From NCBI GenBank assembly GCA_963666425.2, contig OY762825.2, positions 1,024,001 to 1,088,000 on the forward strand: 64,000 nt of DNA, given 5' to 3'. This DNA is from Bacillota bacterium. GTDB lineage: Bacteria > Bacillota > JAAYKD01. A program made the translations under genes and the position numbers. Within the stretch, counting starts at the first letter, position 1; the number at the start of each line of letters is the position of its first letter. Positions 1 to 64,000 of this stretch are shown one piece after another. The notes beneath the pieces are model-generated. The model worked only from the letters and a program-made list of their open reading frames with translations. It had not been told where the DNA came from and did no database searches.

Positions 1-1986
1 CCTGCCGAATGCAGCTTCCTTGGTCACATCCGTCAGCATTTCTTTGCGATCGGCCGGAATATAGATGACATCGTATTTCTCAATTAAGTTCCCTTGCCAG
101 AGATCCTGATCCATAATAGTGATGAAGGGGAATTGGAATTGTTCCATCACGAGACGAGTCCAGCCTTCGTCCATGGCGCCGCCCAGATAACGTTTATAAA
201 TCGCGAGGCGAACCGGCTTGTACTCCATTTTTTCGGTTTCCGCTAAAGAATGCGGGAAAACACTGACTTCAAAACCAAATTTGGCAGCACCGGCCTGCAA
301 TACTTTCTTTGCTGCCGCTACCGTCAGGAAACCGCCGCAGCAAGTAGGCCGCCAAACGGGGAATCCTTGCGCTAACAGCATGTTGGCCAGGATAAACGAA
401 TCATTGTAATTGGCTTTGAAAGCGTACGCTTCGATTTTCTTTGCATCCGCCACCTTGCCTTGCAGTGGCGCCAGTTTCTCGATCTTATGGGTTTTGCCTA
501 AAATGGGTTTCTCGGCTTCCAGGACCGTTACTCCCATGAATTCGGCGTAGGTATCGGTGGTGGTATCGTAAACATTTGATTTGCCATCCAGCCGCTTACA
601 GAACCAGTTGTCATTGAAGAAGGTCCGCGCTAAGAGGGTCCGAATCGCAGCTCGTTTTGGCTGAGCGGTAAATACAACGATACTGCCGGCAGCAGCGGTG
701 AGCTCGCCGGAACTGATTGTCTCGTCGGCCAGGTGCAGTTCAATACCCTGTTGTTCCAGCACGCGCGCCAGCTTTTGAGCGGTAACCTTATCGTTTTGTT
801 TATCCATGGGAATAATAAAGCCATACGGTTTCTCGCTGGCGCCTAACGCGGTTTGACGCTGCGCTTTTTTGACGGAGTTTCTTAAAATGATATCTTTGTT
901 GCGTGCAGCACAGTCGAGTAAAGCCCAGGCAGTGACTTTTTGTTGTTCTACGATATTTCTGAGCGTCCACCAACCGCCCGGCCAAGGATGAACGAAATTG
1001 ACCTGCTGTTGATATTCCGGGAAAACACGGTCTTTGGCGCCTTCCAGCTGTTCCGCAGGAATATAGAGCGGCGTCGCTGTCTTGCAGCTGGCTGATTCGG
1101 TCAGCATACCGGCAATATTATGATGATTGGTAAACCAATGGAATCCCATATGAGCCCAGCCCGGGAATTGACCGCCGGTCAGCACACCTTGCTTGCCCTC
1201 TTCTTCCAAACGGTAGGCCATATGAGAACCATACATTCTTAATTCATTCCAAACCAATGGATCGGGATTGGGATGAATCGGATCACTGTAAGGAGCGATA
1301 TAAATGCGGGCGCCATTGGATCCCATATGATGATGATCCTGGAACGCCTGCGGATGCCAATTTTTGAACATGATTTCGCCAACATAGCGGGATTCGATCA
1401 AATTCCAGGCGAAAGCGTCGCGGTTGTTGTCATGCCCGCAATATTTGTGATAGAGCCAGGGCATACCGCAGCCTTCATATTCGGTGCCCAGATATTTATT
1501 GTACCAATCGGTCACCATGATCTGACCATCCGGGTTGAAGCAAGGCACCATAATGAAAATTACTTCCTTGAGGATGCGTAAGCCTTCTTCGGTTTCGGAC
1601 GTCAGTAAATCATAGGCCAGTTCGGGCGCCATTTGGGTGCCGCCCACTTCGCTGGCATGTAAGCTCATCGTCTGGACGACGATTGCTTTTCCTTCCTGCA
1701 CCAGTTGATCGATGGCAGCTTGTTCCAGTCCGCGCGGATCGGTCAATTTGAGATTGATTTGGCGATATTCTTCCAAACGAGCTAAATTTTCAGGAGCAGA
1801 AATGTAAGCGACCAAAAAAGGGTTCCCTTCGGTAGAAGGTCCGACATTTTGCAAAATCATGCGGTCGGTTTCTTTTGCGATCTGTTCAAAGTATTCCACG
1901 ATTTTTTCCCAGCGAATCATCTGACGCGCTGCACCCGGTTGATGGCCAAAAAAACTGGTCGGACAGGTGATCTTACCATGACTCAT
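1..1986 (-). CDS. M14 family zinc carboxypeptidase-like protein (3' end runs off the window)
   Basis: Absent from the ORF track, presumably because the stop lies outside the window. ATG at 1986 follows AGGAGTG. Reads MSHGKITCPTSFFGHQPGAARQMIRWEKIV...GPSTEGNPF, with M14 motifs SLHASEVGGTQM, NPDG, GHDNNRDAF and DHHHMG. The frame was open wherever I checked. Confidence 0.85.
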   Translation of the reverse strand, partial: MSHGKITCPTSFFGHQPGAARQMIRWEKIVEYFEQIAKETDRMILQNVGPSTEGNPFLVAYISAPENLARLEEYRQINLKLTDPRGLEQAAIDQLVQEGKAIVVQTMSLHASEVGGTQMAPELAYDLLTSETEEGLRILKEVIFIMVPCFNPDGQIMVTDWYNKYLGTEYEGCGMPWLYHKYCGHDNNRDAFAWNLIESRYVGEIMFKNWHPQAFQDHHHMGSNGARIYIAPYSDPIHPNPDPLVWNELRMYGSHMAYRLEEEGKQGVLTGGQFPGWAHMGFHWFTNHHNIAGMLTESASCKTATPLYIPAEQLEGAKDRVFPEYQQQVNFVHPWPGGWWTLRNIVEQQKVTAWALLDCAARNKDIILRNSVKKAQRQTALGASEKPYGFIIPMDKQNDKVTAQKLARVLEQQGIELHLADETISSGELTAAAGSIVVFTAQPKRAAIRTLLARTFFNDNWFCKRLDGKSNVYDTTTDTYAEFMGVTVLEAEKPILGKTHKIEKLAPLQGKVADAKKIEAYAFKANYNDSFILANMLLAQGFPVWRPTCCGGFLTVAAAKKVLQAGAAKFGFEVSVFPHSLAETEKMEYKPVRLAIYKRYLGGAMDEGWTRLVMEQFQFPFITIMDQDLWQGNLIEKYDVIYIPADRKEMLTDVTKEAAFGR

Positions 1987-2210
1987 GAACTATCACTCCT
2001 TTTCAATTATGAAACTACTCTCGTCCAAAGCGACGGTTTCAACCACTGCTTTGGCATCAAAGTAATTTCCTGTCTTATTTAATTAGCAATTCAGACGGTA
2101 AAATCCTTCCGTTTACGTAATATTTTTTCATAACCTTTTGTGTTTGAGGGACTGCCGGAAAAAGGGACCGGACTGCTCAAGAGAGAACTAAACAAGCATT
2201 AACTACCCTC

Positions 2211-3275
2211 ATGATGAGAAAGGGGAAAATGCGGTTTATGCCGATCAAAACAAAAACGAAGCTCCTTCTGCTCTTGCTGCTGATTGTTCTGCTCTCAGGC
2301 TGCAGCCCAAAGGCCGCAGAACCTTATGAATACACCGGTTTTGCCTTTGGTGGTTTGATCCAAATCAAACTATATGGCGAGACAAAGAACAGCAAAGCCG
2401 CCAGCGACGCTTTGATGCTGCAATTTCAAAACTTGGAAGCATTGATGAGTGTGAACCTGACGGAAAGTGAACTGTTGACTGTCAACCGGCAAGCGGGCAT
2501 CGCGCCGGTCAAAGTCAGCCCGGCAACCTTAGAAGTTCTGCAAAAAGCACTGACGGTTGCCGAGGTCAGCGACGGCGCTTTCAATCCGGCCATTGGCCCT
2601 TTGGTCAAGCTGTGGCAGATCGGATTTGATGGGGCGCATCTGCCGGCTGAAGCCGAAATTGCTGATGCCCTGCCTTACTTGGATTATCGGGATATTATTG
2701 TGAATGCAGCGGAAAGCACGGTGTTTTTGAGCAAAGTCGGGATGGGCTTGGATTTTGGCGCCATAGCCAAGGGTTTCGCCGCCGATCAGGCTTTCCGCAT
2801 TTTGGCAGAATATCAAATCGACAGCGCTCTAATCTCAATCAATGGCAATCTTTTGACCGTTGGCGAGAAACCCAACCACACCACCTGGAAGGCAGCCATC
2901 GCCGATCCCAGAGGTACGGTCAATCAATATGTGGGTATTCTGCCGCTGACTGATTCTACTATTTCCACTTCCGGTGATTATGAGCGTTATTTTGAGCAGG
3001 ATGGTGTACGCTATCACCATTTGCTGGACAGTAAAACCGGTTACCCGGCTGCCTCCGATTTAATCAGCGCCAGTATGATCTGCCGAGACGGCGCCTTAGC
3101 CGACGCGCTCTCTACCGCTGTCTTTGTCTTGGGCAAAGACGCGGGACTCGCGCTGCTGCAGCGCTACCCGGAAGTCGAGTATCTCCTGATCGATCAGAAC
3201 CACAACATCACGCTGAGCAGCGGTTTAAGCAATGTTTTTGAATTGACCAATCCGGACTATCGATTGAACAAATAG
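2211..3275 (+). CDS. apbE: FAD:protein FMN transferase (ApbE family) lipoprotein
   Basis: Lipobox LSGC; motifs DFGAIAKGFAAD, STSGDYERYF, YHHLLD, ADALSTA. True start may be 2229 or 2238. Confidence 0.92.
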   Translation: MMRKGKMRFMPIKTKTKLLLLLLLIVLLSGCSPKAAEPYEYTGFAFGGLIQIKLYGETKNSKAASDALMLQFQNLEALMSVNLTESELLTVNRQAGIAPVKVSPATLEVLQKALTVAEVSDGAFNPAIGPLVKLWQIGFDGAHLPAEAEIADALPYLDYRDIIVNAAESTVFLSKVGMGLDFGAIAKGFAADQAFRILAEYQIDSALISINGNLLTVGEKPNHTTWKAAIADPRGTVNQYVGILPLTDSTISTSGDYERYFEQDGVRYHHLLDSKTGYPAASDLISASMICRDGALADALSTAVFVLGKDAGLALLQRYPEVEYLLIDQNHNITLSSGLSNVFELTNPDYRLNK

Positions 3276-3285
3276 CGTAAAGCAG

Positions 3286-3840
3286 GTGAGAGCAAAAATG
3301 ACAACCAAACAATTGATTCGCCTGGGACTCTGTCTCAGCCTCAGTCTCGCCTTGCATCTGGTAGAACAAATGCTGCCGCTGCCGGCTCTGCCTTTTCCCG
3401 GTGTCAAATTGGGCTTTGCCAATCTGATCAATTTAGCCGCTCTTTTTTGGTTCCCCTTTGGCCAATCCGTGCTGCTGATTCTGCTGCGTTGTTTGCTGGC
3501 GAGCTTTTTTGGCGGGGGCTTCTCTGCTTTTCTTTTCAGCAGCAGCGGTGCTTTGCTCAGTTTTGGCGTCATGTGGTGGCTGGCTAATCGTTTTGCACCC
3601 AGTTTTTCTCTGCCGGCCATCAGTGTAGCCGGCGCGGTGGCGCACAACGTGGCTCAAATGATGCTCTCCATGCTGTTGATGCAAACCTTTGGTTTACTGA
3701 TTTACCTGCCGGTCCTGATCCTGATGGGCGGCATCAGCGGCTTAGCGATTGGCTTCACTGCTCTTTTCTTACTGCGCTCGCTGCAGAAGAGCGGCCGCAT
3801 GCCCAACTACAAAGAGCAGCTTTTGCCGTTGCTCCGTTAA
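3286..3840 (+). CDS. Gx transporter family / heptaprenyl diphosphate synthase component I membrane protein
   Basis: Hydrophobic protein with PGVKLGFAN and SVAGAVAHNVAQ motifs; adjacent to apbE, as is common. Confidence 0.85.
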   Translation: MRAKMTTKQLIRLGLCLSLSLALHLVEQMLPLPALPFPGVKLGFANLINLAALFWFPFGQSVLLILLRCLLASFFGGGFSAFLFSSSGALLSFGVMWWLANRFAPSFSLPAISVAGAVAHNVAQMMLSMLLMQTFGLLIYLPVLILMGGISGLAIGFTALFLLRSLQKSGRMPNYKEQLLPLLR

Positions 3841-3877
3841 TCACAGAAATCAGCTGCGATTCTTTGCTTCTGCTGTG

Positions 3878-3919
3878 AAAAAAAGCGCTGCGGGTGAGTC
3901 ATCACCCGCAGCACTTTTT
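3878..3919. terminator. Bidirectional intrinsic terminator
   Basis: GCTGCGGGTGA-gtca-TCACCCGCAGC stem with A and T tracts, between convergent genes. Confidence 0.85.
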
Positions 3920-3925
3920 ATTCTC

Positions 3926-5167
3926 TTATGCTTCTTTTGTCAGTTGAATCACGCTATCGAGCAAGACCTGGGCACCTTTGGCAATGGCTTCCGGACTGGT
4001 ATATTCCACCGCACAATGGCTGCGGCCGCCTTGACTCGGCACAAAAATCATAGCTACCGGGCAGATTCTGGCTACAATCTGCGCATCATGCCCGGCTCCG
4101 CTGACCATTCTCTGCACTGTATAACCGTTTTGCCTGGCGGCCTGTTCGATCACATCCTGCAAATGTGCATCCATGGCAACCGGCTCTTCCGCCATCGTCA
4201 GCGTGACCTGATGCTGTAATTGATCCCCGCAGACCTGTTCGACCTCCTGCAGAATGCGTGCCGCAACCACGGCTTTCGCTTCCACATTTTGTGAACGAAT
4301 ATCGAGTGAGAAGGTTACTTTGGCCGGCACTACATTGACAGCACAAGGTTCCACCTTCAGGTAACCCACCGTGGCTACCCCGTTGGGATCGGCCAGCCCT
4401 GCATAGCCTGGCACCTTGGCAATCACCGCAGCTGCCGCGGCCAAAGCATCCTTGCGCATTGTCATCGGCGTGGTACCGGCATGGTCTGCCTGCCCGCTGA
4501 TCTCCACAAAATAGCGCGTCGTGCCCACAATTGCGGTCACTACCCCAATATCCAAACCGATTTGATCCAATACCGGTCCCTGTTCAATATGCAATTCCAA
4601 ATAAGCGAAGATTTCTTCCGCCTGACGCTGCGCCGACGCTATTTGCTGCGGCACGAAACCTTGCTGCAGCATCAGCTCTGCCTGAGAAATTCCATTCATA
4701 TCCTTACCACTGTATAATTCCGCCTCGCTCAACTGGCCAACCAGAGCCAGACTGCCGCTGAATCCGCGCTTGAAGCGCACACCTTCTTCATCGTTAAAAG
4801 CGATCAGCTGCAGTGAACGCTGTGGCTGGATACCGGCATCCCGCAGGGCACGGACTGCTTCCAAACCGCAAACCACCCCTAAAATCCCATCATAAGCGCC
4901 ACCGTTGATCACCGTATCGTAATGGGAGCCGATCAGCAAAACAGGCAATTCCGGCTGCAAACCCTGCAAATGCCCCACGACATTGGAAGCGCTGTCCAGA
5001 TGCACCTGCAGCCCAGCCGCCTGCATTGCCTGCAGCAAATAGGCTCTGGCTGCTTTGTCTTCAGCGGTAAACGGCAGCCGCGTCACACCATTCTGTTCGG
5101 TTTTGCCGAATTGACGCAGGTTCTGCAAATCATTTTCAATTCTTTCGATAGAAACCATACTTTTCAT
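3926..5167 (-). CDS. M20 family Zn-dependent amidohydrolase (allantoate amidohydrolase / N-carbamoyl-L-amino-acid hydrolase type)
   Basis: Motifs GSHYDTV, GAYDGILG, NDEEG, ELHIEQG, HAGTTPM, SGAGHDA. Confidence 0.9.
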   Translation of the reverse strand: MKSMVSIERIENDLQNLRQFGKTEQNGVTRLPFTAEDKAARAYLLQAMQAAGLQVHLDSASNVVGHLQGLQPELPVLLIGSHYDTVINGGAYDGILGVVCGLEAVRALRDAGIQPQRSLQLIAFNDEEGVRFKRGFSGSLALVGQLSEAELYSGKDMNGISQAELMLQQGFVPQQIASAQRQAEEIFAYLELHIEQGPVLDQIGLDIGVVTAIVGTTRYFVEISGQADHAGTTPMTMRKDALAAAAAVIAKVPGYAGLADPNGVATVGYLKVEPCAVNVVPAKVTFSLDIRSQNVEAKAVVAARILQEVEQVCGDQLQHQVTLTMAEEPVAMDAHLQDVIEQAARQNGYTVQRMVSGAGHDAQIVARICPVAMIFVPSQGGRSHCAVEYTSPEAIAKGAQVLLDSVIQLTKEA

Positions 5168-5329
5168 AATGAATCTCTACTCCTTTCCAAACCGATTGCC
5201 TCGCTGCCGCAGCAGCAATCGAGCACAAGAAAAACAACTCTGACCGCCCAGCCTGCTGATCAAGTGAAAAAGCAGGCAGTGCCTTGCCCGTTTTCTAAAA
5301 AGGCGTTCAAAGCATTGCCTGCTGATTTT

Positions 5330-5644
5330 TTATAAATCGTAATAGCCGTTGCGGTCCATGATGGTAAAGTTTACTTTCACTTTTTCATAACCCAAGGTTT
5401 TAATCATCTCTACGATGGTCTTGGCAGTCTGATCCTGCATTTCCTGTGGTCTGACGAACCAATGTACGTCCACATACGGTTTACTGACAATTTGACCTTC
5501 CGCATCAAAGAAAACCGCCGGCTGCCACTGCAGCGTTAAAATTTCCTTGCGGCATTGGATCACTTCGGTCAGTTTGTTAACCAGCGGTTTCGCCAGCACC
5601 TGCAATTCTTCTTGTTTGATCCCCTTAAAAATTAAGGTCGGCAT
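5330..5644 (-). CDS. DUF1904-like tautomerase/MIF-fold protein
   Basis: N-terminal MP, PYVDVHWFVRPQEMQD, 104 aa, RBS AGGAGG. Confidence 0.7.
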   Translation of the reverse strand: MPTLIFKGIKQEELQVLAKPLVNKLTEVIQCRKEILTLQWQPAVFFDAEGQIVSKPYVDVHWFVRPQEMQDQTAKTIVEMIKTLGYEKVKVNFTIMDRNGYYDL

Positions 5645-5672
5645 CTGAAATCATCCTCCTTCTTTTCTTGTT

Positions 5673-6167
5673 TTATTCTCTGACAATACCATACTTTTCA
5701 TAGAGCGCCTTGGCCACACAAAGCGGCACCAGTCCATCCAGTTTCCCACCGTAAGAAGCAATTTCTTTCACGGTGGAAGAAGAAACAAAACCGAGATTCT
5801 GACGCGTCATTAAAAAACACATCTCGATATCATCATCCAGATACTGATTGGCTGCGGCAATTTGGAATTCGTATTCGAAATCCATCATCGCGCGCAAGCC
5901 GCGGATGATCACTTCCGAGCCGATCTCGCGGCAATAATCGACCGAGAGACCTGTATAATAAGTTACCTTGACCTGCGGCATGTTTGCGGTTGCCTGGCGC
6001 ATTAAATCCAGGCGTTCCTCCAGCGTGAACAATGTTTTCTTGGTGGGATGCAGCAGAATTGTCACATAGACTTCATCGAACAATTTGCAGGCGCGTTGGA
6101 TGATATCCACGTGACCGCTGGTAATTGGGTCGAACGTCCCCGGATACATCGCAATATGTTTTCTCAA
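5673..6167 (-). CDS. coaD: Pantetheine-phosphate adenylyltransferase
   Basis: YPGTFDPITSGHVDII, IIRGLR, DFEYEFQ, VSSSTVKE; TTG start at 6167 follows GGAGG. Confidence 0.95.
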   Translation of the reverse strand: MRKHIAMYPGTFDPITSGHVDIIQRACKLFDEVYVTILLHPTKKTLFTLEERLDLMRQATANMPQVKVTYYTGLSVDYCREIGSEVIIRGLRAMMDFEYEFQIAAANQYLDDDIEMCFLMTRQNLGFVSSSTVKEIASYGGKLDGLVPLCVAKALYEKYGIVRE

Positions 6168-6206
6168 AAAGTCAGCCTCCCCTTCAGCCATAGAACGGCA
6201 GCGAAG

Positions 6207-7055
6207 TTATTTTGCATACCATTCACAGACGATACAGTCGCCGCCTTCCAGAGTAAAGCCAGCCTCAAGCACAGCTTGCTGCACATCGGCGGCCTGCGGC
6301 GGGAACATGATGGTCAGCTTGGGAACCTGCCGCTTCTTTGCTTCAATTTTAGCAAATTCGAGGCACTTTTTGGCATCGCCTCGGTATAAGCCAATATGCA
6401 AAGCTTGCTGCGGAATGAAACGGGCTCCTAAGACGACGAGATTATCTCCTTTTTCATCATAAAAAACTTTGTTTTCTCTGGCTAAGCCGCGGTAAAGTCC
6501 TGCATTCATCGGATAAAAAGTGCGGTTCATCACCATATGCCCATTCCACTTCTCCGCCATGCCTGCCAGCTGCTGCTCGGCTTCATCTTCATTCAGCAAA
6601 CGAAAATCCGCTGCGACGGTTTCATCCACCGCGGTCTCTGCTGTGATTGCTAAATTAGCCCCCCGATACTGACCGGTGACTGTAAAACCATAACGCAAGG
6701 CCAAGCCTTTGCTGACCTGATTGGTAAAACCGGTATACATGCCCATACGTGTGATACCAAGGCGGGCGGCATTCTCAAAAAAACGATTGTAAAACGCTTT
6801 GCCAATGCCTCTGCCCTGATAATTCGGATCGACGCGCAACGTTTCTAACCAAGCGCCGCCATCGTAAAGCACAGTGAATTTGCCCACACCCACAATCTTA
6901 CCGTCCAATTCGGCTACGCTCAGTTCACCAATTGGGTCATTGATAAATTCATCGGCAACCAATGAAAGATACTGCACACCTTTGATCGCAGCCCCTTCTA
7001 CAACACAAGCGGCTTCTAAATCGTCCCATTTTGCCCGGCGGATGATAATATCCAT
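6207..7055 (-). CDS. GNAT family N-acetyltransferase
   Basis: Acetyl-CoA motif LRVDPNYQGRGIG, plus a C-terminal extension. Confidence 0.85.
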   Translation of the reverse strand: MDIIIRRAKWDDLEAACVVEGAAIKGVQYLSLVADEFINDPIGELSVAELDGKIVGVGKFTVLYDGGAWLETLRVDPNYQGRGIGKAFYNRFFENAARLGITRMGMYTGFTNQVSKGLALRYGFTVTGQYRGANLAITAETAVDETVAADFRLLNEDEAEQQLAGMAEKWNGHMVMNRTFYPMNAGLYRGLARENKVFYDEKGDNLVVLGARFIPQQALHIGLYRGDAKKCLEFAKIEAKKRQVPKLTIMFPPQAADVQQAVLEAGFTLEGGDCIVCEWYAK

Positions 7056-7244
7056 GTTTCGCTCCTCCTGAACTTTTTTTCAACATCAAATGGATTAGCC
7101 ACACCCTATTGCGCTAACATCAGTGCTTTGATGCGTCTTGTGGTAGTAAATTCTCTCCTCATTGAGGAAATACCTTTTCGGCTTTTGTCTTTCTTGCTCT
7201 TTTCCTTTGCTATTTTTAGCAGCTGCAAATTTCACAAAAAAAGC

Positions 7245-7270
7245 AGGAAAACCATTGCTGCCTTGGGAAT
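7245..7270 (+). promoter_or_regulatory. SigH-like promoter upstream of hutU
   Basis: AGGA-N18-GAAT, matching the Firmicute sigma-H consensus. A divergent AGGT-N18-GAAT lies at 7150-7175 on the minus strand. Confidence 0.55.
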
Positions 7271-7354
7271 TAAACTAAATAAACAGAACGCTAAATTGCT
7301 TTCTGATCTCAGCGATTACCAATCCAGCGACAATGACATGAGGAGGTTTTTTTA

Positions 7355-9424
7355 ATGTCTTACGATGCACCTTATACTCTGCGTTTAACTGCTGCCGATG
7401 TTCCTGCGGCAAGACCTGCTTTTGCAGCGGACATTCGCCGGGCTCCCAAACGCACCGCTAAATTATCAGCCAGCGATATTCGACTTGCCTTACAAAATGC
7501 GCTGCGTTATGTTCCCAACGAATTTCATGAAGAACTGGCGGCTGAATTTTTGGAAGAATTACTGACCCGCGGCCGGATCTACGGTTACCGCTTCCGTCCG
7601 GAAGGACAAATCCGCGGCAAAGCGATTGATGAATACCCCGGCCAGTGTATTGAAGGCAAGGCATTTCAGGTAATGATCGATAACAACCTCGATTTTGCCA
7701 CTGCTCTCTACCCCTATGAACTGGTGACTTACGGTGAAACCGGACAAGTCTGCCAAAACTGGATGCAGTATCGGCTGATCAAGAAATATCTCGCCGAACT
7801 GACGCAAAACTCCACCTTAGTGATGGAATCCGGCCATCCGCTCGGCTTATTTAAATCGCATCTCCTGGCCCCCCGCGTGATCATTACCAATGGCTTGAGC
7901 GTTGGCATTGCCGACAACCTCGACGATTTTAACCGTTTGGCCGCCATCGGCGTTTCCAACTACGGTCAGATGACCGCCGGCGGCTGGATGTATATCGGAC
8001 CGCAAGGCATTGTGCACGGCACCTACAATACGGTACTGAACGCCTCTCGTAAAATCAAAGAAGGCGCCGACGATATGCGCGGTCTGCTCTTTGTCTCCTC
8101 CGGTTTGGGCGGCATGTCCGGTGCCCAGGGCAAAGCCGGCAAAATCGCCAAAGGGGTTGCCTTGGTGGCCGAAGTAGACGAAAGCCGCGTGCAGACCCGT
8201 TATGAGCAGGGCTGGGTCGATCATATCGCCTACTCGGCAGAAGAAGCCTTTACCCTGGCGAAACAATACCAGGAGCGCCAAGAAGCCACTGCCATCGCCT
8301 ATCTGGGTAATATCGTTGACCTCCTGGAATATGCTTTGCAGTTTGACTGTCACATCGACCTGCTCTCCGATCAAACCTCCTGTCATGCTGTCTACGACGG
8401 CGGTTACTGCCCGGCCGGCCTCTCTTTTGCCGAACGCACCCGCTTGCTCGAAGCAGACCGTCATTACTTCTGTCAGTTGGTCGATCTGGGACTGAAACGT
8501 CATTTTGAAGCCATTCGCCAGCTCGTGGTTAAAGGCACCTACTTCTTTGATTACGGCAATAGCTTTATGAAAGCCATTTTCGATGCCGGTGTAAGCGAAA
8601 TTGCCAAAAATGGCGAAAACACCCTGGATGGCTTCATCTGGCCTTCTTATGTGGAAGATATCCTTGGACCCATGCTCTTTGACTATGGCTATGGACCTTT
8701 TCGTTGGGTATGCTTAAGCGGCAAGCCGGAAGACCTGGATAAAACCGATGCCGCCGCCATGGAGGTCATCGATCCCAACCGCCGCTTCCAGGATAAAGAC
8801 AACTGGATCTGGATTCGCGATGCTAAAAAGAACAAGCTGGTGGTCGGTACCCAAGCCCGCATCCTCTATCAGGACGCCTGGGGTCGCACCAACATTGCCC
8901 TGCGCTTCAATCAGATGGTCCGCAACGGCGAAGTGGGTCCCATTATGATGGGACGCGACCATCACGATGTTTCCGGCACGGATTCTCCTTTCCGTGAAAC
9001 CTCAAACATCAAAGACGGTTCCAATTTAACCGCCGATATGGCCGTACAATGTTACGCCGGTAATGCCGCCAGGGGTATGTCTTTGGTTGCCCTGCATAAC
9101 GGCGGCGGCGTGGGTATCGGCAAAGCCATCAACGGTGGCTTCGGTATGGTGCTGGACGGTTCCGAACGCGTGGATACCATCTTAAAAATGGCCATGCCCT
9201 GGGATGTGATGAGCGGCGTCGCCCGCCGTGCCTGGGCACGCAACGAGAACGCGCTCTCCACTGCCGATGAATGGAATCATCAATACAGTGCCGAAGGCGA
9301 TTACCGCATCACCATGCCGTATCTGGCAGAGGATGCTGTACTGGACAGCACCTTACAAAAGCAAGCGGATGCGGTGGAACAGCTGCTGCAGCAAATTAAG
9401 AGTAGTTACGGTGAGCACAAATAA
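7355..9424 (+). CDS. hutU: Urocanate hydratase (long form)
   Basis: Motifs GQMTAGGWMYIGPQGIVHGT, GLGGMSGAQ, SDQTSCH, FDYGN, GRDHHDVSG, HNGGGVGIG; RBS AGGAGG. Confidence 0.96.
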   Translation: MSYDAPYTLRLTAADVPAARPAFAADIRRAPKRTAKLSASDIRLALQNALRYVPNEFHEELAAEFLEELLTRGRIYGYRFRPEGQIRGKAIDEYPGQCIEGKAFQVMIDNNLDFATALYPYELVTYGETGQVCQNWMQYRLIKKYLAELTQNSTLVMESGHPLGLFKSHLLAPRVIITNGLSVGIADNLDDFNRLAAIGVSNYGQMTAGGWMYIGPQGIVHGTYNTVLNASRKIKEGADDMRGLLFVSSGLGGMSGAQGKAGKIAKGVALVAEVDESRVQTRYEQGWVDHIAYSAEEAFTLAKQYQERQEATAIAYLGNIVDLLEYALQFDCHIDLLSDQTSCHAVYDGGYCPAGLSFAERTRLLEADRHYFCQLVDLGLKRHFEAIRQLVVKGTYFFDYGNSFMKAIFDAGVSEIAKNGENTLDGFIWPSYVEDILGPMLFDYGYGPFRWVCLSGKPEDLDKTDAAAMEVIDPNRRFQDKDNWIWIRDAKKNKLVVGTQARILYQDAWGRTNIALRFNQMVRNGEVGPIMMGRDHHDVSGTDSPFRETSNIKDGSNLTADMAVQCYAGNAARGMSLVALHNGGGVGIGKAINGGFGMVLDGSERVDTILKMAMPWDVMSGVARRAWARNENALSTADEWNHQYSAEGDYRITMPYLAEDAVLDSTLQKQADAVEQLLQQIKSSYGEHK

Positions 9425-9549
9425 ACAGATTGCTCCAGCTGATTATAATAAATTCTAAATAAACCCAAACTGTAAAAAAAGAAAAAGCTCTCCTTCCGGA
9501 TTAGAATGTAGATAATAAAACTACGTTCTGCTTGGAAGGAGAGCTTTTT
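9309..9549 (+). repeat. Copy 1 of a ~240 bp direct repeat (hutU 3' end plus hairpin)
   Basis: Aligns with 11669-11907; 7 mismatches over the 111 nt coding part. Confidence 0.95.
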
Positions 9550-9615
9550 TGATACGATAAACCTGCTTGATTACTGTCATTGATCATGATCAGGAAAATA
9601 GATTGGGTTATTCAG
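9455..9615. mobile_element. Putative MITE / IS-end remnant with imperfect terminal inverted repeats and an internal hairpin
   Basis: Left end CTAAATAAACCCAAACTGT; reverse complement of right end CTGAATAACCCAATCTAT. Internal stem AAGCTCTCCTTCC...GGAAGGAGAGCTT contains TAGAAT and an RBS-like GAAGGAG. No transposase. Confidence 0.5.
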
Positions 9616-9737
9616 TAACTTTAACAATTTTTTCGTGGTTAAGACTGAACTGATATTGACAACTCTAAACAGCATTGTCGAGCATTTTCTAAAAAAAAGC
9701 CTCGAATATTTACCGGTAATTTTTTTGGTCCTTTGAT

Positions 9738-11543
9738 TCAGCTCTCGTTTTGCGCTTCAATTTGCTCTTTAAGTTCATGTAAATAAAGCCAGCGTTCATT
9801 CAAAATCTCCAGGGCGGATTTTAGGGTTTCTAATTCTGAGCCCAATTCCAACAAACGAACATAGTCGCTCGAAGCCTGTTCCATTTTCTTGGAACAGGAA
9901 GCAATTTTCCCCTCTAGGACCGCTATGTCAGTATCAATCGATTCAAATTCTCGCAGTTCCTTGAAGGTGAATTTTAGCTTCTTTGGTTTTGGCAAATCGC
10001 CGTTTGACTCCGGGGTTTCTCGATTTTTCGATGCAGTTTCTTTTCTTTCTTTGTCCTGTTGCGGAAGAGGACGCTTTTCCAAATAGTCGCTAAAATTTCC
10101 GCTATAGGCTGTGATTTCGCCGCCTTCCACCACTTCAAAAATGGAACTGGACACTTTGTCAAGAAAATAGCGGTCGTGGGAAACGGCAAGGACCGCGCCC
10201 GGAAACGATTCTAAGTACTCTTCCAAAATGGTCAAGGTCTCAATGTCTAAATCGTTCGTGGGCTCATCTAACAATAAAATATTAGGTGCGGCCATGAGAA
10301 TGCTTAAAAGGAAAAGCCGGCGCCGTTCCCCGCCACTAAGTTTGCCAATTTCAGTATATTGCAGGTCAGCGGGAAACAAAAACTGATTTAGCATTTGTGC
10401 GGCGGTAAAGCTGCCCTCATCGGTCTGGATTTCGCCTGCGATTTCATGAATAAAGTCATACACTCTCATCGTGTCATCTAGTCCCCGAGATTCTTGGGTG
10501 AGATAACCTATTTTAATTGTAGAACCAATCTCCACGCTTCCCGTATCCGGCAGCACCCTGCCGGCAATAATATTTAGTAGCGTCGATTTTCCAACACCAT
10601 TTTTCCCCACAATACCGATGCGATCGTCGCGCAAGATGTTATAGGAAAAGTTGCTCAAAACACACAGATCTTCATATTTTTTAGAAACATCGACCAATTT
10701 GATCAGTTTTTTTCCAATTCGACTGGAAAGGGTCGCTATAGTAAGGCTGTCTGAATCTGAGGGACCTTCTTGCTCCTTGAGCGTCCTATATCGCTCGATG
10801 CGATCACGGCTTTTTGTGCTGCGTGCTCGGGGACCACGCATAATCCATTGTTGTTCCTTACGCAAAAGCGTTTGACGCTTGCGTTCGTTTGCATCTGCAA
10901 TGTCCTCGCGTTGTGCCTTGTATTCTAAATACTTTGAATAATTCGCTTCATAATGATAAAGCTTTGCATTTGATAACTCCGTAATACGGTTGGCAACACG
11001 TTCTAGAAAATAGCGATCATGAGTCACCATAATCAGCCCACCCGTAAATCGGCTGAGCCATTGTTCCAGCCAGAGAACCATGTCGTTATCCAAATGGTTG
11101 GTTGGTTCGTCGAGAATCAAGATGTCTGAGGGATGTGTAAGCACGGCAGCTAAGGCCACTCTTCTGCGTTGACCACCGGAAAGTGTTCCTATTAGAGCAT
11201 TTTGTTCCGTTATCTCGAGACGTGTCAACATGGCGATTACTTCATACTCATTAATCTTTCGAAATTGTGGAGGAAATTCCGAAAACACTTGTTCCAGCAC
11301 AGTCAACTCATCATTCATCACCGGGTTCTGGGGCAAAAAAGAGATTTGGACACCTCTTTGAATGGTAATAGTTCCTTCATCTGGCGTTTCCAAACCAGCT
11401 AGAATGCGAAGCAGCGTGCTTTTCCCCGAGGCGTTCAGGCCAATGATGCCGATTCGCTCTCTTTCGTTTAAATATAGAGACGTATCTTGTAGCAGCTGTT
11501 TCATGCCATAATTTTTAGATAAATGTTCAGCAGATAATAGCAT
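9738..11543 (-). CDS. ABC-F family ATPase, Uup/YfmR-like
   Basis: Two NBDs (GLNASGKST, LSGGQ, LDEPTNHLD; GKNGVGKST, LSGGE, LDEPTNDLD), no TM segments, Uup-type C-terminal coiled coil. Confidence 0.9.
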   Translation of the reverse strand: MLLSAEHLSKNYGMKQLLQDTSLYLNERERIGIIGLNASGKSTLLRILAGLETPDEGTITIQRGVQISFLPQNPVMNDELTVLEQVFSEFPPQFRKINEYEVIAMLTRLEITEQNALIGTLSGGQRRRVALAAVLTHPSDILILDEPTNHLDNDMVLWLEQWLSRFTGGLIMVTHDRYFLERVANRITELSNAKLYHYEANYSKYLEYKAQREDIADANERKRQTLLRKEQQWIMRGPRARSTKSRDRIERYRTLKEQEGPSDSDSLTIATLSSRIGKKLIKLVDVSKKYEDLCVLSNFSYNILRDDRIGIVGKNGVGKSTLLNIIAGRVLPDTGSVEIGSTIKIGYLTQESRGLDDTMRVYDFIHEIAGEIQTDEGSFTAAQMLNQFLFPADLQYTEIGKLSGGERRRLFLLSILMAAPNILLLDEPTNDLDIETLTILEEYLESFPGAVLAVSHDRYFLDKVSSSIFEVVEGGEITAYSGNFSDYLEKRPLPQQDKERKETASKNRETPESNGDLPKPKKLKFTFKELREFESIDTDIAVLEGKIASCSKKMEQASSDYVRLLELGSELETLKSALEILNERWLYLHELKEQIEAQNES

Positions 11544-11668
11544 TGTGTCTCCTTTAAAGGTTTCATTAAAACCACTATTTTTCCTTATTTTCTTGCTCCA
11601 GCAATTATATGAGCCTTCTATATTCTAACATACTATACTTCCATCGCAAAGCTCTGTCTGTAAGGATT

Positions 11669-11907
11669 TCAACATGTCGTATCTGGCAGAGGATGCCGTA
11701 CTGGACGGCACCTTACAAAAGCAAGCGGAAGCTGTGGAACAACTGCTGCAGCAAATTAAGAGTAGTCACGGTGAGCACAAATAAACGGATTGCTTAATCG
11801 CTTTCAAGAATCCTAAATAAACCTCAAACTGTAAAAAGGAAAAGCTCTCCTTCTGATTAGTACGTAGCAGCGATATCACTACGTTCTGTTCAGAAGGAGA
11901 GCTTTTT
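11669..11907 (+). repeat. Copy 2 of the hutU 3'-end plus hairpin repeat
   Basis: About 94% identical to hutU 9314-9424 in the coding part, followed by the same CTAAATAAACC..AAACTGTAAAAA and hairpin. Confidence 0.95.
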
Positions 11908-11944
11908 CTCTACAAAACTCTGCAAGATCTACCCATCAATTGGT

Positions 11945-13852
11945 TTATGGTTTCTCAACAATCGTCAGCACCATATTTTCTCCTTTGATACCAACAAAAT
12001 ACATGCGCTGCGCGTAACTGCTGGTTGCTGCCAGCAATGAATTGTCGCCCAACATTGCTGTAGGGCCACCTTTCCAACCACCTATACCGTATTGCGGACT
12101 TTGCAGGACATCTTCAAAATCAATCAACCAAAATTCTTTTTCCCATTCATTACCCTGCAGATGATACCAAGCAAAAGCGAGTGGGAAGTTTAGTTGCGAG
12201 TTTAATGTATATTCACTCGACATTTTGGTTCGTGATGCGAAGAATTTTCCTTGAGACGAAAAGAATACATTGGCACCAACCGGCGCAAAGTGCAGATCGT
12301 CTATCTGAGTAGCTTGGTCCGATTCGATCAGTTGGCGGTGCGAGACCAGATTAGTTTCTGAAACAGTACTGCTAGATATTAGATAGTCAACCCATACCAT
12401 ACCCGGCGCTGCTTTCAACTGGATTACTTCATCGCAAATCTGCTGCCTGATTTGGTTTGTAACGAGGCTCAACTGTGCAAATCCTTCGGAAATAGGGCTA
12501 TTATCCCGCGTAACGACTTTTTTCACCCAGGTAAAAACCAATTGCTCGTTATCGATAAATTTCAATTCCTGCAAGATTATATTATCACTCGTATCTAACT
12601 GACTTGCCGGATAGGTTTTTTGATTTGCCAGTTCCCCGAGATTGCCTACCTGACAAATTTGAATGGCATTTTCCTCTTCGTCAATGTAAGCGCAGAGAGA
12701 CAAATCCGGTGTAAAATGCAGTTTTGACTGCCGCCACAAAGCAGGAATTGGTAGTTTCATCGAATAAAGCTCCGTTATTTTCTGATTTTCCACTGTGAAG
12801 AGAGTCAGTGTTTCCGGCACATAGGCGGATTGCCCTGGAGCATAAGCAAATGTGGTTTCATTCAGTCTTTCTAAAAAATACGCCGGATAGTCCTGCAGAC
12901 TTTGCGTGAACTTAATTTGATCGATCGTTTGTCCTGTTCGCCAATTGAGTAAGACTGCATTGATTTGTTTTTCTCTCTCATAAACTAACAGGACATGGTC
13001 ATTATCAATTTCATAGATATACTCCAAGCCGTTGGGTACCGTGATGGATGATTCTTCTGTCCATTGTTTGACCGTTGATAAGAATGGGAGTGCGATCGTA
13101 GTTTTTTTGGTAACGGCAGCTGTGTAACCTTTCGCTGCTAAATTCTTCAAAAAAGTTGATTGATAAGCAACATGAGCTTCGTATGTCCTTTGTACGTAGT
13201 AATCATTTTCGACCATCGGAGATAACACAACCCAATTGTCATTCAAGACAGAACAATTCGGATCATATTTCTCGGCGTTAACTGCATTGCCATCCGCATA
13301 ATAGCGAAAAGAAATAACATTTTGTATTTTCTCTTTTGGAACCACAGGCTCAGATCTTTTCTGGAGAAAAATTTCGCCGATGTCTTCATATAAGATTACA
13401 TAGGCAGTATTGCTGCCTTGGTCGGCGCCTGCTAAATACACCGGGTGATCAAGCAGAAAACGCTGGATGTCTACTTCTCCGTTCAGATTTTCAAAGCTGT
13501 TTTCCAGCGGTTGGCCGGTGATCGGATCTAGTCTGCTATAAAATGCATTACCTCTATAAATTGAGGAATATTGTTTCCAAAAACATGTATACCGATCTTC
13601 TTTTTTCTCCGCTTTGCCAGAAGGAACAATTACAATACCACCATGCTCAGAAATTTCCTGTGAATAAATTGCGGCATTCTCCAACAAAAGCTGTGCAAAT
13701 TGCGTATATTGTTCCTGGTTATCCAGTAGAATTTTCGCTCTGGCTTCCATGTTCAATGGATTTATTTTTAACCCGGAACAGGAAGATGAAAGTAGAACCA
13801 AGGCAATCAGAATCAATAACGAAACGGCTCGGTTTCTCTTATAGCTGATCAA
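11945..13852 (-). CDS. Hypothetical large lipoprotein
   Basis: 635 aa ORF, signal peptide ending LLSSSC, RBS GGAGG, lower GC; beta-rich C-terminal half (fold not assigned). Confidence 0.75.
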   Translation of the reverse strand: MISYKRNRAVSLLILIALVLLSSSCSGLKINPLNMEARAKILLDNQEQYTQFAQLLLENAAIYSQEISEHGGIVIVPSGKAEKKEDRYTCFWKQYSSIYRGNAFYSRLDPITGQPLENSFENLNGEVDIQRFLLDHPVYLAGADQGSNTAYVILYEDIGEIFLQKRSEPVVPKEKIQNVISFRYYADGNAVNAEKYDPNCSVLNDNWVVLSPMVENDYYVQRTYEAHVAYQSTFLKNLAAKGYTAAVTKKTTIALPFLSTVKQWTEESSITVPNGLEYIYEIDNDHVLLVYEREKQINAVLLNWRTGQTIDQIKFTQSLQDYPAYFLERLNETTFAYAPGQSAYVPETLTLFTVENQKITELYSMKLPIPALWRQSKLHFTPDLSLCAYIDEEENAIQICQVGNLGELANQKTYPASQLDTSDNIILQELKFIDNEQLVFTWVKKVVTRDNSPISEGFAQLSLVTNQIRQQICDEVIQLKAAPGMVWVDYLISSSTVSETNLVSHRQLIESDQATQIDDLHFAPVGANVFFSSQGKFFASRTKMSSEYTLNSQLNFPLAFAWYHLQGNEWEKEFWLIDFEDVLQSPQYGIGGWKGGPTAMLGDNSLLAATSSYAQRMYFVGIKGENMVLTIVEKP

Positions 13853-14009
13853 TCGAAACCCCTCCCTTTGGTGATAAATACAATGTCTGTCATCACTGAA
13901 ACCTTTCCTATAATTGAGAAGATGGGATAGCCGCGATAGAATTACGTTTTCCTTCCACTTGGCTTCTAAATTGTCTCATTCAATCTTTCTTTGGTAGCTT
14001 CTACTATAT

Positions 14010-14036
14010 AGACGGGTTGAACGGAGAAAAATTTCC
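14010..14036 (-). promoter_or_regulatory. ECF-sigma-type promoter of the lipoprotein gene
   Basis: GGAAATTT-N13-CCGTCT on the minus strand; same motif at 20325-20352 and 20483-20509. Confidence 0.7.
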
Positions 14037-14138
14037 GTACAAACTATAATCTACATAATGTTTCAAATTGCTTTATTAAAATATATGCGCTGGCTTTTCT
14101 GGATCATTAACCACTGGGTTGACAAGGACGGTAAACTA

Positions 14139-14190
14139 TGGAACAGCTGCTGCAGTCCAAGCAAACAATTACGGTGAGCACAAGCAGACA
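14139..14190 (+). repeat. Copy 3 (degenerate) of the hutU 3' end
   Basis: Blocks TGGAACAGCTGCTGCAG (17 nt) and TACGGTGAGCACAA (14 nt) are identical to the hutU tail with near-identical spacing. Confidence 0.8.
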
Positions 14191-14241
14191 AAATAGAACA
14201 GCGACCGGCAGCCCTCAGCAAAACCGGTCACTGTTCTATTT
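14191..14241. terminator. Intrinsic terminator hairpin
   Basis: AAATAGAACAGCGACCGG...CCGGTCACTGTTCTATTT. Confidence 0.75.
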
Positions 14242-14268
14242 CTCACTGTCATGCTCAGAGTTTCATTA

Positions 14269-16011
14269 TCAAATCGAGATATTCTTGAGCCATTGTTCCT
14301 GATACGCATGCTGCGGCCAGTTTTCAGGGTTAAGCGGTCTGCCGCGCAAATCGAGAATCAGACCGCAAATTCCGCCCTGTACGCTGCAATGCAAACGAGT
14401 CAGCGGCCACTTGGCTCCGTTTTGCGGGAAGATTTGAAGCTGTGCAGTTTCTTCCTGCCCTAAAGGGATGGTCAGCAGTTCTCCCCAGTTGCCCTGCAAG
14501 CGGATCTGTCTGCCGCTATTGGTTTGGCCTATCACAGTCATGGCGGGGCTGCCATTTTTGGGCTGTCCGCTCGGGGCTAAAACCGTGCCTAAGGAAATCA
14601 GGCCTTCCCTCACCAGAAGATCCAAAGCACCTGGCAGGTCCACCTGCGAAAAGATGCCCAAATGAGGCAGCATAAAAACGGAGTCAACCAGCAGTTCCAC
14701 AATGCCTTCCGGTTGAAAGGCATCTATCAGCATGAGAGCCGCTTCCCCGCGGTTGGGAGCATTGCTGAGCACCCCACCGGAACCAATGATCACATCAAAA
14801 TTCCGTATGGTAATCTCTTTGACATGCTTGGTGCTCAGATTATCGAGCAAACCTTTGGGGATCTGTATCTTAGCCAGCGCCTGATGGTCTTGAAATGCCA
14901 GCCGCAAAGCCTCTCTGGCTACGGCTTGTTCTACCCGTAATTCTGCTGTCAGTGTTGGAATTGTTGTGGGATAGATTAATTTATTGCCGATTTGCTCCTG
15001 CAGCTCTTCCTCTGTGAGATTGATTTCTTTCGGCAGCCAACGCAGAATATTAGCAAATCCTGTGCTGGCGGCCACATGGCCGATACTGTAACTCATACCA
15101 TAATTGGCGCCAACGGATCGGACGTACGCTTGCTCAATCACCGAGAATACATCGGTTGTTGCGCCGCCGATATCCACACAGAGGATATTTTTCTGCCTTA
15201 ATTTCGCATACTCCAACAAAATGATCCCAACCGCCATGGGAGTAGGGATGATCGGTAAGGCGACTGCCTGATGCAGCTTGGCATAACCAGGCGCATGGGA
15301 CATCACATGCTCCACAAAGATTTCTTGAATGGCCTCTCTGGCAGGTGCCAGATTCTCCTGCCAAAAGGTCGGACGCAGATTATCGATCATTTTCAGCGCA
15401 AAAGAACTCCCCAGCAGATCATTTACCAATTCAGCCGCTTTCTCGCTGCCTGCATAGAGGATCGGCAGAGCGTACTGGTAACCAAATTTCGCTTTCGGCT
15501 GCGCCTCACGAATAAAATCACACATTTCAATCAGGAAGGACCCGGCTTCTGCGCCATCCACCCCTCCCGCGATCAAAATCATATCCGGGTGCAGGTTGCG
15601 CAAACATTCAATGCGTTCCAAGGCTGTGAGACCGTCGTCCGCTGCAAAAACCTGCAATAACACAGCACCCCCGCCCAAGGCGGCTCGCTCGGCACTTTCC
15701 GCTGAGATATGACTGACTTGACCGCAAACCACCATCTGCAGCCCGCCACCCGCGGAACTGGTGGATAGATAGGTAATTTCCGGCAACAATTCCTTGCCTG
15801 CCGCACAAAACAAAGATTGATTGCTGCGTTCCTCCAGCAAACGAATGGAACGGCTGACTCCAATCATCACATCCTCGTCAGGCGCTTCTACCGTAGTCGC
15901 CGTCTCGCCTCTGGCCAGTAAACGCCATGTATTGTCTTCTTTACCAAAAAGCAAGGCTTTGGTTGTCGTACTGCCTACATCGGTAACCAGGATTCGCTGC
16001 GGTATGCTCAT
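14269..16011 (-). CDS. GlmL/MutL (glutamate mutase L) family ASKHA-fold ATPase, long form
   Basis: Motifs TDVGSTTTKA, TSSAGGGLQM, AERAALGGGA, LIAGGVDG, VDIGGATTDVFS, IIGSGGVLS. Confidence 0.85.
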   Translation of the reverse strand: MSIPQRILVTDVGSTTTKALLFGKEDNTWRLLARGETATTVEAPDEDVMIGVSRSIRLLEERSNQSLFCAAGKELLPEITYLSTSSAGGGLQMVVCGQVSHISAESAERAALGGGAVLLQVFAADDGLTALERIECLRNLHPDMILIAGGVDGAEAGSFLIEMCDFIREAQPKAKFGYQYALPILYAGSEKAAELVNDLLGSSFALKMIDNLRPTFWQENLAPAREAIQEIFVEHVMSHAPGYAKLHQAVALPIIPTPMAVGIILLEYAKLRQKNILCVDIGGATTDVFSVIEQAYVRSVGANYGMSYSIGHVAASTGFANILRWLPKEINLTEEELQEQIGNKLIYPTTIPTLTAELRVEQAVAREALRLAFQDHQALAKIQIPKGLLDNLSTKHVKEITIRNFDVIIGSGGVLSNAPNRGEAALMLIDAFQPEGIVELLVDSVFMLPHLGIFSQVDLPGALDLLVREGLISLGTVLAPSGQPKNGSPAMTVIGQTNSGRQIRLQGNWGELLTIPLGQEETAQLQIFPQNGAKWPLTRLHCSVQGGICGLILDLRGRPLNPENWPQHAYQEQWLKNISI

Positions 16012-16871
16012 AGCGGATCACCCTCTTTCACCATGACATCCGGTGCAAAATGACTTTGCCAAAAGCGGTCATGCACTCCGTAAAGGATCAGGTTGCCACG
16101 AAATTGATCCGAGTTTTGTTTACGCTGCGGCCAAAACCCGTTTTCCTGATCACCTTTGATCTTGATCACGCGGCGCCGATCCAACTCCTGCCAAAGCAAG
16201 GCAGCCGTTGTTTGAAACGCCGCGACAAGTTCTTGCTCACTGCGGTCCGGCTTGAGATAGTCGCGCAGAAAATCTTCCAGCTGCGTTTCCAATGCAGCGA
16301 CGGAAACAGTCCAAAAATCCCATTGTTCTGTCAGCTCGTCGAGTTGGATGATGGGGATTTTCTTCGTCTGTTTGGTACGCTCATCATAAAAACGGGGAAG
16401 CAGCGGCGTAACCGCCGCGAGGGTTTCGTAATCGCTATAACCCATCTTGATCAAGCTGGCCAGCGCAAGATCATAATGAATCATCTCACCGTTGGGTTCC
16501 ATGGAGCGGAATAAATTCTGCATCTGCGGCTGCAGCAGTGTCGTAATCCGCTCTCTCTCCTGTGATGTTTCTTTGGTCTGCAGATGTACCAATAAGACAT
16601 TTTTACCGTATGAAAAGCTGAGGCAAAGCCAAGGACTGTCACTGACTTTGGCTTCTTCCACATCTATAGAATAAAGCGCAGGAGCGATCGGGTGCCCGCA
16701 TTTTTGACACGCACTGATCCATGCCGGCCATAAGTTCATTTGAATGCCGGCAAAAGCGGTCAGAGCACAGAATACAGCTTCATTTTTTATTTGTTTCTCT
16801 TCTCGAAATCGGAGTAATTCGGGTTGCCACTGATCCGCTAACGAGAAAACCAATGCATCAAAATAACTCAA
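16008..16871 (-). CDS. Hypothetical protein (one CxxC)
   Basis: 287 aa ORF, RBS GAGGTG, ATGA overlap with the GlmL-like gene. Confidence 0.7.
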   Translation of the reverse strand: MSYFDALVFSLADQWQPELLRFREEKQIKNEAVFCALTAFAGIQMNLWPAWISACQKCGHPIAPALYSIDVEEAKVSDSPWLCLSFSYGKNVLLVHLQTKETSQERERITTLLQPQMQNLFRSMEPNGEMIHYDLALASLIKMGYSDYETLAAVTPLLPRFYDERTKQTKKIPIIQLDELTEQWDFWTVSVAALETQLEDFLRDYLKPDRSEQELVAAFQTTAALLWQELDRRRVIKIKGDQENGFWPQRKQNSDQFRGNLILYGVHDRFWQSHFAPDVMVKEGDPL

Positions 16872-16883
16872 ACTAAGATCACC

Positions 16884-18200
16884 TCAGACTTTCTGACAAT
16901 TCTGCAGAGGGAGTTTTATTTCTTCACCCGATTCCAACCGGACAGCCAACAAAGCAATTTTCGCCCCTGCCACAGCAGCATCCTGTTCGGCAGTCAGTGC
17001 AACCACAACTGCGCTCTTGCCAAAGTGGGGCTGACGTACGATCACAACACGATCTCCCGGCTGCAAACTGCGATTTTCAGCGGGAGCTTCTTCGTAAATG
17101 GCATCCGGAGCAGCTGTCTGATTGGCAAACAGTATTTCCGGGCGAATCATGCCGGCGCGTAATTGCGTTTTCCCATCAATTGCCGCCCGTTTGCCAGCCA
17201 GACTTGCCAATTCCAGATAGCGCTTTTCAGACATGCTGCCGCTAAAACCCTGCATCAGAATTATGGTAAAGGGAAGATGCATACGATGTCCCATAATCTG
17301 CAGAGGTTCCTGTTGGCTGAATTCGCGCAAAATACTTGGCTGGATACTGCCGGCAATCAGACCGACCGCTCCGGCTTGCTCCAAACTTCTCAGCGCTTGC
17401 AACGTCACGCCGCGCCGAACCATGACGATCCTGTCATGTAAGTCATGCGCTACTTCTGCGGCGCTCAAATCCGCATCCTGCGATTTCAGCGGCAGCAGGA
17501 TACCATTCTGTTCCTGCCCAAACCCGATGATTCCCTGAAAACGAAAACCGTAACCATCGATGATAACTTCATCCTCACTGATCTGCCGAACCACTCCATC
17601 CAGATGTGCTCTGAATACCCTAGCTTGCTGCGGCATCACTTGCTTTGCTTTTGCCAGAGAAGCAGCCAGAAACGAAGCGACTACATCATGGCTAAAGAAA
17701 ATACCGCGATCCATTGCATCCGCTCCGCCGCTGGCAGCTTCTGAAGCGCTTTCTGGCTGAGCGATTTTTCTCAAAACGCTTTGCTTCACTTCCGCATCTG
17801 TGCTCTGCAGTGCTTCCCGGATAAAAATACTGCCCAGAATTTTTGAAACCAAAACGATATGGCCGGACACCGGACTTTTACAGCTTCTTTTCGTAAAGTA
17901 GGCATCTGTCACAACAAGAGGCTCCTCTTTGTTGATCCATTCTCCGCGTTGCTTTGTCATAGATTGCCAGACATCTGCTGCTTCGCAGCCCAATTCGAAC
18001 GCGACATTGCATCGAATCATGCGGCCGGGAATCGAATTGAGCTGACCGATGATGTCTTGGTCATCCACCTTTTGACCCGGTTGCACCAAAATCTCTGCCT
18101 GCCTTGGCAAATGCCGTCTGATTGTCAATTTTTGCTGCATCATTGCCTCCTTTGCGTGATCCATTCTGTGGTTTTCCAGAAATCTTTCCCATGATTCCAA
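16884..18200 (-). CDS. Hypothetical protein with N-terminal barrel-sandwich-hybrid-like repeats and a C-terminal KOW/SH3-like domain
   Basis: Segments ILVQPGQKV, KSPVSGHI, QGIIGFGQE, TQLRAGMIRPEI, LQPGDRVVIVRQPHFGKSAVV; this type is recalled as a neighbour of GlmL-like genes. Confidence 0.75.
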   Translation of the reverse strand: MESWERFLENHRMDHAKEAMMQQKLTIRRHLPRQAEILVQPGQKVDDQDIIGQLNSIPGRMIRCNVAFELGCEAADVWQSMTKQRGEWINKEEPLVVTDAYFTKRSCKSPVSGHIVLVSKILGSIFIREALQSTDAEVKQSVLRKIAQPESASEAASGGADAMDRGIFFSHDVVASFLAASLAKAKQVMPQQARVFRAHLDGVVRQISEDEVIIDGYGFRFQGIIGFGQEQNGILLPLKSQDADLSAAEVAHDLHDRIVMVRRGVTLQALRSLEQAGAVGLIAGSIQPSILREFSQQEPLQIMGHRMHLPFTIILMQGFSGSMSEKRYLELASLAGKRAAIDGKTQLRAGMIRPEILFANQTAAPDAIYEEAPAENRSLQPGDRVVIVRQPHFGKSAVVVALTAEQDAAVAGAKIALLAVRLESGEEIKLPLQNCQKV

Positions 18201-18253
18201 CGGATTTTCTTACAGGCTTTGTTTCCCAGCAATTGACCATTTATGTCAATAAT

Positions 18254-18284
18254 TATCATTTCTATTTGAGCCTGTGAGTTTCCT
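18254..18284 (-). promoter_or_regulatory. SigH-like promoter of the GlmL-like operon
   Basis: AGGA-N18-GAAATGATA, identical to the motif upstream of comEA. Confidence 0.55.
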
Positions 18285-18464
18285 CTTCTTTACAATTATT
18301 TTTTAATTTCGTTCCTACTCGATTGTTATTCAAAAAAACGCTCCCCTTATGGCAAAATGTAATTTCCTCAAAAAATACATTTTGATTATAAGAAGAGCGT
18401 TATATTGTCTGCTTAAACTGCTTCATGTTTTTAACGATGACCCGAAGCACAAATAAGAAATATG

Positions 18465-18863
18465 TTATCGAACCACAGACTCGCTGACACAAGAGGTAAA
18501 TTCCAGCAATGTCTGCCCATCAAATACCTGCCCTGTAAAGGAAGTCCGATAAGTACCGGCAGTGACCGAACAGGATTCACTCATCTGCAATATATCGGAA
18601 TTCGCACTGTCACTCCAGGAATTGACTGAAATCCAAGAACCTGCTTGATACTTTTGTAACACCAATGCTGTTCGCAGAGTATGTGAATCTACCGTTTCAA
18701 AATTACCCGAACAGTATGCCGTGCCATTTGTATCAATTGACAGTGCCGTATAACAGCTCACAATATAAGTAAATCGCTGCAGTTCCAATTCCGCTGCATA
18801 AACTGAAGAAAAACACAAAGTTAAAATCAAACCAAGCAGAACCAAATAGCTAAACTTTTTCAT
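18465..18863 (-). CDS. Small secreted protein (Ig-like by appearance)
   Basis: Signal peptide MKKFSYLVLLG...VYA, RBS GGAGG, four Cys in the mature part; last gene of the ECF operon. Confidence 0.75.
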   Translation of the reverse strand: MKKFSYLVLLGLILTLCFSSVYAAELELQRFTYIVSCYTALSIDTNGTAYCSGNFETVDSHTLRTALVLQKYQAGSWISVNSWSDSANSDILQMSESCSVTAGTYRTSFTGQVFDGQTLLEFTSCVSESVVR

Positions 18864-18880
18864 CAGGATTCCTCCATTCA

Positions 18881-19663
18881 TCATTCATACGAAATTTTAA
18901 TTGACTCGGCAAAAGCAATCAAGGTTTCTTTCTCTAAATTCGTTGCTACTAACACATACACTCTCTGATCGAACATCCACAATAAACTGACTCTGCTGCC
19001 TTTACAAATCAGCTGAGCGCGACTTTCGCCAAGCATAATTTCACTTACTTCAGCATTTTCTGTATCCAGCACAACGCCAGCCGAGGTTGGCATAAGCTGG
19101 AAACTGATCTTATCACCTGTAGTACGGAACACAAGCGACACGAGTGCAGGAGAATCGGTGATCGTATCCACCTGATACCCTTCCGGAAGCACGCCCCAGC
19201 TCAACACTCCTCCTGATTTTAGCTTTAACTGCCGATCCTTGGCTATCTGTGAGGCAGGGTCTGTCGATGTATCATCTGCGTTTTGTAAGGATTCATTTTC
19301 ACTTTGAAAATGATACTTCGTATATTGTGGAAACACTTGGTAATAAACATCATTGACGATCAAACGGAATGCTTCTACTTGCTGATAACCACCGATACCT
19401 AGCAGGATCACTAAAAACAAACCAGCAGTCACCATGGCCGCACGTCTGCCTAAAGTAAGCATGCTTTGCTGTAATACCGCCGTATGGATTTTTCGCTGCA
19501 TCTGCTGCAGTTCTGCCGGCGACAACTCTGCTTGCATGGCAGTGTCAAAAACAGCAGCGCGGCGCTGCACGATCACTTTGGCAGCTTCATTGAGCAGGAG
19601 CGCATCGCGGATCGTCAATTCCGGTATATCCGGGACCGGCTTATATTCATTCATTCCTTTCAC
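18881..19663 (-). CDS. Putative anti-sigma factor (DUF4367-like)
   Basis: Single TM helix, LPEGYQ and LDTENA motifs, C-terminal LIAFAESIK; overlaps the sigma gene. Confidence 0.75.
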   Translation of the reverse strand: MKGMNEYKPVPDIPELTIRDALLLNEAAKVIVQRRAAVFDTAMQAELSPAELQQMQRKIHTAVLQQSMLTLGRRAAMVTAGLFLVILLGIGGYQQVEAFRLIVNDVYYQVFPQYTKYHFQSENESLQNADDTSTDPASQIAKDRQLKLKSGGVLSWGVLPEGYQVDTITDSPALVSLVFRTTGDKISFQLMPTSAGVVLDTENAEVSEIMLGESRAQLICKGSRVSLLWMFDQRVYVLVATNLEKETLIAFAESIKISYE

Positions 19664-20204
19664 CTGCCATTTCTTCGTGAATCTGTTTCAGTTGATTGAC
19701 TGCCTTACTGATCCTTTTACTGACTGCACTTGCGGTGAGCTTTTTTTGCCGGGCGATTTCCTTCACCGGTAAGTCGAATGCAAACCGCAGCATGATATAG
19801 TCGACCGCATCCAGATCCTGTTTTTCCAATTGTTCCACTGCTTCTTGTAAAAGCATGGTATCGATGGAAGCATCCATATCGCTGAAAGACTCTGCCTGCA
19901 GATTGCTCGCTGCTTTTTCCGTAATGCGTTCTTGTTGTGCTTGCTTGGAAATCAGATCCATGAAAGCATTATGAGTCATCATGGCCAAATAGGCTTTTTG
20001 TTTTTGGCTTTCTTTTTGAGCCAATGCTTTGGTTATTTCAGGTTTCCTTGCTAAAATCAAAAAGACATCCTGGGCTGTTTCTAAGGCGATGTCCCTATTT
20101 TGGCTGAGCGCGTAAGCGATACTGAAAATATAGTTGCTATAAGTCTGAACAATTTGGTCCAGCAATTTTCTGTGGCTGGTTTGTAACAAAACCATCACCT
20201 GCAT
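19647..20204 (-). CDS. ECF RNA polymerase sigma factor
   Basis: Region 2 (YIFSIAY..ETAQDVFL) and region 4 HTH (VKEIARQKKLTASAVSKRISKA). Confidence 0.85.
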   Translation of the reverse strand: MQVMVLLQTSHRKLLDQIVQTYSNYIFSIAYALSQNRDIALETAQDVFLILARKPEITKALAQKESQKQKAYLAMMTHNAFMDLISKQAQQERITEKAASNLQAESFSDMDASIDTMLLQEAVEQLEKQDLDAVDYIMLRFAFDLPVKEIARQKKLTASAVSKRISKAVNQLKQIHEEMAGERNE

Positions 20205-20324
20205 TTCGGTTATTTTCTATCCTATTCTTTTTGCTGGACATAAAACCCTTTAATAGAATGAAGCAGCTAATCCCTCAATCTACGTTAGTTAACCTCCTCT
20301 CGTTCACTTTTCCTTTCACTATTA

Positions 20325-20352
20325 AGACGGAATTTGGCAGTGCGAAATTTCC
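20325..20352 (-). promoter_or_regulatory. ECF promoter, probably autoregulatory
   Basis: GGAAATTT-N14-CCGTCT upstream of the sigma gene. Confidence 0.7.
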
Positions 20353-20482
20353 ATATTATTCTGTAGATTTTTAGATATTTTAGTTTTATTTGTGAAGAGA
20401 GTGTGCTAAGACAGAGAGTTCCTATTTGGTATGATACCAGCACTGGAAGAAATAGTATTATGTTGTAATTTTTTGTAATGTA

Positions 20483-20509
20483 GGAAATTTCTCTGTAAAA
20501 CTTCCGTCT
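20483..20509 (+). promoter_or_regulatory. ECF promoter for the divergent small gene
   Basis: GGAAATTT-N13-CCGTCT. Confidence 0.65.
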
Positions 20510-20679
20510 TGTTAATAAAGCAATTTAGTTCACACCAATTTACACCAATTTTTGCTCCTAAATGTATCCTGTTTCATTAAACATGTCTGACGTTATCATG
20601 ATTTTTCTAACTCATTTTCAAGGGTCGGCAAAAAGCTGTTTCTGCGGCAATTCAATTTAAAGAAAGAGGTGTATCTGAC

Positions 20680-20967
20680 ATGGTTATTTACCAATTGTGC
20701 AAGGTAATCGAAGGCCTTAATGACTACCCCAGTAATGATGAGCGCTCTTTTGGTTACTATCTCTCCCTGCAAAAAGCAGAAACCCATCCGGAATATCAGA
20801 AATATATCAAAGAAGAAACTGCCATCCAGAAGAAAAAAGCACAATATGCAGCCAGTTGGAGAATGCTCAGCGATAAAGATAGAATCGCATATTATCACGA
20901 CCTGAATGCAGAAGAAGCAAACTGCCATTTTTATTGGTATATTCGAGAAATCAGCGTGATTGAATAA
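20680..20967 (+). CDS. Hypothetical protein (95 aa)
   Basis: RBS GAGGTG, followed by a terminator-like stem at about 20994-21030. Confidence 0.7.
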   Translation: MVIYQLCKVIEGLNDYPSNDERSFGYYLSLQKAETHPEYQKYIKEETAIQKKKAQYAASWRMLSDKDRIAYYHDLNAEEANCHFYWYIREISVIE

Positions 20968-21063
20968 AAAGTGAGACAGGAGTCAAAACAAAACTCTCTT
21001 GAGATGGACCATCATCCATCCCAAGAGAGCACTTATTCTATGATAGAGTCAATTAAACAAACG

Positions 21064-21957
21064 CTATTCGTCCTCTTCCGTTTTGCGGAATATTTCATTG
21101 CTGATCTTCCTGCCGGTTTGAGTCGCAGCGATACCACCCATGGCAGTTTCTCTTAATTGCATCGGCAGCATTTTACCGGTTCGGAACATGGCGTCAATCA
21201 CTTCATCAAGCGGGATGATGCTGCGCTGGCCCGCCAAGGCAAAATCGGCGCTTAACAGGGCGTTGACCGCCTGGGACGCATTGCGCTGCGCGCAAGGTAC
21301 CTGCACCAAGCCGGCGACCGGATCGCAAATCAAACCCATGATGTTCATCAAAGCGAACGCAGCGGCATGCAAAGCCGCTTCTGCTGTGCCACCAGCCAGA
21401 TCAACGGCAGCAGCGGCTGCCATAGCTGCCGCCGCACCGCATTCAACCTGGCAGCCACCTTCCGCTCCGGCTACTGTGGCGTTGCGCATGATCACAGCAC
21501 CCAAACCGGCAGAAACCAGAAGCGCGTTGAACACAGCTTCTTGGCTGCTTTTTCTGCTTTCTGCTACCGTAATCAAGACTGCCGGAATGATACCGCAGGA
21601 GCCCGCGGTTGGAGCTGCACAGATCCGTCCCATGGCGGCATTGGTTTCCGAACAGGAGAGCGCCCTGGCCATCAGCAAATTGAGAAAATTGCCGCAAAGC
21701 GTATCACTTGTTTGCGCATAGTCATACTGGGTCTTGGCGATGCCTGTAATCAGTGATCCAACGGTATAAAGTGGTTTTTGCAAGGCTTTGGCGGCGGATA
21801 TCTGCATAATTTCATACGTCTTCTCCAGGTGCTGCATCACTTCTTCTTTGCTGCACTCGGTCAGCTGCATCTCATTTTCCAGGATAATTTCCGAAAGAGG
21901 CACTTGACGCTCTTTCGCTTCCAGCCATAACTCCGCTGCATTGTTATACATACACAT
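21064..21957 (-). CDS. sdaAA: L-serine dehydratase, Fe-S alpha subunit
   Basis: APTAGSCG, GAEGGCQVECG, GLICDPVAGLVQVPC. Confidence 0.93.
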   Translation of the reverse strand: MCMYNNAAELWLEAKERQVPLSEIILENEMQLTECSKEEVMQHLEKTYEIMQISAAKALQKPLYTVGSLITGIAKTQYDYAQTSDTLCGNFLNLLMARALSCSETNAAMGRICAAPTAGSCGIIPAVLITVAESRKSSQEAVFNALLVSAGLGAVIMRNATVAGAEGGCQVECGAAAAMAAAAAVDLAGGTAEAALHAAAFALMNIMGLICDPVAGLVQVPCAQRNASQAVNALLSADFALAGQRSIIPLDEVIDAMFRTGKMLPMQLRETAMGGIAATQTGRKISNEIFRKTEEDE

Positions 21958-21963
21958 ATTCTC

Positions 21964-22629
21964 CTATCTGCAATTGATGATCCGCACCCGAAAGATTTGC
22001 GGATAATTGCATAGAATCGCATTGACTTCGGGAGGAATAAAACTATCTGTTTCAATCATGCAGGAAGCGGTGCCGCCTTTGGCGCTGCGGCTCAGCTTCA
22101 TGACGCCGATGTTGATATTGAAATGCGCTAGTACCGCAGTGACGCTGCTGACAATACCCTTACTGTCCTGCTGGGTGATCAAAATAGCGGGGGAAGTGGC
22201 CGTATATTCCATGGCGAAACCATCCACTTCGGTGATGATAATCCGAGCGCCGCCCAAAGAGGAGCCGATGATGCTGCTTTCGCCGCCTTTGCTTAAATGA
22301 AAGACCATCTTGACTGTATTTTCATGCGCGCTCTCTAATTCAATCGTCTGAAAAGTATACAAAATCCCTTGTTCTTTGGCCAATTCAAAGGACGTGGCTA
22401 AGCGCTCGTCATCTTCACGTAAGCCCAGCACACCGGCGACCAAAGCCCGGTCGGTACCATGCCCTTTGTATGTTTTGGCAAACGAACCATGCAGATAAAA
22501 ATCAACTTTTGTAAAAGGCGCATCAACAATCTGGCGGGCTACAAAAGCAAGCCTGGCCGCACCCGCGGTATGTGAGCTGGAAGGTCCGATCATAACCGGT
22601 CCCAATACATCAAAAACACTGATATTCAT
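21964..22629 (-). CDS. sdaAB: L-serine dehydratase beta subunit with ACT domain
   Basis: GPVMIGPSSSHTAGA, GHGTDRAL. Confidence 0.93.
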   Translation of the reverse strand: MNISVFDVLGPVMIGPSSSHTAGAARLAFVARQIVDAPFTKVDFYLHGSFAKTYKGHGTDRALVAGVLGLREDDERLATSFELAKEQGILYTFQTIELESAHENTVKMVFHLSKGGESSIIGSSLGGARIIITEVDGFAMEYTATSPAILITQQDSKGIVSSVTAVLAHFNINIGVMKLSRSAKGGTASCMIETDSFIPPEVNAILCNYPQIFRVRIINCR

Positions 22630-22764
22630 CGTATTGATACCCCTTTCTAAAAGCAATCTTTGCCTTTTCTTACATTATAAGGGTTCACTCAGCGAATTGC
22701 AAGTGAGGGAAATTGGACTTACATCATTTGCCAAAGCCGAAGCCAGCTGCTGTCTGCCTAAATG

Positions 22765-22813
22765 AAAAACAGCTTCCATCATGCCGGATTTCGGCATGAT
22801 GGAAGCTGTTTTT
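22765..22813. terminator. Intrinsic terminator
   Basis: Perfect 22 bp inverted repeat AAAAACAGCTTCCATCATGCCG. Confidence 0.9.
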
Positions 22814-22821
22814 TGTCGTTT

Positions 22822-24000
22822 CTAAATCAGTTTTTTTGCTTTGGCGGCCTCGTAGAGGCGCTGCAAAGCTTCTTCGATCACAAAAGTTGGGCAGGCAATG
22901 TTGATGCGTTCATAACCGCTGCCATCATCACCGAAAATATAACCTTCATCCGTAAACCAGAAGGCGTCATGCACCATGAAGTCTTCCAGCGCCTGATTAT
23001 CCAAACCGAATGCCTTAAAATCAAGCCACATTAGGTAAGTGCCTTCCAATGGGATGACTTTGATCATCGGCATCTTAGCGGCAAAGAACTGTTCCACTAC
23101 TGCGGCATTGTGGAAAATCAAGGCAATGCATTCGTCCAGCCAGCCTTCTGCTTGGGTATATGCCAGTTCGCAGGCTTTTTTGCCCAGCATATTGATACCG
23201 CGGGAGGTAAATTTGGCATACTGCTCGCGTAATTCCTTGTTGGGGATGATCACGTTGGAAGTCTGCAGACCAGCCAGGTTAAATGTCTTGGAAGGAGCGG
23301 TCAGCACGATACAATGCTGGGCGGCTTCTTCACTGATCGTAGCAAAGACAATATGTTTCATGCCCGGTTTGATCAAATCAAAGTGGATTTCATCCGAAAT
23401 AATCATGACATTGTTATCAATGCAGATGCGGGCTAATTTAGTCAATTCTTCCTTTGTCCAGACACGTCCGACCGGATTATGCGGGCTGCAAAGAATGATG
23501 GCTGTATTGGCCGGATCTTTGGCTTTCGCTTCCAGATCAGCATAATCCATCTCGTAGCGGCTGCCAACGAGCTTAAGAGGATTGTTGACCATGGTGCGGC
23601 TGTTCAGCTCAACCTGCATTTTGAACGGATAATAAACCGGCTGCTGCACGATAACACCGTCGCCGGGTTTCGTATAAGCTTGAACGGCTGCTCCTACGCC
23701 ACTGACCACGCCGGCGCTGAAGAGAATCCAATCTTTTTCTACCTTCCAATTGTGACGGCGCTGCATCCAGTCAATCAATGCCTGGTAATAGGCATCGCTG
23801 GTTGCCGTATAGCCTAAAATTGTCTCAGCAATATAGTCCTGTAAACCTTGCACGATCTCAGGTGCGTTCTTCAGTTCCATATCGGCGACAGACAATGGCA
23901 CAATCGTGTCCGGAACATTGGGATTCTTTACCTTCATCCCTGCCCATTTGGATGAACCCTGGGCATGACGATTGATCAGAGTTGTAAAATCATGCTGCAT
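22822..24000 (-). CDS. MalY/PatB family PLP-dependent cystathionine beta-lyase
   Basis: VADME, LCSPHNPVGRVW, SDEIH, APSKTFNLAGL. Confidence 0.9.
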   Translation of the reverse strand: MQHDFTTLINRHAQGSSKWAGMKVKNPNVPDTIVPLSVADMELKNAPEIVQGLQDYIAETILGYTATSDAYYQALIDWMQRRHNWKVEKDWILFSAGVVSGVGAAVQAYTKPGDGVIVQQPVYYPFKMQVELNSRTMVNNPLKLVGSRYEMDYADLEAKAKDPANTAIILCSPHNPVGRVWTKEELTKLARICIDNNVMIISDEIHFDLIKPGMKHIVFATISEEAAQHCIVLTAPSKTFNLAGLQTSNVIIPNKELREQYAKFTSRGINMLGKKACELAYTQAEGWLDECIALIFHNAAVVEQFFAAKMPMIKVIPLEGTYLMWLDFKAFGLDNQALEDFMVHDAFWFTDEGYIFGDDGSGYERINIACPTFVIEEALQRLYEAAKAKKLI

Positions 24001-24119
24001 AGTAATAGCCTCCTGTTGAATTTTTTTATTCTTTTTATCTAATCACTTTTTGCTTGCTTTGTCAAGTTTTTTTAAAAACTATAAAATTAAAACTGCTGCC
24101 AAATCCCTTCTTGCACCGC

Positions 24120-24458
24120 TCAAATCGTGATGATAGAAGCATTGCTTTTCAGCAATTCCGTCAAAGGTTTTCCCCAGGGAATTACTTCCACATTCAGCGC
24201 CTGCAGTTGTTCAACGACACCAAATTGGGTGGCGCAGGCGATGCAAGCAGACAGCTTTACACCGCTTTGTCTTGCTAGTTCCATTTTATCCTGAATGGAT
24301 TGGTCTTCTGCGGCAAGTTTTGCCGAAGCACCCCAAATAATCACGGTAACTTCACTCCACCAACCTTTGAGCTTACTGTTGATCGCATACATAAAAACCA
24401 TGAGGTGCGCCGTATTGACATCATTTGTTGTCCATAAAATATAAAGATGATCGTTCAT
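24120..24458 (-). CDS. DsrE family protein
   Basis: ILWT, VIIWGASAK, ACIACA. Confidence 0.8.
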   Translation of the reverse strand: MNDHLYILWTTNDVNTAHLMVFMYAINSKLKGWWSEVTVIIWGASAKLAAEDQSIQDKMELARQSGVKLSACIACATQFGVVEQLQALNVEVIPWGKPLTELLKSNASIITI

Positions 24459-24515
24459 GTTCTCCTGCCTGCTTTCTGTCGTGTTGCTATCTGACCCGAA
24501 GTAGAATTCATGCGC

Positions 24516-25835
24516 TTACCGGACGACTACACCAACCAAACCACCCTGCCGCAGGCTCGTGATGCGTACCGTCACCAATTCGCCGCCTTTGCCAAGTTTG
24601 CCTTCGAACACTGCCTGCACACGTAGATATTTGTCGCTGTAGCCTTCCGCAAGCCCATTGCGGCTGCTGTTTTCTTCCAAAAGCACCTGCACTTCTTTAC
24701 CAATAAAAGTTTTTGCATAAGCGGCAGCCATTTGATCGGCTAAACCGCGCATTTGTTTGCTGCGCGTCTCCTGTACCTCTTTTGGGATCTGATCCGGTCT
24801 TTTAGCGGCAGGTGTACCTTTGCGGGCCGAATAACGAAAAATATGCATGCGGCTGAACTGCATTTCCCGGCAGAAGGCCAGGGTTTCAGCGACCTCACTT
24901 TCCGTTTCACCGGGAAAGCCGACAATCAGATCCGTGGTCAGCGCTAGACCGGGTAATCGCTCGCGTAAGCGGCTGACCAGCTGACGGTAGTAAGCAGTAT
25001 CATAATGGCGGTTCATGCGCTGCAGCACCCCGTCGCTGCCGCTCTGCAGCGGAATGTGCAGATGACGGCAGAATTTAGGCTCGTTTGCCACAAAATCGAT
25101 GAATTCCTCATTGACATCCAACGGTTCAATCGAAGAAATACGCAGACGGCGCAGGTCTTGCACCTTGGCTAAGGTTTGCAGTAATTGGGTCAGATTGCTT
25201 TTTGGCGTAAAATCACGGCCCCAGGAAGAGAGGTTGATGCCGGTCAGGACTACTTCTTTATAACCCTGTGCCGCCAGAGCAGTCGCCTCCTGCAGCACAT
25301 GCTGCAGCGTTCGGCTGCGCTCCGGTCCCCGCAAATAGGGGATGATGCAATAACTGCAGTAATTGTTGCAGCCTTCCTGAATCTTGATCATCGGCCGGCT
25401 ATAATCGGCCTGATCGCTGCCCGGCAGTTCTTCAAATATTTCTTTTTCCTCAAATGGCCGCACCAGAGAAAGCACAGTTTGATTGGTTGTTTGCTGTTCC
25501 TCTTCTTTTAACTGCTGCAAAAGGTTGAGACGGTCTGCAGTACCGACGATAAATTTCACCCCTGGCATCGCGGCAATCGTTTCCGGCTCCAGTTGCGCAT
25601 AGCAACCCATCACCACAATCTGTGCCTGCTCGTTGCGGCGGTGCGCCTGGTGAATCTGCTGACGCGATTTCGCTACGGCCTGCTGCGTGACCGCGCAGGT
25701 ATGCACCAGATATAAGTCCGCTTCCTCTTCCCAGGCTACCATGGTATAACCGGCGCTTTTCAACTGCCCGGCAATGCTTTCACTTTCATATTGATTGACT
25801 TTACATCCTAAGGAATAAACAGCTGCGCGCTTCAT
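24516..25835 (-). CDS. mtaB: tRNA t6A37 methylthiotransferase
   Basis: LGCKVNQYES, CNNYCSYC, TRAM-like C-terminus, conserved position. Confidence 0.95.
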   Translation of the reverse strand: MKRAAVYSLGCKVNQYESESIAGQLKSAGYTMVAWEEEADLYLVHTCAVTQQAVAKSRQQIHQAHRRNEQAQIVVMGCYAQLEPETIAAMPGVKFIVGTADRLNLLQQLKEEEQQTTNQTVLSLVRPFEEKEIFEELPGSDQADYSRPMIKIQEGCNNYCSYCIIPYLRGPERSRTLQHVLQEATALAAQGYKEVVLTGINLSSWGRDFTPKSNLTQLLQTLAKVQDLRRLRISSIEPLDVNEEFIDFVANEPKFCRHLHIPLQSGSDGVLQRMNRHYDTAYYRQLVSRLRERLPGLALTTDLIVGFPGETESEVAETLAFCREMQFSRMHIFRYSARKGTPAAKRPDQIPKEVQETRSKQMRGLADQMAAAYAKTFIGKEVQVLLEENSSRNGLAEGYSDKYLRVQAVFEGKLGKGGELVTVRITSLRQGGLVGVVVR

Positions 25836-26582
25836 CTAAAAACTCTCCATTTCATGATAATGATACAAGACCATGGTGCAAAAAGCCATGGCTGCCGTTT
25901 CCGTCCGCAGGATGCGCGGTCCGAAGGAAACCGAAGTTGCTCCGGCTCCAACGGCTGCAGCGGCTTCCTGCGCTGTCAAGCCGCCTTCCGGTCCGACGAT
26001 CAGAGCCATGCACTGGGGCCGGGGTATCGTCTGCAGCACCGGCAGCAAACTGTTCGCCGTTTCTTTTTCCCAAGCCAGCAGCACGCTGTCATAAGAAGTG
26101 AGCTGCTGCAGAAAACGTTCATAGGGTATCGCTTCCAACACGGCCGGGCATTTACCGCGCTGCGATTGTTCCGCCGCTTCCTGCACAATTTTTTGCCAGC
26201 GTTCCTGTTTTTTCTCCTGCTCAGCACTTTTGATCTGGACCACCGTGCGCTCACTAATCAGAGGCTGGAAACTGCTGACTCCCAGTTCGGTGCATTTCTG
26301 CAGAATAAAATCCCAGCGTTCTCCTTTGGGCAAGCATTGCGCCAGAGTGATCTGCAGATGCGGTTCGCTATGTTCCTCTGTCACCGCCACGATTTCCCCG
26401 ACAGCCAGCGCTGCCTCCAGGGTTTGCAGGACAACACGATAAAGCTGCCCCCGCCCGTTGGGACAAAGAATTTCATCCCCAGCTTGCATGCGCAGTACTT
26501 TTGCCATATGATGGGCATCTTCAGCCTTGAGGAAAACCTGATTTGCCCTGATCTGTGCGTCGGTTATAAAAAAGCGTGTCAT
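25836..26582 (-). CDS. rsmE: 16S rRNA m3U1498 methyltransferase
   Basis: KCTELGV, EAAEQS, VGPEGG, RILRTETA. Confidence 0.95.
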   Translation of the reverse strand: MTRFFITDAQIRANQVFLKAEDAHHMAKVLRMQAGDEILCPNGRGQLYRVVLQTLEAALAVGEIVAVTEEHSEPHLQITLAQCLPKGERWDFILQKCTELGVSSFQPLISERTVVQIKSAEQEKKQERWQKIVQEAAEQSQRGKCPAVLEAIPYERFLQQLTSYDSVLLAWEKETANSLLPVLQTIPRPQCMALIVGPEGGLTAQEAAAAVGAGATSVSFGPRILRTETAAMAFCTMVLYHYHEMESF

Positions 26583-27520
26583 CGTTCCTTGCGGGCTGCC
26601 ATGGCAATCCATTCCCCTTCCTGCCTGATTTCCAACAGCGTCAACTGTGATGCCCGGATCGCAGCCGCGACATCTTCCTGACGGCCGGTAATAATACCGC
26701 TGGCTAATAAAACGCCTCCCGGCAGCAGCACGCGCTGCAAATCAGGCAGCATGGCAATAATAGCATTCGCCACAATATTGGCTGTGATCAACGCGACCGG
26801 TTGACGGACCTGATCGGTCAGATTACCATGGATCACCGTGACTTTTTCTGACAACTGATTGAGCTTGAGGTTATCTTTGGTGCTGGTCACTGCCTGTTCA
26901 TCCAAATCCACTGCAATCAAACTGCCGGCTCCCAGCAAGGCGGCGGCGATGGTCAGGATACCGGAGCCGCAGCCGACATCGAGAAAAGAACAGCCGGGCT
27001 GCAGATAATCTTCCAGGAGCTGCAGGCAAAGCCGCGTGGTCGGGTGGGTGCCGGTACCAAAGGCTAAACCCGGATCCAGGGCGATCTCCAATTCTCCCGG
27101 CGTTGGCTCGACCGCTTGCCAAACCGGCCGGATCAGCAGCCGCTTGCCAACCCGCAATGGTTTATAATAAGCTTTCCAGGCGGTTGCCCAGTCGTTATCC
27201 AAGACGATTTCGCTCTTGACGAGACAGGAACCTGCCTCGAGTCCATATTCCGGCAGACGCCGGACTGCCTGCTGAATTTGAATCACCGTCTCCGCCGCCC
27301 AGTCACTTTGCTGCAGCCAGGCTTTCACGATGACTTCTCCATTTGGGTCCGAGTTTTCCGGAAGTTCTACATAATCCCAGCTGCCAGGCTGCAGACTGCA
27401 TTCCAGCAAGGCGCGCGGGTCATCAATGGCCACTCCAGCGGCACCGGCATCCATCAGGATGGCTGAGACAGCTTCCACTGCCTCCCGGTTGACCGAGACT
27501 GCTACTTCAATCCATTCCAT
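26579..27520 (-). CDS. prmA: Ribosomal protein L11 methyltransferase
   Basis: DPGLAFGTGTHPTT, LDVGCGSGIL. Confidence 0.95.
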   Translation of the reverse strand: MEWIEVAVSVNREAVEAVSAILMDAGAAGVAIDDPRALLECSLQPGSWDYVELPENSDPNGEVIVKAWLQQSDWAAETVIQIQQAVRRLPEYGLEAGSCLVKSEIVLDNDWATAWKAYYKPLRVGKRLLIRPVWQAVEPTPGELEIALDPGLAFGTGTHPTTRLCLQLLEDYLQPGCSFLDVGCGSGILTIAAALLGAGSLIAVDLDEQAVTSTKDNLKLNQLSEKVTVIHGNLTDQVRQPVALITANIVANAIIAMLPDLQRVLLPGGVLLASGIITGRQEDVAAAIRASQLTLLEIRQEGEWIAMAARKER

Positions 27521-27556
27521 CTACGCTCTCTCCTTTTCTCGTACAAAGCCAAAAAA

Positions 27557-27621
27557 GGCTGTTGTAAGACGATGCTTCAAAATCACGTTTTGTGATTTCG
27601 AACCATTGCTTTGCAACAGCC
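27557..27621. terminator. Long intergenic hairpin between dnaJ and prmA
   Basis: GGCTGTTG...CAACAGCC outer stem with inner AAATCAC/GTGATTT. Confidence 0.65.
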
Positions 27622-27630
27622 CCTTTCTAT

Positions 27631-28785
27631 TTAATTGCTTTTGAATTTGTCCTTCATCTTATCGAAAAAGCTTTTTCCGGCAGACAAAACCGATTCGTCC
27701 CCCATCGTCTGGGCAAATTGATACAAAGCTTCTTTCTGTTTATCGTTCAGCTTACGAGGGATATCCACCTTAACCTGCACCTGCATATCGCCTTTGCCAT
27801 AGCCGGTGAGAGAGGGGAAGCCTTTATCGCGTAAACGGAAGAAGGTATTCGGCTCGGTCCCTTCCGGTATCTTCAGGGTAGCCATCCCTTCCAGCGTCAT
27901 TGTTTTGATCTCGCCGCCCAGCACGGCTTGAGCGTAGCTGATCGTCGCTTCGCTGATCAGATCGTCGCCTTTACGGGAGAAATATTTGTGCGGAGTGACG
28001 GTAATCACAACATATAAATCCCCGTTGGGTCCGCCTTTTTCGCCCGGTTCACCTTCCCCAGTCAAGCGCAGCCGCCTGCCGTTCTCAATCCCAGCCGGTA
28101 CTTTCACTTTTACAGGACGGCGACGGCGGGTTTTCCCGCTGCCCTTACAATTGGGACAAGGTTCCTTGATCACTTTGCCTGTGCCGCCGCAGTGGCTGCA
28201 GGTTCTGACGCTCATCATATTGCCCAGCATCGTCCGCTGCACCGTTTGCACCTGTCCGCTGCCTTTGCAGACAGGACAAGTGTCTACCTGAGAACCCGGC
28301 TTGGCGCCGCTGCCGCCGCAGGTGGGACAATTTTCTTCTCGCTGCACCTGAACTTCTTTTTCCACGCCAAAATAACTTTCTTCAAAAGAAATGGTCAGAT
28401 TGATGCGCAAATCGTTGCCCTTGACGGGACCGTTACGCTGAGCGCTGCCGCGGCCACCCATACCACCGGAGAAAAAAGTATCGAAAATATCACTGATATC
28501 GCCGAAACCGCCGCCGTTAAATCCGCCGCCACCGGGAGCGCCGCCCATATTTTGTTCCTGATCAAAGGCCGCATGGCCGTATTGATCGTAGAGCGCGCGT
28601 TTCTGACTGTCGGAAAGCACATCATAGGCTTCTTTGACTTCTTTGAATTTTTCCGCCGTATTGGGATCATCAGGATTGGCATCCGGGTGCAGCTCCCGAG
28701 CCAGTTTGCGATAGGCTTTTTTAATTGCCGCCTCATCAGCACTTTTCTCAATGCCCAGCAGCTCATAATAATCTCGTTTTGCCAT
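27631..28785 (-). CDS. dnaJ: Chaperone DnaJ
   Basis: HPD motif, G/F-rich region, four CxxCxGxG repeats. Confidence 0.97.
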
Positions 28786-28857
28786 AACCTCACACCCTTT
28801 AAGTAGCCCTGCCATGAGATCAGCCTCTCATTGCAGGGCTACACGTCATTGATTTAC

Positions 28858-30705
28858 TTAGTGCTTCGGATTCTTCGGATCGTCTTTGTCCACAACATAA
28901 TCGGCATCCACTACATTTTCATCCGCATCGTTGGGATTCTGATTCGGTGCCTGTCCTTCGGTGGCCTGAGAGGCCTGTTGTTGTTCGTAGACTTTGGAAG
29001 AGAGTTTATAGAGATGTTCGGTCAGTTCTTCGGAAGCTTTCTTAATTGCCTCTGCATCGCTGCCCTTCAGTGCGTCTTTCACCTTCTGGATGGCAGATTC
29101 TGCTTCGGCTTTTTCGGCAGCGGAAACCTTATCGCCCAAATCCTTCAAGCTTTTTTCGGTTTGGTAAACCTGATTGTCGGCTTGATTGCGAATTTCAATT
29201 TCTTCTTTGCGTTCTTTATCTTCGCCAGCGTGCAGTTCTGCTTCTTTGACCATCTTGTCGATCTGATCTTTGGAAAGATTCGTTGTTGCGGTAATCGTAA
29301 TATGCTGCTCTTTGCCGGTCCCCTGGTCTTTGGCTTTGACATTGGCAATGCCGTTGGCATCAATATCAAAAGTCACTTCGATCTTGGGTACACCGCGGGG
29401 TGCAGCTAAAATACCGTCCAGCATGAAACGCCCCAGTGTAGTGTTGCCGGCAGCCATTTCGCGTTCACCTTGCAGAATATGGATTTCCACAGAAGTTTGG
29501 CCATCGGCAGCCGTAGAGAAAATCTGACTCTTGGAGGTTGGAATCGTAGTATTACGGTCAATCAAACGGGTAAAGACACCACCCAGTGTTTCCAAACCCA
29601 TCGAAAGCGGAGTCACATCCAGCAATACCATGCCTTTGACTTCGCCGGCCAAGACACCGGCCTGGATAGCAGCACCTTCGGCGACTGCTTCATCAGGATT
29701 CACGCCTTTGAAGGGTTCTTTGCCTAAGGCTTTGCGAACGGCTTCCTGCACTGCGGGGATACGGGTCGAACCGCCGACCAAAACGACTTTGTCGATATCG
29801 CTGTTGGATAATCCGGCATCTTTCATCGCCTGATGGGTCGGACCCATGGTTTTTTCAACGAGATCTTCGGTTAGGGCATCAAATTTCGCCCGGGTCAGCG
29901 TCAAGTCCAAATGTTTCGGACCGGTCGCATCGGCCGTAATGAAAGGCAGGTTGATATTGGCAGATACAATACCAGACAATTCAACTTTGGCTTTCTCGGC
30001 TGCTTCTTTTAAACGCTGCAGAGCAGAACGGTCTTTGGCCAGATCAATGCCGCTGGTTTTTTTAAATTCAGCAACCATCCAATCCACCACGCGTTGATCA
30101 AAATCGTCGCCGCCCAGACGGGTGTTGCCGTTGGTCGCTTTGACTTCAACCAAACCTTCGCTGATTTCCAGAATGGAGACATCAAAGGTGCCGCCACCTA
30201 AGTCGAAAACCATGATGGTATGATCGTTTTCCTTATCCAGACCGTAAGCGAGAGCTGCCGCGGTTGGTTCGTTGATAATCCGCATGACTTCTAAACCGGC
30301 AATCGCGCCGGCATCTTTGGTGGCCTGGCGTTGAGAGTCGTTAAAGTAAGCAGGAACAGTGATCACTGCTTTGTCTACTTTTTCACCCAGGTAAGCTTCG
30401 GCATCCTCTTTCAATTTACGCAGAATCATGGCGGAAATTTCTTGCGGGGTATACGTCTTGCCTTCGATATTTACTTTGAAATTGCTGCCCATCTCACGTT
30501 TGATGGAACTGATCGTGTGGTCAGCATTGGTCACAGCCTGCCGTTTGGCAATTTGGCCAACCAGCCGTTCGTCGCCTTTGAAAGCGACGACAGAAGGAGT
30601 CAGGCGGCTGCCTTCCGCATTGGTGATGACAGTGGGTTGTCCGCCTTCCATGACCGCTACAACAGAATTGGTGGTTCCCAGATCGATACCGATAATTTTA
30701 CTCAT
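28858..30705 (-). CDS. dnaK: Chaperone DnaK
   Basis: [26 protein letters not shown]. Confidence 0.98.
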
Positions 30706-30755
30706 GTTTTAAACACTCCATTTCGTTTCTTTATTTTTTTTTACCAGAGAGATAC

Positions 30756-31418
30756 TTATTTATGGGCAACCTGCACCATCGCGGCGCGGATTACTTTCTC
30801 TTTCATTTTATAACCTTTACGCAAGACCATGGTGACTGTATTCTCTGCAACACCTTCTGTTGCTTCGCACTGCATCACGGCTTCATGCACATAGGGATCA
30901 AACACTTGGCCGAGCGACTCAATTTCCTGCAGTCCTTCTTTGGCCAGCACTTCCAGCAATTGACGATGAATCATCTGCACACCGGTTTTCAGGCTGTCGC
31001 AGTGCTCGCCTTCCGGCTGCGCTGCCGCCAAGGCACGTTCAAAATCATCCAAAATCGGCAAGAGAGCGCTCACTACCTTGACCGAAGCATATTGGTTCAA
31101 ATCCTCACGCTCTTTTTGGGTCCGGCGGCGGTAATTATCAAAATCGGCCTGCAGTCTCAGGTTAGATGCATCCAATTCTTTAACTTTCTCGGCATTTGCT
31201 AACAGCTGCTGCATTGCTTCCGCTGTCAGTATGACTGTTTGCTGTTCCGCTTTTTCTGATGCGTCAGTCTTTTCTGCCGCTTCCTCTGCCGCTGCTTTCT
31301 CTACCGTCGGTTCCGCCTGGCTTTCTTCCGGGTTTATGGCTTCTGTTTTCTTCTCTTCCTCCGGGCTGTGAAACATTTTCTTCCATTCCTTTCTGAAACG
31401 ATTGCTTTTTTGCTGCAT
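30756..31418 (-). CDS. grpE: Nucleotide exchange factor GrpE
   Basis: RLQADFDNYRRR, FDPYVHEAV. Start may be 31376. Confidence 0.95.
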   Translation of the reverse strand: MQQKSNRFRKEWKKMFHSPEEEKKTEAINPEESQAEPTVEKAAAEEAAEKTDASEKAEQQTVILTAEAMQQLLANAEKVKELDASNLRLQADFDNYRRRTQKEREDLNQYASVKVVSALLPILDDFERALAAAQPEGEHCDSLKTGVQMIHRQLLEVLAKEGLQEIESLGQVFDPYVHEAVMQCEATEGVAENTVTMVLRKGYKMKEKVIRAAMVQVAHK

Positions 31419-32995
31419 TATGATGCCAATCCTTGCTGTTGCTGTGCCGACATTTCCGTTGGCGCCTGGTCGCGCTTCTTGATGATCGTATCGATCCGCA
31501 AAATAGCTTCCGCTACTTCACCGGCTGCTCTGAGCGCATACAACTTGACTAAAGTCGGATCCATGATGCCTTGCCGATACAAATCGGTCACTGCACCGCT
31601 GTCACAATCCAAGGTCAGACTGTCATTTTGCTGATTGGACTGTGCCGCCATGACTTCTTCTACTTTTTCCAAAGGATTAAAACCGGCGTTTTCGACAATT
31701 TGTGCCAAGGGACGCTTCAACGCTTCGACTACACAGTCCAAGCCATAGGCCGACATCCCTTTCAGGCTATCCCGCAGTTTCATAATCTCTCTGGCTGCTG
31801 TAATTTCAATGGCACCGCCACCCGGTACTACCCCACCACGGACGGCTGCCTGCACAGATGAAGCTGCATCCTTGGCAATTCGTTCGCGTTCTCCCACTAC
31901 TTCTGCGGTCGAAGCACCCACCAAGATGGTCGCGATCGCTTTTTGCTGACCGCCCATGACTCTTACCCAACCCATTTTTTCATCCAAACAAACCTGTTCG
32001 GCAGAGCCCAGATAACCAGCCAGTTCGAGGGGATTTTTTCTCAATGCAGAGCGCTTCATGCGGCGTGCCCCGGTGTGCTCCGCTACGCGGCGGACGATTT
32101 TAGCGGGGACTCTGGTCAGAACCATCATACCGGCATCAGTAAAAGCCTCTTCTGCCAGCGCGTGAATGCCCTTATCCGTTAGTATCACATTGACACCCAG
32201 ATCAATGATTTTCTGTATAGCAGTTCTGAACTCATTCTGCAGTTCCATGTAGCGCGCAAAACCGCTTTCGGTTGCTAAGGCTTCTTCACCCAGCTCTTCC
32301 GGTTCCAAAGCATCATCAAACAGCATAATTTTCGCGTTTCGGATCTGATGCGGCATCTCTTTGCTGACCGGTTCTTTTTCGACGATGATTCCTAAAAAGA
32401 CTTCATTGTTGGCGCCTTCTTTGGCAAGAATCATCTCGGCTAATTTAAAAGCCGGATCCTTCAGTTTATCGGCTCCCACCAGACAGGCAGCTTCCACCGC
32501 CAAATCGGCGATATCTTCATGTTCTCTGCCGGCTACCAAGGCGACGTTTTTCAAAATCTGTCGATCCATATTATCCAGCGGACGGCTGTGTTGTTCGATG
32601 GAAGCAATCGCCTGCCTGACACCAAAACGCACTCCGTCGATCACACGGGCAATCGGCACCCCCTTGAGCACTTGTTCGGCACCTTGGCTGATCAAAGCGC
32701 TGGCAATGATGGTTGCGGTGGTTGTGCCGTCGCCGATTTCCTCCTGCTGCGCTTTGGCCACATTGATCAATAAACGGGCGGCAGGGTGTGTCACATCCAT
32801 TTTTTCCAAAATGGTAACCCCGGCATTGGTAATCAGAACGTCACCATAGCGATCGACCAGCATAGTATCCAGACCTTTCGGTCCGATGGTTCCTTCCACA
32901 GCAGAAGCGATGGCGCGGATGGCGGCAGCATTGTTCATTAATGCGGATAACTTTTCTTCGCCTTCACGGCCTTGTGTTGTGTTTGCCATAGTCAC
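31418..32995 (-). CDS. Thermosome-like (group III) TCP-1/cpn60 chaperonin
   Basis: GPKGLDTML, TNAGVTIL, GDGTTT, VPGGGAIE, ILRID; no GGM tail and no adjacent groES. Confidence 0.9.
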   Translation of the reverse strand: MTMANTTQGREGEEKLSALMNNAAAIRAIASAVEGTIGPKGLDTMLVDRYGDVLITNAGVTILEKMDVTHPAARLLINVAKAQQEEIGDGTTTATIIASALISQGAEQVLKGVPIARVIDGVRFGVRQAIASIEQHSRPLDNMDRQILKNVALVAGREHEDIADLAVEAACLVGADKLKDPAFKLAEMILAKEGANNEVFLGIIVEKEPVSKEMPHQIRNAKIMLFDDALEPEELGEEALATESGFARYMELQNEFRTAIQKIIDLGVNVILTDKGIHALAEEAFTDAGMMVLTRVPAKIVRRVAEHTGARRMKRSALRKNPLELAGYLGSAEQVCLDEKMGWVRVMGGQQKAIATILVGASTAEVVGERERIAKDAASSVQAAVRGGVVPGGGAIEITAAREIMKLRDSLKGMSAYGLDCVVEALKRPLAQIVENAGFNPLEKVEEVMAAQSNQQNDSLTLDCDSGAVTDLYRQGIMDPTLVKLYALRAAGEVAEAILRIDTIIKKRDQAPTEMSAQQQQGLAS

Positions 32996-33004
32996 AAAAC
33001 TCCT

Positions 33005-34033
33005 TTAGCCTTTGGTAAATACTTCCGATAATAGTTTGCTGACTTCCCGAACAGCAGCAACCGCTCTGGCATAATCCATGCGGGTCGGGCCTAAGACACC
33101 AACCCAGCCCATCGGCTGACCGTTCCATTTATAGACCGCGGTGACTAAACTGCAGTTCTCTACTTCCTGCATTTGATTTTCCGAACCGATCGTGACCTGA
33201 ACCTGATCGGTTTGCTGCAAATTACCCAGCAGATGCTTCATATATTCGCGATGATCCAGCAGCTGAAGGATACCGCGCACCTGCTTGATGTCCTGAAATT
33301 CTGGCTGCCCCAGCATTCTGGAGGCACCGCCCAGATATAAATCACTCTGATGCTCACCCAGCAAAACCTGCTGAATCAAGTCGAGGACCTGATCGAATTG
33401 GCTGATTTTCTGACCGACATCAGCTCTCACTTGGCTGATTCCGGCCTTTAACATTTGATTCCAGGTGACATTGTGGAATTTCTGATTGATATAGTTCGTA
33501 ATATTGTCCAAGTCATTCTGATCGATATTCGGAGGCAGGGCAATCATGCGGTTGGCCACCAGGCCATTTTCTGCGACCACCACAGCCAAAGCCTGACCCG
33601 CTTGGATTTCAATCATTTGTAGTTTATTCAAGCGGCTGGACTGCGGCTGCGGTCCGGAAGCCATCGCCATATAATCGGTCAGAGAAGCCAGTAAATGAGC
33701 CGATTGCTGAATGACATTCTCCAAGACCTGAGCCTGCTGCTGATAACCTTGGCGAATGGCTTTGATTTCCTCGGGGGAAACCGCCACCTCGTCCAGCAAA
33801 TGATCAACATAAAAGCGATAACCGTTCTCCGAAGGGATTCTTCCAGCGGAAGTATGCGGCTGCTGTAAAAAGCCCATCTCTTCCAAATCCGCCATTTCAT
33901 TGCGAATGGTTGCGGCGCTGACATTAAAAATGTATCGTCTGGCAATCGTCCGTGAACCCACAGGTTCCGCCGTCAGGATATAGTCGCGCACAATCGCTTG
34001 CAGTATACGCCTCTTGCGTTCATCCAATTCCAT
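33005..34033 (-). CDS. hrcA: Heat-inducible transcription repressor
   Basis: EPVGSRT, SAATIRNEMADLE, QPHTSAGRIP, GPTRMDY. Confidence 0.97.
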   Translation of the reverse strand: MELDERKRRILQAIVRDYILTAEPVGSRTIARRYIFNVSAATIRNEMADLEEMGFLQQPHTSAGRIPSENGYRFYVDHLLDEVAVSPEEIKAIRQGYQQQAQVLENVIQQSAHLLASLTDYMAMASGPQPQSSRLNKLQMIEIQAGQALAVVVAENGLVANRMIALPPNIDQNDLDNITNYINQKFHNVTWNQMLKAGISQVRADVGQKISQFDQVLDLIQQVLLGEHQSDLYLGGASRMLGQPEFQDIKQVRGILQLLDHREYMKHLLGNLQQTDQVQVTIGSENQMQEVENCSLVTAVYKWNGQPMGWVGVLGPTRMDYARAVAAVREVSKLLSEVFTKG

Positions 34034-34079
34034 TCAGCTCACCTCTGCCTTCTTTTTACGATGCGGTACTTTTACCTGC

Positions 34080-34106
34080 TTAGCACTCTCAAGCATCGAG
34101 TGCTAA
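34080..34106. promoter_or_regulatory. CIRCE operator
   Basis: Perfect TTAGCACTC-N9-GAGTGCTAA. Confidence 0.97.
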
Positions 34107-34113
34107 CAAGGAA

Positions 34114-34142
34114 AAGATACACCTTACAGAAGAAATTGTCAA
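34114..34142 (-). promoter_or_regulatory. SigA promoter of the hrcA operon
   Basis: TTGACA-N17-TATCTT just upstream of CIRCE. Confidence 0.8.
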
Positions 34143-34160
34143 GCAGAAAAACAAAAAACG

Positions 34161-35324
34161 TCAGGAAAGGTCAAAGTCTTTTTCGTCCGGGAGAAAACGC
34201 AGGAAAACTTGATTACCCAGCGGGATTCCGCGGCTCGTTAAAGCAATTCTATCGCCGTCTTTTCTGATCCAACCCTGCTCAGTGCAGAAGGCGATTGCCT
34301 CCTGATAGTATTGTAAAAAGTCAATTTGAAAACGGTGATTCAGCTCGGAAACCGAGATTCCTTGCAGGGTGCGCAAACCTAACATGACCGTCTCTCCCAA
34401 TTCGATCGCGCGGGTTGTATATTCATTTTCAGCAATACAGGGTTGATGGTATTGCTGCCAAGCGCGGATATAGCGCTCGACGTCCGCTACATGAGAAAAC
34501 CGATGTTTGTCCAGATAAGAAAAAGCTGCCGCACCTAGACCAAGGTAGGTTTGATTATGCCAGTAGATCAGGTTGTGTTGGCATTCCGCACCGGGCACGG
34601 CAAAATTAGAGATTTCGTATTGCTGCAGCCCGGCTTTTTCGGTCAGTATCGCTGCCAGCTGCATCATCTGCAGCTGCTCTTCTTCTTCCGGCAATTGCAA
34701 TTTGCCTTCTGCCAGCAGACGGCCGAACGGCGTCTGCTCTTCTACAATCAAATTATACAGGGAAAGGTGCGGCGGCTGAAACTGCAAGGCTTTGTTCAAT
34801 GTTTCACGCCAGTCCGCCAGTGTCTGACCGGGCAGCCCATAGATCAGATCCATGCTCCAGTTCTGCAGTCCGCTGTTTTTTAAATCCAGAATGGTTTGCT
34901 CTGCTTCTTCGGCTGTGTGACAGCGTCCCATTGCCTGCAGTAAGTGCGGCTGAAAAGACTGAACGCCTAAACTCAGGCGATTGATGCCTCGCCGCCGAAT
35001 GAGCGAGATTTTTTTCGGGGTCAGGCTGCCTGGATTTGCTTCCATTGATTTTTCCGCACCCTGGTGAAAGCTGAAATTTTGTTCAATCAAATCGAACAAG
35101 CGTTCCAATTCTGCTGTTTCTAAAATAGAAGGCGTACCGCCGCCGATAAACAGCGTATCAAAGACAACACCCTGCAGTCTTTGATCCCTGGCGTACCAGG
35201 CTGCTTCCTCTGCTAAGGCAGAGAGATAGCGCTCCCGCTGCGTTCGGCAGGTCGGGATCGAATAGAAATCGCAATATTGACACTTGCTCTGACAAAAAGG
35301 AATATGAAGATAGAGACCAATCAT
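34161..35324 (-). CDS. hemW: Radical SAM heme chaperone
   Basis: YLHIPFCQSKCQYCDF, GGGTPS, YEISNF, HNLIYW; lies between lepA and hrcA. Confidence 0.92.
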   Translation of the reverse strand: MIGLYLHIPFCQSKCQYCDFYSIPTCRTQRERYLSALAEEAAWYARDQRLQGVVFDTLFIGGGTPSILETAELERLFDLIEQNFSFHQGAEKSMEANPGSLTPKKISLIRRRGINRLSLGVQSFQPHLLQAMGRCHTAEEAEQTILDLKNSGLQNWSMDLIYGLPGQTLADWRETLNKALQFQPPHLSLYNLIVEEQTPFGRLLAEGKLQLPEEEEQLQMMQLAAILTEKAGLQQYEISNFAVPGAECQHNLIYWHNQTYLGLGAAAFSYLDKHRFSHVADVERYIRAWQQYHQPCIAENEYTTRAIELGETVMLGLRTLQGISVSELNHRFQIDFLQYYQEAIAFCTEQGWIRKDGDRIALTSRGIPLGNQVFLRFLPDEKDFDLS

Positions 35325-35391
35325 CTGCTTCACCTCAATAGAAAAGCTGCGCCGGTCAGTCGTTTTCACACCTCCCGGCACAGCCATGCTC

Positions 35392-37194
35392 TTATTTGTC
35401 AATCTTTAAAACAGCCATAAATGCTTCCTGAGGCAATTCCACATTACCTACCATCCGCATCCGCTTTTTACCTTCTTTTTGTTTCTCCAGCAATTTGCGT
35501 TTTCGGCTGATGTCGCCGCCGTAACATTTGGCCAATACATCCTTGCGATAGGCGGATATGGTTTCCCTGGCGACAATTTTATTGCCCAAAGCCGCTTGAA
35601 TGGGGATTTCAAACTGCTGGCGCGGGATCACCTTGCGCAGACGTTCACAAATTGCCCGCCCACGCGGCACCGCTTTGTCTTTGTGTACGATCACTGCCAG
35701 CGCATCGACCGGATCTCCGCTGACCAGAATATCCATTTTCACCAAGTCTGCTTCCTGATAACCGATGAATTCATAATCCAGCGAAGCATAGCCTTTGGTG
35801 CGTGATTTTAATTGATCGAAAAAGTCGTAGATAATTTCGGACAGAGGCAAGGAATAATAGAGTTCCACCCGGTTGGCATCAATATAGTCCATGTGATCAT
35901 AAACACCGCGCCGGTCGCGTACCAATTCCATAATAGCGCCAATATATGCCTCCGGTGCAAAAATGCTGGCTCTGACATACGGCTCTTCGATCTTTTCGAT
36001 TTCGGTTGGCTGCGGCACCATAGAAGGGTTATCCAAGCGCACGACTTCACCGTTGGTTTTTGTGATCTGATAGATGACGGTCGGCGCCGTGGTGATGATA
36101 TCGATATTAGCATGGCGTTCCAAACGCTCCTGCACAATTTCCAGATGGAGCAAGCCTAAAAAGCCACAGCGAAAGCCAAATCCCAGGGCGGCAGAGGTTT
36201 CCGGTTCAAAACTAAGCGAAGCATCGTTCAGCTGTAATTTTTCCAGAGCATCCCGCAAATTGGGAAACTCGCTGGTCTCGGTGGGATAGATGCCGCAAAA
36301 GACCATGGAAGTTGCTTTGCGATAGCCGGGCAGCGACTGCGCCGCCGGATTTTCCGCATTGGTAATCGTATCACCAACCCGGGTATCCTGCACGCTGCGG
36401 ATGGTCGCTGTGACATAACCAACTTCTCCTGCCCGCAGCATGGGCAGCGATTGCATATTCGGTCGGAAATCGCCGACATCGTTGACTTCATAAATTTTAC
36501 CGGTCGCCATAAAGAGGATCTTCATGCCCGATTTGATGACGCCTTGCATCACCCGGATATAACAGATGACACCGCGGTAATTATCATAAAAGGAATCAAA
36601 AATCATCGCCTGCAGCGGCCCGTCGACGTCCCCTTGCGGCGGAGGTACCAATTGAACGATTTGTTCTAAAATTTCCGGGATGCCGGTGCCATCCTTGGCC
36701 GAAGCCAGGACCGCATTGGAGCAATCCAAACCGATCACATCTTCGATTTGTTTTTTCACCCGCTCCGGTTCGGCGCTGGGCAGATCGATTTTATTGATGA
36801 CCGGTATGATTTCCAGATTATGATCCAAGGCCAAATAGCAATTGGCTAAGGTCTGTGCCTCAATGCCCTGCGATGCATCCACAACCAAAATAGCGCCTTC
36901 ACAAGCCGCCAGAGAGCGGGAGACTTCGTAATTAAAGTCCACATGTCCCGGGGTATCAATCAGATTTAACTGATAGGTTTTGCCATCTTTTGCTTTATAA
37001 TCAAGCCGCACGGCATGCAGCTTGATGGTAATGCCTCTCTCCCGTTCCAGATCCATTTGATCCAGTACCTGGTCTTCCATTTCGCGCAGGGACAGCGTGC
37101 CGGTCGCTTCAATTAAGCGGTCGGCCAGCGTCGATTTGCCATGGTCGATATGTGCAACAATGCAGAAATTACGAATCAGATTCATATAGTTCAC
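35392..37194 (-). CDS. lepA: Elongation factor 4
   Basis: [38 protein letters not shown]. Confidence 0.98.
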
Positions 37195-37221
37195 AAAATA
37201 TCCTGCCTTCCAATCTACAAG

Positions 37222-37845
37222 CTAGCGCCGCATGCCGCTGCGTAAAATACTCAAGAGATAATCCAGTTGATTGATGAAGCTATTTTCGTCTGGTATACCA
37301 ATCACCGGCTCAGACAAAGTGAAGTCCTGCAGATTGACCATCAGATGATTGATCAGTCTGCCCATTAATTCCACCGGTACGTCACGGCGTAATTCGCCGC
37401 GCGCGATGGCTTGTTCTATCATATGTTCGTAATAATCAATGCCTTCCACTGCATATCTCAATCCGATCACATCCTGCAGTCCGGCACCTTCCATACGAAC
37501 TCTGCGTAAAAAAGCTGCTTCTGTGGGATGGGTTTGAGCAAAATCCATGATCAGTCTGCCCTGAACTTTCAGGAGAATAAAAAAATCGAGTCTGCCGACC
37601 GGACGAATCTCCTGAAACCTTTTTTGGGCAAAGGCAGCTTGTATCCCGGCTACTTGATCCAGCACACTCAAATAAAGCTGCTTTTTATCTTCGAAGTGAT
37701 GATAAAAACTGCCTTTCGATACCTTTGATTTTTTCAAAATTTCGTTGATCGAAGCAGTTTCATAACTGTGTGCCGCAAATTCTTCGAGCGCTTCATGGTA
37801 TAATTGTTCCTCATTCTTAATCTTGCTCATCTCTTCTGCCGGCAT
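37222..37845 (-). CDS. TetR/AcrR family regulator
   Basis: N-terminal HTH SINEILKKSKVSKGSFYHHF. Confidence 0.9.
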   Translation of the reverse strand: MPAEEMSKIKNEEQLYHEALEEFAAHSYETASINEILKKSKVSKGSFYHHFEDKKQLYLSVLDQVAGIQAAFAQKRFQEIRPVGRLDFFILLKVQGRLIMDFAQTHPTEAAFLRRVRMEGAGLQDVIGLRYAVEGIDYYEHMIEQAIARGELRRDVPVELMGRLINHLMVNLQDFTLSEPVIGIPDENSFINQLDYLLSILRSGMRR

Positions 37846-38085
37846 ACAGGAACCTCCTCGTGCACTGATTTCTAGTGCTATTGTTAGTCATGTTGCATTA
37901 TATCACCTTTCGAGAATAGATGCTATCCCTCATGTTCTAAAGTTGCGAGATTTTTGCAAAACTTTGAAAAGCAAAGCGGATTTCTACAGTAGAGGGCCTT
38001 CTAGCCGCACTAAACAAAGATTCAGAAACAACTGCCTCTTTATCGCTTTGCTTCAGAAAAATACAGGCAAAAGTAGCAATACTCC

Positions 38086-38114
38086 TTGCAAATTGAAAAC
38101 AGGCGTGTTACAAT
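38086..38114 (+). promoter_or_regulatory. SigA promoter of rpsT
   Basis: TTGCAA-N17-TACAAT with extended TG. Confidence 0.7.
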
Positions 38115-38193
38115 ATCTGAGTGCTATTTATCCTATAAAACTGCTGCCTCGCTGTTTTTGGATAGAACTGAAATAATGAAGGAGGTGAGACGC

Positions 38194-38466
38194 ATGGCCA
38201 ATAATAAATCTGCCATCAAGCGCGTGAAAATCACCGCCAAGAAAACTGCTCGGAACAATATTATTCGTTCCAAAGTTCGGAATTCCATCCGTAAGTTTAG
38301 AATCGCTGTCACAAGCGAAGTGGAGAACAAGGATGTCATTTTGAAGAATGCTATCAGCCAGATTGATAAAGCAGTTTCCAAAGGCATTTTACACAAGAAC
38401 AACGCCGCCCGCAAAAAATCACGCTTAACCAAGCGACTCAACAAAGTTACCGCACCCGTAGTCTAG
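38194..38466 (+). CDS. rpsT: 30S ribosomal protein S20
   Basis: MANNKSAIKR...KGILHKNNAARKKSRL; RBS AGGAGGTG. Confidence 0.97.
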   Translation: MANNKSAIKRVKITAKKTARNNIIRSKVRNSIRKFRIAVTSEVENKDVILKNAISQIDKAVSKGILHKNNAARKKSRLTKRLNKVTAPVV

Positions 38467-38511
38467 GCTTCTGCTTTGACTGAGTCGGTATTTGTTTGCT
38501 TTGCATAAAAT

Positions 38512-38565
38512 AATAACGCTCTGTGCTGTTAAAGAGGAACCTCTTCAACCGCGGAGCGTTTTATT
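38512..38565. terminator. Bidirectional terminator between rpsT and holA
   Basis: AACGCTCTGTG...CGCGGAGCGTT stem followed by a T tract. Confidence 0.7.
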
Positions 38566-38592
38566 TTTGTACAAAAATAATACCCTACCGAC

Positions 38593-39630
38593 TCAGTGAA
38601 TTTTAGCAAGAAAAGAGCCCACCAACATTTCCAAAGCGATTTGTTTTTCCAGTTTCCCGGTCAATACCGCTTCTTCTTTTTCCACCACTTCCGCTAAAAG
38701 TTGATAAAGGTCTTCCCTCTGGAATTTCGAGGCGCTAAAGGAGATTCGCTTAATCGCAAAAGGTCTGACTCCCAACGCTTCTGCCATCTGATTTTCGCCA
38801 GTTTTCTGCTGTTGCCATTCCTTTACCCGCAGGATTTGGCGCAGCTGATAGCGTACCAGAGCCAATAATCTGACCGGATCTTCTCCGCGCCGCAGCATTT
38901 CACTCAATAAGTCCATGGCTTTGGCGCCTTGCTTGGCGGTAATCAGATCCATCAGCTCAAAAACATTGGTTTCCGCAGAAGCAGCCAAATAAGGTAAGGC
39001 TTCTTTTAATAGAATCGCTTTGGCCGGCGAAAAAAGCAGCGACAGTTTCTCCACTTCCTGCTCGGCAATACCAACTTGACTGCCGGCTAAATTAACCAGA
39101 TATTCAAGTAAACCGTAATCGGCTTTTAATTGATGCGCAGCAAAAAAATCCTGCACGGTGCGCAGCATATCGTCCCGCCTTAAGACCGGACATTCCACTG
39201 CTTTTGCTAAGGGAAGCAACAGCTTCGTGAATTTTCTTCTTTTATCAAGACTGCCGTAACCGCAAAGCACCAGAATATTGCCGCCATTGGTCAGCAGATC
39301 CAGCCAGGCTTTTTCTTCACTCCCGTTGTCCGAGCTTGGCTCGGTAGTTTCCTCTTCGTTTTTATTTTTCCCTTTTAGTAAACGGAAATTTTCAATAAAA
39401 ACGATCTTCTCCCCTCCCAGCAAGCTGACCTGAAGCTGTTCTTCCAATTCAGGTAGGTGCAGATCACTGCCGTTCAGTGTGACCAGATTATATTCTTGTT
39501 CCTCTTTTGGCACCAAGTCGGATAACATCTGTTTGCAGCGCTGGACCTGCCAATAGTCTTCCCCGTAAATCAGATATAAATTGGCAATTTCCCCTTGCTT
39601 CAATTCGTTCTTTAATTGTCTCCAGTCCAT
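38593..39630 (-). CDS. holA: DNA polymerase III delta subunit
   Basis: YLIYGED, EVEKL, NVFEL; conserved comEC-holA-rpsT order. Confidence 0.9.
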   Translation of the reverse strand: MDWRQLKNELKQGEIANLYLIYGEDYWQVQRCKQMLSDLVPKEEQEYNLVTLNGSDLHLPELEEQLQVSLLGGEKIVFIENFRLLKGKNKNEEETTEPSSDNGSEEKAWLDLLTNGGNILVLCGYGSLDKRRKFTKLLLPLAKAVECPVLRRDDMLRTVQDFFAAHQLKADYGLLEYLVNLAGSQVGIAEQEVEKLSLLFSPAKAILLKEALPYLAASAETNVFELMDLITAKQGAKAMDLLSEMLRRGEDPVRLLALVRYQLRQILRVKEWQQQKTGENQMAEALGVRPFAIKRISFSASKFQREDLYQLLAEVVEKEEAVLTGKLEKQIALEMLVGSFLAKIH

Positions 39631-39690
39631 TGCAGCTCACCTCTTTTTAACTTAGTTCGCAACAGGAGCTGCGTTATCCTGCCGTCGTGC

Positions 39691-42060
39691 TCATTCTTCC
39701 GGGTGACAGACCGTCACAGTCCACTGCTTGCCGTCGCTGCGCAGCCGCATCGCGCCGACCTGATTCGTAGCATAGACTGCCGCAGCAGCGTTGGTTAAGC
39801 GATTGACAGTTTCCTCTGCCGGATGACCATAGCGGTTATCACGTCCGGCTGAAATGACTGCAATGCTTGGCTGCCAGGCAGCCAGCAGCTGACTGGAACT
39901 GGAACTGCTGCCGCCGTGATGGGCAACTTTCAGCACAACTGCAGTTTTTTCTGCTGCGACGGTCGCCAGCAATTGCTGCTCGGCAGCTGTCTCGATATCC
40001 CCGGTCAGCCAAATCACCGTCTCGCCATACTGCAGACGCAGTACAACCGAATCATCATTGCCGCCATCCCGACTCACCCCGCAGAGCCTGACTTCGATCT
40101 GACATTGTTTGGCAATTTGGATCTGATCCCCCTTGGTCAGCATAATCTGTTGATCTGCCTTGATCATGCTCAGCCATTGCTGCAGATCTTGCGGCAACTT
40201 GGTGTTCTCAGGCAAGGCGTGCAGAAATAAACGAAAGGGAAACGCCTGATTGACTTGAATCAGCCCCTGATAGTGATCGCCATGCGCATGAGTCAGCAGA
40301 ACAACATCCAAGCGCTGGATCCCCTGACGGCGCAGGAACGGTACCACTGCCTTTTTCCCCACGTTGCTTTCACCGGTGGCAGAACCACCGCCATCTATCA
40401 GCATCGTATGTCCATCGGGGAAACGGAAAAAGAGCGCCTCTCCCTGACCAACATCGAGCATTACCATTTCCATCGCATACGGCCAAGGATGCCAAATCCA
40501 GAGCATTACTGTTGTGACTGCCGCAGCGGCAACTGCTTTTCTGCTGATTTTAGGATTGCTAAACGGCCAAACGGTCAGCAGCAATAAAACAGCATAACTG
40601 GCTGCCACAGCCAGCCAACCGGGTGTGGCAATATTATAAGCGGCAAAGGGCAATCCGGCAAAAAAACCACCGATTTTGATCAGCACCCCAATATAGAGGT
40701 GCGCGATGGCATAAGCCCATGCCGCAGCAGCCGGTCCCAGCGGAGTCAGACAGATTAACAGTAAGACCAAGAAGGGAGCCGGCAGAATGAAAACAGCGAA
40801 AACTAAATTACTGAGCGGAGCAATCAAAGAAATCTGATTGAATAATTGAATACCCAGCGGCAACACTGCCGTCTGCGCTGCCAATGTCACAGCCAAAGTT
40901 AACGCGACCGGCTTGGGTAAGTGCAGCCTCAGCTGCAAACCATGAGCAAAGCGAGCAGACCATAGCAAGATACCGGCTACCGCAGCAAAGGATAATTGAA
41001 ATCCAGCTTCATAAAGAATAAACGGGTTTTGCAGACAAAGCAGCAAAGCGGTGAGCGCCAGCAAGGAAGGCCATTGCGTTCTGCGCAGGATTAACCTAGC
41101 CAGTAAGGCGAGAATGATCATCGTTCCCGCTCTTAAGACAGAATCTTCCAAACCGGTCAGCAGCATAAAAAAGAGGACAGCCAGCACGGAGAGGCCATAT
41201 TCCAGGTTCAGCGAGAGCGGCAGCCGGCGCAGCAGCCAACGAATCCCCGCTAAAAAGATGACAACATTACCGCCCGAAACAGCCAGCAAATGCAATAATC
41301 CCACCACTTGAAAGGAATCATACCATTCTTCTGGCAATTCATCCGTCACACCGATGGTCAATCCCAACAAGAAAGCCGCCTGCTCCGGCTGCAGATAGCT
41401 GCGGCCATTGGCTTGGATTTCAGTCATTTGCCGGTAAATGCTGCGGCGGATCTGCCAAATCAAACGGATCAAAGAAACCTGAGCCGCTGGCTGCAGTGAG
41501 GACAACCCCGTTTTGGTCACGTAAATTCTGCCAATGATGCCGCGTCTGTGATTTTGCAGCTGCCAATCGGGATCACCAAAATTGTAACGGCCGCTATTAA
41601 CGGATAACTTGCCTTCTGCCTGCAGGAAATCTCCGGGTGCTGGCTGCAGCGTGATACCCGCCTCAAAATAAACCTGTAATCTGCCCGGTATCATCTCTTT
41701 TTTTTGATTATGGCTGATGGTCAGCTCACTCAAACTCAAGCACCAGGCACCTTGGTCATCCTGCAGCGGAAATCCGTCGACACAGCCGCTGATCTCTACT
41801 GTTTCACCTTGCCAGGACTCTTCCAGACTGGCAGGCAGCATAACTGCACGTATTGTTGTAAAGCAGAAGCCGCTGAACAAAGCGAGCGCTGCCAGCAGCG
41901 GCAGCAACTGTCGAGCGTGCTGCCGTAGGTACCAGGCGATCAGCAAGGAAACTCCGATCACTGCCAGCGGCAGCCAGACCGCTCCCCAAGTACAGCCCTG
42001 CAGAAGAATGCCGCCGGTAAACCCAACAGCAAGCCAAAAAATAACGGTCTGCCGCATCAT
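39691..42060 (-). CDS. comEC: DNA uptake channel ComEC/Rec2
   Basis: HLLAVSGGNV, GFQLSF, LDVGQG, THAHGDH, KVAHHG, NRYGHP. Confidence 0.95.
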   Translation of the reverse strand: MMRQTVIFWLAVGFTGGILLQGCTWGAVWLPLAVIGVSLLIAWYLRQHARQLLPLLAALALFSGFCFTTIRAVMLPASLEESWQGETVEISGCVDGFPLQDDQGAWCLSLSELTISHNQKKEMIPGRLQVYFEAGITLQPAPGDFLQAEGKLSVNSGRYNFGDPDWQLQNHRRGIIGRIYVTKTGLSSLQPAAQVSLIRLIWQIRRSIYRQMTEIQANGRSYLQPEQAAFLLGLTIGVTDELPEEWYDSFQVVGLLHLLAVSGGNVVIFLAGIRWLLRRLPLSLNLEYGLSVLAVLFFMLLTGLEDSVLRAGTMIILALLARLILRRTQWPSLLALTALLLCLQNPFILYEAGFQLSFAAVAGILLWSARFAHGLQLRLHLPKPVALTLAVTLAAQTAVLPLGIQLFNQISLIAPLSNLVFAVFILPAPFLVLLLICLTPLGPAAAAWAYAIAHLYIGVLIKIGGFFAGLPFAAYNIATPGWLAVAASYAVLLLLTVWPFSNPKISRKAVAAAAVTTVMLWIWHPWPYAMEMVMLDVGQGEALFFRFPDGHTMLIDGGGSATGESNVGKKAVVPFLRRQGIQRLDVVLLTHAHGDHYQGLIQVNQAFPFRLFLHALPENTKLPQDLQQWLSMIKADQQIMLTKGDQIQIAKQCQIEVRLCGVSRDGGNDDSVVLRLQYGETVIWLTGDIETAAEQQLLATVAAEKTAVVLKVAHHGGSSSSSSQLLAAWQPSIAVISAGRDNRYGHPAEETVNRLTNAAAAVYATNQVGAMRLRSDGKQWTVTVCHPEE

Positions 42061-42686
42061 TGCACTGTAATGGAAGCAGCAATGGCAGCATAAATACCGT
42101 TTCCGATCCCGGCAACCAGCATAATCTCTTCTGTTTTTTGGAAATTACCGTTCTTTTCCCGATAAGCGATAATCGCCTTGGCGCGAACCTCGCCAATTTG
42201 TGGCAAAGTTGCCAGCGTTTCGGCATCTGCCAGATTAATATTCACCTTGCCATCCGAAGTGATTTGCCTGCCGGCTGTGTCTTTTGCCGCCGTTTCTCCG
42301 ATAGAGGGAACGTAATAACGCTGACCATCCTCTAAAATGGCAGCGAGATTGATCTGATCCAAATCCGCCGCCTCGGTTTCACCCCCGGCCATTGTAATCG
42401 CTTCACCCAAACGGCTGCCGCCAGCCAGCCGCAGCAACCCGGGCTGCCTGACCGCTCCGGCCAGATGCACAACAATTTCGCCTGCTTCTGCGGTTTGGCC
42501 ACCCTGCTTGTCGGTAGCTGTTGGCGCGGTCATTTCCTTTCCCGCTCCAACCTCATTCTTCGTCAGACTTGGGATAACAGCCGGCTGCACTGCTGCTGCA
42601 TTCCACCACCAGAGACCGCCAGCGGAGATGAGGAGACCGCAGAGCAGACCTAAAAGCATCCCTTGCCGCAACGATAATCGATTCAT
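42057..42686 (-). CDS. comEA: DNA receptor ComEA
   Basis: N-terminal TM helix, SLBB domain (VHLAGAV..PG), HhH domain (VNINLAD..LPQIG). Confidence 0.93.
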   Translation of the reverse strand: MNRLSLRQGMLLGLLCGLLISAGGLWWWNAAAVQPAVIPSLTKNEVGAGKEMTAPTATDKQGGQTAEAGEIVVHLAGAVRQPGLLRLAGGSRLGEAITMAGGETEAADLDQINLAAILEDGQRYYVPSIGETAAKDTAGRQITSDGKVNINLADAETLATLPQIGEVRAKAIIAYREKNGNFQKTEEIMLVAGIGNGIYAAIAASITVQ

Positions 42687-42719
42687 CCATCATCACCTCC
42701 TCTCAGACGTAAGTATGGA

Positions 42720-42750
42720 TATCATTTCCAGAATAAATAGAATAAATCCT
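42720..42750 (-). promoter_or_regulatory. SigH-like promoter of comEA-comEC
   Basis: AGGA-N18-GAAATGATA. Confidence 0.6.
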
Positions 42751-42824
42751 GCTGTAATTAAGAATAAATCAGAAAAAAAACAGACCTTTTTTGTAAAGGC
42801 CTGTTGCTGTTCTTTTTAACACGT

Positions 42825-43787
42825 TTATCTGACTACTGTTTTGCGAATCATCATGGCATAACCGCGGTGCATAGAAAACCGTTCATAATAACTTTGCAGC
42901 GCTTCGTCGCAGACGAGATCAATCGAAGACAGCTGGCGAAGCTGATCCAGCATGCTCAGCAGCAAACGGCTGCCGATCCCGTGTCGCTGCGCATCCGGCA
43001 GTACTTCCAACAACGGCAGAAAAGCAAAGCGAACCCCATCGGATAATGCATTGACCAAGCCAACCGCTTTCATGGTGTGGAAGTCCAGTGCCAAAACGAA
43101 CCGATAACTATTTTGCAGAATTCTCAATAATTCTTCCCCAGTCAGCGGCTGCTGCCAACCCAGACAAAACCCATTCAACTGCTCCGCTGTGATATCGTTT
43201 AAATCGGTTTGATATTGCAGGATAGGATATTGAGCGTATTTTTGCAAAAAAGCAGAGACATCCAACTGGAAGGTCAGGGCATCATAACTCTTGCCATCAA
43301 CCTTGCGCAGATCAACCAGGCGTTCGCACTCATAGAAACCGATTTTCTCTGCCAAGGCAATCATCGCCAGATTACCGGACCAGGTTTGACTATAAATTTC
43401 CGTGATACCATTTCTTAAAAAATAGTGGATCAGCATCAGATAAGCCAGCGAACCCAAGCCTCGTTTCCGATCAGCCGGCAGCGGGATATCGATGCCAATG
43501 GCCGGCTTGCCATTTTCCATCAGATAAGAGCTGACCCAACCGATATGCCTGTTTTCCGGTAAGTAAAGTTCGAAGCGGGTTCGCTGTTCTGTCAGCGGCT
43601 GCCGCAGCCTTTTTTGATATAATTCGGTCAGGGCTTTTGTATCCAATGGTTCATCCCATTCCCAAGGCGCGTCCCAATTCATCCATTCGGTCTCGCTCGT
43701 ATACCAACGGACATAATCCTCAATATCAGGCAAATCAATATCTTTCAGGATCAATCGATCTGTGACTAGCTGCAGCATTGAACCCAC
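42825..43787 (-). CDS. Tandem (RimJ-like plus GNAT) acetyltransferase
   Basis: Two acetyl-CoA motifs: DRKRGLG..TWSGN and AQRHGIGS. Confidence 0.8.
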   Translation of the reverse strand: MGSMLQLVTDRLILKDIDLPDIEDYVRWYTSETEWMNWDAPWEWDEPLDTKALTELYQKRLRQPLTEQRTRFELYLPENRHIGWVSSYLMENGKPAIGIDIPLPADRKRGLGSLAYLMLIHYFLRNGITEIYSQTWSGNLAMIALAEKIGFYECERLVDLRKVDGKSYDALTFQLDVSAFLQKYAQYPILQYQTDLNDITAEQLNGFCLGWQQPLTGEELLRILQNSYRFVLALDFHTMKAVGLVNALSDGVRFAFLPLLEVLPDAQRHGIGSRLLLSMLDQLRQLSSIDLVCDEALQSYYERFSMHRGYAMMIRKTVVR

Positions 43788-44209
43788 ACCCTTTCCAGAA
43801 GATCACGCTCGCTCCGTTCCCGTTTTGATCTTTCCGGATCAGCAGAGAAAAGATTTTGAGATACGCTCTCTTGATTCTGTTGTTATTTTATGCTGGATAC
43901 AGCAGAAAAGCAAGCTTTTTCTGCTTTTTTTCTTTTAGTCTGGCCTTTTTTATCCGCAGTTCTGCGAATGTGCATTCCCTGCTTCGCTTGTTTTCTTTCT
44001 CCGGGATATTGTTGAATCTCTGCTCTTTATCAGCTGCAAACAGGCTGGCTTCATTGTTGATCTGCCAAATTATGCCCGTGATAACACTCTCTCTTAATTC
44101 CTTGTAATCCTGTCAGAATTAAGTCTTTTTTTTTCGTACAGCTTATGATATACTACCGTTACAAGCACCTCTGGATTTTTTTACCGGGGTGATAAAAAAC
44201 AAGGAGTGA

Positions 44210-44416
44210 TTGATGATGATTACAAAAGAAATCGGTATTGTTGAATTGGTAGAGAAATATCCTGCCGCCGCTATGATTTTAATGCAAGCTGGGATGGGCT
44301 GCCTGGGCTGTGCCGCTGCTCATTTTGAAACATTGGAACAAGGCTGCGCTGCTCATGGAATTGACGCTGACGCCTTGGTTAAGACCCTGAATGAAGAATT
44401 GGGCTTAGCTAAATAA
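44210..44416 (+). CDS. DUF1858 domain protein
   Basis: GMGCLGCAAAHFETLEQGCAAHGID. Confidence 0.85.
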   Translation: MMMITKEIGIVELVEKYPAAAMILMQAGMGCLGCAAAHFETLEQGCAAHGIDADALVKTLNEELGLAK

Positions 44417-44421
44417 ATCCG

Positions 44422-44465
44422 AAAAAAACAGGATAGGTTGAAATATCAACCTGTCCTGTTTTTTT
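44422..44465. terminator. Bidirectional terminator
   Basis: ACAGGATAGGTTGA-aata-TCAACCTGTCCTGT with A and T tracts. Confidence 0.9.
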
Positions 44466-44517
44466 ATCGAGTAAAGCCGTAAAACCCCTTGTTTTCGCTA
44501 TGAAAAGTGTCCATTTG

Positions 44518-45282
44518 CTATATTTGCAGGCTGAAATGCTCGAAAGCAAAACTACCGCTGCCTTGCTTCAATTTTCCGGTCTCTGCCAACCAATCAAAAG
44601 CCTGATCGATCTCAATAATCAAGGAAGGCTCAATCGCAAGACGATGATGTGCCGGTAAAACCCGTCTGATTGACAACTGCCGCACTCTCCGGATCGATTG
44701 ACGGAACAACAAAGGGTCCGTGCTGGGATAAAAAGCATACAATGTCCCGCTATAAATCAAATCACCGGAGTAGAGATACTGACGCTCCGCTTCGTAGAGA
44801 CAGAGATGACCCGGCGAGTGGCCCGGTGTATGCAGCACCTCTACCCTTCTGCCGCCAAGCTCGAGCGTAGTCCGATCCTGCAGCAGCAAGGTTGGCGGAC
44901 CTTGAAAAATCCGAAACAGCTCAGGCTGAAATTCCGGCGGGAAATCACAGGGTTCGCGCAGTAAACCGGCTTTCACGGCCGATAAAGGCAACGGGAAGGC
45001 TCCATTCAGCCATGCTGCTTCCGCTGGATGTACTGCCAGCTCGGAAAAGTAGCGATGTCCGCCAATATGATCCCAATGCACATGCGAGGTAACAACCAGG
45101 ATCGGCAAATCGGTCAGACGGTCGACCACCTCTTTGATGTTGGCTACCCCTAAACCGGTATCAAAGAGCAGGCACTTTTGCTGACCGATTAAAAGATAAC
45201 AATGGGTTTCTTCCCAATGCTTGTTTTCACTGATCACAAAGGTAGCAGCGTCGATCTGCTCTACGGTAAACCAGTCACTCAT
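44518..45282 (-). CDS. MBL-fold metallo-hydrolase
   Basis: SHVHWDHIGG, HTPGHSPGH, SGD. Confidence 0.9.
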   Translation of the reverse strand: MSDWFTVEQIDAATFVISENKHWEETHCYLLIGQQKCLLFDTGLGVANIKEVVDRLTDLPILVVTSHVHWDHIGGHRYFSELAVHPAEAAWLNGAFPLPLSAVKAGLLREPCDFPPEFQPELFRIFQGPPTLLLQDRTTLELGGRRVEVLHTPGHSPGHLCLYEAERQYLYSGDLIYSGTLYAFYPSTDPLLFRQSIRRVRQLSIRRVLPAHHRLAIEPSLIIEIDQAFDWLAETGKLKQGSGSFAFEHFSLQI

Positions 45283-46024
45283 GTTTTTCCTCTTGCTCTT
45301 TCCTGCCCAGCCAGATCAAACCCTGCGCTAAGCGATTGGGGATTTCTTTAAAATGCCCGCCGTCCTGCCATTGCAGCAGCGTCTCTTTGATTCTGGGATC
45401 CGCTGCCAGCATCTGTGCTGCCTGACGGGTTGCTTCTCCTACCGCAGCCAAGCGTGGACTGCGGGTTTTTTCTTCACCGCGTCCCAAGCTCAGGTAAAGC
45501 CGCGAATTTGCCCGGATAGCATGGGTTTTCATATAATCCAGCCAACCTTCATACCACAGGGATCCGGAACAGCAAGCAGCTGCTGCAAAAGCATCCGTTT
45601 GATACAAAGCCCAAAAAGCCATCAAACCGGCCAGAGAATAACCCAGCAGCGCATTGTGTTCCGGATCCGTCCGGACCGGATAAGTCTGCTCCACTTTGGC
45701 TTTTAAAACAGTCAGCAGCCAGTGTAGGGTCTGATCCGCTTGACCGGGGAAGGCAGCTTCCGATTTAAAAACAGCCTCGGCCGGCCAGGGTGAAAAATCA
45801 AACTGATGCTTTGTATCGGCAAACGTCACCACCAGAAAGGGTTGACAAATTCCATCTGTCACAGCAGCTTCCACGATCTGCATGATCTCCGTTAATTCCG
45901 CGACTGATTCTCCACCCGAGACAGCGTAGACTGCCGCGTATTTTTTTCCCGGTTCGCTGCCGGCAGGAAGATAGACAAAACAGGGGATCTCGTTGATTTG
46001 CATCGTTTCGATTGTGCCGTTCAT
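45275..46024 (-). CDS. Alpha/beta hydrolase (esterase)
   Basis: GYSLAG nucleophile elbow, SGSLW, GGHF; ATG at 46024 follows GAGG. Confidence 0.85.
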   Translation of the reverse strand: MNGTIETMQINEIPCFVYLPAGSEPGKKYAAVYAVSGGESVAELTEIMQIVEAAVTDGICQPFLVVTFADTKHQFDFSPWPAEAVFKSEAAFPGQADQTLHWLLTVLKAKVEQTYPVRTDPEHNALLGYSLAGLMAFWALYQTDAFAAAACCSGSLWYEGWLDYMKTHAIRANSRLYLSLGRGEEKTRSPRLAAVGEATRQAAQMLAADPRIKETLLQWQDGGHFKEIPNRLAQGLIWLGRKEQEEKHE

Positions 46025-46199
46025 CTGCCCTACCTCTTTTCTTGCATTGCTGCAGCTTTCTAAAATAACACTTAATTCCAATAGCCCGCGCTTTTTCTCG
46101 CAGGAGTAAAAAGAAAGCCTGATGCGTTTTGCTCGTGACCAGCAAGTCAAGCTGCCGATCTGTTTGCCGTATCACATCAGGCTTACCTTCGCTTGCAGA

Positions 46200-47234
46200 C
46201 TAGACTAAATAAGCCTGCAGCAATTTAAACGTATTAACCAGCCCGTCGATATGGCTGCGTTCGTAGCCATGTGAGGCATAGACACCCGGACCGATTAAGC
46301 CATGGCGCACATCAAAACCGGCGCGCAGCGTGACTTCCACATCGGAGCCGTACATTGGATAAACATCTAAGGCATAATCCGCCCCGGCTCTTTTGGCGGC
46401 AGCGATCAATTCATTGGTCAGCGCATAATGGTAGACGCCGCCGGAATCTTTCGGGCAGATAGAAACCATACGTTCAGTGCATTTCAAACCACTGCCCACA
46501 CAGCCCATATCGACTGAGATCACATCTTCGATGCAGTCGGGAATACCGGCAGCGCCGCCATGACCGATCTCCTCAAACATGGTAAAACTGAGCCAGACAT
46601 TGCGGTTGGGGATCAATTTCTCATCGGCATAGTATTTTGCTAAGGTCAACAACACGGCGGAAGAGGCTTTATCATCCAGGAAACGACTCTTGATGTAGCC
46701 TTTTTTTGTCACTGTAAAGCGCGGATTCAAAGCAATAAAATCACCGTTTTGAATGCCCAAATCTTCCACCTCTTTGGCGGTCGCCACAAATTCATCGAGC
46801 AGAACTTCGATGTTTGCCTTAAAATCGCGGGGATCGTTGACTTTGGGATTGACGTGCACAGAGGCATTGGCAATTTGCAGGGTGCCTTCGTATTCCCTGC
46901 CGTCGCGTGTGATCACAGTGACCTGTTCGGTTTCGGTGTTATTCGGATTAAGACCGCCGATGTTGGCGAGCATCAAACCGCCGTTTGATTTGATACTGGC
47001 TACCACGCCGCCCAAGGTATCAACATGACCGAACAGCATCAGAGGAGAACCACTGCCGCCTAAATCGACATTCACGCCGCCTTTGCGCAGCGTATTCGGC
47101 TGGTAGCCCATTGCCTGCAATTCATTACAGAGGAAGGCCGTGATTTCTTTTGTGTAACCGGAAGGGCTCTTGATGGCCAGCATCCGCTCCAGAACATCCA
47201 ACATATAATCAATATACTTCTGCTCCATTTTCAT
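46200..47234 (-). CDS. M42 family aminopeptidase
   Basis: HVDTLG, SRFLDDK, FEEIGHG, VDMG, ASHGYER; start at 47234 follows AGGAGG (47228 is an alternative). Confidence 0.9.
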   Translation of the reverse strand: MKMEQKYIDYMLDVLERMLAIKSPSGYTKEITAFLCNELQAMGYQPNTLRKGGVNVDLGGSGSPLMLFGHVDTLGGVVASIKSNGGLMLANIGGLNPNNTETEQVTVITRDGREYEGTLQIANASVHVNPKVNDPRDFKANIEVLLDEFVATAKEVEDLGIQNGDFIALNPRFTVTKKGYIKSRFLDDKASSAVLLTLAKYYADEKLIPNRNVWLSFTMFEEIGHGGAAGIPDCIEDVISVDMGCVGSGLKCTERMVSICPKDSGGVYHYALTNELIAAAKRAGADYALDVYPMYGSDVEVTLRAGFDVRHGLIGPGVYASHGYERSHIDGLVNTFKLLQAYLV

Positions 47235-47513
47235 CCTCCTAAAAAATTCAGTGTCTGCCGATATTGTAGCACCGGCAGAAATGATTGTAAAGGATTCGGA
47301 CGAGAAAAGCTGGAAAGCAAGACAAGTTGCCGCAGCTGCCGGGTCCTGTTTTCTCCATGTGGGATAGAAATTATCTGTCTTTTTGATCGATTGCCTCTTG
47401 ACGCGCAGGCGCTGATCGTGTTTACTATAGGATAAGAATCCCATCAAACCGCAAGAGAACACTGCTGCAGAGCAATCCCGAAAAGTTAGCATAACTAAAA
47501 GCAAGCGCAAGGA

Positions 47514-48683
47514 GTGATTTTTTTGAAGATCAAAGCTTTTCAAGTGGAAGAATGGATGAATGCCTATGAAGCAGACGCGCGTTACAATATTGCGGAAACC
47601 TGTGTTGACTCCCTTTCACTGGATGAACTGTTTCTGCTGACCGGTGAAAACAAACAAACCTTTCTCAACGAATTATGCGCCCGCCGTTTGACGTATGGTG
47701 ATATTTTTGGTGCACCGGCTTTCAAAACGGGCATTGCCCGACTCTATCAAAGCATTACTCCCCAGCAAATCATCACGACCCATGGCGCTGCCGGTGCCAA
47801 TCATCATGTCTTCTACTCATTGCTGCAGCCGGGAGACCGTGTCGTCTGCGTCATGCCGACTTATCAGCAGCTCTATTCCATTCCCGAATCGTACGGTGCT
47901 GATGTTCAGCTTCTGCAGCTCAATATGCAGGATGGCTTTCTGCCCGATTTGGCTCAACTGCGCCGCCTGGCAATCCCCGGCACCAAAATGATTTGTTTAA
48001 ACAATCCCAACAATCCAACCGGGGCTTTGATTCCACCTGAACTGCTGCGGGAAATTATTGAAATCGCGCGTCGCGTGGATGCTTATATTCTCTGCGATGA
48101 AGTCTATCGCGGTCTGACCCAAACCGACTGTGAGGTTGAATCAATTGCCGATCTTTATGAAAAAGGCATCAGTGTCAGCAGTATGTCAAAGGTTTTTTCT
48201 CTGGCTGGGCTCCGTTTGGGTTGGATTGCCAGCAAAGATCCGGAAGTACTGGCTGCTTGCTTATCGCACCGCGATTATAATCTGATCAGCTGCAGCATCC
48301 TGGATGAGGCGGTGGCAGGTTTAGCATTAAAGCACGCAGATCGGATCCTGGCGCGCAATCAAGCCATCGTGCGGGAGAATCTCGATCTATTGGATGCTTG
48401 GCTGGCAAATCAGCCGCACCTGCACTATTGTAAGCCGCAGGCAGGTACCACCGCGCTGCTTTATTATGATTTTGCTCTGCCTTCTTACGATTTCTGCCAA
48501 GCAATGTATGACAGCACCGGCGCCTTTGTCACGCCCGGTGATTGTTTTGCCGAAGCGCACTGCCTGCGGATCGGTTATGCCTGCGATAAAAAAACGCTGC
48601 AAGACGGTCTGCAGGCAATGGCTGCTTATTTGCAGCATCTGGAAAAATCCAACACTCCTTTGCTAGCCGCACTCTGCTCTTGA
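47514..48683 (+). CDS. PLP-dependent aminotransferase class I/II
   Basis: NNPNNPTG, DEVY, SMSKVFSLAGLRLGW. Confidence 0.9.
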   Translation: MIFLKIKAFQVEEWMNAYEADARYNIAETCVDSLSLDELFLLTGENKQTFLNELCARRLTYGDIFGAPAFKTGIARLYQSITPQQIITTHGAAGANHHVFYSLLQPGDRVVCVMPTYQQLYSIPESYGADVQLLQLNMQDGFLPDLAQLRRLAIPGTKMICLNNPNNPTGALIPPELLREIIEIARRVDAYILCDEVYRGLTQTDCEVESIADLYEKGISVSSMSKVFSLAGLRLGWIASKDPEVLAACLSHRDYNLISCSILDEAVAGLALKHADRILARNQAIVRENLDLLDAWLANQPHLHYCKPQAGTTALLYYDFALPSYDFCQAMYDSTGAFVTPGDCFAEAHCLRIGYACDKKTLQDGLQAMAAYLQHLEKSNTPLLAALCS

Positions 48684-48689
48684 TCCGGC

Positions 48690-48738
48690 AAAAAGGCGGT
48701 CTCTTTGGTTCATAAAAACCAAAGGGACCGCCTCTTTT
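48690..48738. terminator. Bidirectional terminator
   Basis: AGGCGGTCTCTTTGGTT...AACCAAAGGGACCGCCT. Confidence 0.85.
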
Positions 48739-48753
48739 GTAGTTTTTGTCTCG

Positions 48754-49803
48754 CTAGATACCCATAGCAATGAGTATTTGATACAAATATCCCATTAGGA
48801 TCCCACCCACTAAAATGAAACCGATATATAAACCAATCACTCTTTTTTTCATAAACGTCGTGATCCCGGTTATCACCCAAAGACTGGTAGCTGGCCCAGT
48901 GATCATAAACGCCATCATCGCACCGGCTCCGGCTCCACCATCCATCAGCGCTTTAATGAGCGGGATTGCGCCGGCTCCACTGACATAAAGAGGCAGACCA
49001 ATCAACGCAGCCAGCGGAACGGAAAATATACTTTCACTGCTGAATAGAGTAATTATAAAAGAAGTAGGTACAAACGATTGAACCAGATAACCCAATGCTA
49101 CAAAGATTACAAAGTAAAAAAGGATCTGTTTCAATCCCACCTCAAGCAATGCTTGTCCAACTTCCTTTACTTTGAGTCTCTGCCAAAAGTTCAAAGTAGG
49201 CTCTGTATTCACCAATGGAATTACGTTGGTATCGAAGGAAGCCGTGCTGCATCCGCAGGTATTTTCTGCACTGATTTGCTCCAATGCTAAGGCAGAAGCA
49301 GAACAAGCACACGCCTTCACATTTGATTTCATAGAAAACCGCAATTGATTATCCAGAAAATGTGTTTTTTGCTCAATGATATGGGTCAAGCCACCTGAAA
49401 TCAGACCAATCAGGAGAGAAGCGACGGCTAGAGCATTGGCAAACTTAAAATCGAGTATACCGGCAATCATGATATAAGTGTCGGGGCTCATCAAGGGGGA
49501 AGAAGTCAGAAAAGCCATAATCGGCCCCCAAGGCAGCGCAGTCGATAACAGTCCAATGACGACTGCCATGGTACCACAGGCACACAACGGGGTAAAAGCA
49601 CCAAAAGCAACACTGGCAAGAATAGAGACTCTGGGCTTTTTGAGTAACATCTGTTTGAGTTTCTCAGAGTCAAGGTAGACTTTCATCAGTGCTGCTATCA
49701 AGATAGCAAAACTCAATGGGAGCCAATTGTGATACAGGTTTGTGACTACCGCTGTCAATGTGTCCGTCAATAGTCCCGGTAAATAGTCAATAAATTCTTT
49801 CAT
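48754..49803 (-). CDS. Predicted permease, ArsP_1/DUF318 family
   Basis: TPLCACG, MAFLTSSPLM, GLPLY, MAFMITGPATS; Cys-rich central loop. Confidence 0.85.
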   Translation of the reverse strand: MKEFIDYLPGLLTDTLTAVVTNLYHNWLPLSFAILIAALMKVYLDSEKLKQMLLKKPRVSILASVAFGAFTPLCACGTMAVVIGLLSTALPWGPIMAFLTSSPLMSPDTYIMIAGILDFKFANALAVASLLIGLISGGLTHIIEQKTHFLDNQLRFSMKSNVKACACSASALALEQISAENTCGCSTASFDTNVIPLVNTEPTLNFWQRLKVKEVGQALLEVGLKQILFYFVIFVALGYLVQSFVPTSFIITLFSSESIFSVPLAALIGLPLYVSGAGAIPLIKALMDGGAGAGAMMAFMITGPATSLWVITGITTFMKKRVIGLYIGFILVGGILMGYLYQILIAMGI

Positions 49804-49844
49804 TTCTTATCCATCTCCTAATTTATGATTGATCTTCATATATT

Positions 49845-49872
49845 AAGACGATGAAAGATTTGAAAAGACGCA
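49845..49872 (-). promoter_or_regulatory. Putative SigZ-type ECF promoter of the permease
   Basis: TGCGTCTTTT-N12-CGTCTT, 42 nt upstream of the permease start. Confidence 0.5.
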
Positions 49873-49898
49873 AAACAAAAGAAAGATTAATTGCGGCC

Positions 49899-50471
49899 CT
49901 AGCCGCAGCAACAGCAGGGTTTTGGATAATAATTGATGATTGAACCATATCTGTCCAACTCAAAGTGGCAGCATTTCAGCAGACTATCCTTCAGCATTTG
50001 CCGTGCCCGTTGGACCCGTGTTTTGGCGCCTGAAACAGAAATCCCTAACTTTTCAGCCAGTTTGACCTGTGACCAACCCTGAAATTCTACGGATGTGAGA
50101 GCCTCCGCATATTTCTCCGGCAGCATTGCAATTCTTTCCTTCAGACCTGATCCAATCGCCTGCGCCGGGTTTTCTTCTATTATTTCATCTGAGGTAAGGA
50201 GTTGTTTTTCATATTCCGGTGTCAACTCATCTAGGTAGTCCAGCTTTATTTTTTGTTTGCGATAGTAATCGATAATTGTATTTCTGGCAATTTGGAATAC
50301 CCAACTGCGAATTGTCCTGCTGTCCTGCGGTGTGTTGATTTTTCTATGAATTTTTAAAAATACTTCCTGCAAGAGATCTTCCGCAGCGGAAGAATCGGCA
50401 ACCCTATAAGCAATGAAACGTTCAATTTCACCGCTGAACTCCTGCCAAATTCGCTCTGTATCGTATTCCAT
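49899..50471 (-). CDS. sigZ: ECF sigma factor, SigZ-like
   Basis: IWQEF, DLLQEVFLKIH, SVSGAKTRVQRAR, CCHFELDRYG. Confidence 0.85.
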   Translation of the reverse strand: MEYDTERIWQEFSGEIERFIAYRVADSSAAEDLLQEVFLKIHRKINTPQDSRTIRSWVFQIARNTIIDYYRKQKIKLDYLDELTPEYEKQLLTSDEIIEENPAQAIGSGLKERIAMLPEKYAEALTSVEFQGWSQVKLAEKLGISVSGAKTRVQRARQMLKDSLLKCCHFELDRYGSIINYYPKPCCCCG

Positions 50472-50597
50472 CTGTAATCCTCCTAACAAATCACAAATTT
50501 AAATTGCCACTATGCTCTTTTTTATTATTGGTGTCTGTGTCATTGGTCCCAAGCTGACGAGATTCGGCCATCGGATTTCTCCGATGTTCTGAGTCTG

Positions 50598-52130
50598 TTA
50601 TCCACCGATATGGATGACTTGATCCGCCCAATTCCGATAAAACGATTCTTCATGCGAAACTAAAATAATATTGCCTTGCCAACGCATGAGTTCGTTCTTC
50701 AATTCATCCTTTGCATCCGCATCCAGATGATTGGTCGGTTCATCTAAGATTAATAGGTTCGACTTTGTCAGCATTAAAATACAAAGTTTGACACGGGATT
50801 GCTCTCCGCCGCTTAAAGAAGAAATCGGCTGGATCACACTTTTGGCTTGAATACCGCACTGTGCCAGATGTTTTCTGATTTGACTGGCAGAGAGTTGGCT
50901 GTATCTTTCGGCGATAATCTGCACCGGAGTCTGCTTTGGATTAGCCCAGACCAGATCCTGTTCATAATAGCCGATTTTCATGGTATCGGAAAATTTGAAA
51001 TCGCCGGACAAGGAAGGTATTTGTTTGATCAATGTCTTAATCAAGGTTGATTTACCGATGCCATTAAAACCGGTAATCACAACTTTTTGGCCTGCCGCTA
51101 CCATAAAATTCATCTTCGGTAAGAGAGGATTGGTATAACCAATTTCCAAATCTCTCACAACCAATGCCTTTTGTGTGGTAACCGGCAGTGAAGCAAATTG
51201 AAAATTCGGTTTCGCCAGTACTTTAGGCGGATCGATTACCTCGATTCGGTCCAGTTGCTTCTGACGACCTCGCGCCATTTTAGCGGTAGATGCCCTTGCC
51301 TTGTTTTTGGAAATGTATTCTTCGAATTTTTTGATCTGCACTTGCTGAGACTGGAATTCACGAACATAACTTTCCCGCTTAATGTCCTTCAGCTGCAAAA
51401 ATTTGTTGAAGTTGCCGTTGTACTTGGTCAGCATGCCAAATTCGATATCGCAGATGCAATTCGTCACGAGATCCAGAAAATCGAAATCATGAGAAATAAC
51501 GATAAAAGCACCTTCAAATTCCTTGAGATAGCCGGAAAACCACTCCACATGCTCTTTGTCCAGAAAATTGGTCGGCTCGTCCAGCAGCAAGACATCCGGT
51601 TTTTCCAATAAAAGTTTGGCTAAAATCACCTTTGCTCTTTGACCGCCGCTCAGCTGACATAAGATACTGTCCATACCCAAGGCGATGATGCCTAAGCCGT
51701 TCGCTACCTTCATGATCACAGTTTCTATTTCATAGAAACCTTGATTTTCTAAAATCTCCTGCAGTTTCGCTGTTTTGTCAATCAATTCTTCGCTGTTGTC
51801 GATCGTCATGCTCTCATACAATTCAATGAGTTTTGATTCAGTCTGAAAAAGCTCCTGAAAGGCAGTCTTTAAATACTCAAACACCGTCACATTATTGTCT
51901 ATTTTGGCATATTGATCCAAATAACCATATTTCATATTGCGTTGCCAGCTGATTCTGCCATGATCCGGGACGATACTGCCAGTGATAATATTGAAAAGCG
52001 TTGTTTTACCTGTACCATTATGACCGACAATCCCCATATGCTCACCCTTAAAAAGTTCAAAGGATGCATTTTTATACAAAACGTTTTCGCCAAAGGAATG
52101 CGATATGTCTATTACATCTAATAATCCCAT
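50598..52130 (-). CDS. ABC-F family ATPase, YfmM-like
   Basis: Two NBDs, GEHMGIVGHNGTGKT, LDEPTN twice, no TM segments, 510 aa. Confidence 0.9.
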   Translation of the reverse strand: MGLLDVIDISHSFGENVLYKNASFELFKGEHMGIVGHNGTGKTTLFNIITGSIVPDHGRISWQRNMKYGYLDQYAKIDNNVTVFEYLKTAFQELFQTESKLIELYESMTIDNSEELIDKTAKLQEILENQGFYEIETVIMKVANGLGIIALGMDSILCQLSGGQRAKVILAKLLLEKPDVLLLDEPTNFLDKEHVEWFSGYLKEFEGAFIVISHDFDFLDLVTNCICDIEFGMLTKYNGNFNKFLQLKDIKRESYVREFQSQQVQIKKFEEYISKNKARASTAKMARGRQKQLDRIEVIDPPKVLAKPNFQFASLPVTTQKALVVRDLEIGYTNPLLPKMNFMVAAGQKVVITGFNGIGKSTLIKTLIKQIPSLSGDFKFSDTMKIGYYEQDLVWANPKQTPVQIIAERYSQLSASQIRKHLAQCGIQAKSVIQPISSLSGGEQSRVKLCILMLTKSNLLILDEPTNHLDADAKDELKNELMRWQGNIILVSHEESFYRNWADQVIHIGG

Positions 52131-52198
52131 ACTCTTTTATTAATTCTCCTGTTATCTTAGTTACGCCTGCTCTTACCTTCTCTGCCAGCGGTCTGACG

Positions 52199-52242
52199 AA
52201 AAAAGCTCAAAGACTGATTTTTTTTAGATCAGTTGATGAGCT
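52199..52242 (-). terminator. Leader terminator (putative attenuator) upstream of the ABC-F gene
   Basis: AGCTCA..ACTGAT..ATCAGT..TGAGCT followed by a T run on the coding strand, between promoter and gene. Confidence 0.55.
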
Positions 52243-52377
52243 CTCGGCTGTCTGATCTGCTTTATACGGTATCCCCGCAATGCTGTCGCCTTTGCTTTCA
52301 TTTTTTACGGCAGCAATCATCTCGAAGCAATCGACGGTTTCAAGTCTTTCAATCAGGTGAGTCATAAACGTTTTGTA

Positions 52378-52406
52378 AGTATAGCAGAATTATGGAAAAT
52401 AAGCAA
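52378..52406 (-). promoter_or_regulatory. SigA promoter of the ABC-F leader
   Basis: TTGCTT-N17-TATACT with extended TG. Confidence 0.7.
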
Positions 52407-52645
52407 ACAGAAAAATTATAGAGCAACGCACCGCTTTTATCGCCGGATGCAAACAAACTTCCTCCTGCTTTAGGATAGAAACGAATCGATCGCTGCAGAA
52501 ATCTTACTCATGATTTGTTGTTTTGCTGACTTCTGAAATTTTCTTACGGTGAGGAATGTCAAACGTTTATAATAATACAATTGACTAATAGAGAAGATTC
52601 CGATAGAATATATTTCATATAGTAAAATATACGGTAAAGGAAATA

Positions 52646-54127
52646 ATGAAATTGGCAAATGAAACCAACTTCTCAATCCCCCCTTCAGAATCGGAAGATA
52701 CCTCCTCTTCTGAACAAGTGATTCAGAAAAAAAACTTTTGGCGTGACCTTCTGCAAGGCTTAAAAACTCCCCTGCCTGCTGATTTGCCTGCCAAGGAAAT
52801 CTCACAAAAAGTCATCAGCATCGCCTGGCCGGCTTTGGTGGAGTCTTTTCTCATCCAGTTGGTTAGCATGGTCAGCACCATGATGGTAGGCGGCGTAGGG
52901 ACTTGGGCTATTGCCGCAATCGGCTATTGCACCCAGCCTCGTTTTCTGATATTAGCTATCTTTCAAGCCTTCAATACCGGCAGTACGGCTTTAATTGCCC
53001 GTGCGAAAGGAGCCGGTCATGAAGAAGATGCCAATGTGATCATGCATCAATCTCTCTTACTTTCCTTCGGTGCTTCGCTGGTCATGGGCAGCTTGGGTTA
53101 TTTATTTGCTACTCCCATGGTCGTCTTTATGGGTGCCAATGAACCGGCAACCATAGCTGCGGCAACGACTTATATGCGTGTCTTAATGCTGACTTTTCCT
53201 GCCAATGCTATAACTTTGGCAGCCACCGCCTGCCTACGCGGCATTGGCCGCACAAAAATCTCCATGACTTACAACATTGCCGCGAATTTGGTTAATGTGG
53301 CGGTTGGTTATGTCTTTATCAATGGTCACTTCGGCATGCCTGCGCTGGGGATTACAGGTGCCGCTCTTGGCATGGCGACCGGGCAAATCGTTTCTCTGGT
53401 AATCGCATTGTTTGCTTTAATTAACGGTTCCGATATGCTGCGGTTACGTTTCAAAATGCTTTTCCAAATCGTACCCCGTATCTTAAAAGGTGTATTGAGT
53501 ATAGGTTCTCCCGCCATGCTGGAACAATTGTTCATGCGTTCCGGTCAAATCATGTTTTCCATTGTGGTGGCTTCACTAGGAACCGATGCATTTGCAACGC
53601 ATACAATCGCCAATAATATCTTCTCAATGTCCATGATGATCGGACAATGCTTCGGTATTTCTGCCACTTCACTGATTGGACAGTCGTTAGGAAAAAAACG
53701 TCCCGATCATGGCAAGGCTTATGTGCAGCAATGCCGCCGTTATTCCATGCTGGTCTCGATGGGTTTGGCTGCCGCTTTCTTTCTATTCGGTAAAAATCTA
53801 ATGGGTATGTATACGGACGAAGCCGTCGTCATTGCCCAAGGCGCTGTCCTCTTAAGGATTGTGGCGGTCATCCAGCCGCTGCAATCATCGCAAATGGTTC
53901 TCTCCGGAGCCTTAAGAGGTGCCGGTGATACCAAAGCAGTCGCTATTTCTGCTTTTACCGGCATTGTCATTGTGCGTCCTATTGTGTCTTATATCATGGT
54001 ATATCTGCTCGGTGCCGGGTTGAATGGTGTTTGGCTGGCGATCGTTTTTGACCAGTGTATCCGTTCCGCTTATACCATGTGGCGTTTTTCTTCCGATCGA
54101 TGGAAAGACATCAAAGTAGCTATCTAG
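52646..54127 (+). CDS. MATE family efflux transporter
   Basis: About 12 hydrophobic segments, LRGIGRTK, GITGAALG, GALRGAGDT. Confidence 0.92.
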   Translation: MKLANETNFSIPPSESEDTSSSEQVIQKKNFWRDLLQGLKTPLPADLPAKEISQKVISIAWPALVESFLIQLVSMVSTMMVGGVGTWAIAAIGYCTQPRFLILAIFQAFNTGSTALIARAKGAGHEEDANVIMHQSLLLSFGASLVMGSLGYLFATPMVVFMGANEPATIAAATTYMRVLMLTFPANAITLAATACLRGIGRTKISMTYNIAANLVNVAVGYVFINGHFGMPALGITGAALGMATGQIVSLVIALFALINGSDMLRLRFKMLFQIVPRILKGVLSIGSPAMLEQLFMRSGQIMFSIVVASLGTDAFATHTIANNIFSMSMMIGQCFGISATSLIGQSLGKKRPDHGKAYVQQCRRYSMLVSMGLAAAFFLFGKNLMGMYTDEAVVIAQGAVLLRIVAVIQPLQSSQMVLSGALRGAGDTKAVAISAFTGIVIVRPIVSYIMVYLLGAGLNGVWLAIVFDQCIRSAYTMWRFSSDRWKDIKVAI

Positions 54128-54128
54128 A

Positions 54129-54186
54129 TAAGAAAAATGAACGAGGAGTTGGGGTAAAAAACCCGACTCCTCGTTCATTTTTCTTG
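54129..54186. terminator. Bidirectional terminator
   Basis: AAGAAAAATGAACGAGGAGT...ACTCCTCGTTCATTTTTCTT. Confidence 0.9.
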
Positions 54187-54204
54187 ATTTTATCTTGGCT
54201 GTAT

Positions 54205-54939
54205 TCAAACGATGATCTTGCGCTGACCAAAAAGACCTTTGCGGATGGCAAGTGAATAAAGGTAGGGATAGGTCTTTTGCAGATTACGCATGGATTCGAC
54301 CCATTCGATCAGTAGTTTTTGGAAAGCGCGCTGGATATCCAGGTTCAAGTGCTGAAGGTCAGAAGCAGGCAGTGTCGTTAAAGATTCCCGGCTATGCAAC
54401 TCGTCATAGACATGATAGAGCGACCAAAGCAATTCTGTAAAGCGATCATGCTCCACCAGATTCGCATTTTCAAAGAGCCGCAGCAGGTCGTCTTTCTTCT
54501 TGAACAAAATCTGATGCAAGACCGGCAAATCATCAGTTTGGGCATCGGCTTTCAGCGGATATTGATTTAGATACAGAATTAGCTTGTTAAAATCCTGATC
54601 CTGCCAACCCACCTGCAATGCCAGCTTATCTGTAATTTCATTCAGATTCATGATGGAACCGCGAAATGCTTGGATCAATTCGATACCTGTCTCGGCATAA
54701 AATTCATTGATCACAACGCTGACTCGATTTAATTTTGCCTGATGCTCCCGCCGGATCAGCACCGCATTCATCCCTAACGTAACCAGCAAAACGCTGATCG
54801 GCAGAAATGCCATATCCTGCAGAAGATAAAACATGGTTTCATCGGGACGATGGAAAATGGTAATCTGACAGAGATAAATCACGACCGAGAAAACGATCAA
54901 AAAAAACACGAGTGCATTGGTTTGTAGATTCCGCTTCAC
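54205..54939 (-). CDS. Hypothetical membrane protein
   Basis: Two N-terminal TM helices, DMAFLPISVLLVT and NLVEHDRFTELLW segments. Confidence 0.75.
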   Translation of the reverse strand: MKRNLQTNALVFFLIVFSVVIYLCQITIFHRPDETMFYLLQDMAFLPISVLLVTLGMNAVLIRREHQAKLNRVSVVINEFYAETGIELIQAFRGSIMNLNEITDKLALQVGWQDQDFNKLILYLNQYPLKADAQTDDLPVLHQILFKKKDDLLRLFENANLVEHDRFTELLWSLYHVYDELHSRESLTTLPASDLQHLNLDIQRAFQKLLIEWVESMRNLQKTYPYLYSLAIRKGLFGQRKIIV

Positions 54940-55084
54940 TTGCTGCTCCTTCCTGCATCAGAACGAATTTTCAAAGTGTCAAACTTCATTTGAGAATTGC
55001 AGATTACCGTTCATCATAGGATTCTCAGACAAATCTATCCTTCGATTCAGTGTTGATTTCTTCTTGTGACCTGACTGTTTCAAA

Positions 55085-55978
55085 TCAACCAGGAAACCCT
55101 TCCGCATCAAATCGCCTGCGATAGCCGCATTTTCTGCAAAGATCTTCGACGGCTTCTTTTCTGGTAAAACCATCAAACAAATTCTTTGATCTTTTGCTTT
55201 CAATGATTTCCGCAAAAGGTTTTTCCTTTATATTGCCCAAATTGATCACACCCTCGCCATCGAGGCAGCATGGCAACACTGTGCCATCAACCAATATCGC
55301 CGCTTGTCGGCGCAGTCCAAAACAAAATCCTGTCCTGCTCTCTTCGGTTAAAGCGAGATCCGGCCAAATGAACTGATACTCCTGATTGAGATAGATTCTT
55401 TCAGCCAGTTGAATGTTTTTATGCGAAATAACCGTTTCCCGAATTGGTTCCGACAACGAAAATTCTTCTTCAATCCAAGCGAGCAGCTCCTGATTCAGCC
55501 TTTCCTCAGTATCGGCCGTTTGGTTTTCTCCCAGATTCCACAAGCGAAGAGAAACAAAAAGCTTGGTTTTTTGCATCGCTGCTTTGCTAAAAGAAAAAAT
55601 CTGCGCCATATATTCTGCTTTGTTCTGCCTGCTGTCCTTTTGACCTGTGCTATGCAAGGAAAAATTGATCTGCCGCAGAGCTGGTTTCGTCAGAAGCAAT
55701 TCCTGCACCTGACCAATCAGTGTTCCGTTGGTCGTCAGGTTAACCTGAAAGCCCTTTTCCTGGCAGAGATCCAGGAACTGTCCGAGTTCCGGATGCAGCA
55801 GCGGTTCTCCTTTCACATGGAAATAAAGCGAATCGGTATAGGCTTTGATTTGCTCCAAGATGGCAGCAAAGGTTGCGTAACTCATAAATTCTGCTTTGCG
55901 GCCGGTGCGTGGACAGAAATCACAGGCGAGATTGCAGACGTTGGTGATTTCAATATAGATTTTCTTAAATCTTTTCAA
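55085..55978 (-). CDS. Radical SAM / SPASM domain protein
   Basis: CNLACDFC, GEPLLHP, C-terminal C..PCC..CRKC. Confidence 0.9.
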   Translation of the reverse strand: MKRFKKIYIEITNVCNLACDFCPRTGRKAEFMSYATFAAILEQIKAYTDSLYFHVKGEPLLHPELGQFLDLCQEKGFQVNLTTNGTLIGQVQELLLTKPALRQINFSLHSTGQKDSRQNKAEYMAQIFSFSKAAMQKTKLFVSLRLWNLGENQTADTEERLNQELLAWIEEEFSLSEPIRETVISHKNIQLAERIYLNQEYQFIWPDLALTEESRTGFCFGLRRQAAILVDGTVLPCCLDGEGVINLGNIKEKPFAEIIESKRSKNLFDGFTRKEAVEDLCRKCGYRRRFDAEGFPG

Positions 55979-56026
55979 TTACGCCTCCCCGCGTCAGATT
56001 GCCCACATTCAGTCAGTTCGCTTGCA

Positions 56027-56707
56027 CTATTCTTTCAAAATACTGCTTTTAGGAAAAGACGCTGCCTCGTTTCGATTTTCTCTCTTAGAATAGCCGAGGT
56101 GTGAATGTGCCACAACCCCGTCCCCTTGGCACATGTACTTTTTGCCGAATTCCGCATGTGCTAGGGCGGAATACTTTTGCACGAATTGGCTTTTAGCCTG
56201 CGTATAACCATCCCGATTATGCTCGTATTGTTTCCAGAGGCCCAGTTTTAACTGTGCATATTCTTCTGCAATTGCCGGATGGGCAAGCAGATAATCCCGA
56301 AAATACAATTCATCCCAGTCTGCATAATAACGGACATGAAGATGAAACACCCGCTCGGCAAAGCCGTTTTGGGTGTAGCCCTGATTGAATTCAAGCCGGA
56401 GTTCAGGTTGATCTTCGGACAACATCAGTATCCAGCCTGCCTGAAGCAGCTGATCTTTCAGCTCTGTTAAGTTACAGCTTCGGTCCACTTCCAGTAAGAT
56501 ATCGATAGTCGGTTTGGAGATCAATCCCGGAACTGCGCTGCTGCCAATGTGATTGATACGGATAATTGGAATCCCGGTCAAATTGTTCCTGATCTCTTCT
56601 TCTTTTGCCAGGTACCATGCTCGGTAAGCCGGATTATGATCCTTTAGTATGATCGGAAACAGTTGCCATAGTTCCTGCAAAGACAATTCAGACAATGGTT
56701 TTCCCAT
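56027..56707 (-). CDS. GrpB (UPF0157) family nucleotidyltransferase-fold protein
   Basis: HIGSSAVPGLISKPTIDI, FHLHVR, FRDYL, YTQAK. Confidence 0.88.
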   Translation of the reverse strand: MGKPLSELSLQELWQLFPIILKDHNPAYRAWYLAKEEEIRNNLTGIPIIRINHIGSSAVPGLISKPTIDILLEVDRSCNLTELKDQLLQAGWILMLSEDQPELRLEFNQGYTQNGFAERVFHLHVRYYADWDELYFRDYLLAHPAIAEEYAQLKLGLWKQYEHNRDGYTQAKSQFVQKYSALAHAEFGKKYMCQGDGVVAHSHLGYSKRENRNEAASFPKSSILKE

Positions 56708-56781
56708 CGTTACCTTTCTCCTCGCTGTGGTTGACCGCAAAACGGCCATAGTTAATAAAGTTTGTTTTTGAATTTGCTGAA

Positions 56782-57246
56782 CTAAAAGACGATATCTACG
56801 ATAAAATCTTCCCGATCGGCTGTTGCTTTTTGAAAGTCCAGGCGATACTTATAGTTGTTGGCAAAGACAAGCGCATCTGTTGGCGTGATTTTCAGAATAC
56901 AGGTGTTTGCATCGGTTTCATCCACATGCTGATCGTAAAATGCGGAAAATACCTGCTTTAATTCATTGCGCAACCTCAAGTTTTCTGCTTTCAGGGGGTG
57001 TCCCAGATTTTCACCTTCACCATGCGCTACGAAAAGATGATAGCAGAGGGCAACAGAGGGATTGCGCGCAATTTCCTGCATTTTTCTGCTCAAAGCATAG
57101 GTCGTGATGTAAAAAGCACCTGCTTTGTAATAGGCGTTGATGTTGCGGACATTTGCTTTGCCGTCGTTGACAGTAGCAAGCGACATCACCGTATCTTGGC
57201 CAAATTGTTCAGACATGACTGTGAGTGCTTCCTTAAAATAAGCCAT
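56782..57246 (-). CDS. Pyridoxamine 5'-phosphate oxidase family (FMN-binding split barrel) protein
   Basis: MSLATV, FYITTYALSRKMQEIARNPSVAL. Confidence 0.8.
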   Translation of the reverse strand: MAYFKEALTVMSEQFGQDTVMSLATVNDGKANVRNINAYYKAGAFYITTYALSRKMQEIARNPSVALCYHLFVAHGEGENLGHPLKAENLRLRNELKQVFSAFYDQHVDETDANTCILKITPTDALVFANNYKYRLDFQKATADREDFIVDIVF

Positions 57247-57299
57247 CTGTTTTCTCCTTTGCTGGAATTGCAGCAACAAAGTACTGAGCAGCACTTTAT

Positions 57300-57815
57300 T
57301 TAGCTGCCGCGTTTCACCGAAAATAGTAAATGCGGCATATCTACACCGCGATAATGTTTCACGAATTTCTTGGCAAGGGTCATCCCATTGCGGATGGCTA
57401 CCATTTGAGAAGCGATGTTGGTATCGCGGATGATCGAAAAAACCTCATCGGCGTTTAGTTGTTCAAAAGCGTATTTTTTGCAGGCAATCGCCGCTTCGGA
57501 AGCATAACCCTGATGCCAATAGGCTTTTTGCAATAAGTAACCGATTTCAAGGATTTGCTCTCCTTCGCAGTCCTGCATGCTCAGCCCACATTGGCCAATC
57601 ATCTCATTGGTTGCTTTCAAAATAACCGCCCATAAACCAAAGCCATTTTCTTGATAACGCTTCAATTGTCTGTCAAGCCATTGCTGCGCTTCTTCATCTG
57701 TGAAAGCACCTTCATAAGCAACCATCACTTCTTCATCCTGCAGTATTTTACACAAGGCAGGATAGTCCGCTTGCTGCATTTCCCTCAAAGCTAGTCTTGC
57801 TGTTTCTAAAATCAT
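57300..57815 (-). CDS. GNAT acetyltransferase (RimJ/RimL type)
   Basis: ILETARL, EIGY, YWHQGYASEAA, NIASQ. Confidence 0.9.
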   Translation of the reverse strand: MILETARLALREMQQADYPALCKILQDEEVMVAYEGAFTDEEAQQWLDRQLKRYQENGFGLWAVILKATNEMIGQCGLSMQDCEGEQILEIGYLLQKAYWHQGYASEAAIACKKYAFEQLNADEVFSIIRDTNIASQMVAIRNGMTLAKKFVKHYRGVDMPHLLFSVKRGS

Positions 57816-58195
57816 TCTGCACCTCCCAATAAAAATAATTCTGCATCATGATTATCTCGTATTTCCTATAAATTTATCATATTAAAATGCAAGAGTCAAT
57901 GCTGTTTCTGTATGTTTCTGCTTTTTAAAACCGCGCAGATTGCAATAGCAAGTTGCAATAGTCCTGAATTAGCAATGACTTATGGTAGAACGATATGGGA
58001 TTTCTAAGTTCGGGTTTTCACCCTCTCTCCGTAATCACATATCGATGGCCGCCGGTCAAGTGGTGTAAATTCGGTCAAGTTTTTTTCAAACATTTCTTCC
58101 GGAGTATGGTAACACAGAATCTTTCATGGCAAAGCGCTATAATGGTCTAGGAAAACTCGACAAAAAGAGAGCATGAAGATGATGAACCTGCTATA

Positions 58196-58484
58196 AGGCA
58201 GCCAATTTACCAGTCACGATTACACCGACTTTCTAAAAGCCAACCAGATTCAGATCAGCATGGATGGTAAAGGCCGCTGGGCAGACAATATTTTAATAGA
58301 ACGTTGGTTCCGCATGCTGAAATATGAAAGGGTTTATCTGAAAGAGTATCTCAACATAAGAGAAGCCAGGCAACAAATAGCTGCTTTTATCTATACCTAC
58401 AATTACGAGCGCTTGCACTCCGCCTTGGACTACCAAGCGCCTGCAAAAGTTTACCAGCCGGTTCTATTGAAAAAAAGCACCTGA
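58196..58484 (+). pseudogene. IS3-family transposase C-terminal fragment
   Basis: GSQFTS, ISMDGKGRWADNILIERWFRMLKYE, YNYERLHSALDYQAP; 5' part missing. Confidence 0.88.
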
Positions 58485-58640
58485 TCCACCGCCGACCTTG
58501 ACCCTGCCAGTTTCTCTAAAAGGTCAGCCCTGTTTTCCATGGTTACATAACCTCCAGTTATTGATCAAGTAAAATTTAAAAATTCAAGATCTCAATTTCA
58601 TTGGCGTGCGCTCAATCTTGATCTGTATAACTACGACAAG

Positions 58641-60293
58641 TCAATTGATAATCATAAACTGAAAGCCCTTTTCTCTGAATAATGTAACGCAGGCATCCAC
58701 GACTGCGCAGTCATATTTTTTTCCTCTGTATAAAGAGATTTCTTCTAGTGCAGCATCAATACCCAAAGCCGGTCTATAGGGCCGGTGTGAAGTCATTGCA
58801 TCTACTACATCCGCTACAGCCAATATCCTGCTCTCGAGGATGATTTGCTCTCCTACAAGCTTTTGCGGATAGCCGGAACCATCCAGACGTTCATGATGCT
58901 GATGAATCATCTCGAGTACCTGTGGCGGGAAATCAATTTCCTTGACGATTTCATAGCCAGATTCAGCGTGGGTCTGCAAGACTTGATACTCAAGAGTGGA
59001 TATTTTGCCAGGCTTGTTGAGAATATCGGAAGCGACGCTGATTTTGCCAATGTCATGGATCAGAGCACCGCTTGAAATATTGCTGATTTTCTCGTCTGAC
59101 AGTCCCAACTCTTGGGCGATTGCGCAAGCCAGTTCTGCCACTTTTCTTTGATGCCCTGCAGTGTAAACGTCCTTCAATTCACTAATCTTTGAGATAGCTC
59201 CGATGGTCTGGCTAAGTCTGAGAACCAGTGATTGGTTCATTTTTCTAAGTTGCTGGTCTCTATTTACAATTTCGCTGTTCATTTTCTCAAAATCGCCGCC
59301 AAGAATTTGGAGCTCGCGAAATTTCTGTGGGCTTAAGCTGAGGTCATAATTACCTGCTGCAATTTTATTGGATTGTCTGGAAAATTCCAATATGGAGGTG
59401 GATATGGATTTTGATTTTACAAAAAAGAAAACGGACAAACCAAGAATTAAAAACGCAAAAACATACAGTAGATTATTAATACTTGTTATTGGTTTGGAAA
59501 TATAATCCATAGATGTATATATGGCAACATACCATTTAAATGTATCTAGATATACAATATTGACCAATGCGTTTTCTTTATCGGATCTGTAAGATCCCGT
59601 TTTATCCTCAATAGACTTCTGAATAAGAGGAAATTCATCATTAACGTCTCGCCGCGAAATGACTGATTGATTATAATAGGTTAAATACGTTCCCCTTTCA
59701 TCCATGACTGTAAGCTTCGTACTATCTCCCATATATTCGGCGAAATTCGTGAATATTTCGCTGATTTTATTGGCATCCATATAAATTACCAATATTTGAT
59801 CACCCATTTTTTGAGAAAGAGTAATGACCGGTTCTCCTGTAAAAAAAAATGTAAAAATCTTTGACCAGTATATTTCACCATTCGGCTTGACATTTTTATA
59901 GAATGTCTCACCGGATCTGTCCATGCCCTCTGAATCAAATTTGTTGGGTACAGAATGAGTAACGGTTCCGCTCTGGTCAGTGATCTCAATAGCCATAATG
60001 AACTCACTGGAGTTTACACTATAACTCAAAAATTGTTCAATATTTTTCTCCAAAACGATTTCTGAGATAAGTATGCTCTGGATTTCGCGTGCTTGATGCT
60101 CTTGATCAAACATACGCTGCTGTAAGTTATTCGTGATCCCCTGAACCATGATCCGACCATTCTGAATGGCGCTGCTGTTAAGTTGGGCGGAAATAACATT
60201 ATTAATGATGGCTACGATGAAGATGAATACAAGAAGCGTTGACAGCGTATTCAAATATAGTACACTTACTATCGACTTACTTTGCTTCATCAT
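58641..60293 (-). CDS. Membrane sensor (Cache-like plus HAMP) HD-GYP phosphodiesterase
   Basis: Two TM helices around an extracytoplasmic domain; HDIGK, HHERLDGSGYP, RPYR. Confidence 0.9.
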   Translation of the reverse strand: MMKQSKSIVSVLYLNTLSTLLVFIFIVAIINNVISAQLNSSAIQNGRIMVQGITNNLQQRMFDQEHQAREIQSILISEIVLEKNIEQFLSYSVNSSEFIMAIEITDQSGTVTHSVPNKFDSEGMDRSGETFYKNVKPNGEIYWSKIFTFFFTGEPVITLSQKMGDQILVIYMDANKISEIFTNFAEYMGDSTKLTVMDERGTYLTYYNQSVISRRDVNDEFPLIQKSIEDKTGSYRSDKENALVNIVYLDTFKWYVAIYTSMDYISKPITSINNLLYVFAFLILGLSVFFFVKSKSISTSILEFSRQSNKIAAGNYDLSLSPQKFRELQILGGDFEKMNSEIVNRDQQLRKMNQSLVLRLSQTIGAISKISELKDVYTAGHQRKVAELACAIAQELGLSDEKISNISSGALIHDIGKISVASDILNKPGKISTLEYQVLQTHAESGYEIVKEIDFPPQVLEMIHQHHERLDGSGYPQKLVGEQIILESRILAVADVVDAMTSHRPYRPALGIDAALEEISLYRGKKYDCAVVDACVTLFREKGFQFMIIN

Positions 60294-61461
60294 AGTCAGC
60301 TCCCTCCGTCATGATGAATTCACCGTCCTTAATGGTATACGAGTAACAGTCTCGAATTATATCTCCGCTTGCAGTAAACGAGATGAAATCCTGAAGGCCC
60401 TCGAAGTTCTTCTTTGTAAGTATATATTCAATTAATTGATCCGGTTCCGTAATATTTGTTTTCATCATCGCCTCAGCCAATACCGTAACCGCCTCATATG
60501 AAAACATGGATGAGAAATTTGGATGACTCCCGAAGATCTGAATATATTTATCGACAAAATCAAGATATTTCCGGTCATTCGTATTCGTTTTAAAAAAGTT
60601 TACCAAATGTGCACCTTCAATGGATTTGCCACCGTGTTCGAGCAGGTCACTGGTCATTGCCCACGAAGGCAGATAAAAAGCAAGGTAGAAGTTGTTCTTA
60701 TAGAAACTCTGACTAAGGAAAGACACATTATCTGCACCCGATATAACAAACACGGCCTCGGCGCCTGAATCCCGGATATTTTTTAACAATACGTATGAAT
60801 CTATAGATTCCACAATAAATTCTTCATCTAAGACGACTTGGCCGCCTAAAGCCACATAGTCTATTATGAATTGATTTTTAAGGCCCTCAGAGAAAAGAAG
60901 ATTTGACCCATCGTACAAAACTGCTGCCTTGTGAATGTTGTTCTCTATCATGTCTTCGGCAATTTTTCGAGCCTGCTCTTTGTTGGAAGGAATCATACGC
61001 AAAAAGTAATCATCTATATCGGACAGATATTCGGCGGAAATAGTAGGACTAAGCATTAGAATTTTCTTTTCATTAACATAGGGTATGGTAAGCTCAGCCA
61101 TATCACTTGTCATATGACCTATGATAACTTTAATGTCTTCTTTATTAAATTCCTGATCGACTTCAAGAGCTGTTTCTTTATCATTCTTGTCGTCTTTTAT
61201 GACGAGCTTAATGAGTCGGCCGTTGACTCCGCCCGATTCATTGATTTCATCAACTGCTAGCTTTGCACCGTTTCTACTAGAAACACCTAGTTCCGAATTG
61301 GCACCTGAAAGAGAAGCGGTAAAGCCAATCTGTATCGAATCTGCATGTCCGTATGAGGTTACAAGCACGTAAGCCACAACACAAATCAGTAAAACAAAAA
61401 CCAGTATACTGGCAAAGCCAAGACTTTTTTTGGAGGATAGCTTCATATTTTTAAACCACAT
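60277..61461 (-). CDS. Branched-chain-amino-acid-type (LivK-like) substrate-binding protein
   Basis: IGFTASLSG, LAVDEINESGGVNGR, IIGHMTS; N-terminal TM helix. Confidence 0.88.
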   Translation of the reverse strand: MWFKNMKLSSKKSLGFASILVFVLLICVVAYVLVTSYGHADSIQIGFTASLSGANSELGVSSRNGAKLAVDEINESGGVNGRLIKLVIKDDKNDKETALEVDQEFNKEDIKVIIGHMTSDMAELTIPYVNEKKILMLSPTISAEYLSDIDDYFLRMIPSNKEQARKIAEDMIENNIHKAAVLYDGSNLLFSEGLKNQFIIDYVALGGQVVLDEEFIVESIDSYVLLKNIRDSGAEAVFVISGADNVSFLSQSFYKNNFYLAFYLPSWAMTSDLLEHGGKSIEGAHLVNFFKTNTNDRKYLDFVDKYIQIFGSHPNFSSMFSYEAVTVLAEAMMKTNITEPDQLIEYILTKKNFEGLQDFISFTASGDIIRDCYSYTIKDGEFIMTEGADYDEAK

Positions 61462-61996
61462 ATCTTCATCTCCTATGATGATTTTCAAAAATCAGAATTG
61501 GTGCTGTCACTGTTCTTAAAACAATGGTGCTATTAACTTATAATGATCTGTAAAATCTCTTAAAACAAGAGCATGAAGACACTGAACCTGCTGTGATGAA
61601 ACCAAAGAAAAGAACGCAGAACGAAGAGAAGAATATGCAGCGACCTATGTTAACAGAGATCATTTTGGATGCATTGTTCCAGTGTGGCAAGGCACCTATG
61701 TTGAGAGGGCACCTCACTTCCACAGCTTCATAACGTGAACGGTGGGCTGCTGCACACATGAATCCGCTATTAGTTTACTGTGAGTTGTTTATTCCCCATT
61801 CTTTTGTGTGAAATGTTACTATATCACTCTAAAATTCTCTCTTGGTAATAAAATACCTTTCATTATGAATTTTATAATTATCGAACGGGTTCATTGGAAA
61901 CGGTCAAAAACCTAACCCACACCTTCAACACGAATGACCCTAAGGGAACCTATCAACCACTCACATCTTTAACGATTTCCTCTAGGGGTGTGCAAA

Positions 61997-62861
61997 ATCG
62001 GGTAGGAAGCTATCCATAAATTGGATAGTCGACCTTCCACAGCACCGTACGTACCGTTCAGTGTACGGCGCTTCCTCAGTTACAAAATTATCAACTTGTA
62101 ACAGTCTGTGAAAAGTATAGTAACCGGCTCATAGAAAGCGCTTGTTAGAGAGAGCACGGCATAGAATTGGGCTATGGGCTGTTCGCCAATAGCTCTTGCT
62201 TGTATTTGTCCACATCCATGCCAGCTCAGTTTTGATTCCAAGATGAACCAGCTGAGTGTAGCGTGTTTTCGCTCGCTTCCATCGCTTCCCGGTGACCGGC
62301 TTCTTGTCCACTCATCCAGGTCTACTACATAATGGTAGCCCTCGCTTAGGTTGTCTTGACACTTTCTTAGTGCATCATGGGTGCCTCGCTTCGGTCGAAA
62401 ACCATAACTGTTCATCTACTCCGCCCTCGCCTTTATTGTGTTTCACTTGTTTGTAGGCGTGGTTCAGATTATCCGGCGTCTGGATTTGTTCCAGCAATCC
62501 GTTCTCAGTTTGTCTTGTGTCGGTGATGTCTGTTTCTATCGTCCTTGGCAGCTGACACGCTTCCGCATACTTTCCCCGTTCCGTGAGATCTCCCACGGTA
62601 AGATGCGTTACTTTTCTCCCATAGATCCGCCGTATATATACCCTAGTATCTGGGTAGTGATTTGAATTTCGTCTTGTTTGGCAGACTCGTCCTACTTTGA
62701 GTGCCTGATACGGTTCGTGTTCCTCGGACTGGGAGTTTGCTCATCACGTTTCCTTCAGATTCCGCCTCGCGATGGACACCCTTGCGCTTGGCTAATGGTT
62801 GGCTACTACCTACCCCCACAGCGGACTTTCACCGCCTTGTTCCGCACCATGCGTGGCGCAC
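61997..62861 (-). mobile_element. Degenerate class C (IIC) group II intron with an internally deleted RT/maturase
   Basis: 5' GTGCG at 62861 directly after a terminator. Domain V/VI (GCCGTACACTGAACGGTACGTACGGTGCTGTGGAAGG...CCTACCCGAT) ends at 61997. RT fragments AYKQVKHNKGEGGVD, SYGFRPKR, VVDLD and X-domain KSYWR remain. Confidence 0.92.
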
Positions 62862-62910
62862 CAAAAAAGCGGTAAATAAGCTTGTTTTTAGCCTGTTTAC
62901 CGCTTTTTTT
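62862..62910 (-). terminator. Intrinsic terminator serving as the intron target
   Basis: AAAAAAGCGGTAAA...TTTACCGCTTTTTT abutting the intron 5' end. Confidence 0.88.
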
Positions 62911-63089
62911 GATTTAGTGCGAATGATTTGTTTCAGTTTTGAGGATATGAAGGTTTGGTGTGCAGCAATTTCGAGTTGGCAGGGTAGTGGTTTTGTATAT
63001 GTGAATTTGCTCTGGGTAAGTGGCATCTTTGCATCGTGATCAGCATCTTTGGTACAGCACTCGATGTTGATTTATATAAAAATGACAAA

Positions 63090-64000
63090 TCAATTGTTAA
63101 TCTTAAACTGAAAACCTTTTTCTCTGAATAATGCAACGCAAGCATCTACGACTTCGCGGTCGTATTTTTTCCCTCTGTGCAAAGAAATTTCTTCTAGTGC
63201 AGCATCAATACCCAAAGCCATTCTATAGGGACGATGCGATGTCATAGCCTCAACGACATCTGCTACAGCCAATATTCTGCTCTCGAGGATAATTTGATCC
63301 CCCGCAAGCTTTTGCGGATAACCGGAACCATCCAGACGTTCATGATGCTGATGAATCATCTCGAGTACCTGTGGCGGGAAATCAATTTCCTTGACGATTT
63401 CATAGCCGGATTCAGCGTGGGTCTGTAGGATTTGATACTCAAGATTGGATATTTTGCCAGGTTTGTTGAGAATATCGGAAGCGATATTGATTTTGCCGAT
63501 ATCATGGATCAAGGCTCCGCTTGCGATATTGCTGACCCTCTCATCTGAAAGTCCCAACTCTTTGGCGATTGCGCAGGATAGTTCTGCCACTTTTCTTTGA
63601 TGTCCTGCTGTGTAAACATCCCTCAATTCACCAATCTTTGAAATAGCTTTGATTGTCTTGTCAAGCCTGTGAGCCAATGATTCGTTCATTACTCTGAGTA
63701 TATCCTCGGATTTCTTTTGCGCTGTAATATCTTGCACGACTCCTAATATCCCAACAACATCACCGTCTCGGTTATATAGTGGCGCACTCTGATCTCGTGC
63801 CCATCCGGATTTCTCGGTTTCTGAGACACTAAAGTAAAAATCGCACTCATCAAGTTTATGACCATTTAATGCCATTTCTAAATTGTTAATGAGCCCAGTT
63901 CCATCAAGCCAATTGAAAACCTCTCCCGCGTTGCGTCCAATCACCTCTTTCGCTAAGACTCCAGATAACTTCTCCATGAACGGATTCCATATTTTATAAC
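63090..64000 (-). CDS. PAS domain plus HD-GYP phosphodiesterase (5' part probably beyond the window)
   Basis: PAS/PAC (NPFMEKLSG...APLYNRDG..GVVQDIT), HDIGK, HHERLDGSGYP; the frame stays open upstream of 63977. Confidence 0.9.
   Translation of the reverse strand, partial: YKIWNPFMEKLSGVLAKEVIGRNAGEVFNWLDGTGLINNLEMALNGHKLDECDFYFSVSETEKSGWARDQSAPLYNRDGDVVGILGVVQDITAQKKSEDILRVMNESLAHRLDKTIKAISKIGELRDVYTAGHQRKVAELSCAIAKELGLSDERVSNIASGALIHDIGKINIASDILNKPGKISNLEYQILQTHAESGYEIVKEIDFPPQVLEMIHQHHERLDGSGYPQKLAGDQIILESRILAVADVVEAMTSHRPYRMALGIDAALEEISLHRGKKYDREVVDACVALFREKGFQFKINN

Follow-up and report, generated by a model that had tools for sequence, protein, structure and literature searches.

Displaced copies of the hutU 3' end in a Bacillota genome: a possible scar of two homology-anchored insertions

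Displaced gene ends are routinely interpreted as att sites of integrase-driven islands. In IMEs with a tyrosine integrase, the direct repeats are usually 8–60 bp long, and decayed elements that retain attL and attR are termed CIMEs, as described in PMC5704250. The T6SS arrays of V. cholerae are proposed to have grown by sequential displacement, in which older 3' ends are pushed back, by a route called rare (PMC5361080). In a selection at the end of E. coli lacZ, gene-end duplications were found by PCR in 56 of 60 clones; they measured 109–950 bp in the 14 clones sequenced and were attributed to a single crossover of a trimmed circle, and HFIR was very rare in these experiments, at 3.5e-10 (PMC3240628). 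Here we describe an array of displaced ends of hutU. Arrays of this architecture are known in an att-type and a displacement-type form, and the hutU array does not fully match either definition.

The array was found in a stretch of 64 kb of a Bacillota contig (the window). The hutU gene (7355–9424, plus strand) encodes a 689-aa long-form urocanate hydratase that scored 418 bits against TIGR01228 (cut-off, 375), in agreement with the initial annotation, and its product contains the Pfam Urocanase N, core, and C domains. The C-terminal extension of the protein is clade-specific and is common to the relatives P0002–P0014 and P0017. In the window, hutU is solitary, with no hut operon around it. 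It is followed by its tail with the hairpin H1, an ABC-F gene on the minus strand, a second tail with H2, a lipoprotein gene on the minus strand, a third tail with H3, and a minus-strand gene of the glmL/MutL family (PF13941; 14269–16011), which forms the right flank. The whole array is compact, at 4.9 kb with two joints.

Copy 1, the functional end of hutU, comprises the final 116 nt of the gene and the 125 nt 3' of it (9309–9549, plus strand), whereas copy 2 is a displaced end that extends from -115 to +125 relative to the stop (11669–11907, plus strand; 85% identity). In the self-comparison of the window, the two were identical at 207 of 244 positions (E = 1e-69), with 7 mismatches in 110 nt of the coding part (9315–9424), or 8 in 116 nt when counted from 9309, and with 21 mismatches and 8 gap columns in the 128 columns that cover the 125 nt past the stop. 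The coding-derived part of copy 2 shows 3 synonymous and 5 non-synonymous differences (pS = 0.129, pN = 0.057, pN/pS = 0.44). This pattern is expected when one copy is constrained and the other is free, and it fits a copy 2 that would be decaying as a pseudo-tail released from selection on the protein. Copy 2 also carries changes at residues that are invariant in P0002–P0004 (P>S and Y>H), and at residue 672 the working hutU is in the derived state, with D where copy 2 and P0002–P0004 all have E.

Copy 3, the oldest displaced end (14139–14196, plus strand), runs from -49 to about the stop and is frameshifted. Segments 9375–9420 and 14139–14183 are identical at 38 of 47 positions (81%, E = 4e-5), with a net loss of 1 nt. 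We take this copy to be real, because its local score of 42 exceeds both the best scores elsewhere in the window (26–27) and the maximum for 40 shuffled queries (31). Its final frame reads YGEHKQTK and a stop at the foot of H3, and it is plausible from this arrangement that the end of copy 3 and H3 represent the ancestral gene end and its terminator. The recurrence of the hutU tail, its coordinates, and the mismatch count given in the initial annotation were thus reproduced; the hairpin that belongs to copy 3 (14191–14241) and the unequal start points, at -115 and -49 from the stop, had been overlooked there.

The start points of copies 2 and 3 lie 66 nt apart in hutU; the segment from -49 to -4 is common to all three copies, and the full span of copy 2 is 241 nt. 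Upstream of copy 3, no homology to the missing part of hutU was detectable (p = 0.46 against random windows and 0.27 against shuffles), and no common arm sequence was found in the flanks that precede copies 2 and 3, where the best local match was 8–10 nt. The only flank common to the cassettes is the proximal 125 nt.

H1 (9481–9550) is a long-stem hairpin that resembles a bidirectional terminator (z = -8.5 on the plus strand and -7.1 on the minus strand), and the similarity of copies 1 and 2 stops exactly where the hairpin ends. Its four internal G-U pairs hold on the hutU strand only. In the homologous H2 (11839–11907; z = -9.4 and -8.4), which ends 37 nt from the stop of the lipoprotein gene, three G-U pairs are now Watson-Crick pairs, one change is two-sided, and one pair is broken; on the minus strand, H2 folds much better than H1 (-43.8 versus -31.6 kcal/mol). 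H2 has likely been maintained as the terminator of the lipoprotein gene, a predicted function. Copy 3 has no hairpin of this type and instead has H3 (14191–14241; z = -6.2 on both strands), which shows no similarity to H1 or H2 and would, in the ancestor, have separated hutU from the convergent glmL-like gene as a terminator. A remnant of an IS end was also considered for the hairpin, on account of a likeness (a -10-like and an RBS-like motif in the hairpin), and received no support from the phage and plasmid search; dif-like and attC-like readings were rejected after comparison of the motifs by eye. Rfam and ARAGORN returned nothing in the array.

Each interval between the copies holds one long minus-strand ORF, 9738–11543 and 11945–13852, and each cassette consists of one intact gene with less than 300 nt of flank, as first annotated. 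The former ORF encodes a 601-aa Uup-like ABC-F ATPase with the ABC_tran_Xtn and ABC_tran_CTD domains, which scored above the cut-off of the broad NF000355 model and below that of every named resistance ABC-F family in the scan. Its nearest relatives are 93, 79, 75, 74, and 71% identical, and those with taxon names come from Clostridia, Oscillospiraceae, and a Firmicutes MAG, at 64–71%. A promoter-like motif had been assigned to each of the two genes. For the ABC-F gene, the motif TTGCGA-16-TG-TAGAAT is present (11622–11649, minus strand), 20 nt from the left edge of copy 2, and is by itself not above chance, with 12 such motifs in the region 7000–14500 against a shuffled mean of 11.9; for the lipoprotein gene, the motif scan revealed no minus-strand motif.

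The lipoprotein gene encodes a 635-aa orphan with Cys25, for which no Pfam, NCBIfam, or PHROG family was found. Five close relatives, 84–90% identical, were found among 8000 scored candidates, and five distant ones are 18–22% identical; Cys25 is nearly invariant among the relatives, which supports the assignment as a lipoprotein. The structural model (mean pLDDT 74.7) predicts an alpha/beta region at the N-terminus followed by a C-terminal beta-propeller; it matches beta-propellers at about 10% identity, in agreement with a weak Atlas lead (0.78).

Both inserted genes are compositionally foreign. Their GC3 values (0.444 for the ABC-F gene and 0.409 for the lipoprotein gene) are lower than in any of 22 core genes in the window (0.553 +/- 0.031; minimum, 0.497), and their codon adaptation is 0.58 and 0.62 against 0.695 +/- 0.029, whereas the glmL-like gene is host-like, with a GC3 of 0.56. 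Atypical values of this kind are also seen in several other accessory genes of the window. The composition of the cargo therefore marks acquisition, not mechanism.

The alleles of the lipoprotein gene are mosaic, with a PHI-like p of 0.0005 at 58 informative sites in six protein sequences and 0.38 of neighbouring informative sites incompatible versus 0.47 when permuted; homoplasy could contribute to these values. This pattern points to recombination between strains in the lipoprotein gene. The relative P0002 differs from the HutU of the window at 3 of 689 residues, and this near-identical strain seems also to have the lipoprotein gene, as a far more divergent allele (P0123, 88%). Over 36 residues, the peptide of copy 2 shows 3 differences to P0002, 4 to the window, and 7 to P0003 and P0004. 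The ABC-F event is therefore probably younger than the divergence from strains whose HutU is about 96% identical. Copy 3 is older than copy 2, and neither insertion is recent; both events look old, and the array is probably a fossil.

The last 150 nt of 860 ORFs, taken from the window and from 80 fetched hutU loci (1.5 Mb), were screened for tail copies. The only free-standing ones were copies 2 and 3 and one 21-nt local repeat, and five more matches sat within paralogous ORFs. The 80 loci share 67–74% identity with HutU and were drawn from at least 603 matching stretches, the window's own clade lying at 77–99%; downstream DNA reached at least 5 kb in 66 of them and less than 2 kb in 7, and the stop position was doubtful in four (L024, L026, L065, and L077). 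None of these 80 loci carries a displaced hutU tail, and none shows synteny of the hutU–glmL interval. Weak candidates downstream of hutU extended to the end of the gene in two loci (L016 and L018) and were discarded as A/T-rich matches after inspection. Among the matches listed, the closest locus (L002, from a Symbiobacteriaceae MAG; at most 74% identity) has a different gene downstream.

The first downstream ORF belongs to a hut-pathway family in 53 of 78 loci (37 formiminotransferases, 14 amidohydrolases, one lyase, and one cyclodeaminase); it is IS200-like in one and an integrase in none of the 78. In most comparison genomes the end of hutU lies within an operon, whereas in the window hutU is alone and faces a convergent gene, which may be a reason why insertions are tolerated. 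Across these loci, which lie outside the window's own clade, a general role of hutU in gene capture finds no support; the effect looks local to the lineage.

The geometry of the locus, the decay of copy 2, the atypical cargo, and the rarity of such copies in the 860-ORF screen give good support to two insertions in succession, each restoring hutU and displacing its old end, as had been suggested at the outset. As for the route, we tentatively favour, at a probability of about 0.45, that the array is the scar of two homology-anchored insertions of DNA from related strains, without a dedicated recombinase. The repeats, boundaries, decay pattern, atypical cargo composition, and mosaic lipoprotein alleles are observed; the order of events, the donor alleles, the recombination route, the terminator function, and any role of comEA and comEC are inferred.

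In the inferred ancestor, hutU with its tail and H3 would have faced glmL. In each event, DNA of a related strain with a different gene behind hutU would have recombined by homology in the hutU end, and its other end would have been joined without homology inside the resident hutU tail, either by a single crossover after trimming and recircularisation of the fragment or through an HFIR-type joint. Such an event would leave hutU whole and shift the resident end, its terminator, and the neighbouring gene downstream. The first arrival would have brought the lipoprotein gene and the hairpin H, with a joint at -49 or earlier, and the second the ABC-F gene, with a joint at -115; the tail remnants would have decayed afterwards, with H2 retained as the terminator of the lipoprotein gene.

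Homology-anchored insertion predicts variable joints, no arms, and duplication of the stretch from the joint to the end of homology, including the terminator. A homologous anchor on one side and a variable non-homologous joint on the other, at -115 and -49, are indeed seen, in two joints only. Divergence between copies 1 and 2 is higher in the non-coding than in the coding part, not significantly so (p = 0.16), in a test of allelic versus duplicative origin. Homology-assisted uptake, one of two routes proposed in the initial annotation, fits better than the other, service in trans. The profile scan confirmed that comEA and comEC, which had been brought forward in this connection, are in the window; these genes are widespread, and their presence alone is no proof of competence. 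Against the homology-anchored route, hypothetical donor alleles (hutU–H–ABC-F without the duplicate) are needed, copy 3, with its 49 nt, its end near the stop, and the native terminator next to it, looks like a classical displaced attB fragment, and later deletions could have removed integrases and moved the left boundaries.

This last point leads to a possible though doubtful alternative, the accretion of decayed site-specific integrative elements of the CIME type. Two related elements with an attP that carried the hutU tail and hairpin H would have integrated in turn and later lost their integrase and transfer genes by deletion, and they might still be substrates of a recombinase encoded at another place in the genome. 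The restored gene followed by displaced 3' fragments, with the oldest farthest away, is the canonical geometry (cf. PMC4383910), and accretion of decayed elements has been described in Firmicutes (PMC5704250). Copy 3 falls within the 8–60 bp range and ends near the stop, and two events at one gene, with no comparable case in 860 ORFs, suggest targeting. Site-specific accretion, however, predicts one crossover point, related arms, and an integrase somewhere. The left edges are 66 nt apart without common distal arms, and the 241-nt repeat of copies 1 and 2, terminator included, exceeds the usual repeat range. No integrase family was found among the window ORFs scanned (26 and 28 ORFs in two family scans), and no integrase or recombinase remnant in 18 spacer frames, where the matches were a spurious EGF_CA hit below the cut-off and PHROG hits at E > 0.1. 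A crude recombinase motif was matched by 0 of 515 ORFs downstream of the hutU loci. No phage or plasmid record carries the hutU tail as an attP; queries with the repeat, the hairpin, or the complete interval returned nothing beyond chance similarity and ABC-F motifs, and one plasmid match (H8) was an ordinary complete hut operon. Both elements must, moreover, have shrunk to exactly one intact gene. The recombinase-serviced site envisaged at first is not supported by these findings; the alternative is retained because deletion could explain its failed predictions and because the window covers only 64 kb of a 2.9-Mb contig. An integron is defined by an IntI integrase and attC sites with RYYYAAC/GTTRRRY ends; the window scans found no IntI, and the hairpin ends are A/T tracts by eye, so that the array is not an integron cassette array. 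Neither unit contains an integrase gene, and the array is therefore not an integrase-encoding island in the Islander definition.

Decidedly unlikely, in our view, is a one-step duplication-insertion, in which foreign DNA would have been captured close to the long hairpin, during template switching or the repair of a break, with duplication of the resident tail and H. The tail would then be a long target duplication, and no donor allele would be required. The exact coincidence of the end of the copy 1/2 similarity with the hairpin end is in keeping with such an event, the divergence is compatible with simple duplication and about 5% decay per branch, and the taxon-named relatives of the ABC-F gene indicate that it was external at some point. 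However, two rare double-illegitimate events would be required at one spot, and the two events differ in how the right boundary lies relative to the hairpin, which is included in the case of H and excluded in that of H3. An assembly chimera of co-occurring strains would suit a source that is apparently an uncultured lineage, with MAG records among the relatives, and yet is very improbable: the contig spans 2,902,649 nt, the copies differ by 15–19% with indels, the junctions are unique, and, with substitutions at invariant residues in copy 2 and a frameshift in copy 3, neither can be the working hutU end of another strain.

A further, unlikely extension of homology-anchored insertion is that the free 3' end of the solitary hutU is a live, integrase-free, single-gene capture slot in this Bacillota lineage. 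If so, strains would swap convergent genes behind hutU through natural transformation, and off-register joints would occasionally stack them, each stacking copying a ready-made bidirectional terminator that is later adapted to the strand of the new gene; the "sequential displacement" of toxin-immunity loci would then extend to a housekeeping anchor and arbitrary cargo. Should no integrase have been involved, the array exemplifies in nature how homology-anchored uptake can leave the signature otherwise assigned to att sites; if it is a decayed CIME array, hutU joins the integrase targets, in one uncultured lineage. In either case, it is a compact locus for telling the two routes apart by strain comparison. 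In keeping with the initial annotation, hutU was nowhere described as a site of insertion in the literature searched, which covered few subscription papers and not the target tables of TIGER; "urocan" and "hutU" are absent from the supplements of PMC10083194, which name few target genes.

Among known systems, tandem CIME and ICE-IME accretion (PMC5704250; ICESt1 family cited there) resembles the hutU array in the restored target, the tandem displaced 3' fragments, the units without integrase, and the Firmicutes host. In contrast, no common crossover point or att arms were detected in the hutU array, which consists of a 241-nt repeat that includes the terminator and of single-gene units with no conjugation or integrase remnants. 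Islander-type islands, as described in PMC4383910, likewise have ends marked by a regenerated target and a displaced fragment and occur in tandem arrays; these rely on displaced tDNA and require an integrase per island, whereas the hutU array has a protein-gene target and no integrase. The sequential displacement of T6SS effector-immunity modules in V. cholerae, together with Rhs C-terminal displacement, shares with the hutU array a conserved upstream anchor, the newest module in the proximal position, and older 3' ends pushed back, with no integrase known and HFIR proposed (PMC5361080). Its hutU counterpart differs in that a metabolic enzyme serves as the anchor, its end having been replaced by an equivalent one, and in that the cargo consists of unrelated convergent genes instead of toxin tips and immunity genes. 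Finally, integration of trimmed circles at the end of E. coli lacZ (PMC3240628) is similar in that gene-end duplications of variable length flank foreign DNA without an integrase; that case depended on laboratory selection, a plasmid substrate, and conjugation, whereas the hutU array is natural, old, and repeated.

For the two displaced hutU ends downstream of the urocanate hydratase gene (copy 2, 11669-11907, and copy 3, 14139-14196, both on the + strand), it was noticed post hoc that an ATG in the hutU frame lies at, or just after, the left edge (11662-11676 and 14124-14140, respectively), with an AAGGA motif 7-9 nt 5' of the ATG at both starts. From copy 2, translation would yield a predicted 36-aa peptide that matches the C-terminal helix of HutU; the promoter motif scan listed no + strand promoter upstream of this copy.

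Within the segment common to all three copies, including the functional hutU end, a perfect 10-bp palindrome (TGCTGCAGCA) was read from the sequence at 9384-9393, the final two bases of which are altered in copy 3. If the array consists of decayed site-specific integrative elements (CIME-type accretion), this palindrome would be a candidate recombinase core. At one of the 80 other hutU loci fetched for comparison, that of Clostridium senegalense, hutU is surrounded by many dispersed intergenic repeats of 50-100 nt.

For the 635-aa orphan lipoprotein between copies 2 and 3 (11945-13852, - strand), the six alleles share an identical C-terminal stretch of 36 residues, and the remainder is mosaic, at 84-90% identity. 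This pattern may reflect exchange anchored beside copy 2. Upstream of the glmL-like gene on the right flank, two ORFs of 287 and 438 aa (16008-18200, - strand) had no Pfam or NCBIfam match.

The low-GC region at about 49-64 kb looks acquired. It contains two paralogous HD-GYP domains (58608-59250 and 63057-63699), which are 87% identical across 643 nt in the window self-comparison. A decayed group II intron (61500-62900, - strand) lies between HD-GYP genes; in it, an Rfam match to D1-D4-3 (62603-62776) is accompanied by what, by eye, look like reverse-transcriptase fragments.

Elsewhere, a thermosome-like chaperonin (31418-32995, - strand) is located within an hrcA-grpE-dnaK-dnaJ cluster, the arrangement of group III chaperonins in some Bacillota.
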